A DNA stretch of 64,000 nucleotides from an uncultured delta proteobacterium (lineage in GTDB: Bacteria > Desulfobacterota > Desulfobacteria > Desulfobacterales > JAFDCJ01): the NCBI GenBank assembly GCA_963769935.1, contig CAVYNY010000013.1, forward strand, positions 448,001 through 512,000, given 5' to 3'. Both the position numbers and the translations under genes were made by a program. Below the pieces are notes generated by a model. The model was given only the letters and a program-made list of their open reading frames with translations. It did no database searches and was not told where the DNA came from. Positions 1 to 64,000 of the stretch are shown in pieces (the stretch's first letter is position 1; every line of letters starts with the position of its first letter).

Positions 1-1123
1 AGGCGCCGATAATGGAGACCGGGATGGCCAGCACCGGGATGATGGTGGCCCGCAGCGTCCGCAAAAAGATCAGCACCACCAGGGAGACAAGCAAGAAAGT
101 GATGAAAAGGGTTTTGGTCACCTCGTGAATCGAGTCCCGGATGTAATCGGTTACGTCCATCGCCACCTTGATTGCCACGCCCTTGGGCAGAATTCCCCGG
201 ATGCCGGACAGGGCCTGGTGCACTTCATTGGAAATGTCGATGGCATTGGATTTGGTCAGGGGGACGACGCCCACGCCGACGACCGGCTTGCCGTTGAAGC
301 TTGCAATCGTGTCGTAGCTTTCGGCTCCCAGCTGCACCCAGCCGATGTCCCGGATCCGCACCGGAGCTCCGTTCACCTTGCGAATGACCAGGTCGGCGTA
401 GCCTTTGGGATCCTTCATTTGGCCGTTGGCCACGACGTTGAAAAAGAGGGCGTCGGATTTGATCTGGCCGGCCGGAAGCTGAACGTTGTTGTCGGCCAGT
501 GTACTGACGACATCGGCCACCGTTATGCCGTAGCCGGTCATTTTGGCGGGATTGAGCCAGACGCGCATGGCCCAGGTATAATCTCCGCCGATGATGACAT
601 TGCCTACGCCGGGCAAAATCTCCACCCGCCGCTTGACAATCAGATCGGCTATTTGGCTGAGCTGCTCAAGGGAGTAGTTTTCCCCTTGGAGCACGAGCCA
701 GATGATCGGTTGCGCTGTAGAGCTTACTTTCGAGACCACCGGCCGCTCCACGTTGGGAGAGTTGGGCAGGTTGTTGATGGCCTTGCTCACGGCGTTGGTT
801 ACGTCCTGGACCGCGGCGTCGACGTTGCGGTTGGATTTGAACTCGATATTGATGGCGCTCACGCCGAAAGAACTCTGCGAGGAGATATCGCGAATGTCGT
901 CGATCGAATTGAGGCTCTCTTCCAGGGGGTTGGTTACGGTAGCTTCGACGGTTTCCGGACTGGCCCCGGTGTATACCGTGGTGACGGAGACCACCGGCCG
1001 GGTGATATCCGGATACTGCCGGACCGACAGGGCCAGATAGGCGGCGATGCCCACCAGCAAAATCAACAGGCTGAGCACGGATGCGAGCACCGGCCGTTTG
1101 ATGGAAATGTCCGACAGCATCAT
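1..1123 (-). CDS. RND efflux permease (AcrB/AcrD/AcrF family), partial; runs off the window start
   Basis: Not in the ORF track. Manual minus-strand translation from the ATG at 1123 gives MMLSDISIKRPVLASVLSLLILLVGIAAYLALSVRQYPDI...AMRVWLNP...LRATIIPVLAIPVSIIG. ATGA overlap with the upstream MFP stop. Confidence 0.93.
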   Translation of the reverse strand, partial: MMLSDISIKRPVLASVLSLLILLVGIAAYLALSVRQYPDITRPVVSVTTVYTGASPETVEATVTNPLEESLNSIDDIRDISSQSSFGVSAINIEFKSNRNVDAAVQDVTNAVSKAINNLPNSPNVERPVVSKVSSTAQPIIWLVLQGENYSLEQLSQIADLIVKRRVEILPGVGNVIIGGDYTWAMRVWLNPAKMTGYGITVADVVSTLADNNVQLPAGQIKSDALFFNVVANGQMKDPKGYADLVIRKVNGAPVRIRDIGWVQLGAESYDTIASFNGKPVVGVGVVPLTKSNAIDISNEVHQALSGIRGILPKGVAIKVAMDVTDYIRDSIHEVTKTLFITFLLVSLVVLIFLRTLRATIIPVLAIPVSIIGA

Positions 1124-2319
1124 GAGGCGCTGTTCTCCTGTGGATTGGTGAGGTCGAGCCGCTGGTTGTGGATCGGCTGGTAGGCCGATACGATCAGCTT
1201 CGCCCCGGGGTATAGCTTCTGCACGCCGGCGGTGATCACCCGGTCCGTGGGCTTGAGCCCGGATATGATCTCGACCCAGTTGTTTTGGAAAACGCCCACT
1301 TCCACGCTGCGCTGCTCGGCTTTGTCTTCCGGTGCCACAACCCACACGTACCGGGCGTCGCCCTCCGGAACAATCGCCTGGGCCGGCACGAACAGGGTAT
1401 CGGGTTTTGTTCCCACAATCAGCCGGACATGCGCAAACATACCGGGTTTGAGCAGCAGCTTCGGATTCGGGACGGTGGCCTGGACGTGGATGTTGCGTGA
1501 ATCGGCGTCCAGGGCCGGGTCGATGGTGGTCACCGCCCCTTCAAATTCTCCGGTGAGGCCCGGCACGGCAAAATTCGCTTTTTGCCCCGGCATGATGCGG
1601 CCGATGGTCTGTTGGGGAAGTTCAAAATCCAGAAAAAGAGGATCCATCTGTCTGATGCTGACAATCGCATCGCCGGCCTTCAGATAGGCACCCAGACTCA
1701 CCTGCCGCATGCCGAGCGCGCCTGTGAAAGGCGCCCGGATGCTCGTGTATTGGAGATTGACCTGGGCTTGCGCCAGTTGGGCCTCGGCTTGCTGCACGGC
1801 CGTTTCATCGCTTTGCAGCTGCTGCTCGGAAACCCCCCCGGTTTTAACCACCTGCCGGTCGCGTTCATAAACGCCGCGGGCATTGGTCAGCGTTGCTTCA
1901 GCCGCCGCCAGCGCGGCTTTCTGAATGGAATCGTCCAGCCGGGCGAGAACCGTCCCCCGCTGCCGGACCTGCCCCTGCGCGATATTGAGCAACACGGCTC
2001 GGCCGTCAATTTGAGGGGCGACAACGGTTTCCTGAGGACTGGACAAGCTGCCGACGGCGGGAATCTCCTGGTTCAATTCGGCAACTTTAACCGGGGCGGC
2101 TTCCACATGGACGGGCATCGCAGCGGCACCCATCGATTCTTCCCCGCTCCGGCAGGCTTGTATGAGGAGCAGACCCAGGATCAGGCCGACATAAAGCGCC
2201 GCACCACGCAAACCGTGGCGGACCCTTTCACCCGCTCCGGGCACGGAAAGGGTCCGGCAATAGGGGAGCGCCTGGCGGCGCCTTCTGATGGAATAGATTA
2301 TCCGCGTGATGTCTGGCAT
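1120..2319 (-). CDS. RND periplasmic adaptor (membrane fusion protein)
   Basis: ORF 1120..2430 has biotinyl-like/hairpin MFP motifs (IRAPFTGALG, LKPGMFA). The start is uncertain; ATG 2319 was chosen. Confidence 0.9.
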   Translation of the reverse strand: MPDITRIIYSIRRRRQALPYCRTLSVPGAGERVRHGLRGAALYVGLILGLLLIQACRSGEESMGAAAMPVHVEAAPVKVAELNQEIPAVGSLSSPQETVVAPQIDGRAVLLNIAQGQVRQRGTVLARLDDSIQKAALAAAEATLTNARGVYERDRQVVKTGGVSEQQLQSDETAVQQAEAQLAQAQVNLQYTSIRAPFTGALGMRQVSLGAYLKAGDAIVSIRQMDPLFLDFELPQQTIGRIMPGQKANFAVPGLTGEFEGAVTTIDPALDADSRNIHVQATVPNPKLLLKPGMFAHVRLIVGTKPDTLFVPAQAIVPEGDARYVWVVAPEDKAEQRSVEVGVFQNNWVEIISGLKPTDRVITAGVQKLYPGAKLIVSAYQPIHNQRLDLTNPQENSAS

Positions 2320-2605
2320 ACCTTCAAATTCTCGCTTCAGCGCGACGAGGACCCGGGCGGCTGGAAAGCTAAACTCACCCAACGGTTCATTCGCCGCCGT
2401 CTTCACCCTGCCGGCCAATTTAGGGTTCAAGGCTTTGTGATTTAGAAATTAACGCCGCGGCCTGCGGTACGCTATAAGTATCTGTCTGATTATGATGTAG
2501 GAAAGGTCAGGAAGTTGGTGTCGGTAGTTGTCCTACGCGGAACGATTGGGATGCGCACCGCTGACTTCATCTACTTGGATCTTGAGGGGAGGATTTTAAT
2601 TTCAA

Positions 2606-3211
2606 TTAAATTCTCAAGCTTTCTTTCAATCGCGGGTCAATCCGGGCCAGGCCTACTCCCATTCCCGTAAAGTTCGTTTGTATATCAAACTCGCAGCCCC
2701 AGATGAATGTCTTGGCATTTACGATGACGGCTACAAGTTTGGCACCCTTCAGATTGGCTTTCCACAGATCGGCACCGTTTAGATTGGCCCTGGTAAGATC
2801 GGCACCTTCCAGATCGGCCCATATAAGCTCCGCCTCTTTCATATTGGCTTCCAAAAGCTCGGCACCTTTGAGATTGGCTTTCCATAGTTCAGCGCCTTCC
2901 AGATTGACCTGAAAGAGATCGGCGCCTTCCAGATCAGCATCCAAAAGATTAGCGCCTTTGAGATTCGCGCACCGGAGATTGGCTCCCCTTAAATTTGCTT
3001 TCCAAAGATCAGCGTCTGCCAGATCGACTTTCGAAAGATCAGCGCCTTGCAGGTTGGCGCCGCCGAGTTCGGCGCCTTCCAATAAAACTGGTGCCTCCTT
3101 AATATTTTTACGCCATTCATTCCACGCATTCAGATCCCCTCTTTCTGAGCACCGGGTGAGTAATTCATAGTGGGTTCTGTTAAACTGCCTTGGGTTTACT
3201 TCATTGATCAT
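2606..3211 (-). CDS. Pentapeptide repeat protein
   Basis: About 20 tandem A(D/N/E)Lxx repeats after a WNEWR N-terminal cap. Confidence 0.9.
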   Translation of the reverse strand: MINEVNPRQFNRTHYELLTRCSERGDLNAWNEWRKNIKEAPVLLEGAELGGANLQGADLSKVDLADADLWKANLRGANLRCANLKGANLLDADLEGADLFQVNLEGAELWKANLKGAELLEANMKEAELIWADLEGADLTRANLNGADLWKANLKGAKLVAVIVNAKTFIWGCEFDIQTNFTGMGVGLARIDPRLKESLRI

Positions 3212-3510
3212 TATTCTGGCTTTCTTTAAAAAGGTTGCTCAAATCGGTTCAATGCTCAAGTGTGACCTCACGCTTTCGCAAAATCCATGTGTTCGAAGCT
3301 TAATCAAAAGGTAAGACCGGGAGTTAATCGCAGGATAACGCAAAAATGATTAAAATGTTATGTTCGGTTACAATTACAGCGCTCCAGGTTCAAAGCACCG
3401 CACATGTCAAAAAATCAATGTTGACTATAAAGCCCGCTTTCGCTATCCGGATGATTATAGGTTTCCTTGAATTGGACGTCTGGGACTTGCGGCAACGGGT
3501 TGAATGAAAG

Positions 3511-4017
3511 ATGGAAAAGTTGATTCAAAAGATCGTAGTCTTCATGCCGGTATTGGGAGTGAGTCTGTTCATATTGTTGGCATTCTGGCTTGTCGCGGTT
3601 ATTTTTCAGAAGATAGTCCACGGGATGGGAGAACGATCGAGGCTCAATCCGGATATCGTCGGTCTGCTGGACCGAATCATCAAAGCCGGCATCGTCGGTT
3701 TCGGCATTGTCACGGCCCTCGGCACGGCCCACGTCAATGTATCTGCTCTGGTAGCCGGTCTGGGCCTGACCGGGTTTGCTCTCGGCTTCGCCCTGAAAGA
3801 CGCGCTTTCCAACACACTTGCCGGGGTATTAATCCTCATCTACCAACCCTTTCGACGAGGCGACCATATCAACATCAGCGGTTTTGACGGTACGGTCGAC
3901 CAAATCGATCTGCGATACACCACGCTGACTTCTGCGGGAGACAAGATCCTCATTCCCAACTCCACCATGTTTACCAATCCGATCAAAGTGGTTGGTGGGT
4001 CGAAGTCCGGAAACTGA
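3511..4017 (+). CDS. Small MscS-family mechanosensitive channel
   Basis: GLGLTGFALGFALKDALSNTLAG, PFRRGDHI and IPNS motifs. Confidence 0.9.
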   Translation: MEKLIQKIVVFMPVLGVSLFILLAFWLVAVIFQKIVHGMGERSRLNPDIVGLLDRIIKAGIVGFGIVTALGTAHVNVSALVAGLGLTGFALGFALKDALSNTLAGVLILIYQPFRRGDHINISGFDGTVDQIDLRYTTLTSAGDKILIPNSTMFTNPIKVVGGSKSGN

Positions 4018-4278
4018 GGGACGTGGCCTTTGGACACCTATCCGCCTATTCTTTAAAGATCAAGGGAACTTTGATTTCGCCGCGGATGATACGAAACCAT
4101 TCCAGGCCTTTACAGGATGTCAAAAATTCTACTAAATACGAATTCTACTCGCATCGGGGCATAAGGTCTTTCCGCCTTCAATATACATCATAGATCCCAT
4201 AAACATACATAATAAAACCCATATACGACACACCTGACATAGCCTAAACATTAAACCGCCATTTTATCCGGACTTGCC

Positions 4279-4638
4279 TTCCAGGAGGGTGAAGAGGCCG
4301 ATTACTTTTATGTCATCCGTCATGGAAGAGTGGCGCTCGACATACACGGCGCCCATCGGGGTACGATCACGATTGAAACCGTTGAGGCTGGTGAGATCAT
4401 CGGCTGGTCCTGGCTGAGTCCGCCCTATCGATGGCGATTCAGCGCCCGGGCCGTTGTAAAAACCAGAGCCATCGCACTGGACGGAAGATGTCTGCGGGGC
4501 AAGTGCGAGCAGAACTACCAGCTGGGTTATGAACTGTTCAAGCGGTTTGCGCATGTTTTCTCAGAGCGCCTGGATCATACCATCCTTCAACTGCTCGATG
4601 TATATTGTGAACCTCCCGCTAAAAAAATAAGTCGCTGA
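4279..4638 (+). pseudogene. Cyclic-nucleotide-binding domain protein, 5'-truncated (hydrogenase-operon type)
   Basis: The frame reads FQEGEEADYFYVIRHGRVAL...GEIIGWSWL from 4279. An in-frame TAA lies at 4252 and there is no start codon before the conserved core. Confidence 0.75.
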
Positions 4639-4647
4639 GGAAAATTT

Positions 4648-5478
4648 ATGAATACTCCCTTTGCCGAGCCCATGCAACCGGTCCCCTGTCTTGTCCAGGG
4701 GTTTGAGCGCGAGACCCATGACACCTTTACCCTGGAATTGAAAACGCCTTCGCAACCGGTATTTGCGCCGGGGCAGTTTAATATGCTCTATGTATTCGGG
4801 ACGGGCGAAGTCCCTATTTCCATCAGCAGTAATCCGGCCGATCCGGAATCGATCAAACATACCACCCGGGTTGTCGGTAAGGTTACCCAAGCCATGCAGG
4901 CGCTCAAACCGGGCGATACCATCGGGGTGCGGGGGCCTTTTGGTAGCAGCTGGCCACTGGAGCTTGGCCGGGGCAAAGATGTGGTCGTCATTGCCGGCGG
5001 CATCGGGCTGGCCCCTTTGAGGCCCGCTCTGTTTGAGATGCTTGCCTATCGCGAACGATTTCATCGCATCATCCTGTTATACGGGACCCGCACCCCGCGC
5101 GACATCCTGTTCAGAAGCGATTTGAAACGCTGGCGATCTCATTTTGACCTGGAAGTATACATTACGGTGGATAGGGCCATGGAGGGCTGGCAGGGAAATG
5201 TCGGCGTCGTCATCAAGCTGATTCCGCGGGCGCAGTTTGATCCATCCAATGCCATCGCCCTGATCTGCGGCCCGGAAGTGATGATGCGCTTCAGCATCGC
5301 GGCGCTGCAGCAGCGCGGTGTCGGCAATGAAAATATCTTTGTATCCATGGAGCGCAATATGGAATGCGGTCTCGGTTTTTGCGGACATAGTCAGTACGGC
5401 CCCCATTTTGTGTGCAAAGACGGTCCGGTCTTTCGCTATGATCGTATCGAACCGATTTTCAGAAAAGTGGAGGTTTAA
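4648..5478 (+). CDS. Group 3b NiFe hydrogenase/sulfhydrogenase gamma-like FAD/NAD(P)-binding subunit
   Basis: [37 protein letters not shown] and [14 protein letters not shown]...VCKDGPVF motifs. Confidence 0.88.
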
Positions 5479-5480
5479 AA

Positions 5481-5771
5481 ATGACCAGAAATCCCAAACC
5501 CAAACTGGCGGTGTGGAAATTTGCATCCTGTGACGGCTGCCAGTTGAGTCTGTTGGATCGTGAGGATCAGCTGCTGGAAATCAGCGCTGAAGTTGATATC
5601 GCCAACTTTGCCGAAGCTTCCCGGGCCGTCGTCCAAGGCCCTTATGATCTGTCGCTGGTTGAAGGCTCCATCACGACGCCCCATGACGAGCAGCGCATTC
5701 ATAAAATTCGCCGGTGGTCGAAATTTTTGGCTCCTATTGGCGCGTGCGCAACGCCGTATTTTATTTCATGA
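5481..5771 (+). pseudogene. Group 3b hydrogenase delta (small) subunit, C-terminally truncated
   Basis: [16 protein letters not shown]...VEGSIT...IGACAT, then ends abruptly (96 aa) against the convergent OPT gene. Confidence 0.85.
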
Positions 5772-7671
5772 TGCCTGCTGCTCCCAGCAAAGCGACCACA
5801 ACGCCCATCAGGCTTTCACCGGCAATCACGCCGGAGGCCACCGGGATGGTATAGCTTTGGGCGACTTCGCCGGCTTGCCGGGCGAGAATCCAGGCTGCCA
5901 GCGCACCGGCAAAGATGGATAAGGTGTTATAAAACGGAACGACAAAGGCCAGGCCGAGGCCCATGGCCGAGGGGATGAATGCCCGGGCCTGCTTCGGCAG
6001 GCAGCGCTCCAAAACAGGGATGATGATCCCCACCAGGCTGCCGATAACCAGGGCCCAGCGCTCGGTAACGTCGAGGCTGGACAGGCCGTGGGCTAAAAGC
6101 TCGGCCACACCTTTCCAAATTTGGGCCGCCGGAGCGGGAAACTTTTCGCCGCCCAGAACGGAGGGGTTGGGAACGATCAGGTAAAAGGCCGGCACGATCA
6201 CCAGGGCGCCGGCGAAGATGCCCAGAAATTGGGCGATAAACTGCTTGCGGGGATTGGCACCCAATAAATACCCTGATTTCAAATCCGTCAGCAGGTCGGC
6301 CGCGGAGGAGGCCGCCCCGGCTGTAACGCAGGCGGTCATCAGATTGGTAATAATTCCGGCAGGGGCGACCACTCCGTAAAAAAGCTGTGTAATTTTTCCC
6401 ATGGCCCCGACCGGGGTGATGTCCGTCTCGCCGGTTGCCCGGCAGGCCACGACAGCCAGAAAAAAAGTCATAACGACCGACGCCACGCCCATCCACCAGT
6501 GAATGGAGAAACTGACCACCTGGATGAACACCACACCAATGGCAGCCACGGCCACGCCCGCAACGAACCAGGTTCCCGGTACTTCAATCGCCTCCAAAGC
6601 AGCATGTTCTTCGATAGGAGTGCGGTGCCGTCCGAGCGGCAGTATCCGACTGACGGCCGCCAAACCGCGCCCGAGAGTCCGCCACTGGAGCCCGAGCGTG
6701 AACAGGCCGGAGGCCAGCATGATCGCCGTCCCCCCCCAAAGGCTCCACGCCACGATCCCCCGATAGCCGAGGTGCTGGATGACGCCTTGCCGATACATCG
6801 CGGGAGCCAGAAATCCGTAGTTCAACAATCCGCCCAGCAGCATGCTCCACGCCACGCGAAGGCCGATAATGGCCCCGGCAGCGACCAGGATCAGGCTCAG
6901 ATCCCAGGAGATCGTCCATTGCTTCAGCGTGTGCCCGGCGATCGTTCCGGGGAATTCCAATAAACCCGGAATCTTTAAAAGCCTTGGGTACCAGGCAAAG
7001 GTGTTGGAACGCGCGAAGGCGAAGGCCGCCCCCAGCAACCCGGAAATCCCTAAACTGCGGGCCTTCCGGGTTGCCGCCGTGCCGGTCGCATACAAAGAGC
7101 GCAGGGTCTGGGCGGCGGCCACCCCGCTGGGAAATCTGAGCTGCTCCACGTTGATCATCTGGCGCTTCATGGGGACGGCCATCATGACCCCCAGAAGGGC
7201 CAGAAAAATGGTCCAGAGCAGCAGCGTATGAAAGGGCAGGTGTTCTCCCCGGATCATCAAAAGCGCCGAGATTGCGCCGACCATGGTGCTGCCGGTGGAA
7301 TAGCCCGCCGAACTCGCCGCGGACTGCATGCAGTTGTTTTCGAGGATGCTCAGGTTGGTTTTGAGGACGCCGAATTTGGTCAGGGCGGCCCCGATGGAAA
7401 ATGACAGGATGCAGGCGGTAATGGCCACGCCCAGACCCCATCCCGTTTTCAGCCCGACATACAGGTTTGAAAGGCTCATGACCGCGCCCAGGACCATGCC
7501 GATGAGGACGGCACGCGGCGTAAGCTGGGGGATGTCTCCGCGATAGTGTTTGTCAAACCACTCCTGCTCTATCTGAAGCGGACTCTTGCCGGTCGGGTCG
7601 ATACCGAAAAACTCCTGGGCACGGTCGGTCTTTTCGATTTGCTGCGTCGATTTTTGGTCCGCTGAATCCAT
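5761..7671 (-). CDS. OPT-family oligopeptide transporter
   Basis: [32 protein letters not shown] and [15 protein letters not shown] motifs; many TM segments. Confidence 0.92.
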
Positions 7672-7740
7672 CTGAAAATATGCCCTTTGTCCTCAAACGC
7701 CCTTTAGGCTGATTTGATCCGCGGCAACGTTCCAGCCGTT

Positions 7741-8880
7741 TCACTTCTCACCGGCAGGCGTCGTGGCCGCCGAATACGCTTGGACGTCTGGGCTCGAGTT
7801 CCGGTCCATTTGAATGCGAATGCGCGGCAGCGTGTCCGGAAACCGCTTCTGCATGAATTCGAGAAGTTTTTCGCGCACCTCGCACCGCAAGTTCCAGGCG
7901 GAGGGCGAATCCACCGCGCTCATAAGCGCCCGCAATTCAATGACTTGCTTCGTGGCATCGGTCACCTGCAAGACGCCCACTTTTTTGTCCCAGTAGCTCG
8001 AGTCCTCAAGGATTCGTTGAAGTTCTTCGCGAACGGCCTGCACGGGAACGGTGTAGTCGGCATAAAGGAAAACGCTTCCGAGCAGATCTGCTGATTTGCG
8101 GGTCCAGTTCTGGAAAGGTTTTTCGACAAAATAAGCAATCGGCACAATCAACCGGCGCAGGTCCCAGATTCGGACGACCACATAGGTCAAAGTGATTTCT
8201 TCGATCCAGCCCCACTCGTTTTCGACAATCACCACGTCATCCAGACGGATCGGCTGGGCGATGGCAATTTGAATGCCGGCAATGACGTTTCCCAGGGTGC
8301 GCTGGGCGGCCAGACCCAGAACAATACCCATGACACCCGCGGAAGCCAGCAGGCTGATCCCGACTTCTCTCACGCGATTGAATGACATCAAAACCGCCGC
8401 GCTGGCAAGAACGACTATCCCAATGGTGATGATGCGCTCGATAACCCGTATCTGAGTATACATCCGCCGGGCCTGCAGATTGTCCCGGGCGTCGATGTGG
8501 TAGCGGCTGAGCACGAGATCCCGGCCAAAGCCAACGACTTTGAGCGAGAACCAGGCCACCGCAACGATCAGCCATATGGTCAGGACATGGCGGCTCACCT
8601 GCAATGCTTTTGGGGGAAGTTTCATAAAAGGCAGCATGATGCTGAAAAAAATTGCCGGGATCAAAGCCCGCAGGGGAGCTTTGAAATAGGTCACATGCGG
8701 CCGCATGCCTTTTTCGGCAACGCCCTTGCGGGCATGCCAGCGCTTCAAAACGAAGGTGACGACGGCATAACAAACAAGGCTGATGACGATCACGGCCAGA
8801 AACAGCAGGAGCGAGGTTTGCGCTGCCGTCAGCTTGTGCCATTGTTGCAGCAAGGCTTCGTTTATTTGAGCGATCTTCAT
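7741..8880 (-). CDS. MscS-family mechanosensitive channel
   Basis: LLASAGVMGIVLGLAAQRTLGN, PIRLDDVV and PFQNWTR motifs. Confidence 0.92.
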   Translation of the reverse strand: MKIAQINEALLQQWHKLTAAQTSLLLFLAVIVISLVCYAVVTFVLKRWHARKGVAEKGMRPHVTYFKAPLRALIPAIFFSIMLPFMKLPPKALQVSRHVLTIWLIVAVAWFSLKVVGFGRDLVLSRYHIDARDNLQARRMYTQIRVIERIITIGIVVLASAAVLMSFNRVREVGISLLASAGVMGIVLGLAAQRTLGNVIAGIQIAIAQPIRLDDVVIVENEWGWIEEITLTYVVVRIWDLRRLIVPIAYFVEKPFQNWTRKSADLLGSVFLYADYTVPVQAVREELQRILEDSSYWDKKVGVLQVTDATKQVIELRALMSAVDSPSAWNLRCEVREKLLEFMQKRFPDTLPRIRIQMDRNSSPDVQAYSAATTPAGEK

Positions 8881-8966
8881 ATTGATATCCTTACTATACG
8901 GTAGCGGCCGGCGAAACGGTCTTCATCCAGGCGTCCCCTTTTCGCTTCGCGCCGAACCTGGCACTG

Positions 8967-11900
8967 TCATGACCGGTGCTCATCTTCTTTGACGAAGCGC
9001 CTGGCATACGCCATATAATATACGACCGGCACGACCACCAGGGTGAAAAGGGTGGAAATAAAGACACCGAAAATCAGCGCCCATGCCAGGCCCGAAAAGA
9101 TGGGGTCCAGGGTGATGGGCCAGGCGGCCAGCATAACCGTCATTGAAGTGAGGAATATGGGACGGGTTCGCAAAGCCCCGGCCTCGATAAGGGAACGGAT
9201 GAGAGGTTTGCCCTCTTTTTTGCGCTCCTCGACGAATTCAATCAGCAGGATGGCGTTGCGGGTCGCAATTCCCGCCAGGGCGATCATGCCGATCATCGCC
9301 GTAGCCGTAAAATAGATCGGATTGGCAAAACCGCCGACCGCTTTGGCGGCCACCAGATTGAGCAACCAGAATCCCGGTATGATGCCGATGATGGACAGCG
9401 GCAGGGCAATCAGCTGGATGGCCGGCAGCAGATAGCTTTGGGTTTGATAAAGCAGCAGAATGTAGATGCCGAATACGGCCACCAAAAAGGCAATCCCCAT
9501 ATCGCGAAAAACCTGGAGGGTAATGTGCATTTCCCCTTCGCCGAACCAATTGATGTCATAGTCTTTGAGCCGGGGATCCGTTTTAACCTTCTCGGAGAGG
9601 GTAAACACCACCTCCGGTGGGGGAAGACCGGCCGTATCGCCGAAGACGTAAACGACCCGCTGCAGATTCTTGTGATAAATGGGCTGATCGATGACCTTTT
9701 CTTCAAAGGACCCCAGCTCTGAAAGAAATACCACATTTCCGGTTGCGCCCTTTATCGGCAGCTGCCCAAGGCTGGCTGGCAGCGTCCGCCGGTCGCGTGG
9801 CAGCTGCAGGACAACGGGCAGGGGGTGGACCTGGTCCGGCAGCCGCAGAGCAGTGGTATCCTCACCGTTAACCGCCCCCTGCAGAAGGGCCGCGATTTGC
9901 TGATCGTTAATGCCGTTGAGTGCGGCTTTGGTTCGATCCACCCGGAAGACAACCTCTTTCTGCGGGGCTACGATCACGTCGTGCAGGTCTACCACATCCG
10001 GGATCTCGGCCATAAGACGCCGCACGTTCCGGGCCCCTTCCACCAGCGCTGCGTAGGACTGGTCGAAGCTGGCCGGGAAAACTTCGGCCACCAGGGTCGC
10101 GATGACAGGGGGCCCGGGCGGGCTCTCGACAATCTGAATTTCGGCGCGGTGACGCCGGGCGATCGCGGTCAGTTCGTTCCTCAGTCTGAGGGCAATGGCG
10201 TGGCTCTGCTGGGCCCTGTGCTTCTTCGCAACGAGGTTCAACCGGATATCGCCCTGATAGATGCCGTGCCGCAGATAGTAATGGCGCACAAGCCCGTTGA
10301 AATCCATGGGGCTGTTGGTGCCCGCGAACGTCGTCACATCGGTGACCTCCGGGAGCCGGACCAGGTAGTCGGCCAGGGTGTGGGAGACCGCTGCGGTGGT
10401 CTCCAAACTGGTTCCCCGCGGCATATCGATGACGACCTGGAGCTGGTTCTTGTTGTCAAACGGCAGCATCTTGAGTGGAACCCGGCGGGACAGCACGAGC
10501 CATCCGGCAAATCCCAGGAGGAGAACGACCACCATAATGACCGCTTTGCGCAAACCCGGCGAACGGAAGAAAGGCGCCATTATCGCCCGATAAAGGCGAA
10601 ACAGGGGGCTTTCCTCCAGGACAAACGGCTTTTCAGCCGGTTTGTCGTATCCTCCTTTTAAGAGATGGTAGGATAGCCAGGGGGTGATGGTGAAGGCGAC
10701 CACCATGCTCATGAGCATGGTCAGCGGCACATTGAGCGCCATGGGCGCCATGTACGGCCCCATCATGCCGGTGATAAAAAACATGGGCAGAAAGGATATG
10801 ATCACGGCGAATGTAGCCAGAATAATGGGCGGTCGCACCTCATTCACGGCGTTGAGTACTGCCTGGAGGGGATCGTGGGTTCGCATGGCGAAATGGCGGT
10901 GGATATTTTCCACATCCACGATAGGGTCATCCACCACGAGCCCCAAGGCCAGGATCAGGGCGAAAAGCGTCACCCGGTTGATGGTATAGCCCAGCAGGTA
11001 ATTGATCAGCAGCGTGAGGCTGAAAGTGATGGGCACAGCCAGGGCAATGATCAGTCCCTCGCGCCACCCTAAAGTGTAGGCTAAAAGGGCTACCACAATG
11101 ATGATGGCGACCACCAAAGCCTCGACCAGATCGTTTACTTTGTCGTCGGCGCTGCGGCCAGAGTCCCTGGTGACGCGCAGAAAGACGCCTTCCGGCAGCG
11201 CCTGCTCGGCAAACAGCCGGGCCTCGGTTTGAACCTCCCGCGAGACTATGACCGCATTGGTTTTTTTGCGCTTGGCAACGGCCACGGTTACCGCCGGGTA
11301 CTCCTTGTAGCGCTCGATTCCGGCAGGCATTTCACTTTGGGGCGCGGCCGGATCCCATGCCGTGAAGGCGCCTGTTCCGAAGGCAATCCGAGTATAGTCC
11401 TTGGCTTCCGTCGGGCCGTCCCGGACTTTGGCCACCTCCCATAAATAAACCGGCTGATCCTGGTAGACGCCGACGATCAAATTTTTTACCGCTTGCGCCG
11501 AGGCGAGAAAACTGCCGGCTTTGAGCCGAATGTCGGCATCCTGTTGGGTCAGGTCCCCGGCCTGCAGGGCAACATTGGCTCCGGTCAGGGCGCGCTGAAT
11601 GTCCTGCATGGAGATGCCGCGGCTTGCCATGCGTTCGGGAAAGAGATGAACGCTCACCTCCCGCGGCCGGCCGCCGACAAGGTAGGTCGGTCCGGCGTTG
11701 GATACAGCCTGCAGACGGATCTCCATTTCCTCCGCCATCCGGCGGAGCTCATAGTCGCTGTATTCGGCGCTGTAAAGCGTAATGGCCACGATGGGCACAT
11801 CGTCGATTTCCTTGGGTTTGACCACCCAGCCGCTGACTCCCGGCGGCACCTTGTCGATGTTGGAACTGATCTTGTTGTAAAGTTTCACCCAGCTTCTTTC

Positions 11901-12236
11901 CAGGTCTTCGCCGACATAATAACGGACCGTGACAATGGACATCGCTGGATTGCTGACGGAATAGACATACTCGACACCGGGAATCTGGTAGAGCAGTTTT
12001 TCCAATGGGGTGGACACCTGCCGTTCTACTTCCCTGGCCGAAGCCCCCGGCATGGAGATCATCACATCGGCCATGGGGACGACGATCTGGGGGTCCTCCT
12101 CCCGCGGCGTAATGCTGAGCGCCGCAATCCCGGCAATCAAGCTGATGAATATAAATGCCACCGACATGTTGCCCTGCAGAAAGGTCGCGACGATGCGATT
12201 GATTAATTTATGGGAGGCGCCCGGGGATTCGGTCAT
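8967..12236 (-). CDS. RND efflux permease (AcrB/AcrD/AcrF family)
   Basis: 1089 aa; PREEDPQI, GLVVDDPIVDVENI and RTRPIFLT motifs. Confidence 0.95.
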   Translation of the reverse strand: MTESPGASHKLINRIVATFLQGNMSVAFIFISLIAGIAALSITPREEDPQIVVPMADVMISMPGASAREVERQVSTPLEKLLYQIPGVEYVYSVSNPAMSIVTVRYYVGEDLERSWVKLYNKISSNIDKVPPGVSGWVVKPKEIDDVPIVAITLYSAEYSDYELRRMAEEMEIRLQAVSNAGPTYLVGGRPREVSVHLFPERMASRGISMQDIQRALTGANVALQAGDLTQQDADIRLKAGSFLASAQAVKNLIVGVYQDQPVYLWEVAKVRDGPTEAKDYTRIAFGTGAFTAWDPAAPQSEMPAGIERYKEYPAVTVAVAKRKKTNAVIVSREVQTEARLFAEQALPEGVFLRVTRDSGRSADDKVNDLVEALVVAIIIVVALLAYTLGWREGLIIALAVPITFSLTLLINYLLGYTINRVTLFALILALGLVVDDPIVDVENIHRHFAMRTHDPLQAVLNAVNEVRPPIILATFAVIISFLPMFFITGMMGPYMAPMALNVPLTMLMSMVVAFTITPWLSYHLLKGGYDKPAEKPFVLEESPLFRLYRAIMAPFFRSPGLRKAVIMVVVLLLGFAGWLVLSRRVPLKMLPFDNKNQLQVVIDMPRGTSLETTAAVSHTLADYLVRLPEVTDVTTFAGTNSPMDFNGLVRHYYLRHGIYQGDIRLNLVAKKHRAQQSHAIALRLRNELTAIARRHRAEIQIVESPPGPPVIATLVAEVFPASFDQSYAALVEGARNVRRLMAEIPDVVDLHDVIVAPQKEVVFRVDRTKAALNGINDQQIAALLQGAVNGEDTTALRLPDQVHPLPVVLQLPRDRRTLPASLGQLPIKGATGNVVFLSELGSFEEKVIDQPIYHKNLQRVVYVFGDTAGLPPPEVVFTLSEKVKTDPRLKDYDINWFGEGEMHITLQVFRDMGIAFLVAVFGIYILLLYQTQSYLLPAIQLIALPLSIIGIIPGFWLLNLVAAKAVGGFANPIYFTATAMIGMIALAGIATRNAILLIEFVEERKKEGKPLIRSLIEAGALRTRPIFLTSMTVMLAAWPITLDPIFSGLAWALIFGVFISTLFTLVVVPVVYYMAYARRFVKEDEHRS

Positions 12237-13453
12237 GGCAGGGCCACCTCCTCTCCTTCCTGCAGGCCCGTTAAGACTTCCACCCGGTCGTCATGTCTTG
12301 GGCCAAGGGTTACAAACCGCCGGTGGGGATAGCCGTCTGTGTCCAGCACGCTCACCAGGTGAAGCTGGCCGACTTCCCGCACGGCCGCCGCCGCAACGAC
12401 CAGGCTGCGATACGTTCCATAGGGAATCCCCAACCGGCCGTAAAGTCCGCTGACGAGGTTCGCTTGCGGGGCAAGCGCGATCTTGACCAGCGTGGTGCGG
12501 GAAGCAGGTTCCGCCTGGGGCACAATCTCCGCGATGGCGCCCTCCATCGTCGCCGAGAGCGCATCGATCTCCACCGTCAGGATCTGGCCCACCTCCAGGT
12601 GCGCAATGAGTGATTCGGCGATGTAGGCATGCAGCTGAGGCTGAGCGGCGACATCCAGCAGGAACAACGGCTGTCCGGGTGTCACCATATCGCCGATATC
12701 CACCATTTTTCGAATGACCCGCCCGGAGAAAGGTGCCCGGATCAGCGCGTAGCTGAGCATCGTCCGGGCCTCAAACACGGCCGCCTGAGCATGCTGCATC
12801 TGAGCCTCCATCCGCTTGACATCATCGCCGGCGGCGTTGACTTCCCGGCCGGCAGCTTGCAGCTGCGCTTCAGCCACGTCTTTCTGGGCCCGTATTTGCT
12901 GCAGCTGCTGTCCGGTGGCGGCCTTCTTGCGATAAAGGTCCTCGTAGTGCTGATAATCCCAACCGGCCAGCCGTTTTCTGGCCTGGGCCGCTTCCCGCTG
13001 CGCAACCGCGGCATCGAGTCTGGATTTGGCGGCCTCCATGGCGCGGGAGGCAGCCTCTACCTGGGATTGAGCCTGACGAAGCCGGGCCAGGATTTCGCGA
13101 TCGTCCAGCGTCGCCAACAGGGTGCCGTCGTTGCCTTCCAAACCCGGCGCTTCGACCCGGCTGCCTTCGTGGACCAGAATTTCTCTGACTTGTGCCATGA
13201 TCCGGCTGGCGATCCGCGCCTGGGTCTGGCTTCTGACCGTGCCGACCTGTTCCGCAATCAATGGGAATTCCCGCAGCTCAACCCGGGCGCTTGCAACGCA
13301 CGGCGGTTTGGATTTGGCTACCGGCGGACCGGGTTTTACTTTGCTGAGAAAAGTACCGGAAAGCCACAGCATGAGAAGTATTAAAAGCGCCAACACGCCC
13401 AGTCCCTTGGCGCTTCCGCTAAACAGCCGGCGCCTGCGCGACCGATCACTCAT
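12233..13453 (-). CDS. RND periplasmic adaptor (membrane fusion protein)
   Basis: N-terminal TM, long alpha-hairpin and IRAPFSGRV. The likely start is ATG 13453 (MSDRSRR), overlapping the TolC end. Confidence 0.92.
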   Translation of the reverse strand: MSDRSRRRRLFSGSAKGLGVLALLILLMLWLSGTFLSKVKPGPPVAKSKPPCVASARVELREFPLIAEQVGTVRSQTQARIASRIMAQVREILVHEGSRVEAPGLEGNDGTLLATLDDREILARLRQAQSQVEAASRAMEAAKSRLDAAVAQREAAQARKRLAGWDYQHYEDLYRKKAATGQQLQQIRAQKDVAEAQLQAAGREVNAAGDDVKRMEAQMQHAQAAVFEARTMLSYALIRAPFSGRVIRKMVDIGDMVTPGQPLFLLDVAAQPQLHAYIAESLIAHLEVGQILTVEIDALSATMEGAIAEIVPQAEPASRTTLVKIALAPQANLVSGLYGRLGIPYGTYRSLVVAAAAVREVGQLHLVSVLDTDGYPHRRFVTLGPRHDDRVEVLTGLQEGEEVALP

Positions 13454-14903
13454 GGCGCACCTCCATCCAGTTTGCAAACTCACCCAAGGTCTGTCTCAAG
13501 ACGGTCTGGGCAATTTTGCCCTCGAATAGGGCGGCGGTGTAAGCGACCTCCGCTCGGTTCCATGCGACGGTTGCCTGCAGGAGGGCATCCACTTTAACGA
13601 TCTCGTTTTGATAAAGATTCCTGGTTTCCTCAAGCGCCTCCCGTGCGTAGCGCTTGCGGTCAGCCGCCACGCGAATCTTCTGGGCGGCGTCTTCGATGGC
13701 GAGTACGGCCTGATTGACCTCCAGGGCAATGTCCAGCGCCACCTGCTCCCCCCTGGCCTGAAGCGCTTTCAAATCGGCCTGCGCCTGGCCGATCTTAGCA
13801 AGCGTCAGTCCGCCCTGGAAAAGCGGCCAGGTGGCCTGAACGGCCAACATCCAGCTGGTGCCGCTGTCGCCGAAATCCTCGGAATCCCACTGGTACCAGG
13901 ACTGGGCGGCAAGTTTCGGCCAAAGGTCCCCCTTGGCCGACTGCACCCGGTTCAGGGCCGCCGCGATCATAGCGCTCACCCCCGCTAATTCCGGGCGGCG
14001 TTCCAGCGCCTGTTCTATCAGCCCCGCCGCTTCCTCTGTCGGTTCGGCGGCATCGGCCGGCAGCTCGGTCGGCGAAGACGCCGGCGGAATTTCAGGGGCA
14101 TCAATCGGCCGGGTTATTAGCCGCTCAAGGGCGGCCTGCAGCCTTCGAGCGCTCGTTTCAGCCGTCACCAGATTGCCGTGCTGCTCAGCCGTCTGGGTCT
14201 TGAGGCGCAGGACTTCGCTGGGCAGGGCGATTTCAGCGGCCAGGCGCGCCTCGCCCAATTGTTCGTCGGTGCGGGCCGCTTCGAGCGCCGCTTCGGCAAC
14301 GTGAATGAAATCAAGGGCCTGAAGCCAGCGGTAATAGGTTTCCGCAACCGTCGCTACAAGCCGGTTGCGGGCGGCCAAAAGCTCGGCTTCAACCGAGCGC
14401 CTCTGGTTGTCGGCCGCCTGCCGGTCGTGCCAGCGGCTGCCGCCCTCGAAAATGGACAACTCCCCTTGAATCCGCGAGGAGAAGTTTTGCTGCTGTCCGG
14501 GATGGTTGAAATTGGTCTCGACTTCAAGCTGCCGCTGGTTGATGATGTTCATGAGGGCAAAGACCGGGTTGTCCGTCACGTTGAATCCTTCCGTGACGAT
14601 CACCCGCGGGTAAAAGGCCGCCTCCGCCTGGTGCACCTGTTCACCGGCAGCGTCCAGGCGTCGTCGAATCTGCTCCAACTCCGGACTGGCCGCAAGCGCC
14701 TCCTGGATTGCCTGGTCCACCGTCAGGGATGCCGGCGATTGGCCGGCGGCTTCGCGGGCGTTTTTCGCCCAGCGCTGCCGCACAGCGGCGGCCGTGAAGG
14801 AAGTTTCGCCATATGGCGCTGCCTGATCGGAAGAGATACAGCCGGCAGCGGTCCACAGCATCAAAATCCCTAAGACTTGCAAACCCCACGTTTTTTTCGA
14901 CAT
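13446..14903 (-). CDS. TolC-family outer membrane efflux lipoprotein
   Basis: Lipobox-like TAAGC and two OEP repeats; first gene of the tolC-MFP-RND operon. Confidence 0.9.
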   Translation of the reverse strand: MSKKTWGLQVLGILMLWTAAGCISSDQAAPYGETSFTAAAVRQRWAKNAREAAGQSPASLTVDQAIQEALAASPELEQIRRRLDAAGEQVHQAEAAFYPRVIVTEGFNVTDNPVFALMNIINQRQLEVETNFNHPGQQQNFSSRIQGELSIFEGGSRWHDRQAADNQRRSVEAELLAARNRLVATVAETYYRWLQALDFIHVAEAALEAARTDEQLGEARLAAEIALPSEVLRLKTQTAEQHGNLVTAETSARRLQAALERLITRPIDAPEIPPASSPTELPADAAEPTEEAAGLIEQALERRPELAGVSAMIAAALNRVQSAKGDLWPKLAAQSWYQWDSEDFGDSGTSWMLAVQATWPLFQGGLTLAKIGQAQADLKALQARGEQVALDIALEVNQAVLAIEDAAQKIRVAADRKRYAREALEETRNLYQNEIVKVDALLQATVAWNRAEVAYTAALFEGKIAQTVLRQTLGEFANWMEVRHE

Positions 14904-15060
14904 CCACCCTCCCCTGGGTCGGCATCATCACATCCGAATTATTTATGATTTTCGACCCGCCGCTTAAAAGGCAACCTCCGGCAATGCTGTCAGGAAGATG
15001 CCCTATCCGTCGCTGCCCTACTGCGGTCCCTTTTAAAACCTCCGAACTCCCACTTCATCG

Positions 15061-17799
15061 TCAAGTGGCGTCGTTATAATCGGGCGACAGTTGCACTTGA
15101 AAAGGCGGCATCAGCCCCAGGGTCGTCGGTAGGCCTACCGGCAGGCCTGCGATTTTGGGAGGCAGACTGGGCATGCAGCGCACGGGCAGCCGATAGGTTG
15201 CAGCATGCATCTTAAAACGGACGATCCCTCCTTCCTGCAGGCCGAGCTGCGCCATATCCCGGTCGTTTAGACCGATATAAGGCTCAGGGGCCCGCTGCGC
15301 GATTCCGGCTGCCAGCATACTCAGCTCCTCTGATCCGAAAATGTGATGAATCGCTACAACCAGCCACTGCCCCGGCGGTGGTTCGGTATGGGTCGGAACG
15401 TGTGTGAAATATGGGATCTCTTCACAGGTTTGAAACTCAAACAGGCGACGCCCCGGGTCGCCGCCGCGCAGCGGTCCGCCGACTTCCTCCTGGAACCTGT
15501 TCAGCGCCTGCACCGAATTCCATCCGGGCGCCCAATAATTGGTAATCAAAGAGGAAGGCGGCTGCCCTTCGAATCCTTCCATGGAAAAGGACAATGGCGA
15601 TTGATGATCAGCCGGCGGCTTGGATTCGTGGATCGACATGTTCGCTTCGATCGCCGTCCGGCCGCTGTACCGGAAAGTTTGGCGCGGTATCTTCATGCCC
15701 ACCTCGCGGAACCCGGCCGGCGGTGCGATGCGCGGCGCAGGGGTGAAATCTTTCAGGTCTTCGGCCATGGCCGCCAGAACGTCCTCTAGCTGCTGCCACC
15801 ATAGGCCTTCCGGGCGCCGGCTGGCGGCCATCATGTCGCGCAGCCACATCCAGCTGGGTTGAATGTCGCCCTCCGGCGCAAAGACCTGGTAGGAGCGCTG
15901 CAGACGCCCCTCGTTGTTCATCAGGGTGCCCTCTGACTCGGCAAAGGTGGCCGCCGGCAGCACGGCTTCAGCCCGCGCGGCGGTGGCATTCTCCAGGTGG
16001 TCGAGCACGATGAGATGGCCGCAGTCGTTCAGGAACCGGTCGATAACCGCGGACGGCGCCCGGCGGTAAAGTTCGTTTTCCAGGACGACGGCCGTCGGCC
16101 TGCGGCCGTGTTTTACAGCCTCAAATGCCTCGGAAAGCGGACGGCCTCCCATGAGTCGCAGACCCAGACTGTTGCATTCGGGCACCACCAGGCCCAACTC
16201 CGATGGTTGGCCGCCGGCGCACAGGGCCCAGGCGACATTAACGGCCGCCTGCATGACAGCGGCGCTGCCCAGACTTGTGCCCGAAATGATAATGGGCCGC
16301 TTGGCGCGCTTTAATTTGTCGGCGATTTCCCCTGCCAGCGGGTGCAGTTCAGCGGACAAGCCGGCAGCGGGTGGAACCATTGCGGAAAGGGCGTGAGCGA
16401 CTGCAAACCCAAGCTGTGCCAACTGATCCGGTGCTGCCCGCACGGCAGCGGCCGCGACGGCATCCAGTTTGGTGGCATGGGTTGTGGCCACATAGAGCGG
16501 GCTGGGTTCTTCATGGACAATCTCGCCGATGGCCGCATCGTTCCAGACGGGTATTCCCAGGCGGATCTCCTCTGGCGTCTGCCGCCGTCTCAGCCACTGC
16601 CGCAACGATAGGTCCAACATCGGGGCGGTATTGGTGATATCTTCTCCCAGAATCAACATGGCATCAGCCTGCTCCAGGTCTCGCAGGGATGGAGAACGCG
16701 CCGGGCCGTTGCGGTGCATATCAATGGCCAGGCCAACCAGCTCATAGTCCTGCTCGGACATCCCCAGATAAAAGTTCTCCGGCCCCACCAGGGTGCGCAG
16801 AACGAAATTGGACTCCAAGGAGGCGCGCGGCGAGCCGATGCCGATCACGTCTTGGCCCGCACCAAGCAGCTGCGCCAGACGTTGCAGGATGCTGTCCTTT
16901 GAAACCGCATTCGCCTCAACATTGACGGAGTCGCCCGGGGAGCTTTTCAGCAAAGGTCGGCGAATACGACGAGGGTGGTTGACAAACAGGTAGCCGTAAC
17001 GCCCGCGGTCGCAGAGAAAATAGCCGTTCACATCGGCGTTGTAGCGGTTCCGAATGCGGCGCAATTCACCGCAGCGCTCAGCCGGGAAAGTGTTGCACCC
17101 CAGTCCGCAGTGGACGCAGATGGAGGGCGCCGTCTGCAGGTCCCACTTGCGCGTGTAATGTCGGGCCGAGGTCTTGTCCGTAAAGACCCCGGTCGGACAG
17201 ACTTCGACCAGGTTGCCGCTGAATTCGCTCTCCAGCGGACCGTCGGCCTGACGCCCGAAGTAGACGCGGTTATGAGCTCCATATACGCCCAGGTCGAGGC
17301 CTCCGGCGTATTCGTTGTAAAAACGCACGCACCGGTAGCAGTGAATGCAGCGGTTCATCTCGTGCCGGATAAAGGGCCCCAGGTCCTGATTGCGGTAGGT
17401 TCGCTTCTTGAAGCGGAAACGCCGGCGGCTGTGCCCGGTCATCGCCGTCATGTCCTGCAGGTGGCACTCTCCGCCTTCGTCGCACACGGGGCAATCGTGG
17501 GGGTGGTTGATCATGAGCAGTTCGATCATTTGGGCCCGAAAACGCATGACCTCAGGGTCTTCAATGGAGATACGCGTGCCGTCTGCGGCGGGCGTCAAAC
17601 ACGCCATGACGATCTTGCCCGTCTGGTCGTTCTCATCTTTGAAAAGCTTAACCGCACATAGCCGGCAGGCACCCACCGAGCCCATGGCCGGATGCCAACA
17701 AAAATAGGGTATATTAAAGCCCAACGAAAGGCAAACATGCAGCAGGTTCTGCCCCTCTTCGGTCTCATACGGCCGGCCTTCAATGTAGATGGTAGGCAT
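15061..17799 (-). CDS. nuoG: NADH-quinone oxidoreductase subunit G (long, E. coli-like type)
   Basis: FCWHPAMGSVGACRLC, HPHDCPVCDEGGECHLQD, CIHCYRC and CVHCGLGC clusters; 912 aa. Confidence 0.95.
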   Translation of the reverse strand: MPTIYIEGRPYETEEGQNLLHVCLSLGFNIPYFCWHPAMGSVGACRLCAVKLFKDENDQTGKIVMACLTPAADGTRISIEDPEVMRFRAQMIELLMINHPHDCPVCDEGGECHLQDMTAMTGHSRRRFRFKKRTYRNQDLGPFIRHEMNRCIHCYRCVRFYNEYAGGLDLGVYGAHNRVYFGRQADGPLESEFSGNLVEVCPTGVFTDKTSARHYTRKWDLQTAPSICVHCGLGCNTFPAERCGELRRIRNRYNADVNGYFLCDRGRYGYLFVNHPRRIRRPLLKSSPGDSVNVEANAVSKDSILQRLAQLLGAGQDVIGIGSPRASLESNFVLRTLVGPENFYLGMSEQDYELVGLAIDMHRNGPARSPSLRDLEQADAMLILGEDITNTAPMLDLSLRQWLRRRQTPEEIRLGIPVWNDAAIGEIVHEEPSPLYVATTHATKLDAVAAAAVRAAPDQLAQLGFAVAHALSAMVPPAAGLSAELHPLAGEIADKLKRAKRPIIISGTSLGSAAVMQAAVNVAWALCAGGQPSELGLVVPECNSLGLRLMGGRPLSEAFEAVKHGRRPTAVVLENELYRRAPSAVIDRFLNDCGHLIVLDHLENATAARAEAVLPAATFAESEGTLMNNEGRLQRSYQVFAPEGDIQPSWMWLRDMMAASRRPEGLWWQQLEDVLAAMAEDLKDFTPAPRIAPPAGFREVGMKIPRQTFRYSGRTAIEANMSIHESKPPADHQSPLSFSMEGFEGQPPSSLITNYWAPGWNSVQALNRFQEEVGGPLRGGDPGRRLFEFQTCEEIPYFTHVPTHTEPPPGQWLVVAIHHIFGSEELSMLAAGIAQRAPEPYIGLNDRDMAQLGLQEGGIVRFKMHAATYRLPVRCMPSLPPKIAGLPVGLPTTLGLMPPFQVQLSPDYNDAT

Positions 17800-17802
17800 C
17801 GG

Positions 17803-19077
17803 TTACCTCCACGGGCATTTCTGCCCGACGATGTGTTGCTCAAAATCATCCCGAAAGTGCTTGAGCGCACTTGCCAGCGGCTCCATGGCACCGGACGCCA
17901 AATCGCAAAAGGTATGGCCGGGGGCCATCATCTGGACCAATTCCGGCAGTAAGTCGAAGTCTTCGCTCTTGGCGCTGCCCGCTTCGATTTCGTGCAGCAG
18001 CTCCGCTACCCATGGAAGTCCCTCCCGGCAGGGGGTGCACCAGCCGCAGGATTCACCGGCATAGAACTTTTCCAGGTTATGAACCATCGCAACCGGACAG
18101 GTTTGATCGTCGAGAACGATCAGGGTGCCGGTGCCCAGCCGGCTTCCGACCTTTTGCAGTGAGGCGATATCCAGCGGTGTATCCAGTTCTTTTGCGAGGA
18201 CAAAACCGCTGGAGGCGCCTCCCGGCATAACCGCTCGTAATTTCAACCCCCCACGCATGCCACCGGCATACTGCTCCAACACTTCGCGGATGGTAATGCC
18301 TGTCGGCAGCTCCCAAACCCCCGGCTTATTAACTTTGCCGCTCACACAATAAATCTTGGTCCCGCCTTCCGCGGTTCGCCCCAGACTGAGGTACCATTGC
18401 GGACCGTTAACAATGATGGGCGGCACGCTGAAAAGCGTTTCGACATTGTTTACCACGGTCGGCTTGCCGAAAAAGCCCTCGGTCGACATGTGCGGCGGTT
18501 TATGCCGTGGAGTCGGTCGCCGGCCTTCAAGGGCGTTGATCATGGCGGAAGCTTCGCCGCAGATATAGCGGCCGGCACTGGAGTGCACGTAAAGCTCCAG
18601 ATTCATATGGGAGCCGAGGATGTTTTTGCCGAGCAGGTTGTGCGCGTACGCCTCGTCGATGGCCTTCGCCAGGCGCCCGGCGGCTTTGCGGTAGGATGCG
18701 CGCAGGAAGATGTAAGCTGTTTCGGCCTCAATCGCATAGGATGCCAAAGCGATCCCCTCAATGAGCTGATGCGGGCTGCCCTCCATGAGAAAGCGATCCT
18801 TGAAGGTGCCGGGCTCCATTTCATCGGCATTGCAGGTCATATATTTGACGGCGGAAGCTTGCTCGCCCCTGGGCATAAAGCTCCACTTGCGGCCGGTTGA
18901 AAAGCCGGCCCCTCCGCGGCCGTGCAGTTTGGCGTCCTGGACGATGCCAATCACCGCCTGCGGCGTCAGGTTGTGCAGCGCCCGGCGCAGGCCCTGGTAT
19001 CCGCCGGCCGCTTCATATTCCTTCAGGCTCAGGGGTTGTCCGTCGGAGCGGAAAGAACCGGTCATGGGCAGCTCCAT
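17803..19077 (-). CDS. nuoF: NADH-quinone oxidoreductase subunit F
   Basis: GRGGAGF, NADEMEPGTFKDR, YICGE and ESCGWCTPCREG motifs. GGAGG precedes ATG 19077. Confidence 0.95.
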   Translation of the reverse strand: MELPMTGSFRSDGQPLSLKEYEAAGGYQGLRRALHNLTPQAVIGIVQDAKLHGRGGAGFSTGRKWSFMPRGEQASAVKYMTCNADEMEPGTFKDRFLMEGSPHQLIEGIALASYAIEAETAYIFLRASYRKAAGRLAKAIDEAYAHNLLGKNILGSHMNLELYVHSSAGRYICGEASAMINALEGRRPTPRHKPPHMSTEGFFGKPTVVNNVETLFSVPPIIVNGPQWYLSLGRTAEGGTKIYCVSGKVNKPGVWELPTGITIREVLEQYAGGMRGGLKLRAVMPGGASSGFVLAKELDTPLDIASLQKVGSRLGTGTLIVLDDQTCPVAMVHNLEKFYAGESCGWCTPCREGLPWVAELLHEIEAGSAKSEDFDLLPELVQMMAPGHTFCDLASGAMEPLASALKHFRDDFEQHIVGQKCPWR

Positions 19078-19358
19078 CGCTTTGACCTCCAATTGGTGTG
19101 GCCCTGCCAGTCGAATCTAGTCAATGCTTTTCTGGTGCAGGCCTCGGAATTCGACCGAATTTTAAAAGTTTTAAATTTTAATGGAGAAAATACACAAAAA
19201 TTTGAAGTGGTAGAAGTATTAAAAGTGATCTATACCACTGCCAAAATCTTAAAAAAAATGGGTTATATTGTGTATTTTAATAGAATAAGCTATGTATTTT
19301 AAGTAAAGAATCCTGGCCCGGAGGCCCCGCCGAAGGCGGGGTTTGACTTCACCCCAGC

Positions 19359-19485
19359 TTCCGGCTCGTAGAGCCTACAGCTCGGAGAGAGGGATGGTGC
19401 TGGCTCTCAGAGAACCCATGAAATAATGGAATGGTGGCCTCCGGCTCGGAGAGCCTACGGATCGGAGAGCCTACGGATCGGAGAG
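19359..19485. repeat. Intergenic repeat: two copies of TCCGGCTCG(G/T)AGAGCCTAC..TCGGAGAG, the second with an internal 16-bp tandem duplication
   Basis: Copies at 19359-19389 and 19439-19485; hairpin CCCCGCCGAAGGCGGGG at 19325-19341. Confidence 0.75.
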
Positions 19486-19708
19486 AAAAATGGAATATTG
19501 GGGATCAAAATGGGAAACTTCATTTTCAACCCGGACGAATTCTTAAATACAGCGTAATTCTCATCCAAATACATGATCCATCTTATTTATATTTTAAGAA
19601 ACTACGGATAAAGAACAGCCGGGAGGAAAAAATGGCTCCGAATGCAATTTTTGACTCCCAAAGGCGAAAATCTCAACGTTTGGTGAGATAAAATTAAGGG
19701 ATTGTTGA

Positions 19709-20266
19709 TTGAAATACCTGACTGCCACAGCAATTTTAATCTTTGTCTGCTATTCTGCGGCCGTTTCAAATGCGGACCAGCTTTATATATGGACGGATAA
19801 AAGCGGTGAAACGCATATTACCCAGGAGCCGCCGCCGGAAGGAGCCCAAAAAAATTCGGTTATCGAATACACACCGCAGCCCGAAAAAGAAGTGAAACAA
19901 TACCAACAGCAGCAGCAGATAGAATTTGCAACCCAGCGCCTGGAACAACGGCGGCAAGAAGCTCTGGCAGCGCGCAAAAAAGCCGACGAAGCGCGCAGGG
20001 AAGCGCAGCAGGCAAGGATAGAGGCGGATACAGTAACCCGCAAGGCGCAGGAGTATATCGACACCCATAATCGAAACCAGTATATGCGCCGGGCCTTCAA
20101 GTATGATAGGAGAAAGGCGGCTGAGGGAGCCGACGCTGCCCAGGAAAAAGCCCTGGAAGCCGAAAAAAGGGCGCAAGCGGCCGAGAAGGAGGCGCAAGCG
20201 GCTGCGCAACGTTTGCAGCAGGCGCTGCAGCAGACCCCGCTGACTGATCAGAATCGCGGGCAGTGA
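19709..20266 (+). CDS. DUF4124-type exported protein with coiled-coil tail
   Basis: Signal peptide, LYIWTDKSGETHITQEPPP motif and an A/E/Q/K-rich helix. Confidence 0.8.
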   Translation: MKYLTATAILIFVCYSAAVSNADQLYIWTDKSGETHITQEPPPEGAQKNSVIEYTPQPEKEVKQYQQQQQIEFATQRLEQRRQEALAARKKADEARREAQQARIEADTVTRKAQEYIDTHNRNQYMRRAFKYDRRKAAEGADAAQEKALEAEKRAQAAEKEAQAAAQRLQQALQQTPLTDQNRGQ

Positions 20267-20281
20267 TGCCGTGGCCTATGT

Positions 20282-21997
20282 TTACATTTTCCCCGAGCGG
20301 AATATGGAGATGATCAACCAGAACCCCAGGATGGTTGCCAGCGAGTAGCCGAGCAGGCCGAGCAGGCCGGTTATCGAAACGGTATGGCTGCCGTAGAAGT
20401 CAACCGTGAATTCCAGCAGCTTCTGGGAAGAGTTTAGAACCAGGGAGCCGGCAATCAGGGAGGCGCTGATCACCAGACCAACCGTGAGTCGATTCATGGA
20501 TTTTTCCATCCTGGCCGGAATCTCCTGAAATCCTTTGAGCCGGATTTCGATGGGACGTTTTCCGGTAGCCAAGCCTTTGATGAGATCGTTGAGCAGCCGG
20601 GGGATATCCTTCAGATAGCCGTGGGTGGACCGGATCTCCCGGCCGATGTTGTGCACCAGCTTCTGAGCGTCGTAGCCGCGCTGCAGCAGTTCTTTCGCGT
20701 AGGGCCGGGTAACCTCGAGCAGGCTGGCGTCGCTGCCCAGGATTTTGCCCAGCGCTTCGGTCTGAATAAACGTCTTCATCAGCAGCATCAAATCCCGGGG
20801 CAAGCAGATCCGATATTTGACCAGCAGCTGCATGACTTGCTCATAAACGTCTCTAACCGCAATGGTCTTCAGCGTTCGCCCGTAAAAGGGTTCGCTGATA
20901 TCCTTTAAGTCATTGCGAAAATTTTTCAGATTGACGGTCCCCTCACTGATCAAACCGGCATCCTCGAGGGCATCCATGATCATGTTGTAATCGTGTTCCG
21001 CATAGCCCAGCAACACGTTGGCCAGTTGCATCATCGTCTCTTCATCAAGATAACCGATGATGCCGAAATCCAGCAGGCTGACCCTTCCATCGTACATCAC
21101 AACGGTATTGCCGGGATGGGGATCGGCGTGGAATAGACCAAACTCCATCAGCTGCCGCGAAAAGGACCGCAAGCCGATCATGGCGATTTCTTTGGGATCG
21201 ATATTGTTGGCGATGATTTCGTCGACCTGATCCATTTTGATCCCGTCAATGTGCTCCATCACCAGGACGGACCTTGCGGTGTAGTCCCAGTAGACTTTCG
21301 GGATGTAGAGTTCTTGGCTGTCTCTGAAGTTCTGGGCAAACCGTTCTATGTTGCCGGCTTCGATATACATGTCGAGCTCGCGAAAAATGCTTCTTTCAAA
21401 CTCCTTAACCAGGTCCACAAAGCTGATGATCTTGCCGATCTCAAACGATTTTTCAATTTTCGCCGCGAAGTAGTACATCAGCCGGATGTCTTCACGGATC
21501 TTTTTGTCGATGCCGGGTCGAATAACCTTCACCACAACCCGCCGGTGCTCGTCCAGTTCGGCCGCATGCACCTGAGCGACCGAAGCCGCAGCCAGCGCTT
21601 CCTCCTCGATGGACACGAAGGTATCTGATAAGGGCCGTTTAAGCTCTCTTTCAATCACCGCCTTGATCTCTTCGAAAGGGATGGGCGGAACCTGGTCCTG
21701 CAGTTTTTTAAACTCGGCAATATATTCCGGGGGAAAGATATCGGCCCGGGTACTCATCAACTGGCCCAATTTGATAAAACTGGGTCCAAGTTCTTCGAGA
21801 ACCCGACGAATTCGCTGCGGCGACGGATAAGCCGTGCGGGCCACCCCAGGCCTGTCGTTTTCAGCGGGGACGGAGATCTTCTTACGGTTTGCGATTCGAT
21901 CCAGGATATCACCAAGCCCGTGTTTCACCATCAGCCGGGTGATAACACCGAACCGTTTGATGTTGCTGACCCGATAGGTCTTTTTGGAAAAATTCAT
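20282..21997 (-). CDS. AarF/ABC1/UbiB-family atypical kinase
   Basis: LGPSFIKLGQ, AAASVAQVH, FHADPHPGN and LDFG motifs; C-terminal TMs. Confidence 0.93.
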   Translation of the reverse strand: MNFSKKTYRVSNIKRFGVITRLMVKHGLGDILDRIANRKKISVPAENDRPGVARTAYPSPQRIRRVLEELGPSFIKLGQLMSTRADIFPPEYIAEFKKLQDQVPPIPFEEIKAVIERELKRPLSDTFVSIEEEALAAASVAQVHAAELDEHRRVVVKVIRPGIDKKIREDIRLMYYFAAKIEKSFEIGKIISFVDLVKEFERSIFRELDMYIEAGNIERFAQNFRDSQELYIPKVYWDYTARSVLVMEHIDGIKMDQVDEIIANNIDPKEIAMIGLRSFSRQLMEFGLFHADPHPGNTVVMYDGRVSLLDFGIIGYLDEETMMQLANVLLGYAEHDYNMIMDALEDAGLISEGTVNLKNFRNDLKDISEPFYGRTLKTIAVRDVYEQVMQLLVKYRICLPRDLMLLMKTFIQTEALGKILGSDASLLEVTRPYAKELLQRGYDAQKLVHNIGREIRSTHGYLKDIPRLLNDLIKGLATGKRPIEIRLKGFQEIPARMEKSMNRLTVGLVISASLIAGSLVLNSSQKLLEFTVDFYGSHTVSITGLLGLLGYSLATILGFWLIISIFRSGKM

Positions 21998-22000
21998 CTT

Positions 22001-22252
22001 CTAATCTTTATCCTTCGCTGCGTCTTCCGGCTCGACCTTATCCCATTTGCGCGCTATTTCAGCCAGCTTTGTCTGGTCGCTGATATATCTTTCCACATAT
22101 CCGCAGTCGCCGCACACGTAGTTGTCCAAAGCAGCCATTGAGGTGAGGCCGATGGGGATGGAGTTGCTGCCGAAGGGGCCTTTTTTCAATGGAATCCCGG
22201 CTCCCGAAAAGACATTATTGGAATTGCATTTGGGACAATTTCCTGTTTTCAA
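22001..22252 (-). CDS. Small putative zinc-ribbon protein
   Basis: CPKC...CGDCG. The likely start is TTG 22252, after GGAGGTGA. Confidence 0.7.
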   Translation of the reverse strand: MKTGNCPKCNSNNVFSGAGIPLKKGPFGSNSIPIGLTSMAALDNYVCGDCGYVERYISDQTKLAEIARKWDKVEPEDAAKDKD

Positions 22253-22337
22253 CGTTTCACCTCCCTTTAAAAGTAATGGGTTCATTTTCTCCCCAAACTC
22301 GATTTTTCCGTCAAAAGCCCTATGCGGTTTCTGCTGC

Positions 22338-22366
22338 ACTATGACGAACTTTTACTATCGTGTCAA
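22338..22366 (-). promoter_or_regulatory. Putative sigma70 promoter for the Zn-ribbon/UbiB genes
   Basis: Minus strand TTGACA-N17-CATAGT. Confidence 0.5.
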
Positions 22367-22667
22367 TACGTCATCCGAAGCAGACCTCACAGGTTCCGGG
22401 TTCACCGTTCAGCGTTCCGGGTTTCCTTTTTCCGCTCCAATTTGGCCAATAAAGCGGCAAAAGTTTCAGCTTGAGTAGATTCCGCATTAATTTATTGATT
22501 CCTGATTTTCTATCATGTTAGAAGATCATAACTTCAGCCGGCTCAGGTTCCCGGTCGCAAACCCCGAAAACCGACGCTCCAATCCGGGCACCTCCGGTTA
22601 AAAAACACAGGGACTATGAACGAAATCCGACTGAGTCGCGGCCAAGGATTCAGAAGGGGGAAATGCT

Positions 22668-23507
22668 ATGAAATTCAAAATAATCCTGCTTTTTGCGTTT
22701 CTGCCGGCAATCGCGTTTGCCGACACATTCAGGCAATCTCGAACCCTCGAAATGCCGGCTGCCGGTGTTCACGAATTGAAGGTGCGATGCGGCGCAGGCA
22801 GTTTGACCGTGCAGGGGTTTGAAGGGGTAGACACCATAAAAGTCACGGCCGAAATTGAATTCGAGAGCAACGATGAGGGCGAATTTAAACTTTTGATCGA
22901 CAAACTGGTTCAACTTCACCTTAAAAAAGAATCCGGCAAAGCGATGTTGCTAAGCGACATCGTCAAACAGCCGTTGACGAATGTGGAAGGCAGAATCAAC
23001 CTGAATATCGTAATGCCCGGCAAAATGGACCTCAAGATCGTTGACGGTTCCGGTGATATGGTTGTCAGGAATATCATCGGCGATCTGAAAATTGATGATG
23101 ATTCGGGCGGCATTAAGGTCGAAAATATCACCGGCCGGATAGTCATTAAAGACGGTTCGGGCGATATCGCGATTGAGGAAGTTACCGGCTCCATAAAAAT
23201 CGATGATGGTTCCGGAGGAATCAAAATCCAGAAAACCGCCGGCGATGTGATGATCAAAGATACCAGCGGCTCCATCGAGATCAATAATATCGGCGGCAAT
23301 GTCACTGTGTCGGACGGCTCCGGCAGCATCGATATCTACCGGGTCCAAAAGAATGTGTACATCCGCGAGTCAGGCAGCGGCAAACTCGAGGTTAACGGGG
23401 TTCAGGGCAAGGTGATAATTCGCAATGGCGAAGAAAAAGCGAATGAGGAAAGTCAAGTGAATGAGGAAGATCAAGACAATGCGGAAGATCAAGAGAATGA
23501 GGAATGA
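22668..23507 (+). CDS. Exported DUF4097/adhesin-like beta-strand repeat protein
   Basis: Signal peptide, repeated (D)DGSG(D/G)IxI units and an acidic tail. Confidence 0.85.
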   Translation: MKFKIILLFAFLPAIAFADTFRQSRTLEMPAAGVHELKVRCGAGSLTVQGFEGVDTIKVTAEIEFESNDEGEFKLLIDKLVQLHLKKESGKAMLLSDIVKQPLTNVEGRINLNIVMPGKMDLKIVDGSGDMVVRNIIGDLKIDDDSGGIKVENITGRIVIKDGSGDIAIEEVTGSIKIDDGSGGIKIQKTAGDVMIKDTSGSIEINNIGGNVTVSDGSGSIDIYRVQKNVYIRESGSGKLEVNGVQGKVIIRNGEEKANEESQVNEEDQDNAEDQENEE

Positions 23508-23523
23508 AAAATCCTCAGCACTT

Positions 23524-25218
23524 TTATTTTAATTTAGTGGTGCGCGATGGGGAACCCGGCGTATCCTCCAGAGTATATGTTTTATAACCGCCGCTGAGGG
23601 ATTTAATGTCATATCCGTATTGACCCAGCGCGCGGGCGGCGTAGTAAGATCTCTGCCCCACAAAACAATATGTCCAGACCTCCCGATCCTTGGGGACTTC
23701 TTCCATTCGCTGCCTGAGATCGTTCAATGGAATGTTCACCGCCCCTTCGACATGGCCCGCTTTAAACTCGGATGGATCGCGGACATCCAGCAGGAAGACC
23801 CGGTCTTTTTCAAGTTCCTCCCAGTGGGCAATATTGGCATCGCCGCGCACGACATTGGCGGCGATCATGCCGGCAAGATTGACAGGATCTTTGGCGGAAC
23901 CAAATTGCGGCGCATAACACAACTCGGCTTCCTCTAAGTCGAATACCGTACCGCTATGCTGGATTGCCATGGAAATGACATCGATGCGTTTTTCGACGCC
24001 TTCTTTGCCGACCGCCTGGGCGCTGATGATGCGGCCGTTTCTACTATCGAAAATGAGCTTCAGGCTCATTTGAGTGGATCCGGGATAGTAGGAGGCATGA
24101 TGGCCGGGATGCAGGTAGATTTTTTCAATTTGCGCCGATTCCTCCCACCGCCCCATGCGTTTGAGGGTTTTCTCACCGGGACCCGTAAAGGCCGCAACCA
24201 AGCCCAGTATGCCGACCACCGACGTTCCCTGGACGCCGCGGAATACGGCCTCCCGGCCTGAGATGACATCGGCCGCGATCCGTCCCTGTCGGTTGGCCGG
24301 TCCCGCCAGCGGAATCACGCCCCATTGGCCGGTTATCTCATCCCGGACTTCGACGGCATCGCCGACTGCCCAAATGTTGTCATCGCTGGTTTGCATATGT
24401 TCATCCACCCGTATACCGCCCCGCTGCCCGATTTCCAGCCCGGCCGCCTGGGCCAGCTTTATTTCGGGTTTAACACCAATCGCCAGGATCACCAGGTCGG
24501 TCTCCTTGATCAGGCCGGATTTCAATCTGACCGACAGGCAATGATCGCCTTTGTTCTCAAACCCGACGACGGACTCGTTGAGGTGCAGCGCGACGCCGTG
24601 CTTGACCAGTTCGTCCTGAATAGGGGCCGCCATTTCCGGGTCCAGCAGCGGCATCACCTGGGCCTGCATTTCGACAATGGTCACCGCCAATCCAAGTTTC
24701 ACCAGGTTTTCGGTCATTTCCATGCCGATGTAGCCGCCGCCCACCACCACCACGCGCCCGGCGTTGTACCGTTTGATCCAGGCCTTGATTTGACGGCTGT
24801 CCGGTATGGTTCGCAGGGAAAAAATTCCGGGCAGATCAATGCCCGGCATCTTCGGTTTGATCGGACTGGCCCCGGGTGAGAGCACCAGTGCATCATAGGA
24901 TTCATGGTAAATTTCTCCGGACCTGAGATCGGTGACCTGAATCCGGCGATTTTGGCGGTCAATGTCCAGAACCTCCGACTGCACCCGTACTTCTATTTCA
25001 AATCGTTTGCGGAACAACTCCGGGGTGGCCATCAGAAGGTTTTTTTCTTTCTTGATTACATTACCCACATAATAGGGCAAACCGCAGTTGGCAAACGAGA
25101 CATATTCGCCCCGGTCGAACATGATAATTTTTGCTGTTTCAGAAAGCCTGCGGGCCCGTGCCGCGCAGGAAGCACCTCCGGCGACGCCGCCCACAATTAA
25201 GATCCGCTTTTGTTTCAT
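23524..25218 (-). CDS. CoA-disulfide/persulfide reductase with C-terminal rhodanese domain (CDR-RHD/Npsr type)
   Basis: GGVAGGAS, SFANCG, GGGYIG and YAPQF motifs; rhodanese DVR...GH...YCFVGQRSY. Confidence 0.92.
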   Translation of the reverse strand: MKQKRILIVGGVAGGASCAARARRLSETAKIIMFDRGEYVSFANCGLPYYVGNVIKKEKNLLMATPELFRKRFEIEVRVQSEVLDIDRQNRRIQVTDLRSGEIYHESYDALVLSPGASPIKPKMPGIDLPGIFSLRTIPDSRQIKAWIKRYNAGRVVVVGGGYIGMEMTENLVKLGLAVTIVEMQAQVMPLLDPEMAAPIQDELVKHGVALHLNESVVGFENKGDHCLSVRLKSGLIKETDLVILAIGVKPEIKLAQAAGLEIGQRGGIRVDEHMQTSDDNIWAVGDAVEVRDEITGQWGVIPLAGPANRQGRIAADVISGREAVFRGVQGTSVVGILGLVAAFTGPGEKTLKRMGRWEESAQIEKIYLHPGHHASYYPGSTQMSLKLIFDSRNGRIISAQAVGKEGVEKRIDVISMAIQHSGTVFDLEEAELCYAPQFGSAKDPVNLAGMIAANVVRGDANIAHWEELEKDRVFLLDVRDPSEFKAGHVEGAVNIPLNDLRQRMEEVPKDREVWTYCFVGQRSYYAARALGQYGYDIKSLSGGYKTYTLEDTPGSPSRTTKLK

Positions 25219-25279
25219 TTAACCGGTCCTTTCGGTTCCAACTCCAGGCAAGTTTTAGGATCTGCCTGCTTTTTAAATA

Positions 25280-25912
25280 TCATTGCTTGTTTGAACTATC
25301 GATTTGAACGATAGGAATCACTTCGATGAACAGCTTATCGCCGTGGGTATAAACGTCGGCGATATCCATATTTAGTGTCCATAACTGATTGTACAATTCG
25401 GATTTTACCGGTTTTAGATTTTTCAGCTCAACCGGGTATTCGATGCCGCTTAGCGCCGTCAGCAATCCATTCAGCAAGGCATCCCCCTGGCTGAATTCCT
25501 TCTCATTTTCCGGCGCCAGCAGGTTAGGCTTAAAATACAGCGTCTTTTTGCTTTTATCGTAGTTAAATGAAACCTCCCAGCGGCTGGGTAAGTTCACTTC
25601 GCCGACCACGAAATTTACGACCTGCTTGCCGATTTTTGTCGCGTATTTGATATCTTTGCCGCTGATCAGGGAAGAAAATGAAATCTTGCCGTTGTTTATC
25701 CTGATATTTTCAATGGACTGAACATAAAAAGATCCTACAAAATTTTTACCGAGATCTATTTTATATGGCAGCAAGGGTTTAATTGCTTTGGCCAGGCTTT
25801 GCGCCGGAACCACAACGGTCATTTCCCGCAAACCATCCACTTGAGCGCTGGCTGAGGAAACGATTGAAAGAAAGATAGCCGAAGCCAATACCACTTTATA
25901 TAATCTTTTCAT
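25280..25912 (-). CDS. Hypothetical exported protein
   Basis: 210-aa ORF with a signal peptide (ASA|Q). Confidence 0.75.
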   Translation of the reverse strand: MKRLYKVVLASAIFLSIVSSASAQVDGLREMTVVVPAQSLAKAIKPLLPYKIDLGKNFVGSFYVQSIENIRINNGKISFSSLISGKDIKYATKIGKQVVNFVVGEVNLPSRWEVSFNYDKSKKTLYFKPNLLAPENEKEFSQGDALLNGLLTALSGIEYPVELKNLKPVKSELYNQLWTLNMDIADVYTHGDKLFIEVIPIVQIDSSNKQ

Positions 25913-26028
25913 GGCACGATACCACCTTCAACCCGTAGAAAATTAAAATGGATGCAGTGCGCCAGACACACATGATCCGCACAGTCCGGGATAAGCCCCT
26001 GATCCACCCGGTGATGGCACAGGCTGCA
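25909..26028 (-). pseudogene. C-terminal remnant of a 4Fe-4S dicluster (DmsB/NrfC-like) protein
   Basis: Manual translation gives CSLCHHRVDQGLIPDCADHVCLAHCIHF...*. The stop overlaps the ATG of the next gene (ATGA), and a TAG lies immediately upstream. Confidence 0.7.
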
Positions 26029-26064
26029 CTAAATATTCAATCATCAATCGTCAATTGTCAATTG

Positions 26065-26170
26065 TCAATTGTCCTCCTCCGGATAAATCTTGCACAGCAA
26101 GGTCCTCACAATGGTCGCGCCCATGGCCGGGGTCTTTACCCTCCGGAAACCACCAGCCGTGCTCGCTGGA
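26065..26170 (-). pseudogene. C-terminal remnant of a molybdopterin oxidoreductase (acetylene hydratase/DMSO reductase family)
   Basis: SEHGWWFPEGKDPGHG is fused out of frame to PAMGATIVRTLLCKIYPEEDN*. Confidence 0.7.
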
Positions 26171-26275
26171 TTCAGCCCCGCAGCGTTCTTTGCAGTCCAG
26201 GATTCTCCCGGCAAGGGATATCCTCTGTCCTTTCAGCTGGCGCCATGGTCCCTGAATAAGATTTTTAAATCACTT

Positions 26276-26971
26276 CTAAGCAAAGTATGTCGGTTTTAGA
26301 ACTAGCAGATCATCCGTCATTCTTTCAGCCTTTAACACAAAATCACAAAGCCCGATGTCCAGACAAAGGTCGAAATCGGTTTGCGGTGCCCAGGTTACCG
26401 CCGGGTCGAAAAAAATCCGGGCGGTCTTCGAATCTTTGAGCCGGCGGTAGATTTGATTTCTTTCCAATTTGCGATTGTTCAGCCGGCCGGCTATATATTC
26501 CGCGCAAAGCGTGTCCTCGTCGTTGGGTGTAACCGCCCAGGTCCCCATGCAGACCAGGGACACTTTAGCGGGTGACTTCTTTCTGATGTAGGTCACGATC
26601 GCCTCGGCATTGACAAAGCTGCCGGTGATCAGCTCGTCGGCATCCTTGGCATTGGCAAAGCCCTGGGTCCCCGCCGAGGTGGTCTGAATGACGGTTTTTC
26701 CTGAAAAATCGACGGCCTGAATATCTGTCGGCGAGTTGCCGTAGTCAAATCCCGGCAGCATTTTGCCCTGCCGCTCCCCCATCAGAATATAGTCCGGATT
26801 TTTCTCCTTGAGTTGGTAGGCCAGCTCGACATCACCCACCGGAATAATCCCTCCGGCACCGTTTCGCACAACATAACACGCTGTTGAAAATGCGCGAAAC
26901 ACATCGATGATGACGGTAAGACCCCTGGCCTGCCTAGCGCCCTCGATTAGCTGTAATATATCGATATTCAA
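26276..26971 (-). CDS. comB: 2-phosphosulfolactate phosphatase family protein
   Basis: IIDVFRAFST, GER, GNSP, TTSAGT and EDTLCA motifs. Confidence 0.88.
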   Translation of the reverse strand: MNIDILQLIEGARQARGLTVIIDVFRAFSTACYVVRNGAGGIIPVGDVELAYQLKEKNPDYILMGERQGKMLPGFDYGNSPTDIQAVDFSGKTVIQTTSAGTQGFANAKDADELITGSFVNAEAIVTYIRKKSPAKVSLVCMGTWAVTPNDEDTLCAEYIAGRLNNRKLERNQIYRRLKDSKTARIFFDPAVTWAPQTDFDLCLDIGLCDFVLKAERMTDDLLVLKPTYFA

Positions 26972-27149
26972 TTTTATTCACCTGTCTGATGATGTGAACT
27001 TAGCTTGAGCGGTTCAGGTTTTCCCGCCGCGGCTGGATTCAGGGTTGAAAAACCCGGCCGGTTCGTATCAAAATAAAATAAATTTCAAGCGAGGTAGTTA
27101 TCTATTTCCTGAACGGTTGGCAATGAATATTTTTGGCATGAAAGCCTGA

Positions 27150-27370
27150 AAAAAAGCCGGGGAATGGTTCGGATTGCGCGCCCGCACAGACTCCAGCACA
27201 CGCAGAATTTCCTGGGTTTGCGGGTAGGCTGCATATCCCGGGTCCAGTAATTCCAGGGCCGCAGATCCATGAGCGCCTCGGCGTAAAGTGCGGCCGCATC
27301 GAGATCAGCGGGGTAACGGTCATGCAGGTCGCGCATGGCGCTTGCATAAGCGCAGTCCAGGGCACTGGAT
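27150..27370 (-). pseudogene. Internal fragment of a TPR-type protein, frameshifted
   Basis: ALDCAYASAMRDLHDRYPADLDAAALYAEALMDLRPWNYW, then in a shifted frame YPQTQEILRVLESVRARNPNH. Confidence 0.6.
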
Positions 27371-28323
27371 ATCGCCCCAGGCTCAGTCCTCAGCACTCAT
27401 CGCTGTTCCTTTTTTGATTTGAAAGAGCGACGCGATTCCGCCCTTCGACATTCTATATTTAGCATTCGATATTCTACGGTTCGCTGTTCAGTTCAACCTG
27501 TCGCCGGCCCCGCAGCCCCCGGGCCGGGAAGCCCGGTGGGCAGAAAGCGGGTCCGGAGGTCGCCCGGCCGGGGCTAAGTTAGTTCTTGATAAATTCTGAA
27601 CCAGCAGATATATCAAAAAAGGTATGAAGCTGGTTCGCCTCGTATCTGATAAACCCGGTGCTCTTCTTTTGAAATTTGAATTCACATTTCAGGCCTAGAA
27701 AGGAGACTCTCAAATGGCGATATTTTTTATGTAATGATCCCCCCAAATTTACCGCCAATACCCGTCTGAAATCCTCAGGTTTAAAGTCAAAAAAAACGTC
27801 CCAAAGTGACAGGCCGGCATTGATTCCAAACTGAACAGTTTACGACCCTGAAGGTGCTGCTTTTCAGGGGCGGAGTACTTAGATGATCGCCAGTTGTTTT
27901 CTGGCAGAAAGCGCGAGCATAAATCAAGGAGCAGGCCGGTCTGGTCGGGCGAAAGACCAATGTTGCGGGATGCCGTCCCGATGACTGCGGTGCCAACGCC
28001 CAGAAAGAACCTGGCTGTAAACGAAGACATCGTAAGCATATTTTTGTTGCCTGTCATGTCGAATAATCCCTGATGATGCTTATGGTACTGTTATTAAACC
28101 TCCGCACGCGGCTTGCCTCTGTGGCAAAAAACATATAAAAGAAGACTCGGATAATTTCTCTGTATTTATTTAAGCTCCATTGTGAGATCTAGACAACCAT
28201 AATTTGCGGGACAGGTCGATAAATATAGAACCCGGGCCCAGAGGACCCGGCTTTGATTTCACCCCGCAAGGGTGAAGCTCACCTTTAGACATTGAATGGA
28301 AAGATGGAGTGTTGGAATAAATC

Positions 28324-29154
28324 ATGCTCCGGTTCGGCTACAATACGAATGGATTTAACTGCCACTCCCTGGAGTCGGCCCTGGAAATAATTGCCGGTCT
28401 GGGCTACCGGGGGGTGGCCATCACCCTGGACAATTACATATTGAATCCGCAGGATGCTGATCTGGACCGCAAGCTGGCCCTCACCCATGCAATGCTCACA
28501 GAACATTCGCTGGCCTGTGTCATTGAAACCGGTGCCCGCTTTCTGCTTGACCCGCGGCACAAGCATGAACCCACGCTGATATCGGCCGACGAGACCGCAA
28601 GACAAATCCGTCTCGATTTTTTAAAGCGCGCCCTAAGGATTGCCGCCCGTCTCGAGGCGCAAGCCCTTTCTTTCTGGTCGGGCGCCAGGTGTGACCCGGT
28701 TACGGAAGCCGAGGCCTGGCAGTGGCTGGCAGCAGGCTGCCGGGAGCTTTTAGACGAGGCTGTCCGATACGGTGTTTTCCTGGCGTTTGAGCCGGAGCCC
28801 GGCATGTTCATCGAAAATCTGACCCAATACCAAAGACTGAAGCAGCACCTCGATCACCATTTATGGGGTCTGACCCTGGACCTGGGCCATGCCTTTTTGA
28901 CCGAAGCGGCCGGGCCGGCCGTCTGTATCCGGCAGTTCAAGGATGATATAAAAAACATTCATGCCGAAGATATGCGCAAGGGTATCCACGAGCATCTGCA
29001 GTTCGGCGAAGGAGAGATCGACTTTATTGGAATATTTAAGGCGTTGAAAGATATTAAATATACAGGGCTCATCAATGTGGAACTCAGCCGCCACAGCCAC
29101 AATGCCGTAAAGGCGGCCGGACAGGCATTTGAATACCTGTCCAAGTTAAGCTGA
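28324..29154 (+). CDS. Sugar phosphate isomerase/epimerase (AP endonuclease 2/xylose isomerase-like TIM barrel)
   Basis: FEPEPG, LDLGH, HAEDM, HEHL and VELS metal-site motifs. Confidence 0.88.
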   Translation: MLRFGYNTNGFNCHSLESALEIIAGLGYRGVAITLDNYILNPQDADLDRKLALTHAMLTEHSLACVIETGARFLLDPRHKHEPTLISADETARQIRLDFLKRALRIAARLEAQALSFWSGARCDPVTEAEAWQWLAAGCRELLDEAVRYGVFLAFEPEPGMFIENLTQYQRLKQHLDHHLWGLTLDLGHAFLTEAAGPAVCIRQFKDDIKNIHAEDMRKGIHEHLQFGEGEIDFIGIFKALKDIKYTGLINVELSRHSHNAVKAAGQAFEYLSKLS

Positions 29155-29288
29155 AAAGAATTTATTTTTCATAATAAATAATTAGCTGCCACGCCAATGC
29201 GGTATATTGCCGTACGGTCCACATATAAATTCAAAAGATATGGGCATGCCGAAGGCACGAAAGTATCCAAGACAGGGGATCAGACGCC

Positions 29289-30194
29289 ATGCGGTCAAGT
29301 AAATCGCGGCAATTTGCGGCTTCAGACAGGACGCAGCAGCAGTTCCAGCTGCCCGATGGAAGATCCCTGGGCTATGCCGAGTATGGAGATGCCCGGGGCC
29401 GGCCGGTTTTCTATTTTCACGGATTTCCGGGATCACGGCTCGAGGCCCGCCTGGCCGGACAAGCGGCGGTCTCATACGGCATCCGCCTTATTGCGCTGGA
29501 CCGGCCGGGGTATGGACTGTCGGATGTGAAGCGCCATCGAACGCTGCTGGATTGGGCGGAGGACACGGTTCACCTGGCTGATTTCCTGGGCATCGGGCGC
29601 TTTTCGGTAGTCGGAGTTTCCGGCGGGGGACCGTATGCGGCAGCCTGCGCATTCAAAATTCCGCATCTGGTGGACAAGGTTGCCATCGTATGCGGGCTGG
29701 GACCGGTGGTGTCCTGCGGCAGCCGAAACAGCGCCGCAGGCCGCACCGTAAACGGGCTGCTCCTGGCCGGCAGGTTCCCGATCTTCGCGCGGTTGCCGTT
29801 TGCAGCCGCGGCCCTGATGTATCGTGAACATCCGGCGCTTATGCTGGCCTTGATATCCCGCCACTTGGCGCAATGTGATCGGCTGGCCCTGCAGATACCG
29901 GAGCTCCATCAGCTATTGTGCGACTCCTTCCGCGAAGCCTTTCGCCGCAGCCTCCTTGGGCCGACCCGGGACCTGGTGCTCTATGGGCGGGATTGGGGAT
30001 TTGTCCTTCACGATATCCACGTGCCCACACGACTCTGGCACGGTGAAAAAGACGCCGTCGTGCCTCCGGCCATGGCGCATATGCTGGCGGATGAAATTCC
30101 GACCTGCCGCGCTTTGTTTTACCCGGAAGACGGACATTTTTCCATCATCGCCAATCGCCTGGGAGAAATCCTGGCGGAACTTTCGATAGACTGA
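29289..30194 (+). CDS. Alpha/beta hydrolase
   Basis: FHGFPGSR, DRPGYG, GVSGGG nucleophile elbow, HGEKD and GH motifs. Confidence 0.9.
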   Translation: MRSSKSRQFAASDRTQQQFQLPDGRSLGYAEYGDARGRPVFYFHGFPGSRLEARLAGQAAVSYGIRLIALDRPGYGLSDVKRHRTLLDWAEDTVHLADFLGIGRFSVVGVSGGGPYAAACAFKIPHLVDKVAIVCGLGPVVSCGSRNSAAGRTVNGLLLAGRFPIFARLPFAAAALMYREHPALMLALISRHLAQCDRLALQIPELHQLLCDSFREAFRRSLLGPTRDLVLYGRDWGFVLHDIHVPTRLWHGEKDAVVPPAMAHMLADEIPTCRALFYPEDGHFSIIANRLGEILAELSID

Positions 30195-30263
30195 ATGCGG
30201 GCGCTTTGGCAATTTTGAATTGGTCCGGATGAGCTGAAATAACAATGCCGCATTATCAAACCG

Positions 30264-31340
30264 TTACTCGGCGTTTAACAAGATAACCAGCGCCAACAGA
30301 CCGAATAAAATGTTGGCAAGCCAGGCGGCCAATAAGGGTGGAAGCCTGCCGGCATAACCCAGCGACAGGCAAAAACTGTGCAGAACCCAGTAAAAAAAGA
30401 CCAGCACGAGGCCGCTGACGATGCTTATGAAAAAGTTTTTTTGGGTACTTCCCATAACGGCAATGCCGGTGGCGATGATACTCATAATCAAACAGACAAA
30501 CGGGTAAGCGAACTTGTTAAAAAAATCCACCCAGTAGACTGTCGTGTCATAGCCTTCCGACTCCACGTCCCGGATGAATGCATAAAGCTCCTTCACATTC
30601 ATCTCCGCCGGATTTTTAATGACGCGCATCAGGTCATCCGGCAGAAAATCGACCGGTTCAGTATGCTCTTTGAAAGATGCGACCTTGTAGCTGCCGTCCT
30701 GCTGATCCAATTTCTGCTCAATGACATTAAGAAACACCCATTGGCCATCTCTGAATACGCCTTCACGGGCATCAACTCGTTTGATCAGTCTGAAATCTTT
30801 ATCGAGATAATTCAGGGCAATCTTGAATATCATTTTTTTCTGCGGATCATAGTATGCAATATTGTAAATGGATCGATCCCCTTTGATCCATATATCTTTT
30901 TGTTTCAAGGTAACAGCGGACTTTTTTTTGACTTCCTTCCACCAGATTTGGTTGGCTTTGCTCAGGGTGACATGGACGACGAGCTCGGACAATAAAAACA
31001 AAAAGATGGTCGACGCCAGGCCGATGATCAGAGCAGGCCGTAAAAGAAAATATGTATTCACGCCGCTGCATCTCAGGGCCAGAATTTCATTGTTCTTTTT
31101 CATCAGACCCAGTGCAATCAGCACGCCCAACAAGATACTGAAGGGGGTTATTTCAGCGACCATCTGGGGCAGCTTGAGCTGGAAATAGACGCGCGCACGA
31201 GAAAGAGCAAGTCCGGCTTCAATAAAATTGTCGATTCTGCGAAAGAAATCGACGACGAGATACAGCCCTAGGGCGCCGACCAAAACTATTGCGCAAAACC
31301 TGAGAATTTCTCGTGAAACATACTTATCGATGACAGACAT
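30264..31340 (-). CDS. lptG: LPS export ABC permease LptG
   Basis: YjgP/YjgQ architecture; NEILALRCSG and LPPLLAAWLAN; lies downstream of lptF. Confidence 0.88.
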   Translation of the reverse strand: MSVIDKYVSREILRFCAIVLVGALGLYLVVDFFRRIDNFIEAGLALSRARVYFQLKLPQMVAEITPFSILLGVLIALGLMKKNNEILALRCSGVNTYFLLRPALIIGLASTIFLFLLSELVVHVTLSKANQIWWKEVKKKSAVTLKQKDIWIKGDRSIYNIAYYDPQKKMIFKIALNYLDKDFRLIKRVDAREGVFRDGQWVFLNVIEQKLDQQDGSYKVASFKEHTEPVDFLPDDLMRVIKNPAEMNVKELYAFIRDVESEGYDTTVYWVDFFNKFAYPFVCLIMSIIATGIAVMGSTQKNFFISIVSGLVLVFFYWVLHSFCLSLGYAGRLPPLLAAWLANILFGLLALVILLNAE

Positions 31341-31367
31341 AACAACGCACCCAACCGCACCCGCAGA

Positions 31368-32558
31368 TCACAGTCTTTTAAACCATGCCGGCAGTCGCTG
31401 GAATTGTCTTGCAAGAACATCCAATTTGATCGTCCGCTCTTTGGCCGTCCGAAGAATTAGATACAACGCCACGGCCCCGGTCACCACGTTGGGCAGCCAC
31501 ATACCAAAGACCGGCGGCAAGGTACCGGATTCTCCGAGAATCTTGCCCGCCGATAAAAGCAGATTATAAAACAGAAACAGAAAAAGACCCAGGATCAAAC
31601 CGAATGTCCTGTTGGTGGACCTTGACCTTGATTGCACCCCCAGCGGCAATGCGATCAGCCCGAGAGTGAAGCAGGCAAACGGCAGGGCAAATTTACGGTG
31701 CAACTCCAGCAGCACCTTATAGTAGATTTCATCTTTTACCGGCGGCGTTTGGATAAATTGCCGCAGCTCGCCCAGGCTCATCGCCTTTTGATGGATGCGC
31801 TTCTTTTTTTTATCCGGAACCGTATTTTTAGGACCGAAATTGGACGTGTATGTGCTGAAATGAATTGAACTGACGGATCCGTTCTGCAAATTGGTTCGAT
31901 GGATCGTGCCGTCAAAAAGCCTCAAGTGATGCATGCGTTTATCAGGGTCACTAAACAGACGGCCCTTCGGCGCCACAACGGTAACGAGCATATCCGGCCG
32001 CCGCCGGTCTTCAATGAAGACACCAATGAGCATATTATTCTTTTGGTCAATTTTATTAACATAGAAAATCATATCGCTGAAATCGTCATTGAAGGTCTTT
32101 TCCTTCAATCCGATATCCGGATTGGAAGCGGCGACTTCTTCGGTGAGTTCTTCCATCGACGACCGCCCCCATGGCAAAGCATATATGGTCATAAAGCCGG
32201 TGAATACCGCTCCCAAAAGGCAAATTAACAGCACGGGCGGCAACAGGCCATAGAAGCTTAGGCCGCCGGACGTCAGGGCAATAATTTCATTATCACCGGA
32301 CATCCGCAGAAAGGTCAGCAGAATTGCCAGCATCACGGACATGGGGACAACAAATATAAGAAAATCGGGCATGGAATAGATGATCATCCACAAAACGGTA
32401 GAAATTCCGATGCCGTAGTTTACGATCCAGTTCGTGATTTCAAGCATATCCGAAATCAGGAATATGAAAGTAAAGAACAACAGGTTGAGCCCCAGGGGGA
32501 GGAGCATTTCTCTAAAAATATATCGATTTACATTCGAATTGATCGTCATCGCCTGCAA
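31368..32558 (-). CDS. lptF: LPS export ABC permease LptF
   Basis: RMSGDNEIIAL, HRKFALPFAC and MWLPN motifs. Confidence 0.88.
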   Translation of the reverse strand: MQAMTINSNVNRYIFREMLLPLGLNLLFFTFIFLISDMLEITNWIVNYGIGISTVLWMIIYSMPDFLIFVVPMSVMLAILLTFLRMSGDNEIIALTSGGLSFYGLLPPVLLICLLGAVFTGFMTIYALPWGRSSMEELTEEVAASNPDIGLKEKTFNDDFSDMIFYVNKIDQKNNMLIGVFIEDRRRPDMLVTVVAPKGRLFSDPDKRMHHLRLFDGTIHRTNLQNGSVSSIHFSTYTSNFGPKNTVPDKKKKRIHQKAMSLGELRQFIQTPPVKDEIYYKVLLELHRKFALPFACFTLGLIALPLGVQSRSRSTNRTFGLILGLFLFLFYNLLLSAGKILGESGTLPPVFGMWLPNVVTGAVALYLILRTAKERTIKLDVLARQFQRLPAWFKRL

Positions 32559-32707
32559 TAGCGCGGTCGTGCCTTAATTAATTATTCCTGAATTTGCGAA
32601 GTGGTGGCCGTTGATCCGAATTTCCCGGCTTTTCGGCAAGTCGATATTGAAGAGATCAGCGCTACGCAAATCGAAAGTTGTCGTCGTGACAGCGGATAAT
32701 GGTCTTC

Positions 32708-32735
32708 ATTTTACCCTAAATATGTCATTTGGCAA
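32708..32735 (-). promoter_or_regulatory. Putative sigma70 promoter for lptFG
   Basis: Minus strand TTGCCA-N16-TAAAAT. Confidence 0.4.
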
Positions 32736-32760
32736 GGAAAATCAATCATATCAAATAACC

Positions 32761-32913
32761 GGCAACCTGGGTTATAAAACCGGCTCCGGCTTCTATGACT
32801 GGAAAATCAAGGACATGGATTCTCTATCACAAACAAGAGATCGGTTTGTGATGCAAGCCCTTCGTTTTTTTCACGAAAGTGACCCTCCGAAGAAAGGACA
32901 AGTTGGGAGATAA
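32761..32913 (+). pseudogene. C-terminal remnant of a 3-hydroxyacyl-CoA dehydrogenase-family gene
   Basis: GNLGYKTGSGFYDW...RDRF matches the GxLGxK(T/S)GxGFY C-terminal motif. It stops 5 bp before the lactonase. Confidence 0.7.
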
Positions 32914-32918
32914 AAATT

Positions 32919-34037
32919 ATGGATCAGGATTTTTTGGTTTACATCGGAACCTACACAGAACCGATTCTTTTCGGGACGGGTAAAATCCTCCAAGGCAAAG
33001 GGGAAGGAATATATGTCTACCGCATGGATTCGGTTTCAGGCACCATGGAATTAATCAGAACGATCACCGGTATTACGAATCCGTCATATTTAGCCTTTGA
33101 TTCCAGTTGCAGTTACCTGTATGCCGTCAATGAATTAAAGTCATACCAGGGTGAACCAACCGGCACGGTTAGCGCATTTTCAGTAAATTCAAAAACCGGG
33201 CAGTTGACGTTTTTAAACAAAAAACCGACCGGCGGAACCGATCCTTGCCACCTGACAGTGGATAAGGCCGGCAGATATGTTCTGCTTGCCAATTTCATGA
33301 GCGGCAGCGTATGTGTCCTGCCGATCCGGGCTGATGGAAGTCTGGATGATGCCTCTGACTTTAAACAGCATCATGGCTCCAGCATTGATCCAAATCGCCA
33401 GCAAGGTCCCCATGCGCATGCGGTCACACTGGATGAGAGCAATCGGCATGCTTTTGTACCGGATCTCGGGTTGGATAGAACGCTGATTTATAGATTCGAT
33501 GTTGAATCAGGACGGTTGGAACCTGGTGAAGAACCATGGGCAGCGGTGAAACCCGGTGCGGGTCCGCGCCATCTCGTTTTCCACCCGAACGGCCGGTATG
33601 CTTATCTTATTAACGAACTTGATTCCACCATCACCGTCTATAAATACGACAGTAGGAAGGGAAAACTCCTTGATATCCAAACAATTTCGACGCTGCCGGA
33701 GGATTATCACGGCACGAACGCCTGCGCCGATTTGCATGTCTCTCCCTCTGGAAAATTTCTCTATGGTTCCAACCGGGGGCATGATAGCATTGTTATATAC
33801 AAAATCGATCAAACTGCCGGCCGACTTCACGGCATCGGTCATGAATCAACCCAGGGAAATACCCCCCGCAACTTTGCAATCGATCCTGCCGGCGGTTTTT
33901 TGCTCGCCGCCAACCAGGATTCCGACGCGATTGTTACCTTTCGCATCGACCCGCAATCGGGCGAGCTTCGTCCAACCGGGCAAGTTGTGGAAGTTCCAAC
34001 GCCTGTGTGTGTCAAAATAATTCTGATGAAATCGTAA
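32919..34037 (+). CDS. pgl: 6-phosphogluconolactonase/cycloisomerase family beta-propeller lactonase
   Basis: YIGTYT, NPSYL, PHAH, DLGLD, GPRH, SNRGHDSI and PRNF motifs. Confidence 0.9.
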   Translation: MDQDFLVYIGTYTEPILFGTGKILQGKGEGIYVYRMDSVSGTMELIRTITGITNPSYLAFDSSCSYLYAVNELKSYQGEPTGTVSAFSVNSKTGQLTFLNKKPTGGTDPCHLTVDKAGRYVLLANFMSGSVCVLPIRADGSLDDASDFKQHHGSSIDPNRQQGPHAHAVTLDESNRHAFVPDLGLDRTLIYRFDVESGRLEPGEEPWAAVKPGAGPRHLVFHPNGRYAYLINELDSTITVYKYDSRKGKLLDIQTISTLPEDYHGTNACADLHVSPSGKFLYGSNRGHDSIVIYKIDQTAGRLHGIGHESTQGNTPRNFAIDPAGGFLLAANQDSDAIVTFRIDPQSGELRPTGQVVEVPTPVCVKIILMKS

Positions 34038-34064
34038 AAAGTAATCTGAGGATTTCGCAAAAAT

Positions 34065-34183
34065 GTAGTGGCGGGGTTTATCCGGGCCTGGCTGTAAGCA
34101 TTTGCCTTAATGAACACTCGGCTGAATCATTCACGGACAACGGCCTGATTCGCCGCTTAGGCGGCGATAAACCCCGTCGTTAT
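34065..34183. repeat. GTAG-type REP-like inverted doublet
   Basis: GTAGTGGCGGGGTTTATC at 34065-34082 and the imperfect inverted copy GATAAACCCCGTCGTTA at 34166-34182, between convergent genes. Confidence 0.55.
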
Positions 34184-34211
34184 ACGGCTTGCTCCTTAAA
34201 GCGGTCCCAGG

Positions 34212-34568
34212 TCAAACCCTGTCCGGTGCAAACCCTCTGCCTTTTTCCATCAATTCTTTGCGCGGCGGGCTGAAAAGATCGACCAGGATCGTCTCCTCGA
34301 CGTAGTGGGATTCATGGGCCGCCATGGATTCGATCATGTAGGAATCGCCGGGATTCAGCGTCAGGGTCTGGTCCCCTGTTTTAAATTCGATCTTGCCTTT
34401 AACGACATAACCGCACTGCTCGGCGGCGTGGCGCTCCATAGGCCAGGTACAGCCTTTAGCAAATTTGTAGAGCACCATCATCATGTTGTCTCCCATAATG
34501 ACTTTACGGCTCACTTCATCAGAGACAGGTTCCCATTCGATAGCGTCCCAAACAACTTTCTGTGGCAT
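34212..34568 (-). CDS. Cupin domain protein
   Basis: RHAAEQCGYV, GDSY, AHES and DLFSPPR motifs. The likely start is ATG 34568, after GGAGG. Confidence 0.85.
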   Translation of the reverse strand: MPQKVVWDAIEWEPVSDEVSRKVIMGDNMMMVLYKFAKGCTWPMERHAAEQCGYVVKGKIEFKTGDQTLTLNPGDSYMIESMAAHESHYVEETILVDLFSPPRKELMEKGRGFAPDRV

Positions 34569-34674
34569 AATAGGCCTCCTTTCAATGATTAATAAGTAAA
34601 TACATATTCGACCGTAATTAGCTTCAACATTCGGTTTTAAACGTTCGATGTTCAATGTTCAGTTGGTTCGAATT

Positions 34675-35565
34675 TCATTTTTCCACAAGACCGAATCTCT
34701 CCTTACCGTAAATCATGACTATCGAGCCCAAAATGATCAATGAAGCCCCGATAATAAAACCTGTTGTCAGCCGCTCATTTAATATAATCATGGCATAAAT
34801 CGTTCCCTGGATTGGCTTGAAAAAAAAGACGATGCTGCCGACATTGGTTGAAGTCAATTCCATCCCTTTGTAATAGCATACAAATGTAATGCCGGAGCCC
34901 AGTATGCCCAGATACAGCAGCGGGAGAATATTACCCGTGCTGATGCCGGCGAACCAGGGAATGCCCGCCACAGGCAAGAACAATCCCAGCGACACGGTGC
35001 CGCAGATGACGACGATGGTAAAGGCGACCAGATTGCCGAATTTACCCGTCGTTTTTCTCATCAGAACATTGTAGAAGGCAAATGTGACGGCCGCGAAACT
35101 CAGGTGCAGAAAATAGATATCGAATTTATCGTTGAAAGGGTTGGATATAAACAGCAAACCGGCTATTTCCAGCGCTATGGAGGAAACGATAAAAATATTC
35201 GGTTTTTCATTCAGAATCCAGGCGGCAAAAATGGCAATAAAAACGGGATTGGACGAAAATACAAAGGTAGACAGCGAAGCCGCCGTATTTTGAATAGCAA
35301 CCTGGAGAAATACCATACTGATCGGAATATAAAGGATTCCAAGGCCGATCATGAAAAGCAGGTCCCGGGGCTGAATGACGACCTGCCGTCGCCGAGCATC
35401 ATGAATCGCGAACGGCAGCAGCGCCAGGCCGCCAATCAGGAATCGCAGGAAATTTAACTGGATCGCACCGATTCCATGCACCAGTTTGGAAATGACCTCA
35501 AACGGTCCGAAAATCAGAATGGTCAGGGTAAGATACAGATAGCCTTTGTTCAAAATATTCCCCAT
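34675..35565 (-). CDS. DMT/EamA family transporter
   Basis: About 10 TMs in two EamA repeats (LRF, ILNE). Confidence 0.9.
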   Translation of the reverse strand: MGNILNKGYLYLTLTILIFGPFEVISKLVHGIGAIQLNFLRFLIGGLALLPFAIHDARRRQVVIQPRDLLFMIGLGILYIPISMVFLQVAIQNTAASLSTFVFSSNPVFIAIFAAWILNEKPNIFIVSSIALEIAGLLFISNPFNDKFDIYFLHLSFAAVTFAFYNVLMRKTTGKFGNLVAFTIVVICGTVSLGLFLPVAGIPWFAGISTGNILPLLYLGILGSGITFVCYYKGMELTSTNVGSIVFFFKPIQGTIYAMIILNERLTTGFIIGASLIILGSIVMIYGKERFGLVEK

Positions 35566-35848
35566 TTAAAGTTTGAAACGCTCAAATCAGGTATCATTTG
35601 GACGCACTGGATTATATCGCTGGAATTCGCCCCCCGTGTCAACGCTTTTTTAGTCTAAATAAAATATTTTTATCCAGATAAAAAAATGGGCGCGGCGGAT
35701 ACCAGACCCTGTTTTTTTAGCAACCTTAGGCTGGATTTGCCTTAAATAAAAAAAATTGCTAATTTTTCTTGACAAATGCCATTCAGTGTTATTAATAAAT
35801 TTCATTCTTAATAAAATTCTAATAAAATAAACTTCTGGATTTGAAAAA

Positions 35849-36424
35849 GTGCTGATTGACGGCAAAAGCTTCGGTGAAAAAGTAAGAGCGCTTCGCATGC
35901 AGCGCGGGCTGACCCTGACCCATCTGGCCGAAAAAACCAGCCGCTCGGTCAGTCTGCTCAGCCAGATCGAAACCGGCAATGTCAGTCCCTCTTTCAGCAG
36001 CATGCAAACCATCGCCGACGCTTTGGAAGTGTCCCTGGCGCAGATCATTTCAGCGGAAAATGCGGCCGAAGGCGGAGATTTCTACCACATCGGTGAATCT
36101 GAACGCAAAGTTCTGATCACCCAGGGGGGGGTTCAGCACCAGCTTTTATCGCGCGGCCTGCCCCTTTCGTTTGAATTCAGCTTTATTGAAGTACCCCCGG
36201 GCGCATCCACCGGTGATCCCCTGTACTCTCACGAGGGTGAAGAATGCGGCGTTCTGCTTGAAGGTGAATTGGTGCTGGAAATCGGCCTGCAGGTATACCA
36301 TTTGAAGCCGGGGGATTCGATTACCATGAAATCCTCCCTGCCGCACAAGCTGTCCAATCCCGGTAATCAAAAAGCCCGGGCTTTATGGGTTAATTCGGTA
36401 CCCTATATTTTTTCGACAAGATGA
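35849..36424 (+). CDS. XRE-family HTH regulator with C-terminal cupin
   Basis: LSQIETGNVSPS HTH and HEGEE...PH cupin motifs. Confidence 0.92.
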   Translation: MLIDGKSFGEKVRALRMQRGLTLTHLAEKTSRSVSLLSQIETGNVSPSFSSMQTIADALEVSLAQIISAENAAEGGDFYHIGESERKVLITQGGVQHQLLSRGLPLSFEFSFIEVPPGASTGDPLYSHEGEECGVLLEGELVLEIGLQVYHLKPGDSITMKSSLPHKLSNPGNQKARALWVNSVPYIFSTR

Positions 36425-36506
36425 TGGGGTAAGAACAAGTGATTATTGGTAATAGTGTCAAAAATCGGTATGATAGCAAACGTCCGTCGGATTTCAAAAG
36501 GGGGTA

Positions 36507-37580
36507 GTGCGCGTGATTCCAAAATCAATGAAGGCCTGCATGCTGACAGGCGTCAACCAGTTCGCCATTCGAGAGATACCCGTCCCAACTCCCGGTCCTT
36601 CCGAAGTTCTTTGCCGGATCAAGGCCATTGCTATTTGTGGAACCGATCCCGAGATCGTCAAAGGCAAGCACCTGAACCGCAACTGGCCCCCTGAATTTCC
36701 GTTCGTATTGGGGCATGAGTGGTCGGGGGAGATCGTCAAATTAGGCGAAGGGGTCAGCGGCTTTATGGTCGGCGACCGTGTGGCCGGGGAGGCTCACAAA
36801 GGCTGCGGCCATTGCGCGAACTGTCTGAAGGGCCAATACACCCTTTGTCTCAACTATGGGAAAGGCGAAACCGGCCATCGCCACTACGGCTTCACCAATC
36901 CCGGCGCCAACTGCGAATACAACGCCTATTCCATCAAGGCCATACGAAAGATCCCGCCCTCCTTGAGCTTTCCCCATGCCGCCCTGCTGGACACTGCCGG
37001 TGTTGCGCTGCACGGCATCAAGCTGATTGGAATCACCCCGGGAGGCACCGTGGCGGTTTTCGGTCCGGGCCCGATCGGCCTGTGTGCGATGCAGATCGCT
37101 AAAGGCTTGGGTGCCAAGAATGTTGTGATGGTCGGCCGCGCACCGAGGTTGTCCGTGGCCAAAGAAATCGGCGCCAATCACGTAATCGATTTTGAAAAGG
37201 AAGATCCGGTGGCCCGCATCATGGAAATTACCCAGGGACTGGGCGCCGACGAAGTCCTGGAATGCTCCGGCGCCGCAGTGACCCCGGGGCAAAGCATCGA
37301 TTGCGTTAAAAAAGGCGGCAAAATCGATCTGATCGGATTCTACGACGACGAGCACGCAGACATTCCGTCGATCACCAAATTGGTGGTAAACGAGATCCTG
37401 ATTACCGGTTCGAGGGCGAACCCGAATGTCTCCGACGAGGTCATCCGGCTCTTCCAGGCGGGCGTGCTGAAAGGCGACAAGGTGGTCTCCCACCGGTTTC
37501 CGCTGGAAAAATACGCCGAGGGTTTCGATACCTTTGTCAACCGCAAAGACGGGGCCATCAAGGTGGTTATCGAGCCATAG
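36507..37580 (+). CDS. Zn-dependent (MDR) polyol/threonine dehydrogenase-like protein, paralog 1
   Basis: CGTD, GHEW, CGHCANC...C and GPGPIG motifs. Confidence 0.92.
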   Translation: MRVIPKSMKACMLTGVNQFAIREIPVPTPGPSEVLCRIKAIAICGTDPEIVKGKHLNRNWPPEFPFVLGHEWSGEIVKLGEGVSGFMVGDRVAGEAHKGCGHCANCLKGQYTLCLNYGKGETGHRHYGFTNPGANCEYNAYSIKAIRKIPPSLSFPHAALLDTAGVALHGIKLIGITPGGTVAVFGPGPIGLCAMQIAKGLGAKNVVMVGRAPRLSVAKEIGANHVIDFEKEDPVARIMEITQGLGADEVLECSGAAVTPGQSIDCVKKGGKIDLIGFYDDEHADIPSITKLVVNEILITGSRANPNVSDEVIRLFQAGVLKGDKVVSHRFPLEKYAEGFDTFVNRKDGAIKVVIEP

Positions 37581-37700
37581 GTGACGGCTTAAAAAAAAGC
37601 CGCTATCGGCGCTGCGCGTTTCCGCCCGGGGCGGATCCGGGGCTGGCTACGATTGAAATGCCGCCCAGGCGCTATTTCAATCTTCTGATAGGAGAGGGGC

Positions 37701-39188
37701 ATGCTTGAATTCAAGGGCATTTCCAAAAACTTCAAAGGCGTCAAGGCCCTCAATAAAGTCTCCTTCTCCATACCCGACGGGGTTATCCACGGGATCGTCG
37801 GCGAAAACGGCGCGGGCAAGAGCACGCTGATGAAAATTTTATCCGGTGTCTACCCGCCGGACAGCGGCCGCATCGAGCTGGACGGCTCCGCCATGGTGTT
37901 CGATACCCCTGAAAAGGCCTACGATGCCGGGGTGAGAATCGTGCATCAGGAACTCAGCCTGATCCGGTCCTTAACCATTGCCCAGAACATGTTTATCCAC
38001 CGGTTTCGGCGGGCTAAGCTCAAATTTATAGATCAGAAGCTCATTGAAGCCGAAGCGGCGGAAATGCTGCGCGAATGGCAAATCGACATCCCGCCGTCAA
38101 CCCTGGTTTCCGAATTGTCCATGGGGACCCGGCAGCTGGTTGAAATCGCCCGCGAGCTGTCGACCGGCGGCCGGATCATCATCCTCGACGAACCCACCTC
38201 GTCGCTGACCTTTAAGGAGATAGACCTGTTGTTCAGCGTGCTGCGCCTGCTGCGCGGCAAGGGATATATCATCATTTTTATTTCCCACCGCCTGAATGAA
38301 GTGATCGACCTGGTCGATCGGATCACCGTCCTGAGAGACGGAGAGGTGGTGGCAACGGCCGAGACCAGGGAATTGGACACGGCTCAGATCATCAACCTGA
38401 TCGCCGGCAGGGACCTGCGCGAGTTGTTTCCCAAAACGTCGGCACCGATCGGCAGTGTGGCGATCGAGGTCAGGAATTTGAGCGGAAAGGGCTTCAAGGA
38501 CATCAGCTTCAAGGTGCACTGGGGAGAAGTTCTGGGCATCGCCGGTCTGGTCGGCTCCGGGCGCAGTGAACTGGTCCGGACCATCTACGGCGTCAACGAG
38601 TGCCGCGGGGGCGAAATCCGTCTTGAAGACACGCCGGTCCGCATCAGATCGCCCAAAGAGGCCATCCAGATGGGAATCAGCCTGCTCAGTGAAGACCGGG
38701 AAGCCGAGGGGATGTTTCCGGATCTGAGCGTCTCAAAGAACCTGATCATACTAAAGATAAGGGAAGTACTGAAGAATTATTTCCTCAGCAAAAGCAAGAT
38801 CGAAGCCAAGGCCGCCCGCCTCGTCCACGAACTCAACATTGTGACCTACGATCAGGAGAAGCAGATCGTATCGGAGCTCTCCGGCGGCAACAAACAGAAG
38901 GTGATTTTGGGAAGACTGACAGGCTCGAAACCCAAAATCCTGCTTCTCGACGAACCGACCCGGGGGGTGGACATCGCCAACAAAACGGAAATTCACAAGA
39001 TCATGGGCCGGTTTTTGAATCAGGGGGGCGCCGTCGTGATGGTGTCCTCGGAGTTGAACGAATTGATCGGCGTCAGCGACAGGATCCTGGTTCTGAATGA
39101 AGGGGAATTCGGAGCCATCTATGAGCGCAACGAATTTGAGAAAGAGGAAATACTGCGATGTATGATGAAAGTGTGCCTGGCCGCCTAG
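37701..39188 (+). CDS. Sugar ABC transporter ATP-binding protein (RbsA/CUT2)
   Basis: GENGAGKST, LDEPT, LSGGNKQKV and DEPTRGVD motifs. Confidence 0.95.
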   Translation: MLEFKGISKNFKGVKALNKVSFSIPDGVIHGIVGENGAGKSTLMKILSGVYPPDSGRIELDGSAMVFDTPEKAYDAGVRIVHQELSLIRSLTIAQNMFIHRFRRAKLKFIDQKLIEAEAAEMLREWQIDIPPSTLVSELSMGTRQLVEIARELSTGGRIIILDEPTSSLTFKEIDLLFSVLRLLRGKGYIIIFISHRLNEVIDLVDRITVLRDGEVVATAETRELDTAQIINLIAGRDLRELFPKTSAPIGSVAIEVRNLSGKGFKDISFKVHWGEVLGIAGLVGSGRSELVRTIYGVNECRGGEIRLEDTPVRIRSPKEAIQMGISLLSEDREAEGMFPDLSVSKNLIILKIREVLKNYFLSKSKIEAKAARLVHELNIVTYDQEKQIVSELSGGNKQKVILGRLTGSKPKILLLDEPTRGVDIANKTEIHKIMGRFLNQGGAVVMVSSELNELIGVSDRILVLNEGEFGAIYERNEFEKEEILRCMMKVCLAA

Positions 39189-40147
39189 CATCCAAAAACA
39201 TATTGGGAGTATCGCTCAATTTCAACAACGTGCAGCGCCTGTTCCTGCTCTCGGCCCTCGTGGTGGTGATCATCAGCATGACGCTGCTGAATCCCCGATT
39301 CCTGTCGTGGGGGAACATCATCAACATCAACCGCCAGATGTCGATCAACCTGATCATAGCCGTGGCAATGACCTACTGCATCATCTCCGGCGGGTTTGAT
39401 CTGTCGGTCGGATCGGTCGGGGCAATGGCCGGCTGTCTGACGGGCATCATCCTGGCATCGACCGGCAACATCCCGCTCGCCATCGCCGCTGGGCTTGCTT
39501 CCGGCGGGATCGTGGGGATCGCCAACGGGTTCGTCATCGCCAAACTGAAGGTCCCGCCCTTTGTGGCTACCTTGGGGACCATGTCGGTGGCGCGCGGCGT
39601 GGCCCTGCTGGTCACCGGCGGGATCATTATCAGCGGCTTCCCGGACAGTTTCAACTTCATCGGAACCGGATTTATATTCGGCATTCCGGTGCCGGTCATC
39701 ATCATGGTAATCGTTGTGGCCATCGGGCATATCGTCCTGTCCAAGACGGAATTCGGGCTGAACGTCTATGCTCTCGGCGGCAATTTCAAGGCATCCCGCC
39801 TGGCTGGGCTTGAAAACGACAAGATGATCATGAAGATTTACACCCTGAGCGGGCTGCTGTCCGCCATGGCCGGAATCATTCTCACGGCGCGCGTCATCTC
39901 AGCCCAGCCCGGGTTGATGGAAACGACGAACCTGGACGTGATTGCGGCCGTCGTCGTAGGCGGTTCATCGCTGGCCGGGGGCAAGGGGTCCATCGGCAAC
40001 ACGATCCTGGGCTCGGTTTTGATGGCGGCCCTGTTCAACGGCTTGAACATCATCGGTATCGGTTACGAATGGCAGCTGGTCGTAATCGGAATCATCGTCA
40101 TCATGGCGGTGGCCCTTGATATGATCTCCAGAAAAAACGAAATTTAA
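39158..40147 (+). CDS. Sugar ABC transporter permease (RbsC-like)
   Basis: GGFDLSVGS, PPFVATLG and IAAVVVGGSSLAGG motifs. The start is uncertain. Confidence 0.93.
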   Translation: MYDESVPGRLASKNILGVSLNFNNVQRLFLLSALVVVIISMTLLNPRFLSWGNIININRQMSINLIIAVAMTYCIISGGFDLSVGSVGAMAGCLTGIILASTGNIPLAIAAGLASGGIVGIANGFVIAKLKVPPFVATLGTMSVARGVALLVTGGIIISGFPDSFNFIGTGFIFGIPVPVIIMVIVVAIGHIVLSKTEFGLNVYALGGNFKASRLAGLENDKMIMKIYTLSGLLSAMAGIILTARVISAQPGLMETTNLDVIAAVVVGGSSLAGGKGSIGNTILGSVLMAALFNGLNIIGIGYEWQLVVIGIIVIMAVALDMISRKNEI

Positions 40148-40277
40148 CCGGTAACAATCTTGGATCCCGATGGATGGTCATCGAGACCAGCGAAAGGATA
40201 TAGTGGCGTGCAGCGGATCGTGGACCCGTTGCCTAATCATATCCAAATAACCCAATCCAATCTTGAAGGAGGAAAAA

Positions 40278-41273
40278 ATGCGTAGATTAAATCTGATGGT
40301 ACTGATCGGCTTGATTGCATTCGCAGTTATCGTATCCATGTCGGCCATGCCGGCTCAGGCCCAGAAAAAAAATGTCGTCATCGGTTCCAGTATGGTTCAA
40401 AAAGACAGCGACTGGTGGGCGGTGATGGGCAAGTTCGTGGAGCAGGCGGCTGAAGCGGAGGGTTTCGAGGTCATCACCCTGTGGGCCGGAGGTGACCAGG
40501 AGAAGCAGATCAAGGATATGGAGGATCTGATCCAGCGCAAGGTCAATGCGATTGTTATGGGCCCGGTGCAGCAGGACGGCAGCATGGTCGCCATTAATGA
40601 GGCCGCCAAAGCCGGGATCCCCGTTATCACGGTGGGCCGCCGGTCGAAGACGGACAAACAGTATGCCGAGGTGTGGGCAAATGAGCCCCAGTTCGGGGTC
40701 GAGCAGGTGACCCAGATCGCCAAGGATTTCCCCAAAGGAGGCAACATAGTCTATTTGTTCGGCCCGGTGGGCGCCGGTTATGCCATCCAGATGTGGGACC
40801 AGGGCGTCGTTCCGACCATGAAGAAACATCCGAACCTTAAAATTCTCCAGAAGTACAGCTCCCCGAGCGACATCGCCTCGGACGGCATGAAGAACGCCGA
40901 AGACGCTATTGTCCGGTACGACAACATCGACATCATCGCCTGCAGCAACGACGGGTTGGCGCTGGGTGCGGTGCGGGCCGTTCAGGCCGCCGGCAAGGCG
41001 GGCAAGATCACCGTCTATGGCGCCGGGGCCACGGAAATGGGTATGCAGGCCATCGCTGACGGCGAGATGCGCTACACGACGATCAAGAGCCAGGCGAAAA
41101 TGGCGCAGATAGCCATGCAAAAAGTGGTGATGGCCATAAACGGCAAGCCGGTCGGCGAAAAGATCAACCTGGTGGCACCGATTGTCGTCACCAAGGAAAA
41201 TGTCCTCACCGTCAGGGACGCGATGTTCGGTGGCACAGTAACCGACCCGGGAACTTTCAAACCCAAAAAGTAG
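40278..41273 (+). CDS. Sugar ABC transporter substrate-binding protein (RbsB-like)
   Basis: Signal peptide (AQA|Q) and Peripla_BP_4 motifs (NDGLALGA); GGAGG RBS. Confidence 0.92.
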   Translation: MRRLNLMVLIGLIAFAVIVSMSAMPAQAQKKNVVIGSSMVQKDSDWWAVMGKFVEQAAEAEGFEVITLWAGGDQEKQIKDMEDLIQRKVNAIVMGPVQQDGSMVAINEAAKAGIPVITVGRRSKTDKQYAEVWANEPQFGVEQVTQIAKDFPKGGNIVYLFGPVGAGYAIQMWDQGVVPTMKKHPNLKILQKYSSPSDIASDGMKNAEDAIVRYDNIDIIACSNDGLALGAVRAVQAAGKAGKITVYGAGATEMGMQAIADGEMRYTTIKSQAKMAQIAMQKVVMAINGKPVGEKINLVAPIVVTKENVLTVRDAMFGGTVTDPGTFKPKK

Positions 41274-41293
41274 CAAGCGCTAAAAGGCAGCCG

Positions 41294-41329
41294 CCGTGAA
41301 ACGGAGCCCGGCAAAGTCCCGTTTCACGG
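41294..41329 (+). terminator. Stem-loop after the SBP gene (terminator or mRNA stabiliser)
   Basis: CCGTGAAACGG...CCGTTTCACGG, an 11-bp perfect inverted repeat with no strong U-tract. Confidence 0.55.
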
Positions 41330-41549
41330 GGAACGCGGAAATAAACGGCAGGCCTTCCTAAATGCCGGGGGCCAGGCCTGCCGGATTTATACATCGTCAT
41401 TGTTCCAGCCGTCGGCGATAGGCGCTGAATGCGGACGCCGTCACGCCGATCGGCCATGCGAAACCACATAAAAGCAATCGCGTGCACCGACGCGCTGTTT
41501 GGATTGTGCGGCAGCAATGCGGTTGCGCTATTTTCGGAGGATGCAAACC

Positions 41550-41945
41550 ATGGGAAAGTCACCTGCAACCAATGCGGACATGCGAAGCACGGTATTCGAT
41601 TATGAATGGAAGGAAGTCGGCGAGGAACGCGGCGGACCCATCCCGGGCATCAAAGAAAAACTGCTGGCGGTCGATCCTGAAACCGGGGCGTATACACGAA
41701 TCGTGATATTCGAACCCGGCTTCAAGTTCAAGAAGGCCTTGCAGCATCCTTTCTGGGAGGAGCTGTTCATGCTGGAAGGCCACCTGATTGATTACGGCAC
41801 CAACACGGTTTACACCAAGGGTTTCTATGCCCTCAGGCCTGCGGGCGTAGTTCATGGACCTTTTGGGACGGACCTGGGATGCACGCTGCTTGAAACGGCC
41901 TGGTACAGCAAGGATTGGTATCTGGAAAAATATAGCCAACCATAA
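41550..41945 (+). CDS. ChrR-like cupin protein
   Basis: HPFWEELFMLEG and RPAGVVHGPF motifs. Confidence 0.85.
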   Translation: MGKSPATNADMRSTVFDYEWKEVGEERGGPIPGIKEKLLAVDPETGAYTRIVIFEPGFKFKKALQHPFWEELFMLEGHLIDYGTNTVYTKGFYALRPAGVVHGPFGTDLGCTLLETAWYSKDWYLEKYSQP

Positions 41946-42032
41946 AATAGTGCTCAAAAGATCAGTTTTAGTAACCTATTAAACGTCCCTATATTGATGA
42001 AACTATGGGCTTGGTAAGGAGACATTGGAAAT

Positions 42033-42386
42033 ATGAAGGTTTATCGAAAAGGCACGGGGGAAAAATACACGCCGTTCAACCATTTTGATATGACAACCCA
42101 GGTCATATTCAATCCGGATACCGGCTGCCCCAAGGTGAACGCCACCCTCACGACACTGAAAAAAGGTTCCGGCAGTAATGATGAAATCCACGAGACCTCG
42201 GATCAGCTTTTGTTTATGATTCAGGGCGCTATGAATGTCTATGCTCACGGCAACCTGCTTGAAACACTGAACACTGGCGATGCCTTGCTGATAAACGCCG
42301 GAGACACCCACGCTGTGAAAAATGAGAAGGACACGGATGCCGTCTTTCTTGCGATAACGGTGCCCCCGCTCGATAAAACGCACTGA
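42033..42386 (+). CDS. Cupin domain protein
   Basis: EIHETSDQ...GD...THAVKN motifs. Confidence 0.85.
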   Translation: MKVYRKGTGEKYTPFNHFDMTTQVIFNPDTGCPKVNATLTTLKKGSGSNDEIHETSDQLLFMIQGAMNVYAHGNLLETLNTGDALLINAGDTHAVKNEKDTDAVFLAITVPPLDKTH

Positions 42387-42447
42387 CATTCCGATCAACC
42401 CGGGAATCCGGGTGAACCAGCAGTACCCCGCGGAGGAGGAAAACGTG

Positions 42448-43536
42448 ATGAGTGAACAGCTGCCAGAAACTATGAACGCGTTGGTCTTAAACGCTCCGGG
42501 AAAGTTTGACATTCAGACGGTGCCGGTGCCCGCACCGGGCCCCTTTGAAGTGCTCTGCCGAATTCGCGCCGTGGCGATCTGCGGCACCGATCCCGAGGTG
42601 ATTGCAGGCGGGTTCCCCGGCTATTGGCCGCCGGCCTACCCCTTTATTCCCGGACATGAATGGGCGGGCGAGATCGTGGCGATCGGCGAGCATGCGCTGG
42701 GATTCCAGGTCGGCGACCGGGTGGCCGGCGAGGCCTGGAAGGGATGCGGCCATTGTTACCGCTGCATCGCGGGGCATTACAACCTATGCGAGAACTACGG
42801 ACGCCCGGATTCCGGGATGCGGCATTATGGTTTCCAAGCCAGCGGCGCCTATGCCCAGTACAATGTCTACTCCATCAAGAGCATTCACCAAATGCAGCCC
42901 CAGGTGTCGTTTCAGGAAGGCGCCCTGGTGGACACCGCGGGGGTCGGGATGCACGGCGTCGAATTGGCCGGAGTCACCCCCGGCGGCGTGGTCGCGGTGA
43001 TCGGTCCCGGTCCGATAGGGATCCTCACCATGCGCACGGCGCGGATCATGGGGGCGAGCAAGGTCATCATGGTCGGCCGGCGCTCCCGCCTGGAAGCCGC
43101 CGGGAGGCTGGGTGCCGACTGCCTGGTGGATTTCGAGAAAGAGGAGCCCGTTGCGGCCGTGCGGGCAGCCGCAGGCGGCCGCCCGGTCGACGAGGTCTTC
43201 GAGTGCTCGGGAGCCGAGGGCACCTTCCGGCAGGCGGTCATGATGGTCAGGGAAGGCGGACGGGTAGCTCTTTTGGGGGTCCCGCCGGCTACGGCCATGG
43301 AGCCGCTGCCCTTCAGGCACATCTGCCGCAACGAAATAGCCATCTTCGGCGTCAAAGCCAATCCGAACGTCAGTGCGAAAACACTGGCATTGATCGCTTC
43401 GGGTCAGCTGGCCGTGAAGGACTTGATCACCCATGTGTTCCCTCTGCAGGAGTTCGGGAATGCGCTGGATACATTCGTCAATCGGCGCGAGGGAGCGGTC
43501 AAGGTCGTTATCGAACCCAATGGACCTGAATCCTGA
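42448..43536 (+). CDS. Zn-dependent (MDR) dehydrogenase, paralog 2
   Basis: Same motifs as 36507..37580; GGAGGAGG RBS before ATG 42448. Confidence 0.92.
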   Translation: MSEQLPETMNALVLNAPGKFDIQTVPVPAPGPFEVLCRIRAVAICGTDPEVIAGGFPGYWPPAYPFIPGHEWAGEIVAIGEHALGFQVGDRVAGEAWKGCGHCYRCIAGHYNLCENYGRPDSGMRHYGFQASGAYAQYNVYSIKSIHQMQPQVSFQEGALVDTAGVGMHGVELAGVTPGGVVAVIGPGPIGILTMRTARIMGASKVIMVGRRSRLEAAGRLGADCLVDFEKEEPVAAVRAAAGGRPVDEVFECSGAEGTFRQAVMMVREGGRVALLGVPPATAMEPLPFRHICRNEIAIFGVKANPNVSAKTLALIASGQLAVKDLITHVFPLQEFGNALDTFVNRREGAVKVVIEPNGPES

Positions 43537-43712
43537 CCCAACCTGCAGCGACGACCCAGCGTGCCTGCGACTGCTTCCAACCCGGGACGCTGATCCGGAC
43601 ATTTCACGGGTGGAGGTGGCGGCAGCCGCAAGGCGTCGGATTATGATGCTTTACCTAAGGTAGGTTGAATGAATTTTATTTTTATGACATGGGCGGGCTA
43701 AGGAGAGCCACG

Positions 43713-44468
43713 ATGATCAACTACACCATTCGGCAGATCCAGACCGGCTGGCAATTTCTGGACAAGGGATTGTACGGCACCTACGGAAAGGGGTATGGCG
43801 AAATCATCGAACACCCCGTGTTCTGCTTCCTGATCGAAGGGGGGGGGCGCAAAATACTCGTTGACACGGGCATGAGCGACACGGAACACTCCAAAAAATA
43901 CCATCACGAAGGCAGGCAGGACCCCGGCCAGGCGATCCACGAGCAGCTTGCCCGGCTCGGGGTCGGCGTCGATGAAATCGAGATCATCATCTTCACGCAT
44001 CTGCACTGGGATCACTGTTACAATGTAAAGAAGTTCCCCCGGGCGCGGCTTTTTGCGAGCGAGATCGAATATCGCTTTGCACTGGACCCCATCCCGTTCT
44101 ATTGGAATTCATACGAAGCGCCGGCCCTCGGAATCGGATGCCCCTTTGACGGTTGCCATTTCAACCTCATCCAGGGGGAGGAGGAAATCGTCGAAGGAAT
44201 CCGCGCCTACCCTACCCCCGGACACAGTCCCGGTCACATGGCCGTATCCGTGCAGACTTTAAATGGGGTGTACTCGCTCATCGGAGACTTGATCCTGCTG
44301 CGGGAGTCGTTGCAGCCCAACACGGAGAAGGGATGGCCTCTGACGCCGCCGGGCCGGTTCTACAACATCGTCGAAGTCTGGCACAGCATGGAGGAGGTCA
44401 TCCGGCGTTCCGATCATATCCTCATGACGCATGATCCCGGGCAACTGAAGCAGGAAATATACCCATGA
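43713..44468 (+). CDS. Metallo-beta-lactamase fold, N-acyl homoserine lactonase-like family
   Basis: VDTG, THLHWDH, TPGHSPGH, GD and HD motifs. Confidence 0.9.
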   Translation: MINYTIRQIQTGWQFLDKGLYGTYGKGYGEIIEHPVFCFLIEGGGRKILVDTGMSDTEHSKKYHHEGRQDPGQAIHEQLARLGVGVDEIEIIIFTHLHWDHCYNVKKFPRARLFASEIEYRFALDPIPFYWNSYEAPALGIGCPFDGCHFNLIQGEEEIVEGIRAYPTPGHSPGHMAVSVQTLNGVYSLIGDLILLRESLQPNTEKGWPLTPPGRFYNIVEVWHSMEEVIRRSDHILMTHDPGQLKQEIYP

Positions 44469-45103
44469 CAGCAACAGGTCGCCGGGGGCAAGGCTCCCGG
44501 CAGAACACAGCGACCCGACGCGTCAAAGACGAGCTGGTGCGATCCGCCCGGCGCGCTTACGAAATCGGCCTTCAGACAGGAGACGGCGGCAACTTGAGCG
44601 GCCGGGTGGCCGGTACGGATCTGGTTGTCATCAAAGCGAGCGGGGTTTCCTTCGGCGAATGCAGGCCGGACAACCTGGTGACCGTCAACCTCCAGGGCGA
44701 AATCGTCCACGGCGAAGCGAAGCCTTCGCGGGAGCTTTTCACTCATCTGGCGGTCTACACGGCGCGGCCGGAGATCCTGGGAATTTGCCACTGTCACGGC
44801 CCCTGGTCCATTGCCTGTGCCGAATTCCATTCCCAGATCCGCTGCATCAGCCTGCATGCCGGATCCAAAATCGGACCGATCCCGGTTCTGAAAGTCGCAG
44901 GACAAGGCGACCTGAAGGTCAAGAAGGCCGTTGAAGCCCTGCTGGCAAAATATCCGGGCTTGAAGGCATTCGTGCAGGCCCGGCACGGGATTTTCGCCAT
45001 GGCGGAATCCGTTACCCGGGCGGAGCACCATGCGGAATTGGTCGAGGAAACGGCGCAGATCGCCTGGCTGGTGGCCATGCGCAAGCTGCCGCGGGTTTCC
45101 TGA
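44465..45103 (+). CDS. Class II aldolase/adducin family protein
   Basis: GGNLS, PSRE, H, HCH and RHG metal motifs. Confidence 0.9.
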   Translation: MTATGRRGQGSRQNTATRRVKDELVRSARRAYEIGLQTGDGGNLSGRVAGTDLVVIKASGVSFGECRPDNLVTVNLQGEIVHGEAKPSRELFTHLAVYTARPEILGICHCHGPWSIACAEFHSQIRCISLHAGSKIGPIPVLKVAGQGDLKVKKAVEALLAKYPGLKAFVQARHGIFAMAESVTRAEHHAELVEETAQIAWLVAMRKLPRVS

Positions 45104-45117
45104 GGAGCTTTTTTTCG

Positions 45118-46398
45118 ATGCCGAAACAAATCGTATTGCTCGGAACGCTAGACACCAAGGGACCGGAGATCCAATTCGCCAAACAGCTGGTTGAACGCCG
45201 GGGGCACGTCGCGGTCGTAATCGATTGCGGCATTATGGGAGAGCCGTATTTCGCTGCGGCGGTCTCGAGACAGGAAGTCGCCGGCGCCGCCGGGACCACC
45301 CTCACGGAAATCATCGCCCGGGGCGACAAGAATGCCGCTATCCGGACGATGACGGCCGGATCAACAGCCATTGTCAAGCGGCTTCACGCAGCCGGCCGGA
45401 TGGATGGAATTCTCGCCCTGGGCGGCGGTCAGGGTACCGTGATGGGAACCGCGGTAATGCAGGCCCTGCCCTTCGGAGTGCCCAAGGTCATGCTGTCGGC
45501 CGTCGCCAACGGCCAGACCGCGTTCGGTCCTTTCGTCGGAACCCGGGACATCACGATCATCCACTCGGTAGCCGACGTCCTGGGGCTGAACATCATCACC
45601 CGGCGAGTCCTGGCTGAAGCGGTGGGCGCCATAACCGGTATGGTTGAGATAGATTTCGATGAACCCGGTTCGGGCCGCCCCGCCATCGCCATGACGACTG
45701 CGGGCGTCACGACGCTCTGTGCCATGCGCGCCCGGGATGTCCTGGATTCCAGGGGCTACGAAGTGATCGCCTTCCATTGCAACGGCATCGGCGCCCAGGC
45801 CATGGAAGAATTGGCCGAAGCCGGGCTGCTCGCCGGCATCCTGGACATCAGCCCGCATGACATCACGGATTATCTCTTCGGGGGCATCTTCCCGGCCTTC
45901 CGGAACCGGATGGAGGCAACCTGCCGGCTGGGGATTCCCCAGGTGGTTGTACCGGGAACCACCGATTTCATTCTGTATGCCGGGATTGACTCCGTGCCGC
46001 CCGAAATGTTGCAGCGCAAATACGTCATCCACAATCCGATCCATACCCACGTGCGCACCAACCATGAGGAAATGGCGGCGGTCGGACGCTTTATCGCCGA
46101 ACGGCTGATCCGCAGCACCGGACCGGCGGAGGTGATCATCCCCAAACGGGGTTTCACGGCGCTCAACACGGCCGGCGGTCCGATGTACGACCCGCAATCG
46201 GACAGCGGTTTTGCGGAGGGCCTTTTAGAGACCCTCGGGCAAGGCGGTGCGCATAAGGTCCGCGTGGAGGAAATCGACCGGCATATCAACGACCCCGAGT
46301 TTGCCGAAGCCCTCGCCCTAAGGATCGATACACTGGTCACGCAGGCGAACCCTTTGCATACACGGAATATACAGGAGCATCATGAACCCCGCCGATAA
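45118..46398 (+). CDS. Tm-1-like ATP-binding domain protein (UPF0261), copy 1
   Basis: GTLDTKGPE, LPFGVPK, SVADVLGLN, FHCNGIG and HINDPEFA motifs. Confidence 0.9.
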   Translation: MPKQIVLLGTLDTKGPEIQFAKQLVERRGHVAVVIDCGIMGEPYFAAAVSRQEVAGAAGTTLTEIIARGDKNAAIRTMTAGSTAIVKRLHAAGRMDGILALGGGQGTVMGTAVMQALPFGVPKVMLSAVANGQTAFGPFVGTRDITIIHSVADVLGLNIITRRVLAEAVGAITGMVEIDFDEPGSGRPAIAMTTAGVTTLCAMRARDVLDSRGYEVIAFHCNGIGAQAMEELAEAGLLAGILDISPHDITDYLFGGIFPAFRNRMEATCRLGIPQVVVPGTTDFILYAGIDSVPPEMLQRKYVIHNPIHTHVRTNHEEMAAVGRFIAERLIRSTGPAEVIIPKRGFTALNTAGGPMYDPQSDSGFAEGLLETLGQGGAHKVRVEEIDRHINDPEFAEALALRIDTLVTQANPLHTRNIQEHHEPRR

Positions 46399-47676
46399 AT
46401 CGGGCTTTTTTGCGGATCGCGCGCGCCTGGACATGGCGCGCTATCTGGTTTTCGACTATCGCTTCGAAACGGCGATTGCGCCCGAGGAAGCCGCCGCGCA
46501 CCTGTGCCAGGAACAATCCACCGCGCAATGGAAGCGGGTCGGGGTGCAGGAGGACCTGCGGGAGCGTTTCGGTGCCAAAGTCATCGATCTGCAGATTGAG
46601 CGCCGGCAGGAGGCCCCCTCATTTCCTTCGGCCGCGCTCGCAGAAGGAGCGGTTGATGTCTGCCGGGTCAAAATCGCCCATCCGCACGGAAATTTCGGCC
46701 CCAAACTGCCGAACATTCTGACGGCCGCCTGCGGCGAGGGCGCTTTTTTTTCGCCGGGGATTTCGGCCATCAAGCTGCTGGACATCGAGTTCCCCGACGC
46801 GTTTCTGGAGAATTTCCAGGGGCCTCAATTCGGGGTCGAGGGTCTGCGCCGCATGCTGCAGGTCTATGATCGACCGCTTTTTTTCGGCGTGATCAAGCCC
46901 AACATCGGCCTGCCGCCGGAGCCGTTTGCCGAGCTCGCCTATCAGGCCTGGCTGGGGGGGTTGGATATCGCCAAAGACGATGAAATGCTGTGCGATGTCG
47001 ACTGGTCGCCGTTACGCAAGAGGGCCCGATTGTTGGGCGCGGCGCGCTTGAAAAGTGAGAAAGAAACCGGAGAAAAGAAAATATACCTGGCGAATATCAC
47101 CGATGAAGTCGACCGGCTGATTGAATTGCACGACATTGCCGTGGCGGCCGGAGCCAATGCCGTGATGGTCAACGGCATGACAACCGGGTTAAGTGCGGTG
47201 CGCATGTTGCGCAAGCATGCCCGGGTACCGCTGGTGGGACATTTCGACTTTATCGCGCCGTTCACTCAAATTCCTTTTTACGGCGTGCATTCAAAATTGG
47301 TCACCAAGCTGCAGCGGCTGGTGGGTTTTGATGCCATTATCATGCCGGGTTTCGGAAACAGGATGAAAACCCCGCAGGATGAAGTATTGGAAAATGTGCA
47401 GGAATGCTTCAAACCCATGGGCCATATCAAAGACACCCTGCCGGTTCCGGCCGGCAGCCAATGGGCCGGCTCCACGGTAAAATTATATCAGCAGCCTGGG
47501 TACGATTGATTTCGGGATTGTGCCGGGCAGGGGTGTTTTCGGCCATCCCATGGGACCCCGAAGGCGGCGCCGCCAGTCTGAGACAGGGTTGGGAATCGGT
47601 TCAAAAGAGTATGACCCTTGAAGAATACGCCAAGGATCATCCGGAGTTAAAGGCGGCGATTGAGGCGTTTTCGTGA
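46382..47676 (+). CDS. rlp: RuBisCO-like protein (form IV RLP, IV-Photo-like); two +1 frameshifts near the 3' end as sequenced
   Basis: [13 protein letters not shown] and [10 protein letters not shown] motifs. Removing one base at about 47495 and one at about 47557 restores [32 protein letters not shown]...HPEL. Confidence 0.92.
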
Positions 47677-47736
47677 TGGTCCGTTGCCGGCAAATTTTAT
47701 TACTACCATGAATACCCAACAACCGGCCACTGACAT

Positions 47737-48968
47737 TTACTTTGCTTCACCCATCACCTCCAACAATTGCTCAAAGGCGACAGTGGCAAATTCGTCATCG
47801 TTGATGTGAGCTTCTACCTCGATGATGGGGATGTCCCGCCGCAGGTTTTTTTTCAATTCCTTCAAAAACACCGGATTACCATCAGGATTCCACAAAGCCA
47901 GACCTTTCTTGTCCTGAGAGCAGAATCCCTGCGCCGGATAACAGGAATTTAACCTTGCCTTTCGCCTTGTTTAATTTTTCAGCAAAAGTTGCAGCGATGA
48001 TTTTCAATTCTTCCACGGTTGTATTTATAAGGGTAATATTCGGATTGTGGTAGTATTTTTGGCGATCATCATATTTTGACTGCAAAGCGTCTTCGCTGCT
48101 CAATACGATGATGTTGGCCGCTCCGGGTGTCACCACGGTCGGGACGCCCATTTCCAGTGCGGCTTCCATTCTGCCGGGCTTGGCGACATGCAGGCCCCCA
48201 AAATTATTGGCAACCAATTCGTTGGTTGAAAAGTCCAGCACACCGGCAAAATATTTTTCAGGGACCAAGGTGTCCATGCAATCACCGCCGGTGCCGTTGG
48301 CATGGAAGGTCAAAACTTCATAGCCGCGTTTTTCGAGCTCAGGTTTTATAACGCTCATGATGGGCTTGGTGGTTGTGCCCAGCATGCTGATGGCGATACT
48401 TTTAGGTTTTTTATCGGATGCCTCCGGTTTTACTTTAACCATTCCCACAATGGCACCCACCGCATTGTTGAAAACTCTTCTGCTGATCGAATTTATACCC
48501 AGGATATCGATAACGGAATGCATGACGGTGGCATCATTGTATCCGATGAGATCACTAAACAGGTGTTTGCCGGAAGCAATCGTGGAAACGGCGATCTTGG
48601 GTACGCCCAGCGGTAAGGCATCCATGGCCGCACGCGCTAATACGGACCCTTCCGCACCGCCGATGGCAATCAGACCCTGGATAGTTCCTTCTTCATAAAG
48701 CTTCTTCACATAAGTCTGTAGGCAATCCCGCATTCTTTCTATTGCGGCCCCCCTGGAGCCGGCATTCGACAAGCTCCTGGATGGTTTTACCTGAATACTC
48801 GACAACCTGGTCGCGGGTAACCTCAGGCTCCAGAAAGACCGGTTTGCCAAGGATGCCCGAATCAACCACCAGAGCGTTGACATGGCAGGATTCTATGCGC
48901 TGCTTCAAGTAGAGTGCTTCTTCTCCTTTGGTATCGCAGGTTGCGATGATTGCAATTGTGTCAGACAT
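47737..48968 (-). pseudogene. Tm-1-like (UPF0261) protein, copy 2; frameshifted as sequenced, possibly intact
   Basis: ATCDTKGEE, LPLGVPK, FHANGTGG and HINDDEFA are spread over three frames, with shifts at about 48765 and 47940. Confidence 0.85.
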
Positions 48969-49039
48969 AGCATGAATCCTCAATGTCCAATCAGATACTC
49001 AATTCCGGACGAACTATTTCGAAATAGGGATACGAACCG

Positions 49040-49765
49040 TTATTCAAATGCGCTAAAATGCCTAAAATTAAATTGACTAAAATAATTCGATGCGCTTAAA
49101 GCGCTAACTCTCGTATTCTTCCAGTTCGGCCAGAAGGTCGTTGAAAAATTCTCGGCGGATCTGATTCCGCCCCTCCGGGCCGCGAATTCTTTGCCGGTCT
49201 TGGTATAAAACGTCAAATTTTTGAAACCGGCCCGCCACTTGACGATGGCATACAGATTTTTATAATCCTGATGGCCCGCCAAACCGCGCTGTCCGAACTC
49301 CACATAAGTCCTCACAACCTGAAGGATACCGATTTTCCCTATCTTTTCCAGCAAATCGGCATCATGGACGACCTTGGCTTCCAGACTGGGCGGCTCGACT
49401 TCAAAACCGGGCATGGCTCCCTTATGGCTCAGGATGCAGTCGGCAATCTTTTTCCTTTCGGCCGCACTCCAATCACCCAGACGGTCCACGCACTTCTCGG
49501 CGCCGATGCGGTGATGGACCGCCGGATCCGGATTATACAAAAAGCCGATATCATGCAGCAGAATCGCCGGCAGTACGATCTGCATGTCGGCCCCCTCGGC
49601 TTCGCCGATCCGGACGGCATTGATCGTGTCCCGGTAGATATGGTCCCAGTTATGAGCGACGAAATCACGGCTCTCAAAGGCGGTTTTGACGCTGTCGTGG
49701 ATCATCTTTATCCGCTTGTCTGCAAGGTATCCCTCAAGTTGCGTGCGTGCCGACATTTCAAACAT
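49040..49765 (-). CDS. HD-domain phosphohydrolase; probable frameshift near the C-terminus
   Basis: HNWDH, LLHDIG, HH, SH and DADLLE motifs. Confidence 0.8.
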   Translation of the reverse strand: MFEMSARTQLEGYLADKRIKMIHDSVKTAFESRDFVAHNWDHIYRDTINAVRIGEAEGADMQIVLPAILLHDIGFLYNPDPAVHHRIGAEKCVDRLGDWSAAERKKIADCILSHKGAMPGFEVEPPSLEAKVVHDADLLEKIGKIGILQVVRTYVEFGQRGLAGHQDYKNLYAIVKWRAGFKNLTFYTKTGKEFAARRGGIRSAENFSTTFWPNWKNTRVSALSASNYFSQFNFRHFSAFE

Positions 49766-49773
49766 CTCCGGAC

Positions 49774-50891
49774 TTAAAGACCTGCCGCCTCTGCAACCAG
49801 ATCCACCAGATTGACTACCTTGATATTATTTATACTCCGGGCAGTCATTGTTTTTTTGAAGGTTTCATCACAGCGCGGACAACCCGAAACCAAAAGGGCA
49901 GCTCCGGTCTCTCTGGCTTCATCGATTCTCAACGCGGCGATTGCTTCTGACACATCTGATCGATGAACCGCCAACATCCCCCTGCCCCGCAACAATTGGC
50001 CCATTGTTTATGAGTCGCCATCTCTTTGAACTCATCATCCAGGATTTTTGAAAGAATAAACCGGGGCGAATCCACATCCTCAAAAAATCTCGCCAGGACG
50101 CAGGGATCGTGATAGGTGGCACCATCAGTAACCTTGCTGATCACAGGTATCTGATTATTCTTCAACCAGTCTGCCATCAGAGCATTGATATGCAGGATCT
50201 TTATTCCCTTAATGTCACCGCCGAATCGTAGATGTTCTTCCCATCAGCATCCTGTAGCTGCGGCCATCCAGAGCGACAACCGTCGAAACTTGGCTGTCTC
50301 TGATCTTTTCTGCAACCAGGCTGATAATTGTTTGGCGCCTTCAAAGTCTCCCAGTTGATATAGCGCCCAACCACTGGCGGGTTCATCCGCAAGTACTTTA
50401 AATGATTTACCGGCCTGATTGAAGAGTTTGCCGGCGGCGATCAGCGTTGGTATTTGAGAATCCCTTGCCGCTCTGCCGCAAAACAGCAGTGTGTCGGCAT
50501 CGGAATCGAGCGCAATCCGGCATGCGGTCAATATCCTTTGCGGATTTTCCCCCTGTACCGGATTCTGGCGCAGACCTTTGGTGTAGGCGATGACTTCATC
50601 CGGTGCCAGGCCCTTTTCAAAGAGACGGGCTCTGGTATCAATCACGAGTTCTTCGTGATCGTAATTACCCACACACCATTGCTGCAGCATGCGGTCATTG
50701 AGGGTGGTATACATGATATCCGCCACATCCTCATCATATCCAAGCAGTCCGTTATCTAAGGCAGATATGATGGCCCCCCGGCCGCGTGGCGTATAGGATT
50801 CTCTGCGTACGACCTGGCCTACCCGGTCGGCACAATGACACATCATGCAAAAACGGCAGGCCCAGATGGTTTCCGTCTCTTTCCTTTTCAC
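49774..50891 (-). pseudogene. (Fe-S)-binding CCG-domain protein (GlpC/HdrD-like); frameshifted as sequenced
   Basis: CRFCMMCHC, PRG, YHDPCVLAR, CCGAGG and SGCPRC are spread over several frames. Confidence 0.82.
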
Positions 50892-51068
50892 TCAAAAACA
50901 TCGCTGTTACCTTTTAAATTAAACGTTCTAATTTACGAATCTACCCGATTGGGATCATTTGTCCAAATTCATTGGAATATGCTTCGAAATCGATATTCGA
51001 AATTCGAATTTTGCCTTGCTCAGCCTTCAGCAGGATTCGGCCTCCCCAAATATGGATAAGATCATCGG

Positions 51069-52514
51069 TTACTTTCGCCTTATAAAACCCAGTTTGCCCG
51101 GATTCATAATTCCGGCCGGATCCAGTGCATCTTTAATTCTTTGCATCGTCGGCCAGGCCGGCCCATACTGTTCTTCCATCAACCAGCCCAGTTTAAAACC
51201 GATCCCATGATGATCGTTCAATACGCCGCCATGTTCAAGGGAAGCACGCGCCGCTTTGCCCCAGATCTCGGTATGCAGCTGCAAGGCTTCATGCGGATCC
51301 TGGGGTGGCTTGGCGATCAGGAAACGATCATAAACCATCACGCCCCACGGAAACCAGTGCGAGAAGTGTGCCATGTAGTCCGTACCCCACTCCTTGAATT
51401 CTTCGGTGATGACCCGTTGCTTGGCTTTGAATATATTGTAGATCTTATCGTAAGTTGCGGTGGTTTCCACAGTCCCGAACATTTCCGGCAGCATCAGACT
51501 GTGGGGTGGGAAATAGAAATCATAGCGATGCTTCCACCAGTGTTCACCGGGTTCCGGCCCCAATTGTTTCCCGTTCAGCTTCGGTACAGATCTCATGGAT
51601 GAGCTGAATTTCAAGATCCACAAACCGCCGGTCACCATCCGATCCTAGCACCATGAAGGCGCCTTTCATATCCAGATCAAGTACCCGTTTTACAACCCGT
51701 TCGCTGGAGCTGGAATCATAAAGCCGAATGACACAAGGATGCAGACGCTGGGTCATGATCCGCCGCCCGGCCTCAAGGCCCTGCCGGACATCTTCAAAAA
51801 TATAGGAGTTAAATCTGCGAACCTCGGGTATTGGATCCAGACGCATGGTAACTTCGGTAATGGTCCCCAGGGTGCCCTCCGAACCGACGAACAACTGCAA
51901 CAGTCCCGGACCGCAGGCATGGTTGGGTACCGGCAGGGTTCGGATTATTTCGCCGGACGCCAGCACAACCTCCATGCTCACGACCATGTCTTCGGCTTTG
52001 CCGTACTTTGGTCGACAAAGTCCCGGATCCCCGGGCGGCAACATACCCGCCCAGGGTCGCCCCGTATTCGGAAGCCGGATAATGGGCCAGGGTGAAACCC
52101 TTTTTGTTCAGGGCCCATTCAAGATGCTGGCCGTTGATTCCCGGTTGGGCGGTAACCGTCAGCGACGCCTCATCGATTTTGACAATCCGGTCCATCTTTT
52201 TCAGATCGAGAATGATGCCGCCGTAAAGCGGAACCACACCGCCTTGGCTGCCGGTGCCGCCGCCGTAAGGAATAACCGGGATCCCGTGCCGGGTGGCCAG
52301 TTTATGAATGCGGGCAACCTCTGCGGCCGATTCCGGGAACACGATAAAATCCGGCTTTTCCAGCGTCTGCCGCCGATCGAATCCACATCTGCGGGACCAG
52401 ATAAAAATCCATGCTGTAGGCCAGACGTTCGGCTTCACGTACGGTGACATCTTCGTATCCGACAATATCCAGCAATTCATTTTTGATGATACCTAACAAC
52501 AGATTTTCGGACAT
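51069..52514 (-). pseudogene. FAD-binding oxidoreductase (VAO/GlcD/alkyl-DHAP synthase-like); frameshifted as sequenced
   Basis: PYGGGTGSQGG, HYPAS, ATLGG, GSEGTLG, HFSH, DHHGIG and DPAGIMNPGK are spread over several frames. Confidence 0.85.
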
Positions 52515-52556
52515 CCACCGACCTTTCTAAAATCGTTTGACTAATTGGTTGCTGCT

Positions 52557-53420
52557 GTTCAACCCTGTCTTTCCATTCGCGATTGGTGACTTCAATTTTA
52601 ACCTTTTCAAGTTCTGCGAGCGCCCGCGCCAGATGCGCTGCAAAGCGTTTTAAGGCTTCTTCGCCTTTTTCCTTTGTGCCCCGCAAAGGATTGCCAATAA
52701 GTCCGGTATCGGAGAACTCCCGGTGTTCCATCGGAAATACGAAATAATTATAGCCTTCAAATTCCACACTGGGGGTACCGTCTTTTTTCAGGAAAGATTC
52801 CGGCAAATAAGGCGGGGTGCTGGTTCTTTCACTTTTTACCGCGCGATCCATCCGGGCCAATTTTTCATCGTGCGCCAGAACCTGGGCGGTCTCCAGCTCT
52901 CCGGCATGCCACCCGGTGTTTCTTCCGGCGGACCTTCCAGGATGTCGGCGATCATGCCGAAATAGTTTTCCGCATAGGGTTTATATACGCACACCAGGGC
53001 GTTGGTATCGTACTTTGATTTTCCTCAGCAAGGGATCGATAATTTTCATGTTGGAGGCATGGCCCGGTAACAAATACAATCTTGTTGAACCCATGGTGGA
53101 TCAAGGAGCGGGCCACGTCATAGTAAAGATTTCTGAAAGTCTCGGCCCGCACGGTGATGGTGCCCAGTCCCAATCCGGGGGGGCCCATATGATGTGGGCT
53201 GTAGCCGATCCATGATTCCGGTGTATACAGCACCTCGGCCTGCACTGGCGGCCCGGTAGGTAACTTCTCTGGCGGTAATCATGTCGGTAAACAGCGGACA
53301 ATGGTAGGAATGCTGTTCCAGACTGGCAATGGGTACCATGATAATATCCTTTTTCTTGAGATAATCCTGGATATCGACATAGGTTAAATTGCCGATGTTA
53401 TATTTGTAATCTGTCTGCAT
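52557..53420 (-). pseudogene. Creatininase-family hydrolase; frameshifted as sequenced
   Basis: SLEQHSYHCPLFTD, GYSPHH, GTIT, GH, HAGELET and GNP...EKG motifs. Confidence 0.85.
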
Positions 53421-53624
53421 TTTGTCTCCCCTTCCTGGCCCCTGATTGAGTGGCGAATACAGAATCGGCCGTTTATAGTTAATTTTAAAAAAAATCAGAG
53501 AATAGGCTCGTTTAAAAACTGCAAGATCATCGGCAGGACAATTTGTACCTGAAAACAACCTTAAAGAAAATGCCTCCCGACAGTCAAGGAAAAAATCAAA
53601 TTTTCACAATATTTTTTAATAATT

Positions 53625-53651
53625 ATTATATTTTTTCAGTTTTTTAGTCAA
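53625..53651 (-). promoter_or_regulatory. Putative promoter of the creatininase operon in the AT-rich divergent region
   Basis: Minus strand TTGACT-N15-TATAAT. The spacer is short but consists of homopolymer runs in the indel-prone zone. Confidence 0.4.
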
Positions 53652-53779
53652 GCAAACATTTAAGAATTTAGTTGATGATAAAAAAATGCTTTACAAAGAA
53701 TGCATTATGTTTAATTATGATTAGCGCATCCTTTTTCAAATCTTCTCAATTTTTTGCACAATATTAACCTGGAACTGGC

Positions 53780-54545
53780 ATGTATCCTTTTGAGAGAAAA
53801 GAAAAAATTTTGGGTCGGCTGCGCAAAATTGGCCTGATCAACATCAACGAGGACGCCAAATTATTCAATGTGTCCATATCAACCCTCCACCGCGATCTTG
53901 AGGACCTTGAAAAACAGGGACTGGTAAAAAAAGTAATGGGCGGCGCCGTATTAGCAAACGGCAATCAATTCGCGACCCACTTTGACAAACGTCTGCAAAA
54001 TCAAGGTAAAGAAAAAAAGGCGATCGCCAGAAAAGCAGTTCAGTACATTAAAGACGATACGTCGATTTACCTGGACCATTCATCCACCGCTACCTACCTG
54101 GCGCGGGAAATTAAACAGCGCTCATTCAAAAGTCTGCTGGTTTTGACCAATTCGCTTCAGATTCCCGCTGAACTGGGCGGGGTTCAAGGAATACAGGTCA
54201 TCAGTACCGGCGGAGTGGTTGAAAGTGAGTTCAAAGCCCTGTATGGTCGATGGGTGGTTGATTCCATTCAGCGAATCAATTTGAATCAAATTTTCATCTC
54301 GGTCGGGGCTATTTCGGTGGCGAATGGGCTGATGACTCAGATGCACTTCATTAATGACTTGTTTCCGGAATTGTTCCGGCACAGCCAGAATATCAATGTG
54401 CTGGTTGACAGCAGTAAATTTTATAAATTGTGCACATTTCAGATTTCACCTCTGAAACCTTCGTTCACGATTTTTACTGATCAAAGGACTGCCTGAAGAA
54501 ATCAGAAATGAAATTGAAGCCAAAGGGCTAAAAGTCGAAATTTAG
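53780..54545 (+). CDS. DeoR/GlpR-family regulator; +1 frameshift near the C-terminus
   Basis: NVSISTLHRDL, GGA, EKKAIA, TNS and DSSKF motifs. The tail KGLPEE...KVEI* is in a shifted frame. Confidence 0.9.
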
Positions 54546-54560
54546 CATATAAACTTTGGT

Positions 54561-56621
54561 TTATTGAAGATCCACCTCAAAAAATCTGCTTCCGACAGGC
54601 AAAAATATAAAACCAAATGCGGAAATATGCTGATTGGTAAGGCTTATATCCTGCAATGAAAGCGGCGAAACCCCGGCATCAATTTTAATCAGGCACTGAT
54701 TCAACCGGGTTTTATCGAGAGCTTGCAACCGCTTGTCCATCGCAAGCCCCGTCTCTTTATGATCCTCAACAAATTGGAAAGCGTTAATTTTCCTTTTCTT
54801 AAAATTCCATATCATCGCGCAAATTTTCATCCATTTTAAGCGGTTAGCGACTTTCAGCCATTTCATGGAGTTAAATCCGTTTAAGAATTGAGCGGCAGCC
54901 AGAAATCGCCTCAACACGTCAATCTCCGGTTCCGTAGCTGTAGTAACATCTTTAAAGTGCTTTTCAACATCTTGGTCCATTTTGACAATCTCTCAAGTAA
55001 GGCGGCCTTTCGTTTTTCAGCGGTAACATTTGAGTGGGCCCGGACGATAAGATCACGTATCGTTCGACGCTGAATCATGTAGGACATCCGGGCGGCATAC
55101 TCAATGGACTTCGCGATACTTGACGCAGTCGTGCCACTTTGATTCAGAATTCACGGCATGCAATAAGAAATGGCAGAAATCATCCAAATATATCCAGGCC
55201 TCCAAAATCTCTTCGGAAGTCAGATCATCCGTTTCGGTGTGGTTTTTTCCCACAAATTCGCCGGCAGCATTAACGCTGATTGCGGGATTTCTTACCGGCC
55301 AGTTCAACTGCTCTTTTTGATTATCAATTAATCGCACGGTTTGTTCTTGCCATATTTTTGTGCCGGGATAAGGAATGGCGATGGAGACCGCTGCATGTCT
55401 GGTAATACGATTAAAGGGCGGGTGATCCATCATAAAAAGGGCGGACCGCCATACACTCTGCCAATCCCTGGCCCGGAAGACCAACCAGCAGATAAAAGGC
55501 GGTGTTGATTTTTAATTCGCGGCACCAGTTCCTCACTTGGACGATCTGATCAAGGGCGGTGTTTTTGCCCAATTTTTTCAATAAGTCCGGATCACCGGAT
55601 TCAACACCAATTTGTAAAAACCGTAATCCGGCAGACTTCATTTGTTTTAGTTGTCCATACACCAATTGATCGGCTCGGGCTTCAGCGGTCCACTCGATTT
55701 GCATTCCGGAGTCTTCAATCAATCGGCAAAATGAGTCAATTCTATTTTTGCGGTTCAAAAAAGTCTCTTGGACAAAAGCAAATTTACGGAATCCCCTGGC
55801 GAACAATTGGCTTATCTCTTCAAAAATATTTTCAGCACTTCGTTCTCTGATTTTTTTATGGTGGATGCTGCGCTGCGCGCAAAAAATACAATCATGCGGA
55901 CAACCATATCCGGACAAAATGTAGATGAGGATGGTTTTGATTTTCTTTCCGGTCTTCTGTATCATCACAAAAAAGATCCAGACTGTCGGAAGGAAACGGA
56001 TAACCATCAAGTCCGAGAATGGGTGTTCGCGGCTGATTTAGAGTAATATTAGCATTGTCGATCTTTGAAGGCGATACCCGCAATTGTTGAAAAATCAGAA
56101 ACATCAGCATGGCATCGTAATAAGGCCAATTCTGACAACGTCTCAACGCCCTCGCCGATGCAAGCAACCTGGAATTCGGATCGTTTCAGGATAATCTTCC
56201 GCTGCAACGGTTACATGCGCGCCCCCGATAATTCTGATTGCATCCGGCACAATCTCTCCGGCAGCCCGGGCAAGAGTCTGCCGCTTCATCGAGTTGAGCA
56301 GAGGTTGCCGTCATGCAAACCATAAGAGGCGCGCATTTGAATCGAGACAAAAAACCAGCCAGATATTCTTTGATGGACTCGACCTTCGGGCTTTAGTGAG
56401 AGATTCAGAACACGGATATCAAATATCGGGTAATAAATTTCAGAATCGAATATGAATTCTTCTTTTCCCAATCGTCCGGCCAGGCGTTTTAAGAATGCTC
56501 TGCTCTGAAGTGCACTTGCCAGGGTGCCGAGACTGAGATAACTTCTTAGCTTATCGTCTTTATCATATCGGTTGGTTCCAAGAGATGGATTAACGAATAA
56601 AATGAAAGGATTTTTTTTCAT
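54561..56621 (-). pseudogene. B12-binding-domain radical SAM protein with C-terminal extension; multiply frameshifted as sequenced
   Basis: LFVNP...SLGTLAS, GAHV, AIGEG, GCPHDCIFC, GVESG, LVGLPG and PYPGT are spread over several frames. Confidence 0.8.
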
Positions 56622-56780
56622 TTTGTAGTTTTAACAAGCTCCAGCAGCAACTCTCCATCAAGAATTGTGCAAAAATACATGAAGCTTATCGGCTTAAGGA
56701 ATAAACAGCCGGACATGTCTATGATTTTATATCTGAATTTCCGGAGTTAGTTGCGGCTTTGCTTGGGTTAGGCACCCTTG

Positions 56781-57452
56781 CTATCCGAATCTCAGCTTGC
56801 GCATGTCTGCAAAATAATCGATGGCGGACGGCGGCAGCTTCTGAATTTGTTCGCCGGTTGCCAGCGCGTGATAATAAATCTGAGAAACATTTTCCAGCAG
56901 TTCCGCATTTTTCATGGCACGCTTCATGTCGGCACCCAGACATAAGGCACCATGATTTTGAATGAGGTAGCAGTGGCAGGCGTTGCCCAGTTTGCCGACG
57001 ACATTGTCGACCAGCTCTGAACTGCCCGAAAACGCATAGGGCACGATCGCCACCTCGTGGCCGATTTCAACGGTGACCTCATCAAACAGCGCCGGAATCG
57101 GCTTATTGATGATCGCCAAAACGCTGGCAAACGGCTGATGCGTGTGAATGACCGCATTAACATCCGGCCGATTTTTGTAGACCCCGATGTGCATTCCGGC
57201 CTCGATGGAAGGCGGCAGGCTGCCTTCGATGGAATTTCGTTCCAAATCTATAACGCAGATATCGTTTTGATTCAGCGAGGAGTAAGACCGCCCCGCAGGC
57301 GTTATGGCGACGATTTTCTCACCCGGGACCCTTACCGAAATGTTCCCGCCGCTGCTCAACTTACCCAGATACCCATGCTCGGCCAACCAGTGGCTGCTGT
57401 CTGACACTTCACGTCTGATTCTGTCGTAATTGCGCACGTCCTCAAACCTCAC
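56781..57452 (-). CDS. Class II aldolase/adducin family protein (FucA-like)
   Basis: GGNIS, ITP, PSIE, H, HTH and NHG motifs. Confidence 0.9.
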   Translation of the reverse strand: MRFEDVRNYDRIRREVSDSSHWLAEHGYLGKLSSGGNISVRVPGEKIVAITPAGRSYSSLNQNDICVIDLERNSIEGSLPPSIEAGMHIGVYKNRPDVNAVIHTHQPFASVLAIINKPIPALFDEVTVEIGHEVAIVPYAFSGSSELVDNVVGKLGNACHCYLIQNHGALCLGADMKRAMKNAELLENVSQIYYHALATGEQIQKLPPSAIDYFADMRKLRFG

Positions 57453-57491
57453 TTTAGAATGCTTTTAGCAAGGGAACCGCAACGCAGCCGT

Positions 57492-58280
57492 TTATTGCCG
57501 CAGCAAAAATTTCATCAACACCCTGTTAAATGCTTCGGCCTGTTCGATATTGCATAAATGCCTCGCCGACGGCAAAATAACCAGCTGTGAGCCGGCTATC
57601 CGTTCATGGATGGCTTCCGAGGCCGCCACCGGTGTACCGGGATCTTCCTCGCCCACAACGATCAGAGTCGGAAGCGTGATTTCGGATAACCGTTCCAGGT
57701 AGTTGAGCCCGCGCAGGGCTTCGCTGCAGCCGATATATCCGGCCAGCGGGGTTGCCTTGATCTGCTGCCGGATCATCTCTACCTCCGGCGGATTGGCTTT
57801 TAGATACTGCGGTGTAAACCAGCGCTCCAGGGTGCCGTCGACCTGGTCGGCTATGCCGTTTTGGCGGGCGAGTGCAATGCGCTGCTGCAAAATGGGCTGG
57901 GCCTCCGCGGGCATGACAGCCGAGGTATCGCACAAGGCGAGGCTTTCAAGTCTATCTCCGTGGTTCAACGCAAAGGCCTGACCGATCATACCGCCAATGG
58001 ACAGCCCGACAAAATTCACGGCATCGATACCCAGGGCATCCAGCAGGGCAACCGCATCTTCTGCCAGCATTTCCAGGGTATAGACGCCATCCGGCGCTTC
58101 GCTGCGGCCGTGGCCCCGCATGTCGTAGCGCAAAACCTTAAAGTGCGGTTCCAGCGAGCCCAGCTGGGGGTTCCACATCACCATGCTGCTGGACAGCGAA
58201 TGGCTCAGCATGACCACCGGTGCACCTTCCCGGCCGGTAAGTTCATAGTTTATATCGATTCCATTGGCATTAATCTTCAT
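57492..58280 (-). CDS. pcaD: 3-oxoadipate enol-lactonase-like alpha/beta hydrolase
   Basis: SHSL, MWNPQ, RYDMRGHG, GLSIGG, LERWFT and HLCNIEQ motifs. Confidence 0.85.
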   Translation of the reverse strand: MKINANGIDINYELTGREGAPVVMLSHSLSSSMVMWNPQLGSLEPHFKVLRYDMRGHGRSEAPDGVYTLEMLAEDAVALLDALGIDAVNFVGLSIGGMIGQAFALNHGDRLESLALCDTSAVMPAEAQPILQQRIALARQNGIADQVDGTLERWFTPQYLKANPPEVEMIRQQIKATPLAGYIGCSEALRGLNYLERLSEITLPTLIVVGEEDPGTPVAASEAIHERIAGSQLVILPSARHLCNIEQAEAFNRVLMKFLLRQ

Positions 58281-59004
58281 GGTTGCCTCTCCTTTCTTGC
58301 CGATCTTCGGCTCTACGATCCGAACCGGTTCGGCGATCGGATCGAGCGCTTATGCCCTGTCCGGATCTTCGGTCGAATTTCACCGCAAATCCCTCCGGGT
58401 TCCTGCGCACTATCCAGCCTTTTATTTTGGATTTCTTTCGGATTTTACTTCCGGGAAAAACAATTATAACCTTCCCTCCCAGGGAGATTTTTAATTGGGT
58501 CCTGATAAAAGCACCCCCGTGGCTGATGTCGGTAACCAAGCTTCTGTAGTACTGATTTTTATAATCGAAAACCAGCGATTTATTGTAGGTTCTTCGCGGG
58601 TATTCTCTTGGATCTTCATCATCTTTTGCCGGATTAGGCTTCCGATCCGTCTTCCCGATTTCAGCGGATTCGGTGTTTTTAACCAGGGCGTCCCCGGGAT
58701 CTAAATATTGGGCGCCGTAGCCGTATCTGAAAGGAGGAACCGGCAGGCTTTTATGCCATAAAATTTTAACTACAAAGGGCAGCTGGGGCAGGGAATCGTC
58801 GCCGGCTGCGTCCGCAGGTTTTGTTAACTTTAAAAATATCTCCTCGCCGGGATGGATTGTCTGGTCGGATTCAAAATACAGACCGCCTTTGCTGAAATTG
58901 ACTATTTTGCCGGCAAAAATATTTTGATGGGTCAAAAGATCGTGTAGAATAACGGCTTCATGTCTGAACCGTCTGTACTTTCTGCGCTCAATATATATAT
59001 CCAC
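58270..59004 (-). CDS. Tandem PilZ-domain protein
   Basis: ERRKYRRF...NFSKGG and REYPRR...DISHGG. The start is uncertain. Confidence 0.85.
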   Translation of the reverse strand: MDIYIERRKYRRFRHEAVILHDLLTHQNIFAGKIVNFSKGGLYFESDQTIHPGEEIFLKLTKPADAAGDDSLPQLPFVVKILWHKSLPVPPFRYGYGAQYLDPGDALVKNTESAEIGKTDRKPNPAKDDEDPREYPRRTYNKSLVFDYKNQYYRSLVTDISHGGAFIRTQLKISLGGKVIIVFPGSKIRKKSKIKGWIVRRNPEGFAVKFDRRSGQGISARSDRRTGSDRRAEDRQERRGNHED

Positions 59005-59043
59005 CCCACCTTTCACCTTTAACCTGTCCCCCTGACACCTTAT

Positions 59044-60207
59044 TTATCCCAGCAATTCCAAGGCTAACCGGCAGTGAGTTTCCACTCCTAACGGCAGGAC
59101 ATCTTCATTAAAGGTAAATTTGGCATTATGAATCGGCGGCCCGCCTTCCCGTCCTGTGCCGAGAACAAAGTAACAGCCTTTGGCCTTTTGCAGAAAAAAT
59201 GACATGTCTTCCCCGCCCATGGTTTTCTCGGGCTCGACAACTTTCTCAGATCCAACCACTTCGGCCGCGCAGCGGCGCACCAGATCCGACATCTCATCAT
59301 CATTGATGGTGGGCGGATACCCCTTTGAAAATTTAAATTCATATTCAGCCCCCATGGACTCGCAAACGCCGCGAATGACTTTTTCCAGGCGCCCCTGCCA
59401 GGCATGCCAGATATCCAAATCAAATGTTCGGGTGGTGCCGCTCAAAACGGCTTCGCCGGAGATGATGTTAAAGTTGGTCCCGGCGTGAAAACTGCCCACG
59501 GTTACAACGACCGGCTCCTGGGGGTTTATATGTCGGCTGGCGATACGCTGCAGGGCATTGACCACCTGGGTACCCACCTCCAGCGCATCGACACACAAAT
59601 GGGGCATGGCGCCGTGTCCGCCTTTGCCGATTATTTTAAGATCATAGCGATCCATGGCGGCCATGAATGGACCGGATCGGACTCCGATCGTACCTTCCGG
59701 AATATACGGCCATAGGTGGCAGCCGATGGCATAATCGACCTTGGGATTTTCCATCACACCGGCCTTGATCATGGGTTCGGCACCGCCGGGGCCTTCCTCG
59801 GCCGGTTGAAATATAAATTTAACCGTACCGTTAAGGTCATCCTTGATTTTATTCAATACCGTCGCGGCCGCCAGTCCCATGGCCATGTGGGCGTCGTGGC
59901 CGCAGGCATGCATCACGCCGTCATGGGTGGATGCAAACTCAAGGCCGGTATCTTCCTGCAGCGGCAGCGCATCCATATCGGCCCGAATCAGCAGGGTCGG
60001 GCCGGGTCTGCCTGTTTTCAGCAGCCCCACCACTCCGAATTGCGCAATTCCGGTTTGAACCTCCAGGCCTTCCCGGTTCAAATAGTCGGCCACATAGGCC
60101 GACGTCTTTGCTTCAGTGTACCCGGTTTCCGGAATTCGATGCAGATCGCGCCGGCTGTTGATGACCAACTCTTTGTGCGCCATAACCAGCTTCTGAATAT
60201 CAACCAT
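59044..60207 (-). CDS. M20 (M20D) amidohydrolase
   Basis: RADMDALP, MHACGHDAH, FQPAEEG, GGHGA and GEDM motifs. Confidence 0.93.
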   Translation of the reverse strand: MVDIQKLVMAHKELVINSRRDLHRIPETGYTEAKTSAYVADYLNREGLEVQTGIAQFGVVGLLKTGRPGPTLLIRADMDALPLQEDTGLEFASTHDGVMHACGHDAHMAMGLAAATVLNKIKDDLNGTVKFIFQPAEEGPGGAEPMIKAGVMENPKVDYAIGCHLWPYIPEGTIGVRSGPFMAAMDRYDLKIIGKGGHGAMPHLCVDALEVGTQVVNALQRIASRHINPQEPVVVTVGSFHAGTNFNIISGEAVLSGTTRTFDLDIWHAWQGRLEKVIRGVCESMGAEYEFKFSKGYPPTINDDEMSDLVRRCAAEVVGSEKVVEPEKTMGGEDMSFFLQKAKGCYFVLGTGREGGPPIHNAKFTFNEDVLPLGVETHCRLALELLG

Positions 60208-60310
60208 AGCAGAACCTCTTCATAGTATTAAGTTATTTCCCGGATTTAAACCATCAATAAAATTTAGGTGTCAGGCGGATCTCCGTCCGTCAAAGCGGTT
60301 AGCCCATTTT

Positions 60311-60367
60311 TCACCTCCCACCTTTAACCCTTAGCCTTTAACCTTTCACCTTTAACCTTGGAACCTT
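60311..60367. repeat. Degenerate 7-bp tandem repeat (consensus about TAACCTT)
   Basis: tcacctc ccacctt taaccct tagcctt taacctt tcacctt taacctt ggaacctt. Confidence 0.8.
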
Positions 60368-60458
60368 CCCTCCGACACCTGAAACCAAAGATTCAAAACC
60401 TATACTCCCTGTCTATGCCACACTTTTACTCCGGGTATCAATGGAAAAAAGAAAACGG

Positions 60459-60488
60459 TTGACAATTCACCTGACTTTGCAGCATTAT
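60459..60488 (+). promoter_or_regulatory. Putative sigma70 promoter of the amidohydrolase-SBP operon
   Basis: TTGACA-N18-CATTAT. Confidence 0.4.
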
Positions 60489-60752
60489 CCCGCCAAGGCA
60501 TAAATCCAGCAAAAGACTGATGTGTATAAGCTTCAGGTCTAAGATTTCAGGGCTGCCCGCCCGAATTGCGTGTGGGTATATTTAAAGGGCTCACAAAAAT
60601 AAGGAATCATATCTCCATCCCATCCCAAAAGCGGTAGGCCCGGATAGGGAATGTTGAGTGTTCCAAATCTTGGTCCATGTCGCAAGCAGCATCCAATAGT
60701 AACAACCTTCGAACCCTGAACTTTTGAACTCTGAACCTTTACGGAGGATAGC

Positions 60753-61949
60753 ATGACGGTAGCGTTTGTGGATGGCCCGGTAATTACCGGGGATGGTCGG
60801 ATTCTGGAGCACGCCACGGTGTTGGTGGAAGAAGAAAAAATTGTAAGAGTAGCGCAGGGCGGTATCACCATTCCGCAAAACGCCAAAAAAATTCCGCTGG
60901 ACGGAATGACCCTTTTGCCGGGATTCATCGACGCCCATGTCCACGTTTGCCTCGACGGCAGCCCCGATCCGGTCACCGCGCTGTTAAACGAATCACAGAC
61001 GGCAACCACCCTGAAGGCCGCCCGGGCCGCCGAAAAAACCTTGATGGCCGGCGTGACCACGATCAGAGATATGGGCGGCAAAGACGGCATCGATCTGGGC
61101 CTGCGGCAGGCCGTCAACTCCGGCCTGGTAGCAGGGTCCCGCATGCTGGTAAGCGGCCGCTTGATCTGCATGACCGGCGGCCACGGCTGGCAAATCGGCC
61201 AGGAAGCCAACGGGCCGGATGACGTGCGCCGGGCCGCCCGCGACCAGATCAAAGCCGGGGCCGATATCGTCAAACTTATGGCCACCGGCGGTGTAATGAC
61301 CCCGTCGGTCGAACCGGGCAGCGAGCAGTTGACCGAGGAGGAATTGCGGGCCGGCGTCGAAGAGGCCCACAAAGCCGGCAAAAAGACCGCTACCCATGCC
61401 ATGGGAACCCGCGGCATACTAAATGCCCTGCGGGCCGGCATCGACAGCATCGAGCACGGCGTGTATCTTGACGAGGAAGCGGTGGCCTTGATGGTGGCCA
61501 AAAACGTTCCGCTGATCCCTACCATTTCAGCTCTTTATTTCATTGAAACCAGGGGGGTTGAAGCCGGTATCCCGGCCTATGCCGTCGAAAAAACCCTCAA
61601 GGTAAAACCTTATCATCTGGAGAGTATCCGCATGGCCAGGGAGGCCGGTGTTCCGGTGGCCGCCGGCACAGATGCCGGCACCCCCTTCAATCTGCACGGG
61701 CAGAATCTGAGTGAAATTAAACTGCTGGTGGACTATGGGGGATTTTCCCCCATGGCGGCCATCGAGGCCGGAACCCGCGTTTCGGCCCGGGTTATGGGGC
61801 TGGAAAACAAGCTGGGCACTATTGAAGAAGGCAAGCTCGCCGATATCGTTCTGGTGCAAGGCAATCCCCTGGATGATGTCGGCATCCTGTTGAAGCAGGA
61901 AAACATCCGTCTTGTCATGAAAGGCGGAGAACTGGTAAAAAATCGGTGA
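60753..61949 (+). CDS. Metal-dependent amidohydrolase (prolidase/Xaa-Pro dipeptidase-like)
   Basis: PGFIDAHVH, GVTTIRD, VKLMATGG, HA, SIEHG, GTDAG and GKLAD motifs. Confidence 0.92.
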   Translation: MTVAFVDGPVITGDGRILEHATVLVEEEKIVRVAQGGITIPQNAKKIPLDGMTLLPGFIDAHVHVCLDGSPDPVTALLNESQTATTLKAARAAEKTLMAGVTTIRDMGGKDGIDLGLRQAVNSGLVAGSRMLVSGRLICMTGGHGWQIGQEANGPDDVRRAARDQIKAGADIVKLMATGGVMTPSVEPGSEQLTEEELRAGVEEAHKAGKKTATHAMGTRGILNALRAGIDSIEHGVYLDEEAVALMVAKNVPLIPTISALYFIETRGVEAGIPAYAVEKTLKVKPYHLESIRMAREAGVPVAAGTDAGTPFNLHGQNLSEIKLLVDYGGFSPMAAIEAGTRVSARVMGLENKLGTIEEGKLADIVLVQGNPLDDVGILLKQENIRLVMKGGELVKNR

Positions 61950-61978
61950 TGTTAAACCACAACAAAAGGAGGAGAGGG

Positions 61979-63538
61979 ATGAGAACGGACAGATTATGGA
62001 ATATGAACGTTTTATTGATTGCTTTGCTGATCACAGGGTTGATGTTTAGCATTGCCCCGCTGAAAGCCCGGGCCGAAATTGATGAACTTATCATCGGTGT
62101 CGGCGTGGATGCCGACACCCTGAACCCGCAGGAACAGACCACGACTTTATTCCAGAACTGGTGTGATTTAATATACGGCAGTTTTTTCTTTCAGGATCCG
62201 GATGGCAAGCTTCATCCCCGGCTGGCAACCGGTTTCGACGTATCGCCAGACGGTCTGACCTGGACCCTGCACCTGCGCCAGGGCGTAAAATTCTCCGACG
62301 GCACCGATTTTAACGCCGATGCGGTCAAGCTGACCTGGGATCGCATCCTGGATCCGAAAATGCGGGTACCCCTGCGATATAACGTCGGCATGGTGAACGA
62401 GTGTGCCAAGATAGACGACTACACGGTGGCGCTCAAGCTAAAATACCCGTTTGCACCTCTGGGGCCGGCGCTATCCATGTCGCTGGTATCCCCCATCAGC
62501 CCTGCCGGCCTTGCCAAATACGGTGAAGAGGTGCGCCAGAATCCGGTGGGCGCCGGCCCCTACATCCTCAAGGAATGGGTCATGGGTGACCACGTCACTA
62601 TGGTCCGCAACGAGAACTACTGGGGCGAGAAGCCGACCGTGGCCAAAATTACCTGGAAAATTGTTCCCGAAGCGGCCACGCGTGAAGCCATGCTGCAGAG
62701 CGGCCAGATTCAAATTTGTTATAAGCCGCTACCGTCCAATGTGGCCTCTCTTCAAGCCGATCCCAACATCACCGTTGAAATGCCGCTGGATACCCGGACC
62801 ATCTTCATGGGGCTCAATTGCCAGAAGGGTGTGACCACCGACAAAAAGGTCCGGCAGGCCTTCAATTATGCCGTAAATAAAAAAGCGATCGTAAATAAGA
62901 TCCTGTTCGGAACGGCCGAACCCATGGAGGGACCGGTCTCACCCGTAGTATTCGGTTATTTCAGAATGGACCATCAGTATGACTACAACCCCGAAAAAGC
63001 CAAACAGCTTCTGAAGGAGGCCAACTTCGATTTTTCCCAGGTCGTCCATATGCGCACTCCCAACGGCCGTTATCTTTTTGACAAACAGGTTTCCGAAGCA
63101 GTTCAGGCTTATCTCCAAGCCATCGGCGTCAATGTCGAGCTGCGCACCTATGACTGGCCGACGTATGTTGCCGGATTGCTGAAACCCCTGGATCAAACCG
63201 AACTGGAAGTATTCCTGCTGGGCTGGGGTCCGCTCATCATGGATGCAGACGGGGGCCTCTATGGTCAGTTTACCTGTGAGGTCAATCCGCCCAAAGGACT
63301 GGGAGCGGCCTTCTACTGCAATCCGGAGTTCGACAAAATTATGAAAGCCTCCCGCAGAGAGCAGGATCCCGAAAAAAGGCTGGCGCTTCTCAAGCAGGCC
63401 TCGGAGATCGTCTGGGACGACTGCCCCTGGCTGTGGCTGCATGTGGAGAAATTCGTCATTGCGTATTCCAGTAAAATCAAGGGCATGGTGGTAACACCGA
63501 CCGAAAAATTCTATCCGCAATACATTACGATGCAATAG
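61979..63538 (+). CDS. Peptide/glutathione ABC substrate-binding protein (family 5)
   Basis: LRQGVKFSDGTDFNA, PVGAGPY and VRQAFNYAV motifs. Confidence 0.92.
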   Translation: MRTDRLWNMNVLLIALLITGLMFSIAPLKARAEIDELIIGVGVDADTLNPQEQTTTLFQNWCDLIYGSFFFQDPDGKLHPRLATGFDVSPDGLTWTLHLRQGVKFSDGTDFNADAVKLTWDRILDPKMRVPLRYNVGMVNECAKIDDYTVALKLKYPFAPLGPALSMSLVSPISPAGLAKYGEEVRQNPVGAGPYILKEWVMGDHVTMVRNENYWGEKPTVAKITWKIVPEAATREAMLQSGQIQICYKPLPSNVASLQADPNITVEMPLDTRTIFMGLNCQKGVTTDKKVRQAFNYAVNKKAIVNKILFGTAEPMEGPVSPVVFGYFRMDHQYDYNPEKAKQLLKEANFDFSQVVHMRTPNGRYLFDKQVSEAVQAYLQAIGVNVELRTYDWPTYVAGLLKPLDQTELEVFLLGWGPLIMDADGGLYGQFTCEVNPPKGLGAAFYCNPEFDKIMKASRREQDPEKRLALLKQASEIVWDDCPWLWLHVEKFVIAYSSKIKGMVVTPTEKFYPQYITMQ

Positions 63539-63557
63539 CAGGCAGGATGAAAAATGA

Positions 63558-63585
63558 AGCCGGGGCAGCGGATGCTGCCCCGGCT
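63558..63585 (+). terminator. GC-rich stem-loop after the SBP gene
   Basis: AGCCGGGGCAGC-ggat-GCTGCCCCGGCT, a perfect 12-bp stem. Confidence 0.65.
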
Positions 63586-63607
63586 CCATGATTATTACAC
63601 TGACATT

Positions 63608-64000
63608 ATGGCCATCGATATAGAACGCATCCGCAGCGATATAAAAAACATTAGCGCTTTTAATGCCACGCCCGGCCGCGGAACAACCAGGCTGACGTTT
63701 AGCGCCGAATATCAAAGCGCGCTAAACTATGTACGCGGCCAATTCAATGAACTGGGTGCCGCCGTCTCAATTTGTCCGGGCGGCAATGTCAGGGGCAGGT
63801 TTGCCGGTTCCGACGGAAACGCGCCGGCGGTAATGATGGGCTCTCACCTGGATTCGGTCGTCCATGGCGGTCATTTTGATGGAGTAGTGGGGGTGGTGAC
63901 GGCTCTGGAAGCCGCCCGCAGTATGGTTGAAGACAAAATTGCTCACCGGCTGCCGGTCGACGTCGTAATTTTCCCTGAGGAAGAAGGCTCCCGGTTTGGC
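63608..64000 (+). CDS. Zn-dependent hydrolase (allantoate/N-carbamoyl-amino-acid amidohydrolase, M20), partial
   Basis: Not in the ORF track. Manual translation gives MAIDIERIRSDI...GTTRLTFS...GSHLDSVVHGGHFDGVVGV...EEEGSRFG; runs off the window end. Confidence 0.9.
   Translation, partial: MAIDIERIRSDIKNISAFNATPGRGTTRLTFSAEYQSALNYVRGQFNELGAAVSICPGGNVRGRFAGSDGNAPAVMMGSHLDSVVHGGHFDGVVGVVTALEAARSMVEDKIAHRLPVDVVIFPEEEGSRFG

Follow-up and report, generated by a model that had tools for sequence, protein, structure and literature searches.

A twelve-gene operon of an uncultured delta proteobacterium was found to end in a RuBisCO-like protein (RLP) of the 'Photo' clade. We propose, at about even odds (a probability of roughly 0.5), that it degrades a small sugar lactone to erythrose 4-phosphate and that the RLP acts in it as a tetrulose-phosphate isomerase, in the role of LerI. 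This rearrangement of a four-carbon sugar phosphate is predicted from related clusters, in which a known LerI-type enzyme takes the place of the RLP. Directly observed behind this reading are the gene content, the family placement, the conservation, the signature of a DerI-type partner and the RLP/LerI swap.

Gene order and conservation of the operon

All twelve genes lie on the forward strand of the 64,000-nucleotide stretch analysed (the window), in the order and families given by a first-pass annotation (Table 1). The tight coupling that it described for the last four genes was borne out by a 4-bp overlap, a 14-bp gap and a 17-bp overlap. A promoter and terminator scan gave no signal above shuffles. 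Recurrence of the gene combination in other genomes, put forward in that annotation as a test, was found for the four-gene core, which occurs in several unrelated bacterial groups. Of 160 RLP loci, 8 had the exact order MBL-aldolase-UPF0261-RLP and 31 had the four genes together within the fetched flank, counts that include many short contigs and related genomes that are not independent. Because of this recurrence, the arrangement of the core is beyond chance.

Table 1. Coordinates of the operon genes and the adjoining convergent module
Feature	Position	Strand	Basis or remark
XRE-cupin transcriptional regulator	35849..36424	+	Pfam HTH and Cupin_2
Zn-dependent dehydrogenase 1	36507..37580	+	ADH_N/ADH_zinc_N; alternative start 36528
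CUT2 sugar ABC ATPase	37701..39188	+	Family assignment by profile
CUT2 sugar ABC permease	39158..40147	+	Family assignment by profile
CUT2 sugar-binding protein	40278..41273	+	Peripla_BP_4
ChrR-like cupin (Cupin_7)	41550..41945	+	Pfam
Cupin_2	42033..42386	+	Pfam
Zn-dependent dehydrogenase 2	42448..43536	+	51% identical to dehydrogenase 1
MBL-fold hydrolase (core)	43713..44468	+	AHL/4-pyridoxolactonase group
Class II aldolase-fold enzyme (core)	44465..45103	+	Fold family, kept catalytic motifs
UPF0261 (Tm-1/MarK family) protein (core)	45118..46398	+	Best PDB match MarK
Photo-clade RuBisCO-like protein, RLP (core)	46382..47676	+	Two single-base breaks near 47493 and 47563
Second UPF0261 protein	47746..49013	-	36% identical to first UPF0261; split in assembly
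HD phosphohydrolase, CCG Fe-S protein, FAD-linked oxidase, creatininase-family hydrolase	49040..53420	-	Last three split in assembly
DeoR regulator, divergent from convergent module	53780..54496	+	Pfam; 80% ortholog in L100

Conservation of the front half was weak across the 160 RLP loci and 20 MBL-picked loci. At 50% identity or more, the XRE regulator, each dehydrogenase and the binding protein matched in one locus each and the cupins in three to four, and no match was found for the ABC ATPase or permease. Orthologs of the XRE-cupin gene adjoin the RLP in L112 (68%) and L104 (85% over a fragment), those of Cupin_7 (80%) occur in L101, L032 and L133, and those of Cupin_2 (65-75%) in four RLP loci. 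The binding protein, with its best solved relative at only E 1e-29, has a 59% ortholog in RLP locus L133. Dehydrogenase 1 scored below all NCBIfam cut-offs, and a search among solved structures found no close relative; it is predicted to oxidise a sugar or sugar acid. Dehydrogenase 2 has a 72% ortholog in L112, immediately upstream of MBL-UPF0261-RLP and with DerI nearby.

A convergent module (47746-54496) adjoins the operon, and in other genomes it is likewise linked to this RLP. Its second UPF0261 protein, whose break near 47942 was absent in two short-read runs, has an 82% ortholog near the RLP in L106, and its creatininase, FAD oxidase and CCG genes stand immediately upstream of the RLP on the same strand in L098 and L100 and occur also in L006.

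Clade and active site of the RuBisCO-like protein

The RLP, the sole RuBisCO-family gene of the genome, is spread over three frames in the present assembly. The extra base near 47493 is absent from short-read contigs of close strains in two runs and that near 47563 in one run; the two frameshifts are therefore most likely assembly errors, and the RLP not a pseudogene. The protein shares 61-62% identity with the RLP of Chlorobium tepidum and with RLP2 of R. palustris, and it falls in the Photo clade (E 5e-157 vs 2e-40 for the next family; clade support 100; TM-score 0.94). The Form IV-Photo signature is kept at Q49, E119, K172, N174, K198-D-D-E, H287-F288, R327, S359 and G383-R384, the last read from orthologs and the second frame. 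With the solved RLPs of Chlorobaculum tepidum (1TEL, 1YKW) and Rhodopseudomonas palustris (RLP2, 2QYG) it shares the signature EQSTAQW / GEG / KPN / KDDE / HF / RM / PGR and the same well-supported clade, but it lies outside the phototroph subclade, the one with yjbQ or lsrF neighbours. It stands among non-phototroph sequences, in a tree whose root within the clade is unresolved, and carries HFD and AGSQW where these solved RLPs have HFP and GGSD. Its neighbours are a lactonase, kinase, aldolase and DerI, none of which was seen in 42 GTDB loci of the yjbQ/lsrF type. The host is probably non-phototrophic.

In an alignment of the intact ortholog L101 to 2CWX, seven residues that mark a bona fide RuBisCO of forms I-III (N123, K177, R295, H327, K334, S379 and G404) are replaced by E, N, F, I, R, A and R. 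The enolisation residues are kept, and the second phosphate site is lost (R295 to F, H327 to I). To our knowledge, Photo-clade RLPs are a family with no known reaction, and we know of none assigned so far to the C. tepidum RLP, which a 2001 paper reportedly linked to sulfur metabolism and oxidative stress. For R. palustris RLP2, a 2018 study left the function still to be found (PMC5893883).

The RLP also differs from the characterised RLP enzymes. Its best NCBIfam score was to OiaX, at 193 bits vs a curated cut-off of 700, and MtnW was rejected with scores of 171 against 409 and 140 against 514 bits and no mtn genes among the twelve. The view of the first-pass annotation that the set matches no characterised RLP pathway thus held, as did its remark that MtnK/MtnA, DUF1537 and an FGGY kinase are missing from the twelve genes; DUF1537 was found in only 1 of the 160 RLP loci. 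That diverged orthologs carry out a characterised pathway (apiose, tetronate, hamamelose or methionine salvage) is hardly probable: the fold families are shared and the apionate route likewise ends in LerI and DerI, but ApnO too is absent from the operon, all enzymes score below curated cut-offs, and R. palustris RLP2 does not take part in MTA metabolism (PMC5893883). The oxidative D-apiose route with OiaX has an RLP, a lactonase and an erythrulose-phosphate end in common with the present cluster; it differs in its RLP clade and in ApnO and OiaK, which are lacking here. OiaX pathways require LerI, whereas LerI is mostly absent from the present RLP genomes.

Partner enzymes and the exchange of RLP for LerI

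A reading of the cluster as free of any kinase is probably wrong, since the UPF0261/Tm-1 family is one of ATP-dependent kinases, as shown for MarK (PMC12624787), and the D-T-K ATP motif is kept here. Both UPF0261 domains are present, the best PDB match is MarK (9MPY, E 7.5e-64), and the protein is predicted to be an ATP-dependent kinase. It is a full-length homolog of MarK and tomato Tm-1 and shares the ATP motif. In the MarK aromatic pocket 4 of 7 positions are identical (G195, H219, F283 and H304 kept; T196, I285 and H348 changed). For MarK, phenols are the only substrates shown so far.

The kept pocket residues would fit an anaerobic degradation of aromatic or heteroaromatic enols (e.g. vitamin B6-like), with a MarK-like phosphorylation of a phenolic hydroxyl by the kinase and a late action of the RLP on a ring-opened product. 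The MBL hydrolase moreover resembles 4-pyridoxolactonase, and URO-D-type sister clusters hold a dehydrogenase that is similar to FHMPC dehydrogenase but, at 279 bits, scores below the cut-off. We consider this very unlikely, as G195 and H219 are shared by almost every UPF0261 paralog aligned, MarK His348 is lost, the importers are of sugar type, and DerI, LerI and SorC regulators indicate sugar phosphates. Unlike MarK, the present protein stands in a sugar-acid gene context without acetovanillone genes.

The MBL hydrolase carries the invariant metal motifs THLHWDH, GHS.GH and GD and is a predicted sugar lactonase; assignment as AiiA or 4-pyridoxolactonase was rejected (81 against 375 and 75 against 325 bits). 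The class II aldolase-fold enzyme, with its catalytic Glu, three metal His and GN.S motif kept, is a putative decarboxylase of a phosphorylated oxo-acid. It scored below the cut-offs for OtnC, AraD, FucA and MtnB (93 against 250, 85 against 257, 80 against 264 and 63 against 137 bits). With known four- and five-carbon sugar-acid routes (Ltn2D/OtnI/OtnK/OtnC; D-ribonate Rib2D/OrnI/DerK) the cluster shares a logic that combines oxidation and phosphorylation with a decarboxylation carried out by a class II aldolase fold; the Hyi/OtnI-like enzyme of sister clusters is a further common feature. These routes differ in a DUF1537 or DhaK kinase in place of UPF0261, in the RLP and in the low OtnC score of the aldolase.

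A DerI-type RpiB is the partner common to the RLP and to the tetritol/erythrulose funnel LerI (EryH) plus DerI (EryI) of Brucella and Mycobacterium smegmatis. In all 46 RpiB genes adjoining the RLP, Ser replaces the ring-opening His, and the DerI signature (this change with a shortened phosphate site) is shared by these short-chain enzymes and the genome's own copy; in 10 cases RpiB is fused to the RLP. The same change occurs in 3QD5 and in 5IFZ, presumably the Brucella EryI. It has been linked to shorter substrates (PMC3212906). For all five RLP-side RpiBs tested, the DerI model gave the top or second RpiB-type score. Against the isomerase reading, these five fell below the DerI cut-off NF051858 (124-196 vs 240 bits), and the genome's own DerI (C20:380773-381210), 78-80% identical to the RLP-linked ones, lies outside the operon in its own cluster with DhaK/DhaL. 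No RpiB-family match was found in two of five genomes searched, L003 (the closest GTDB relative of the RLP, 81%) and L004 (a complete chromosome), so the RLPs there cannot feed DerI.

The absence of RpiB from two RLP genomes would suit a route from a sugar lactone to DHAP, of vitamin C (reductone) type or another, in which the RLP decarboxylates or tautomerises a ketose-1-phosphate precursor, the aldolase cleaves to DHAP and a short aldehyde, and DerI is incidental or belongs to another branch. On this view the four core genes of the window would require no DerI, the core adjoins a full ula-type ascorbate cluster in five related loci (L025, L037, L038, L060, L146), and the Chlorobi RLP has as its partner an LsrF thiolase (59% identity to the E. 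coli enzyme), with LsrG absent in all three genomes. Such a route is nonetheless distinctly unlikely: it leaves the DerI fusion, the 46 short-chain RpiBs and the LerI swap unexplained, and the five ula-linked loci are close kin.

The swap was seen in one Anaerolineae order (34 genomes), between two and two incomplete genomes. The G1096 cluster is DerI-MBL-UPF0261-RLP, as is that of G1574, with the RLP at the edge of a separate contig. G1025 and G1195 (two copies) hold TIM, DerI, MBL, a Hyi/OtnI-like enzyme in the aldolase position and UPF0261, and no RuBisCO-family gene was found in either genome. This TIM, with L-erythrulose-1-phosphate isomerase as its best solved match (11EF, 248 bits vs 190 for the next), carries the GTGWKMN and GRAAW motifs and belongs to the LerI group. 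The G1195 cluster otherwise repeats that of Phototrophicaceae, the latter with DerI-RLP plus aldolase. Lactonase-kinase clusters without the RLP thus use a LerI-type TIM as the tetritol/erythrulose funnel does, which differs in its TIM rather than RuBisCO fold, in the lactone entry and in EryA/EryB/EryC and LerK, absent from the operon. Of the 28 RLP genomes searched, 27 yielded no LerI-type TIM; G415 holds RLP, DerI and LerI-type TIM together, against the swap. Speaking against an isomerase are also G759, with aldolase-MBL-UPF0261 but no RLP in the genome and no DerI or TIM within 10 kb, and a different RLP clade with URO-D proteins in 11 of 19 MBL-picked Anaerolineae loci.

Neither aldolase nor Hyi adjoins the G1096 core, so decarboxylation may need no dedicated enzyme. 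The RLP could itself decarboxylate a phosphorylated 3-oxo acid as OiaX does, with C2 protonation to D-erythrulose 4-phosphate, and replace both Hyi and LerI, leaving the aldolase on a side branch (e.g. four-carbon acids to DHAP). In the syntenic pair G1096 (L222) and G1025 (L225), the RLP stands in place of both the TIM and the Hyi-like gene; L016, L136, L137 and L220 hold MBL-UPF0261-DerI-RLP without an orthologous aldolase in the fetched stretch, and OiaX is the best-scoring family. We regard this as unlikely, since that score is far below its cut-off and the longer Chloroflexota clusters swap two for two (aldolase/Hyi beside the kinase, TIM/RLP beside DerI).

Proposed pathway and its implications

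For the isomerase reading, the substrate would be taken up by ABC import, and the Zn-dehydrogenases would form a lactone from the sugar and a 2- or 3-oxo acid from the acid; where a cluster has no dehydrogenase, the oxo-lactone would be taken up directly. The MBL hydrolase would open the lactone, the UPF0261 protein would phosphorylate the product, and the class II aldolase-fold enzyme would remove CO2, as OtnC does, to give an erythrulose phosphate. The RLP would bind the phosphate at its P1 site; Mg2+ coordinated by carbamylated Lys198, Asp200 and Glu201 would act together with Lys172 and His287 to move a proton via the C2-C3 enediolate and yield D-erythrulose 4-phosphate. The DerI-type isomerase on contig C20 may then form erythrose 4-phosphate, which would enter the pentose phosphate pathway. 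RuBisCO-type stereochemistry would suit D- rather than L-erythrulose 1-phosphate, a point against this reading. In its favour, decarboxylation of longer phosphorylated 3-oxo acids is a known activity of OtnC-type enzymes, and for five-carbon acids a connection to erythrulose phosphate with LerI/DerI has been described (PMC12994016, PMC13753588). The import, oxidation, lactone hydrolysis and enediolate chemistry first suggested for the operon are retained in a conserved catabolic module, to which a predicted kinase is now added.

More tentatively, and with considerable doubt, Photo-clade RLPs may be phosphate-anchored C2/C3 ketol isomerases, a RuBisCO-fold counterpart of triosephosphate isomerase. 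In non-phototrophic anaerobes they would replace LerI in an undescribed route to erythrose 4-phosphate from a five-carbon vitamin C-like lactone, itself the substrate of a UPF0261 kinase; in green sulfur bacteria they would replace LsrG ahead of LsrF, the phototroph enzymes being a derived branch of a sugar-catabolic family. If ketol isomerisation is indeed the reaction, the C. tepidum RLP would gain its long-missing one. Through the present cluster, an enzyme that shares 62% identity and its catalytic residues with that RLP is linked to a testable role, LerI replacement, for which a suitable E. coli selection already exists (PMC10733421). If true, the pathway would bring a new reaction for the RuBisCO superfamily, a second substrate class for UPF0261 kinases and a new sugar-acid route for anaerobes of wetlands and sediments, and its isomerase could serve as an alternative one in the synthetic erythrulose monophosphate cycle.

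The operon and its RuBisCO-like protein

Gene calls and profile searches recovered all twelve genes of the operon as they had been described in the first-pass annotation, and the last four, which it had regarded as tightly linked, proved to be translationally coupled. These encode a lactonase-like protein (MBL), a class II aldolase, a UPF0261 protein and the RuBisCO-like protein (RLP), the only RuBisCO-family gene in the 8.0 Mb, 97% complete genome. The nearest relatives of this RLP are found in deltaproteobacterial genomes, which hints at the kinship of the host. Its best solved matches were R. palustris RLP2 and the C. tepidum RLP (E ~1e-155; next family 1e-40), both of the Photo clade, with which the structural model (pLDDT 84) shared a TM-score of 0.94 and 61-62% identity. 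In a tree of 49 sequences chosen from 186, supplemented by a larger FastTree, the window RLP and the classical Photo RLPs formed a single clade (SH-aLRT 100). The phototroph-type RLPs made up their own subclade (support 100), with the window RLP outside it. The trees suggest that phototroph RLPs may be nested among the other Photo RLPs. The alignment showed that K172, K198-D-D-E and H287 are kept, and that the second phosphate site of RuBisCO is missing, as are several of the residues needed for carboxylation. According to PMC5893883, R. palustris RLP2 plays no part in methylthioadenosine metabolism, a trace 1,3-isomerase activity cited from earlier work was not detectable, and its function is still to be found; passages of PMC13454268, PMC10176493 and PMC8914248 add no function for the clade.

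In the assembly, the RLP gene reads in three frames near its end. The extra bases do not occur in short-read contigs of close strains, and several neighbouring genes are split likewise; we therefore read these breaks as probable assembly errors and, given the strain contigs, rejected the pseudogene reading of the RLP. The runs containing the stretch are soil metagenomes.

A promoter and terminator scan gave signals at chance level. Neither the binding protein nor the dehydrogenases had a solved relative close enough to suggest a ligand, and the ESM Atlas returned only generic family names for the aldolase and the MBL. As for the surroundings of the operon (see the table), the 6-phosphogluconolactonase-like gene and the EamA transporter were seen in no fetched RLP locus, ComB recurs near Photo-type RLPs, and a radical SAM gene similar to that of the window is present in RLP locus L006.

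Coordinates of features in the window, on other contigs of its genome (G000) and in fetched RLP loci
Location	Strand	Feature
Window 26279-26977	-	ComB-family phosphatase; L125 has an 82% identical one near its RLP
Window 32919-35565		Upstream of the regulator: 6-phosphogluconolactonase-like gene, cupin (43-47% relatives in Desulfobacterales RLP loci), EamA transporter
Window ~47493		Extra base in RLP gene, absent from short-read contigs of close strains (runs X2, X5)
Window ~47563		Extra base in RLP gene, absent from short-read contig of a close strain (run X2)
Window ~47942		Break in the gene after the RLP, absent from close-strain contigs (runs X1, X2)
Window 54700-57452	-	Split radical SAM gene, and another class II aldolase (25% identity to that of the operon)
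G000:C20:378670-387678 (L178)		GntR, tripartite tricarboxylate transporter, two xylose-isomerase-like barrels, DerI, DhaK, DhaL
G000:C16:383000-392200 (L179)		Contig end: inverted duplicate of CCG-lsrF-Zn dehydrogenase
L036:1921-6537		Xylose/rhamnose-isomerase-like barrel, DUF1537 kinase and class II FBP aldolase before RLP, replacing the usual core
L008:8429-11296		xseB-ispA-yjbQ-RLP
L011:145-3180		xseB-ispA-yjbQ-RLP

A candidate route to erythrose 4-phosphate

The operon had been thought to contain no kinase, a view that the UPF0261 protein probably overturns. This family includes MarK, an ATP-dependent kinase whose activity was the first known for it (PMC12624787). The window protein aligns to MarK over its full length (E 7.5e-64) and is a predicted kinase, keeping D-T-K, G195, H219, F283 and H304 (T196, I285 and H348 differ); DTK or NTK occurs in every aligned UPF0261 homolog with a recovered N-terminus.

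A second recurrent partner is RpiB. All 46 RpiBs adjoining an RLP carry S-N-[N/D] in place of the H-N of ribose-5-phosphate isomerase, as do PDB 5IFZ and 3QD5, and this His-to-Ser type of change has been tied to shorter substrates (PMC3212906). Chlorobi RpiBs are canonical (2/2), and no RpiB was present in the three purple bacteria examined. The window genome has a gene of this short-chain type (DerI) on contig C20, 78-80% identical to the RLP-linked ones; its cluster with DhaK and DhaL is a further candidate route by which this genome could reach erythrose 4-phosphate.

LerI, a TIM-type isomerase, and DerI together convert L-erythrulose 1-phosphate to erythrose 4-phosphate (PMC10733421, PMC5992420). 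The LerI step is a proton shift via a C2-C3 enediolate beside the terminal phosphate, and we infer that the residues retained by the RLP support such chemistry. For the preceding steps, OtnC is reported to decarboxylate longer phosphorylated 3-oxo acids, D-ribonate to be converted via 2-oxo and 3-oxo acids to D-erythrulose 4-phosphate, and an apionate route likewise to finish in EryH/EryI (PMC12994016, PMC13753588). Loss of CO2 from a five-carbon oxo-acid would fit a gene set that combines a lactonase and a kinase with an aldolase-fold decarboxylase or, alternatively, with a Hyi-like isomerase. Some clusters (L032, L123, L133, L134) also encode a lactate-racemase homolog and a GlcD-like oxidase, which point to the involvement of 2-hydroxy acids. 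Because the importer differs between clusters (CUT2, CUT1, MFS, branched-chain type or TRAP) and several have no dehydrogenase (L040, L048, L101, L146, L172), what is taken up may be an oxo-lactone from the start. The substrate may be an L-pentonolactone, erythroascorbate or an apionate-type acid.

Distribution of the module and replacement of the RLP

Of the gene combination, for which the first-pass annotation had proposed a neighbourhood check, the four-gene core is conserved elsewhere. Among 160 RLP loci (the best 80 each from 381 GTDB stretches and 328 metagenome stretches), the four core genes occurred together in 31, 20 of them also with RpiB, and in the exact window order MBL-aldolase-UPF0261-RLP in eight. 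Within the best 80 of the 381 GTDB stretches, the 38 non-phototroph-type loci contained MBL in 25 cases, RpiB in 24, UPF0261 in 18 and the aldolase in 13, and none of the four was found in the 31 yjbQ-type and 11 Chlorobi loci. Where DerI is fused to the RLP in Chloroflexota genomes (five of five), the same cluster ends ~16 kb away in the aldolase and the sole UPF0261 gene. Desulfobacterales-type, Spirochaetota and Chloroflexota genomes are among the named hosts; locus L005, on a 3.6 kb contig labelled Methanoregula, groups with Desulfobacterales sequences and is possibly misbinned.

The module is rare and patchy in occurrence. A search of 400 further genomes from the phylum of the window found no Photo-type RLP (14 matches, at 33-37% only). 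Further RLP-free clusters turned up in 2 of 400 Spirochaetota genomes, but in none of 350 genomes from the class of the window and none of a Chloroflexota sample of 340. Plasmids gave no MBL match at 1e-25 and 52 UPF0261 matches, all under 60% identity.

When loci were picked by MBL instead of RLP, 17 of 400 other Anaerolineae genomes were positive, with 19 loci, five of them DerI-type. A Photo-type RLP was present in the DerI-type loci of G1040 and G1096. At the G1025 locus and in two G1195 copies, its place was taken by a TIM and a Hyi/OtnI-like enzyme, and neither genome had a RuBisCO-family match. The best solved match of the TIM in the RLP-free clusters was L-erythrulose-1-phosphate isomerase. 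The G1025 and G1096 loci are syntenic, including a shared upstream TIM-barrel gene (77%), and G1574, from the order of G1096, has the same layout as the latter, with a 70% RLP at the contig edge and no LerI. The G1195 cluster corresponds to the Phototrophicaceae cluster, except that a TIM next to DerI stands in for the RLP fusion, and Hyi next to the kinase for the aldolase. A search of 28 genomes whose Photo-type RLP belongs to the module's group found no LerI-type TIM in 27, where the best TIM match was 37-44%, or none in two, with motifs checked for 20. G415 is the one with such a TIM. Most of these genomes are incomplete, and related ones among them do not count as independent. The TIM after the RLP in L004 and L110 is not LerI-type and was ruled out as LerI.

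Other gene contexts of the RLP

No RpiB-family match was found in G413, which holds the closest GTDB RLP among the matches listed (81%), or in G414. The RLP neighbours are LsrF and an SDR in G413, and PEP-hydrolase-like barrels, an FMN reductase, a TIM and transketolase in G414. In the nearest metagenome relatives (L098, L100), the RLP is paired with creatininase, FAD oxidase and CCG genes, which are convergent to the RLP in the window. G759 has an aldolase-MBL-UPF0261 triad without RLP, and in 11 of the 19 MBL-picked Anaerolineae loci the same MBL is joined by a pair of UPF0261 proteins, by members of the URO-D family and by an RLP from a different clade. Given these contexts, the RLP serves several modules; its substrates may include others besides erythrulose phosphate.

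The Anaerolineae operon with this other RLP clade (L221, L224, L226, L228-L233, L237) is conserved and reads GntR-MBL-UPF0261-URO-D-(aldolase)-UPF0261-URO-D-RLP. Genes for a 3HCDH-family dehydrogenase and a beta-keto acid cleavage enzyme often come next, and the whole is apparently a separate undescribed pathway. In L007, L024, L110, L116, L117 and L125, the RLP accompanies an FMN reductase and a tandem of two or three PEP-hydrolase-like TIM barrels, with a SorC regulator, UPF0261 and ComB nearby and no lactonase. The L179 genes are 70-86% identical to those upstream of the RLP in L003 and may be an assembly artefact. The yjbQ-type order is also seen in alphaproteobacterial loci, e.g. L054. 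After xseB-ispA, dxs is the usual occupant of the position held there by yjbQ and RLP; it lies just upstream in other loci, and the puf genes of Chromatiaceae are followed by yjbQ-RLP-idi. This suggests an isoprenoid link of yjbQ-type RLPs, of which replacement of dxs by the RLP would be one conceivable form.

The literature search, which covered few subscription journals, turned up no paper that describes this gene set or assigns an erythrulose-phosphate isomerase activity to an RLP. As initially proposed, the module matches no characterised RLP pathway. We conclude that the operon is a real, undescribed variant of sugar-acid catabolism assembled from non-orthologous parts. With the RLP as a candidate for the LerI step, the long unassigned Photo RLP clade gains a directly testable candidate function.

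Follow-up and report, generated by a model that had tools for sequence, protein, structure and literature searches.

The locus studied here raises a double question: does an RLP (a form IV RuBisCO-like protein) encoded in a bacterium without evident phototrophy belong to the IV-Photo group that it resembles, and which reaction may it catalyze? The gene lies within the window, as we call the whole stretch of 64,000 nucleotides that was analyzed. A preliminary description made from the letters had presented the protein as a Chlorobium-type (IV-Photo) RLP in an apparently non-phototrophic host and with an informative gene context.

The statement about the host was supported. As far as tested, the host is a non-phototrophic sulfate reducer: in a genome 96.7% complete and 5.4% contaminated, profile searches gave no match to a type II reaction centre, PsaA/B or soxB, and weak matches alone to bchX; dsrA scored over the cut-off and dsrD lies beside it. 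This RLP is the one RuBisCO-family gene found in the genome, where LsrF and a YjbQ homologue are also present, away from the RLP locus. The distribution of the RLP is patchy, with close homologues in 3 of 22 genomes of the genus, in none of 38 others of the order and in none of 400 sampled from the phylum. Orthologues of the hydrolase and of the aldolase encoded upstream of the RLP are limited to two of 23 genus genomes (G000 and G012), beside the RLP in both cases. A partial orthologue of the UPF0261 gene was also seen in G005, on a contig without RLP.

Both RuBisCO domains (PF00016 and PF02788) were over or near the cut-off in a profile search. The open reading frame covers 46382-47509 (375 amino acids), and the other 60 codons lie in two different frames that reach a stop at 47676. 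The two frameshifts take the last phosphate-binding loop out of the annotated frame, as might be expected if this copy of the gene were a decaying pseudogene. We regard such decay as very improbable. Contigs from two of four sequencing runs, belonging to two studies, each lack the extra base at both sites (the other two runs have zero depth there); at 91-96% likeness, these contigs represent relatives that may be of other strains. Neither indel is found in the same-genus genome G008, homologues of 430 amino acids exist at 93-97% identity, and the catalytic residues are intact. The UPF0261 gene that faces the RLP gene is likewise broken, and is spread over three frames. The indels are thus most likely assembly errors, and the RLP gene is real and probably intact.

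The RLP is the last gene of an operon with the order XRE regulator, dehydrogenase, sugar ABC transporter, two cupins, dehydrogenase, hydrolase, aldolase family, UPF0261 and RLP (Table 1). A promoter and terminator scan of the region yielded signals no better than chance. An inositol route (IolM/IolN) was considered and discarded, as creatininase-like pieces at 52477-53558 match a generic model alone.

Table 1. Features of the RLP locus (positions in the window).
Feature	Position	Strand	Remarks
XRE-cupin regulator	35849..36424	+	orthologue (68%) heads same genes in L114
Zinc alcohol dehydrogenase 1	36507..37580	+	51% identical to dehydrogenase 2
Monosaccharide-type ABC transporter (ATPase, permease, binding protein)	37701..41273	+	family search
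Two cupin genes	41499..42386 (41499-41945, 42033-42386)	+	orthologues in L126/L127 only
Zinc alcohol dehydrogenase 2	42412..43536	+	variable part of cluster
Metallo-beta-lactamase-fold hydrolase, AHL-lactonase family	43665..44468	+	likely start 43710
Class II aldolase-family protein (aldolase or decarboxylase)	44465..45103	+	E90, H109, H111, H174 kept in orthologues
UPF0261 (Tm-1/MarK family) protein, predicted kinase	45118..46398	+	17-nt overlap with RLP start
Form IV RuBisCO-like protein (RLP), D289 type, favoured as sister subfamily of IV-Photo	46382..47676	+	~430 aa, two +1 indels
Extra base, frameshift 1 in RLP gene	47493..47493	+	missing from relatives' contigs
Extra base, frameshift 2 in RLP gene	47563..47563	+	missing from relatives' contigs
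Second UPF0261 gene, convergent with RLP, in three frames	47746..49013	-	82% orthologue downstream of RLP in L111

Every motif quoted in the preliminary description is present in the sequence, and the close likeness to the RLP of C. tepidum was borne out. The best PDB matches were RLP2 of R. palustris (2QYG, 526 bits) and the C. tepidum protein (1TEL/1YKW, 514/513 bits), and the next match scored 142 bits. Identity to these solved IV-Photo proteins, whose structures have been available since 2004-2005, is about 60%. The protein does not belong with any form IV clade whose function is known: when the 375-residue frame was searched, all six NCBIfam models stayed far under their cut-offs (score/cut-off for OiaX, MtnW (YkrW) and form III RuBisCO, 193/700, 171/409, 140/514, 182/497). 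Out of 1471 homologues, the best 120 share 70-100% identity with the window RLP, and the few with a name belong to Desulfobacterales, Anaerolineae and the Olavius Delta 1 symbiont; the RLP of one same-genus genome is identical to that of a record classed as Desulfobacterales. No relative was found in the viral contigs searched, and the ESM Atlas returned generic family names alone.

The active site was then mapped on an alignment with the form III enzyme 2CWX, to which we assume that RuBisCO residue numbering applies. E44, K172, K198, D200, E201 and H287 of the RLP coincide with RuBisCO E60, K175, K201, D203, E204 and H294, and these six metal, base and catalytic positions are invariant in 120/120 homologues (the best 120 of 1471), as are R327 and R383. 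On the other hand, N174 stands at K177, and F288, I291, I320 and R327 stand at R295, H298, H327 and K334. Hence, the carboxylation residues K334, R295, H327 and K177 are all lost, and so is the second phosphate site, while metal and base residues are retained. Replacement of R295, H298, H327 and K334 fits the enolization of a short monophosphate without carboxylation, and the RLP is likely to be a non-carboxylating Mg/carbamate enediolate isomerase. A model of P0002, which is 97% identical to the window RLP, had a pLDDT of 90.8 and a TM score of 0.96 to 1TEL. The IV-Photo proteins 1TEL, 1YKW and 2QYG share the fold and show the same substitutions at RuBisCO T65, N123, K177, R295, H327, K334 and G404.

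Although 1TEL and 2QYG are the nearest solved relatives, the label IV-Photo in its narrow sense did not survive scrutiny: the window RLP differs in clade, signature residues, host and context. Of 80 genome loci, 26 are of the non-phototroph type (L016-L040 and L049) and 54 group with Chlorobi and purple bacteria; the phototroph-type label denotes placement in the clade, not checked phototrophy of its uncultured members, and one member is Thiosymbion. Three quick trees without bootstraps, made on subsets of 99, 70 and 59 rows, gave the phototroph-type clade a support of 99-100 every time, with the window RLP type outside. In the two trees rooted with distant outgroups, the phototroph clade appeared nested within anaerobe sequences. 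A nested origin was, however, set aside, as the AU test left anaerobe monophyly standing (p 0.35) and near outgroups (36-55% identity) made the non-phototroph and phototroph clades sisters, with a support of 90, or of 98 for the core when L020 and L032 are left out. In the near-outgroup tree P0002 stood in for the window RLP. The placement that we favour is therefore not IV-Photo in the narrow sense but a non-phototroph sister clade, as far as these alignments indicate.

Four positions distinguish the two groups. Position 267 is P in 54/54 phototroph-type sequences and T in 32/33 others; position 289, P in 54/54 versus D in 28/33; position 357, G in 54/54 versus A in 31/33; and position 360, D in 54/54 versus Q in 31/33. 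The window RLP has T267, D289, A357 and Q360 instead of the IV-Photo signature P267/P289/G357/D360. The two differences given in the preliminary description, GHFDF versus GHFPF and PAGSQWA versus PGGSDSA, do hold, and the A357 and Q360 that they contain are diagnostic. W361 is not, as it is present in both groups and many phototroph sequences read PGGSDWA, and the diagnostic T267 had been overlooked. D289 may touch the terminal hydroxyl of the substrate.

The gene context was examined after pooling 160 loci and the window, grouping them on RLP residues alone and dereplicating at 95%, which left 126 clusters. Among the 45 clusters of the D289/A357/Q360 type, a hydrolase is found in 27, RpiB in 25, UPF0261 in 25 (15 of them at 50% identity at least), the aldolase in 19 and all four in 11; nine have none of the four partner genes, and six of these nine are shorter than 6 kb. 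As the UPF0261 family is expanded in the genus (17/23 genomes), distant nearby copies are partly background and only a close orthologue counts. None of the four genes occurs in the 63 clusters of the P267 (Photo) type, where the neighbours are YjbQ (39 clusters) and LsrF (18 clusters). A third type, P289/A357, comprises 15 clusters with an FMN reductase in 12, a PEP-hydrolase-like gene in 9 and UPF0261 in 6, and with hydrolase, aldolase and RpiB in none. The remaining three clusters fit no residue group. Because the loci are kin, the link between residues and context amounts to two or three independent transitions rather than to a statistical test.

The context is informative, as had been anticipated: it is conserved across D289 loci and no Photo cluster shares it. 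Of the two possibilities raised, that it points to the reaction of the clade or marks a sister subfamily, it speaks first for the latter, which the near-outgroup tree also favours. Phototroph members are flanked by other genes (YjbQ, or LsrF together with SDRs); for the C. tepidum protein, the context thus indicates the class of reaction but not the substrate.

A simpler possibility is that the window RLP performs the same reaction as its phototroph counterparts, perhaps on a 5-deoxy-pentulose phosphate derived from radical-SAM waste, and that the operon context is incidental. The 60% identity, the structural superposition with 1TEL and the canonical active-site positions, which equal those of C. 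tepidum except for A357, are consistent with this possibility, and L020 and L032 combine D289 with YjbQ. We find it improbable, however: YjbQ is found in none of the 45 D289/AQ clusters against 39 of the 63 Photo clusters, the four residues near the site differ in nearly every sequence, and the host has dxs. The latter also speaks against a Dxs bypass role for the RLP.

The combination of RLP with hydrolase, UPF0261, class II aldolase and a DerI-type RpiB recurs in loci of Desulfobacterota, Chloroflexota and Spirochaetota. RpiB is directly adjacent to the RLP gene in L021, L034, L035, L040 and L049, and is fused to it in 6 of the best 120 homologues (of 1471) and in seven Chloroflexota loci; longer RLP fusions (754-2150 amino acids) were looked for and none was found, which is weak evidence. 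In all three extended Chloroflexota clusters, orthologues of aldolase (53-55%) and UPF0261 (59-60%) lie 12-15 kb from the RpiB-RLP fusion, where they close the divergent hydrolase operon. Transporter types and dehydrogenases differ among loci. Departures from the scheme were also detected: in L016, the closest named relative (82%), SDR and LsrF genes lie nearby, hydrolase and aldolase are absent, and the genome gave no RpiB match, and the D289 RLPs of L038 and L170 have four-carbon-acid kinase neighbours instead.

The RpiB proteins linked to RLPs have peculiar active sites. All 27 present Ser-Asn where 3HE8 has His-Asn, and the first RpiB histidine is missing in 25/25 with a visible N-terminus, as in 5IFZ, which we take to be an enzyme of the erythritol pathway. 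The missing histidines presumably mark DerI-type isomerases of acyclic tetrose phosphates. Four linked RpiBs tested against the NCBIfam DerI model NF051858 scored 125-197 bits (cut-off 240), and two of the four matched generic RpiB first; a Pantoea RpiB from a DhaK/TIM cluster likewise scored 179 bits. Three close plasmid RpiBs were inspected, and a DhaK-family kinase lies beside all three and a TIM paralogue beside two. In RLP loci, no DhaK-type kinase and no LerI-like TIM paralogue was detected, save a TIM in L019, where the RLP is of the P289 type; of six RLP genomes examined, four carry a single TIM. No RpiB/DerI gene adjoins the RLP gene in the window. The host has a DerI-type gene on another contig (C20) with DhaK/L, but such a gene is common in the genus (16/23), so this copy does not provide specific support for the model presented below.

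The UPF0261 protein of the operon matches the structure of the MarK kinase (9MPY) with 219 bits. The MarK reaction is the one activity known for UPF0261, with phenols as the only known substrates, and MarK acts next to a carboxylase (PMC12624787). The likeness lies in the family and in the ATP-site motif: the UPF0261 protein keeps D-T-K (D12 T13 K14), together with H220 and H305 at MarK H219 and H304, but does not keep H348. It is a predicted kinase, and its substrate would be of the sugar type.

Which reaction could such a set of proteins support? RuBP shares its C1-C3 arrangement with D-erythrulose 1-phosphate, and the DerI-type RpiBs occur without LerI or DhaK. FucA-type aldolases make or cleave D-erythrulose 1-phosphate: FucA and RhaD form it (3R), EryC and LerI then lead to D-erythrulose 4-phosphate, and DerI follows (PMC10733421, which proposes a search for natural co-occurrence of these enzymes). 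In addition, RLP1 moves the carbonyl group within a ketose 1-phosphate (PMC5893883). These lines together suggest an erythrulose 1-phosphate isomerase, and our tentative proposal, a possible rather than a secure one, is that D-erythrulose 1-phosphate becomes D-erythrulose 4-phosphate through a carbonyl shift catalyzed by the RLP. A small sugar acid or lactone would be imported; the hydrolase would open the lactone, and a variable dehydrogenase would oxidize the product; UPF0261 would add a phosphate to the intermediate beside its carbonyl; and loss of CO2 or an aldehyde through the aldolase-family protein would leave D-erythrulose 1-phosphate. The RLP would then abstract the C3 proton and reprotonate C2, one step in place of EryC plus LerI, and DerI would turn the resulting D-erythrulose 4-phosphate into erythrose 4-phosphate. 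D-erythrulose 4-phosphate could instead stem from the kinase or from the aldolase-family protein. In broader terms, the five-gene module is likely to degrade some small derivative of a sugar to erythrose 4-phosphate.

The RLP might, alternatively, catalyze a C-C cleaving step like that of OiaX/OiaT, decarboxylating a five-carbon 3-oxo acid phosphate to the erythrulose phosphate used by DerI; hydrolase and kinase would make the 3-oxo acid phosphate, starting perhaps from an enediol lactone akin to ascorbate. OiaX and OiaT also work with a kinase and feed erythrulose phosphates, as in the model proposed for the window. The five-gene core has no conserved dehydrogenase, as in the ascorbate route, and the ulaG, D, E and F genes plus an FGGY kinase gene adjoin it in L035, L040 and L133, although these are only 3 of 49 D289 loci. 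The invariant R327 and R383 could hold a carboxylate. OiaX is the top NCBIfam match of the RLP, yet its score falls far short of the cut-off. No ApnO-like, OiaC-like or OiaK-type gene is found at core loci, and no role would remain for the class II aldolase-family protein, which could plausibly act as a decarboxylase in its own right. Hence, decarboxylation appears unlikely, even if RLP decarboxylases of 3-oxo-isoapionate 4-phosphate are known (PMC6302742). The window RLP is about 35% identical to DUF1537-linked RLPs of D-apiose catabolism (OiaX/OiaT), and its kinase is UPF0261, not DUF1537. The apionate pathway was rejected, as RLP loci have no ApnO-, OiaC-, LerI- or LerK-like gene; these are the names that we assume for the Pantoea query genes, whose records give family names only.

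Another reading makes the RLP an epimerase or isomerase of a pentulose or hexulose 1-phosphate, which the adjacent aldolase would cleave to DHAP and an aldehyde, with DerI as a loosely linked extra. The window, L111, L113, L123 and L126 have aldolase and UPF0261 with no RpiB within the sequence examined, and among PDB entries the aldolase best matches 6BTD, a structure whose title names fuculose phosphate aldolase, with just 77 bits. LsrF, which is near L016, yields DHAP too. We nevertheless consider this reading quite unlikely: fusion of RpiB to RLP in Chloroflexota, and adjacency in five other loci, argue for consecutive steps.

With erythrulose 1-phosphate isomerization as the preferred reading, the locus can be compared with known systems. 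The function of the IV-Photo protein RLP2 was open in 2018, and RLP2 was inactive on methylthioribulose 1-phosphate (PMC5893883). The IV-DeepYkr protein RLP1 of R. rubrum and R. palustris, a methylthioribulose 1-phosphate 1,3-isomerase, exemplifies the carbonyl shift of a ketose 1-phosphate via an enediolate that we propose here (PMC5893883, PMC10176493). RLP1 belongs, however, to another clade, the substrate proposed for the window RLP has four carbons and no sulfur, and neither MtnP nor MtnA is found among the annotated neighbours of RLP loci. Tetritol catabolism through EryC/LerI/DerI and the synthetic EuMP cycle (PMC10733421) resemble the module in the DerI-type RpiB, the FucA-type aldolase and the predicted end product; unlike them, RLP loci have no LerI-like TIM paralogue or DhaK-type kinase, which RLP and UPF0261 would replace. 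IV-Photo-related RLPs outside phototrophs are known from Parcubacteria and Micrarchaeota (PMC6389311), and a 2026 study uses RLPs as an outgroup (PMC13454268). A literature search, with most subscription papers outside its reach, retrieved no paper on this RLP clade or on the five-gene module; in that sense, a sister subfamily of IV-Photo with such a module is undescribed.

Through the conserved catabolic module, the chemistry of the sister clade can be narrowed down to that of a short ketose monophosphate, and catabolism of sugar derivatives is indicated for an uncultured lineage of Desulfobacterales. The model is cheap to test, as a published E. coli selection scores erythrose 4-phosphate supply. 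If true, it would add a new reaction to the RuBisCO superfamily and a sugar-type substrate to UPF0261, would save two enzymes in the EuMP design, and would suggest a deoxy analogue as a candidate for phototroph RLPs. An attractive but highly improbable speculation is a natural erythrulose monophosphate module, in which DHAP and formaldehyde would give D-erythrulose 1-phosphate, the RLP would produce D-erythrulose 4-phosphate and DerI would produce erythrose 4-phosphate. Were this so, a RuBisCO relative would take part in one-carbon assimilation by anaerobes, or in its reverse, and UPF0261 would be a new family of sugar kinases.

Contigs 90-99% alike to parts of the operon, which come from relatives and carry no strand or level information, were also detected in one RNA run.

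Within the RLP clade, a subgroup is distinguished by the residues P289 and A357 (loci L017, L018, L019, L029 and L105-L121). Upstream of the RLP, this subgroup carries an FMN reductase together with PEP-hydrolase-like genes (two or three of them); downstream, nitroreductase, UPF0261 and ComB genes are often present. Judging from these neighbors, the P289/A357 RLPs probably catalyze a different reaction. One member, L017, lies on a 3.6-kb contig of a bin titled Methanoregula; its sequence clusters with those of Desulfobacterota, which may point to misbinning or transfer.

At L020 (7035-11299) and L032, where the D289 RLPs are intermediate between the non-phototroph and phototroph-type clades, a YjbQ gene is located immediately 3' of ispA; in L020, xseA is found upstream. 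At L170 (2-9642), the D289 RLP is preceded by PdxA2 and a TRAP transporter; opposing it are another, distant RLP and a DUF1537 kinase. This locus is a single four-carbon-acid cluster that holds two RLP classes. In the Desulfobacterota loci L035, L040 and L133, the RLP module adjoins genes for ascorbate catabolism (ulaG, D, E and F, plus an FGGY kinase).

In the window, the RLP is faced by an operon in which most genes carry frameshifts. A GlcD-like gene is found immediately 3' of the RLP in L123 and L126/L127.

Features of the window outside the RLP operon
Feature	Position	Strand	Description
Facing operon	47746-53558	-	creatininase-like, GlcD-like FAD oxidase, probable Fe-S proteins, HD hydrolase, second UPF0261
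Second class II aldolase-family gene	56781-57452	-	non-orthologous to the aldolase-family gene of the RLP operon
ComB-like phosphatase	26276-26971	-	member of a family recurrent at other loci (see below)

Members of the ComB-like family turn up again close to UPF0261 genes in L022, L105, L114, L118, L125, L128 and L140. In genome G000, contig C16 encodes a 711-aa protein made of an ABC ATPase fused to a full UPF0261 protein (L201:6247-8379), and a PEP-hydrolase-like gene comes next. Open frames of 704-761 codons at the UPF0261 family in genomes G013, G015 and G018 suggest that the fusion is conserved.

Close to the end of the same contig, a block combines two copies of an LsrF-type thiolase gene with cysteine-rich Fe-S genes and a zinc dehydrogenase gene (L202; C16:378000-392208); in genome G008, this block is placed upstream of the RLP. 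Several genomes of the genus harbor a second RLP type paired with an OiaK-like kinase (L007-L014), for which the top model was MtnW, with a score below the cut-off.
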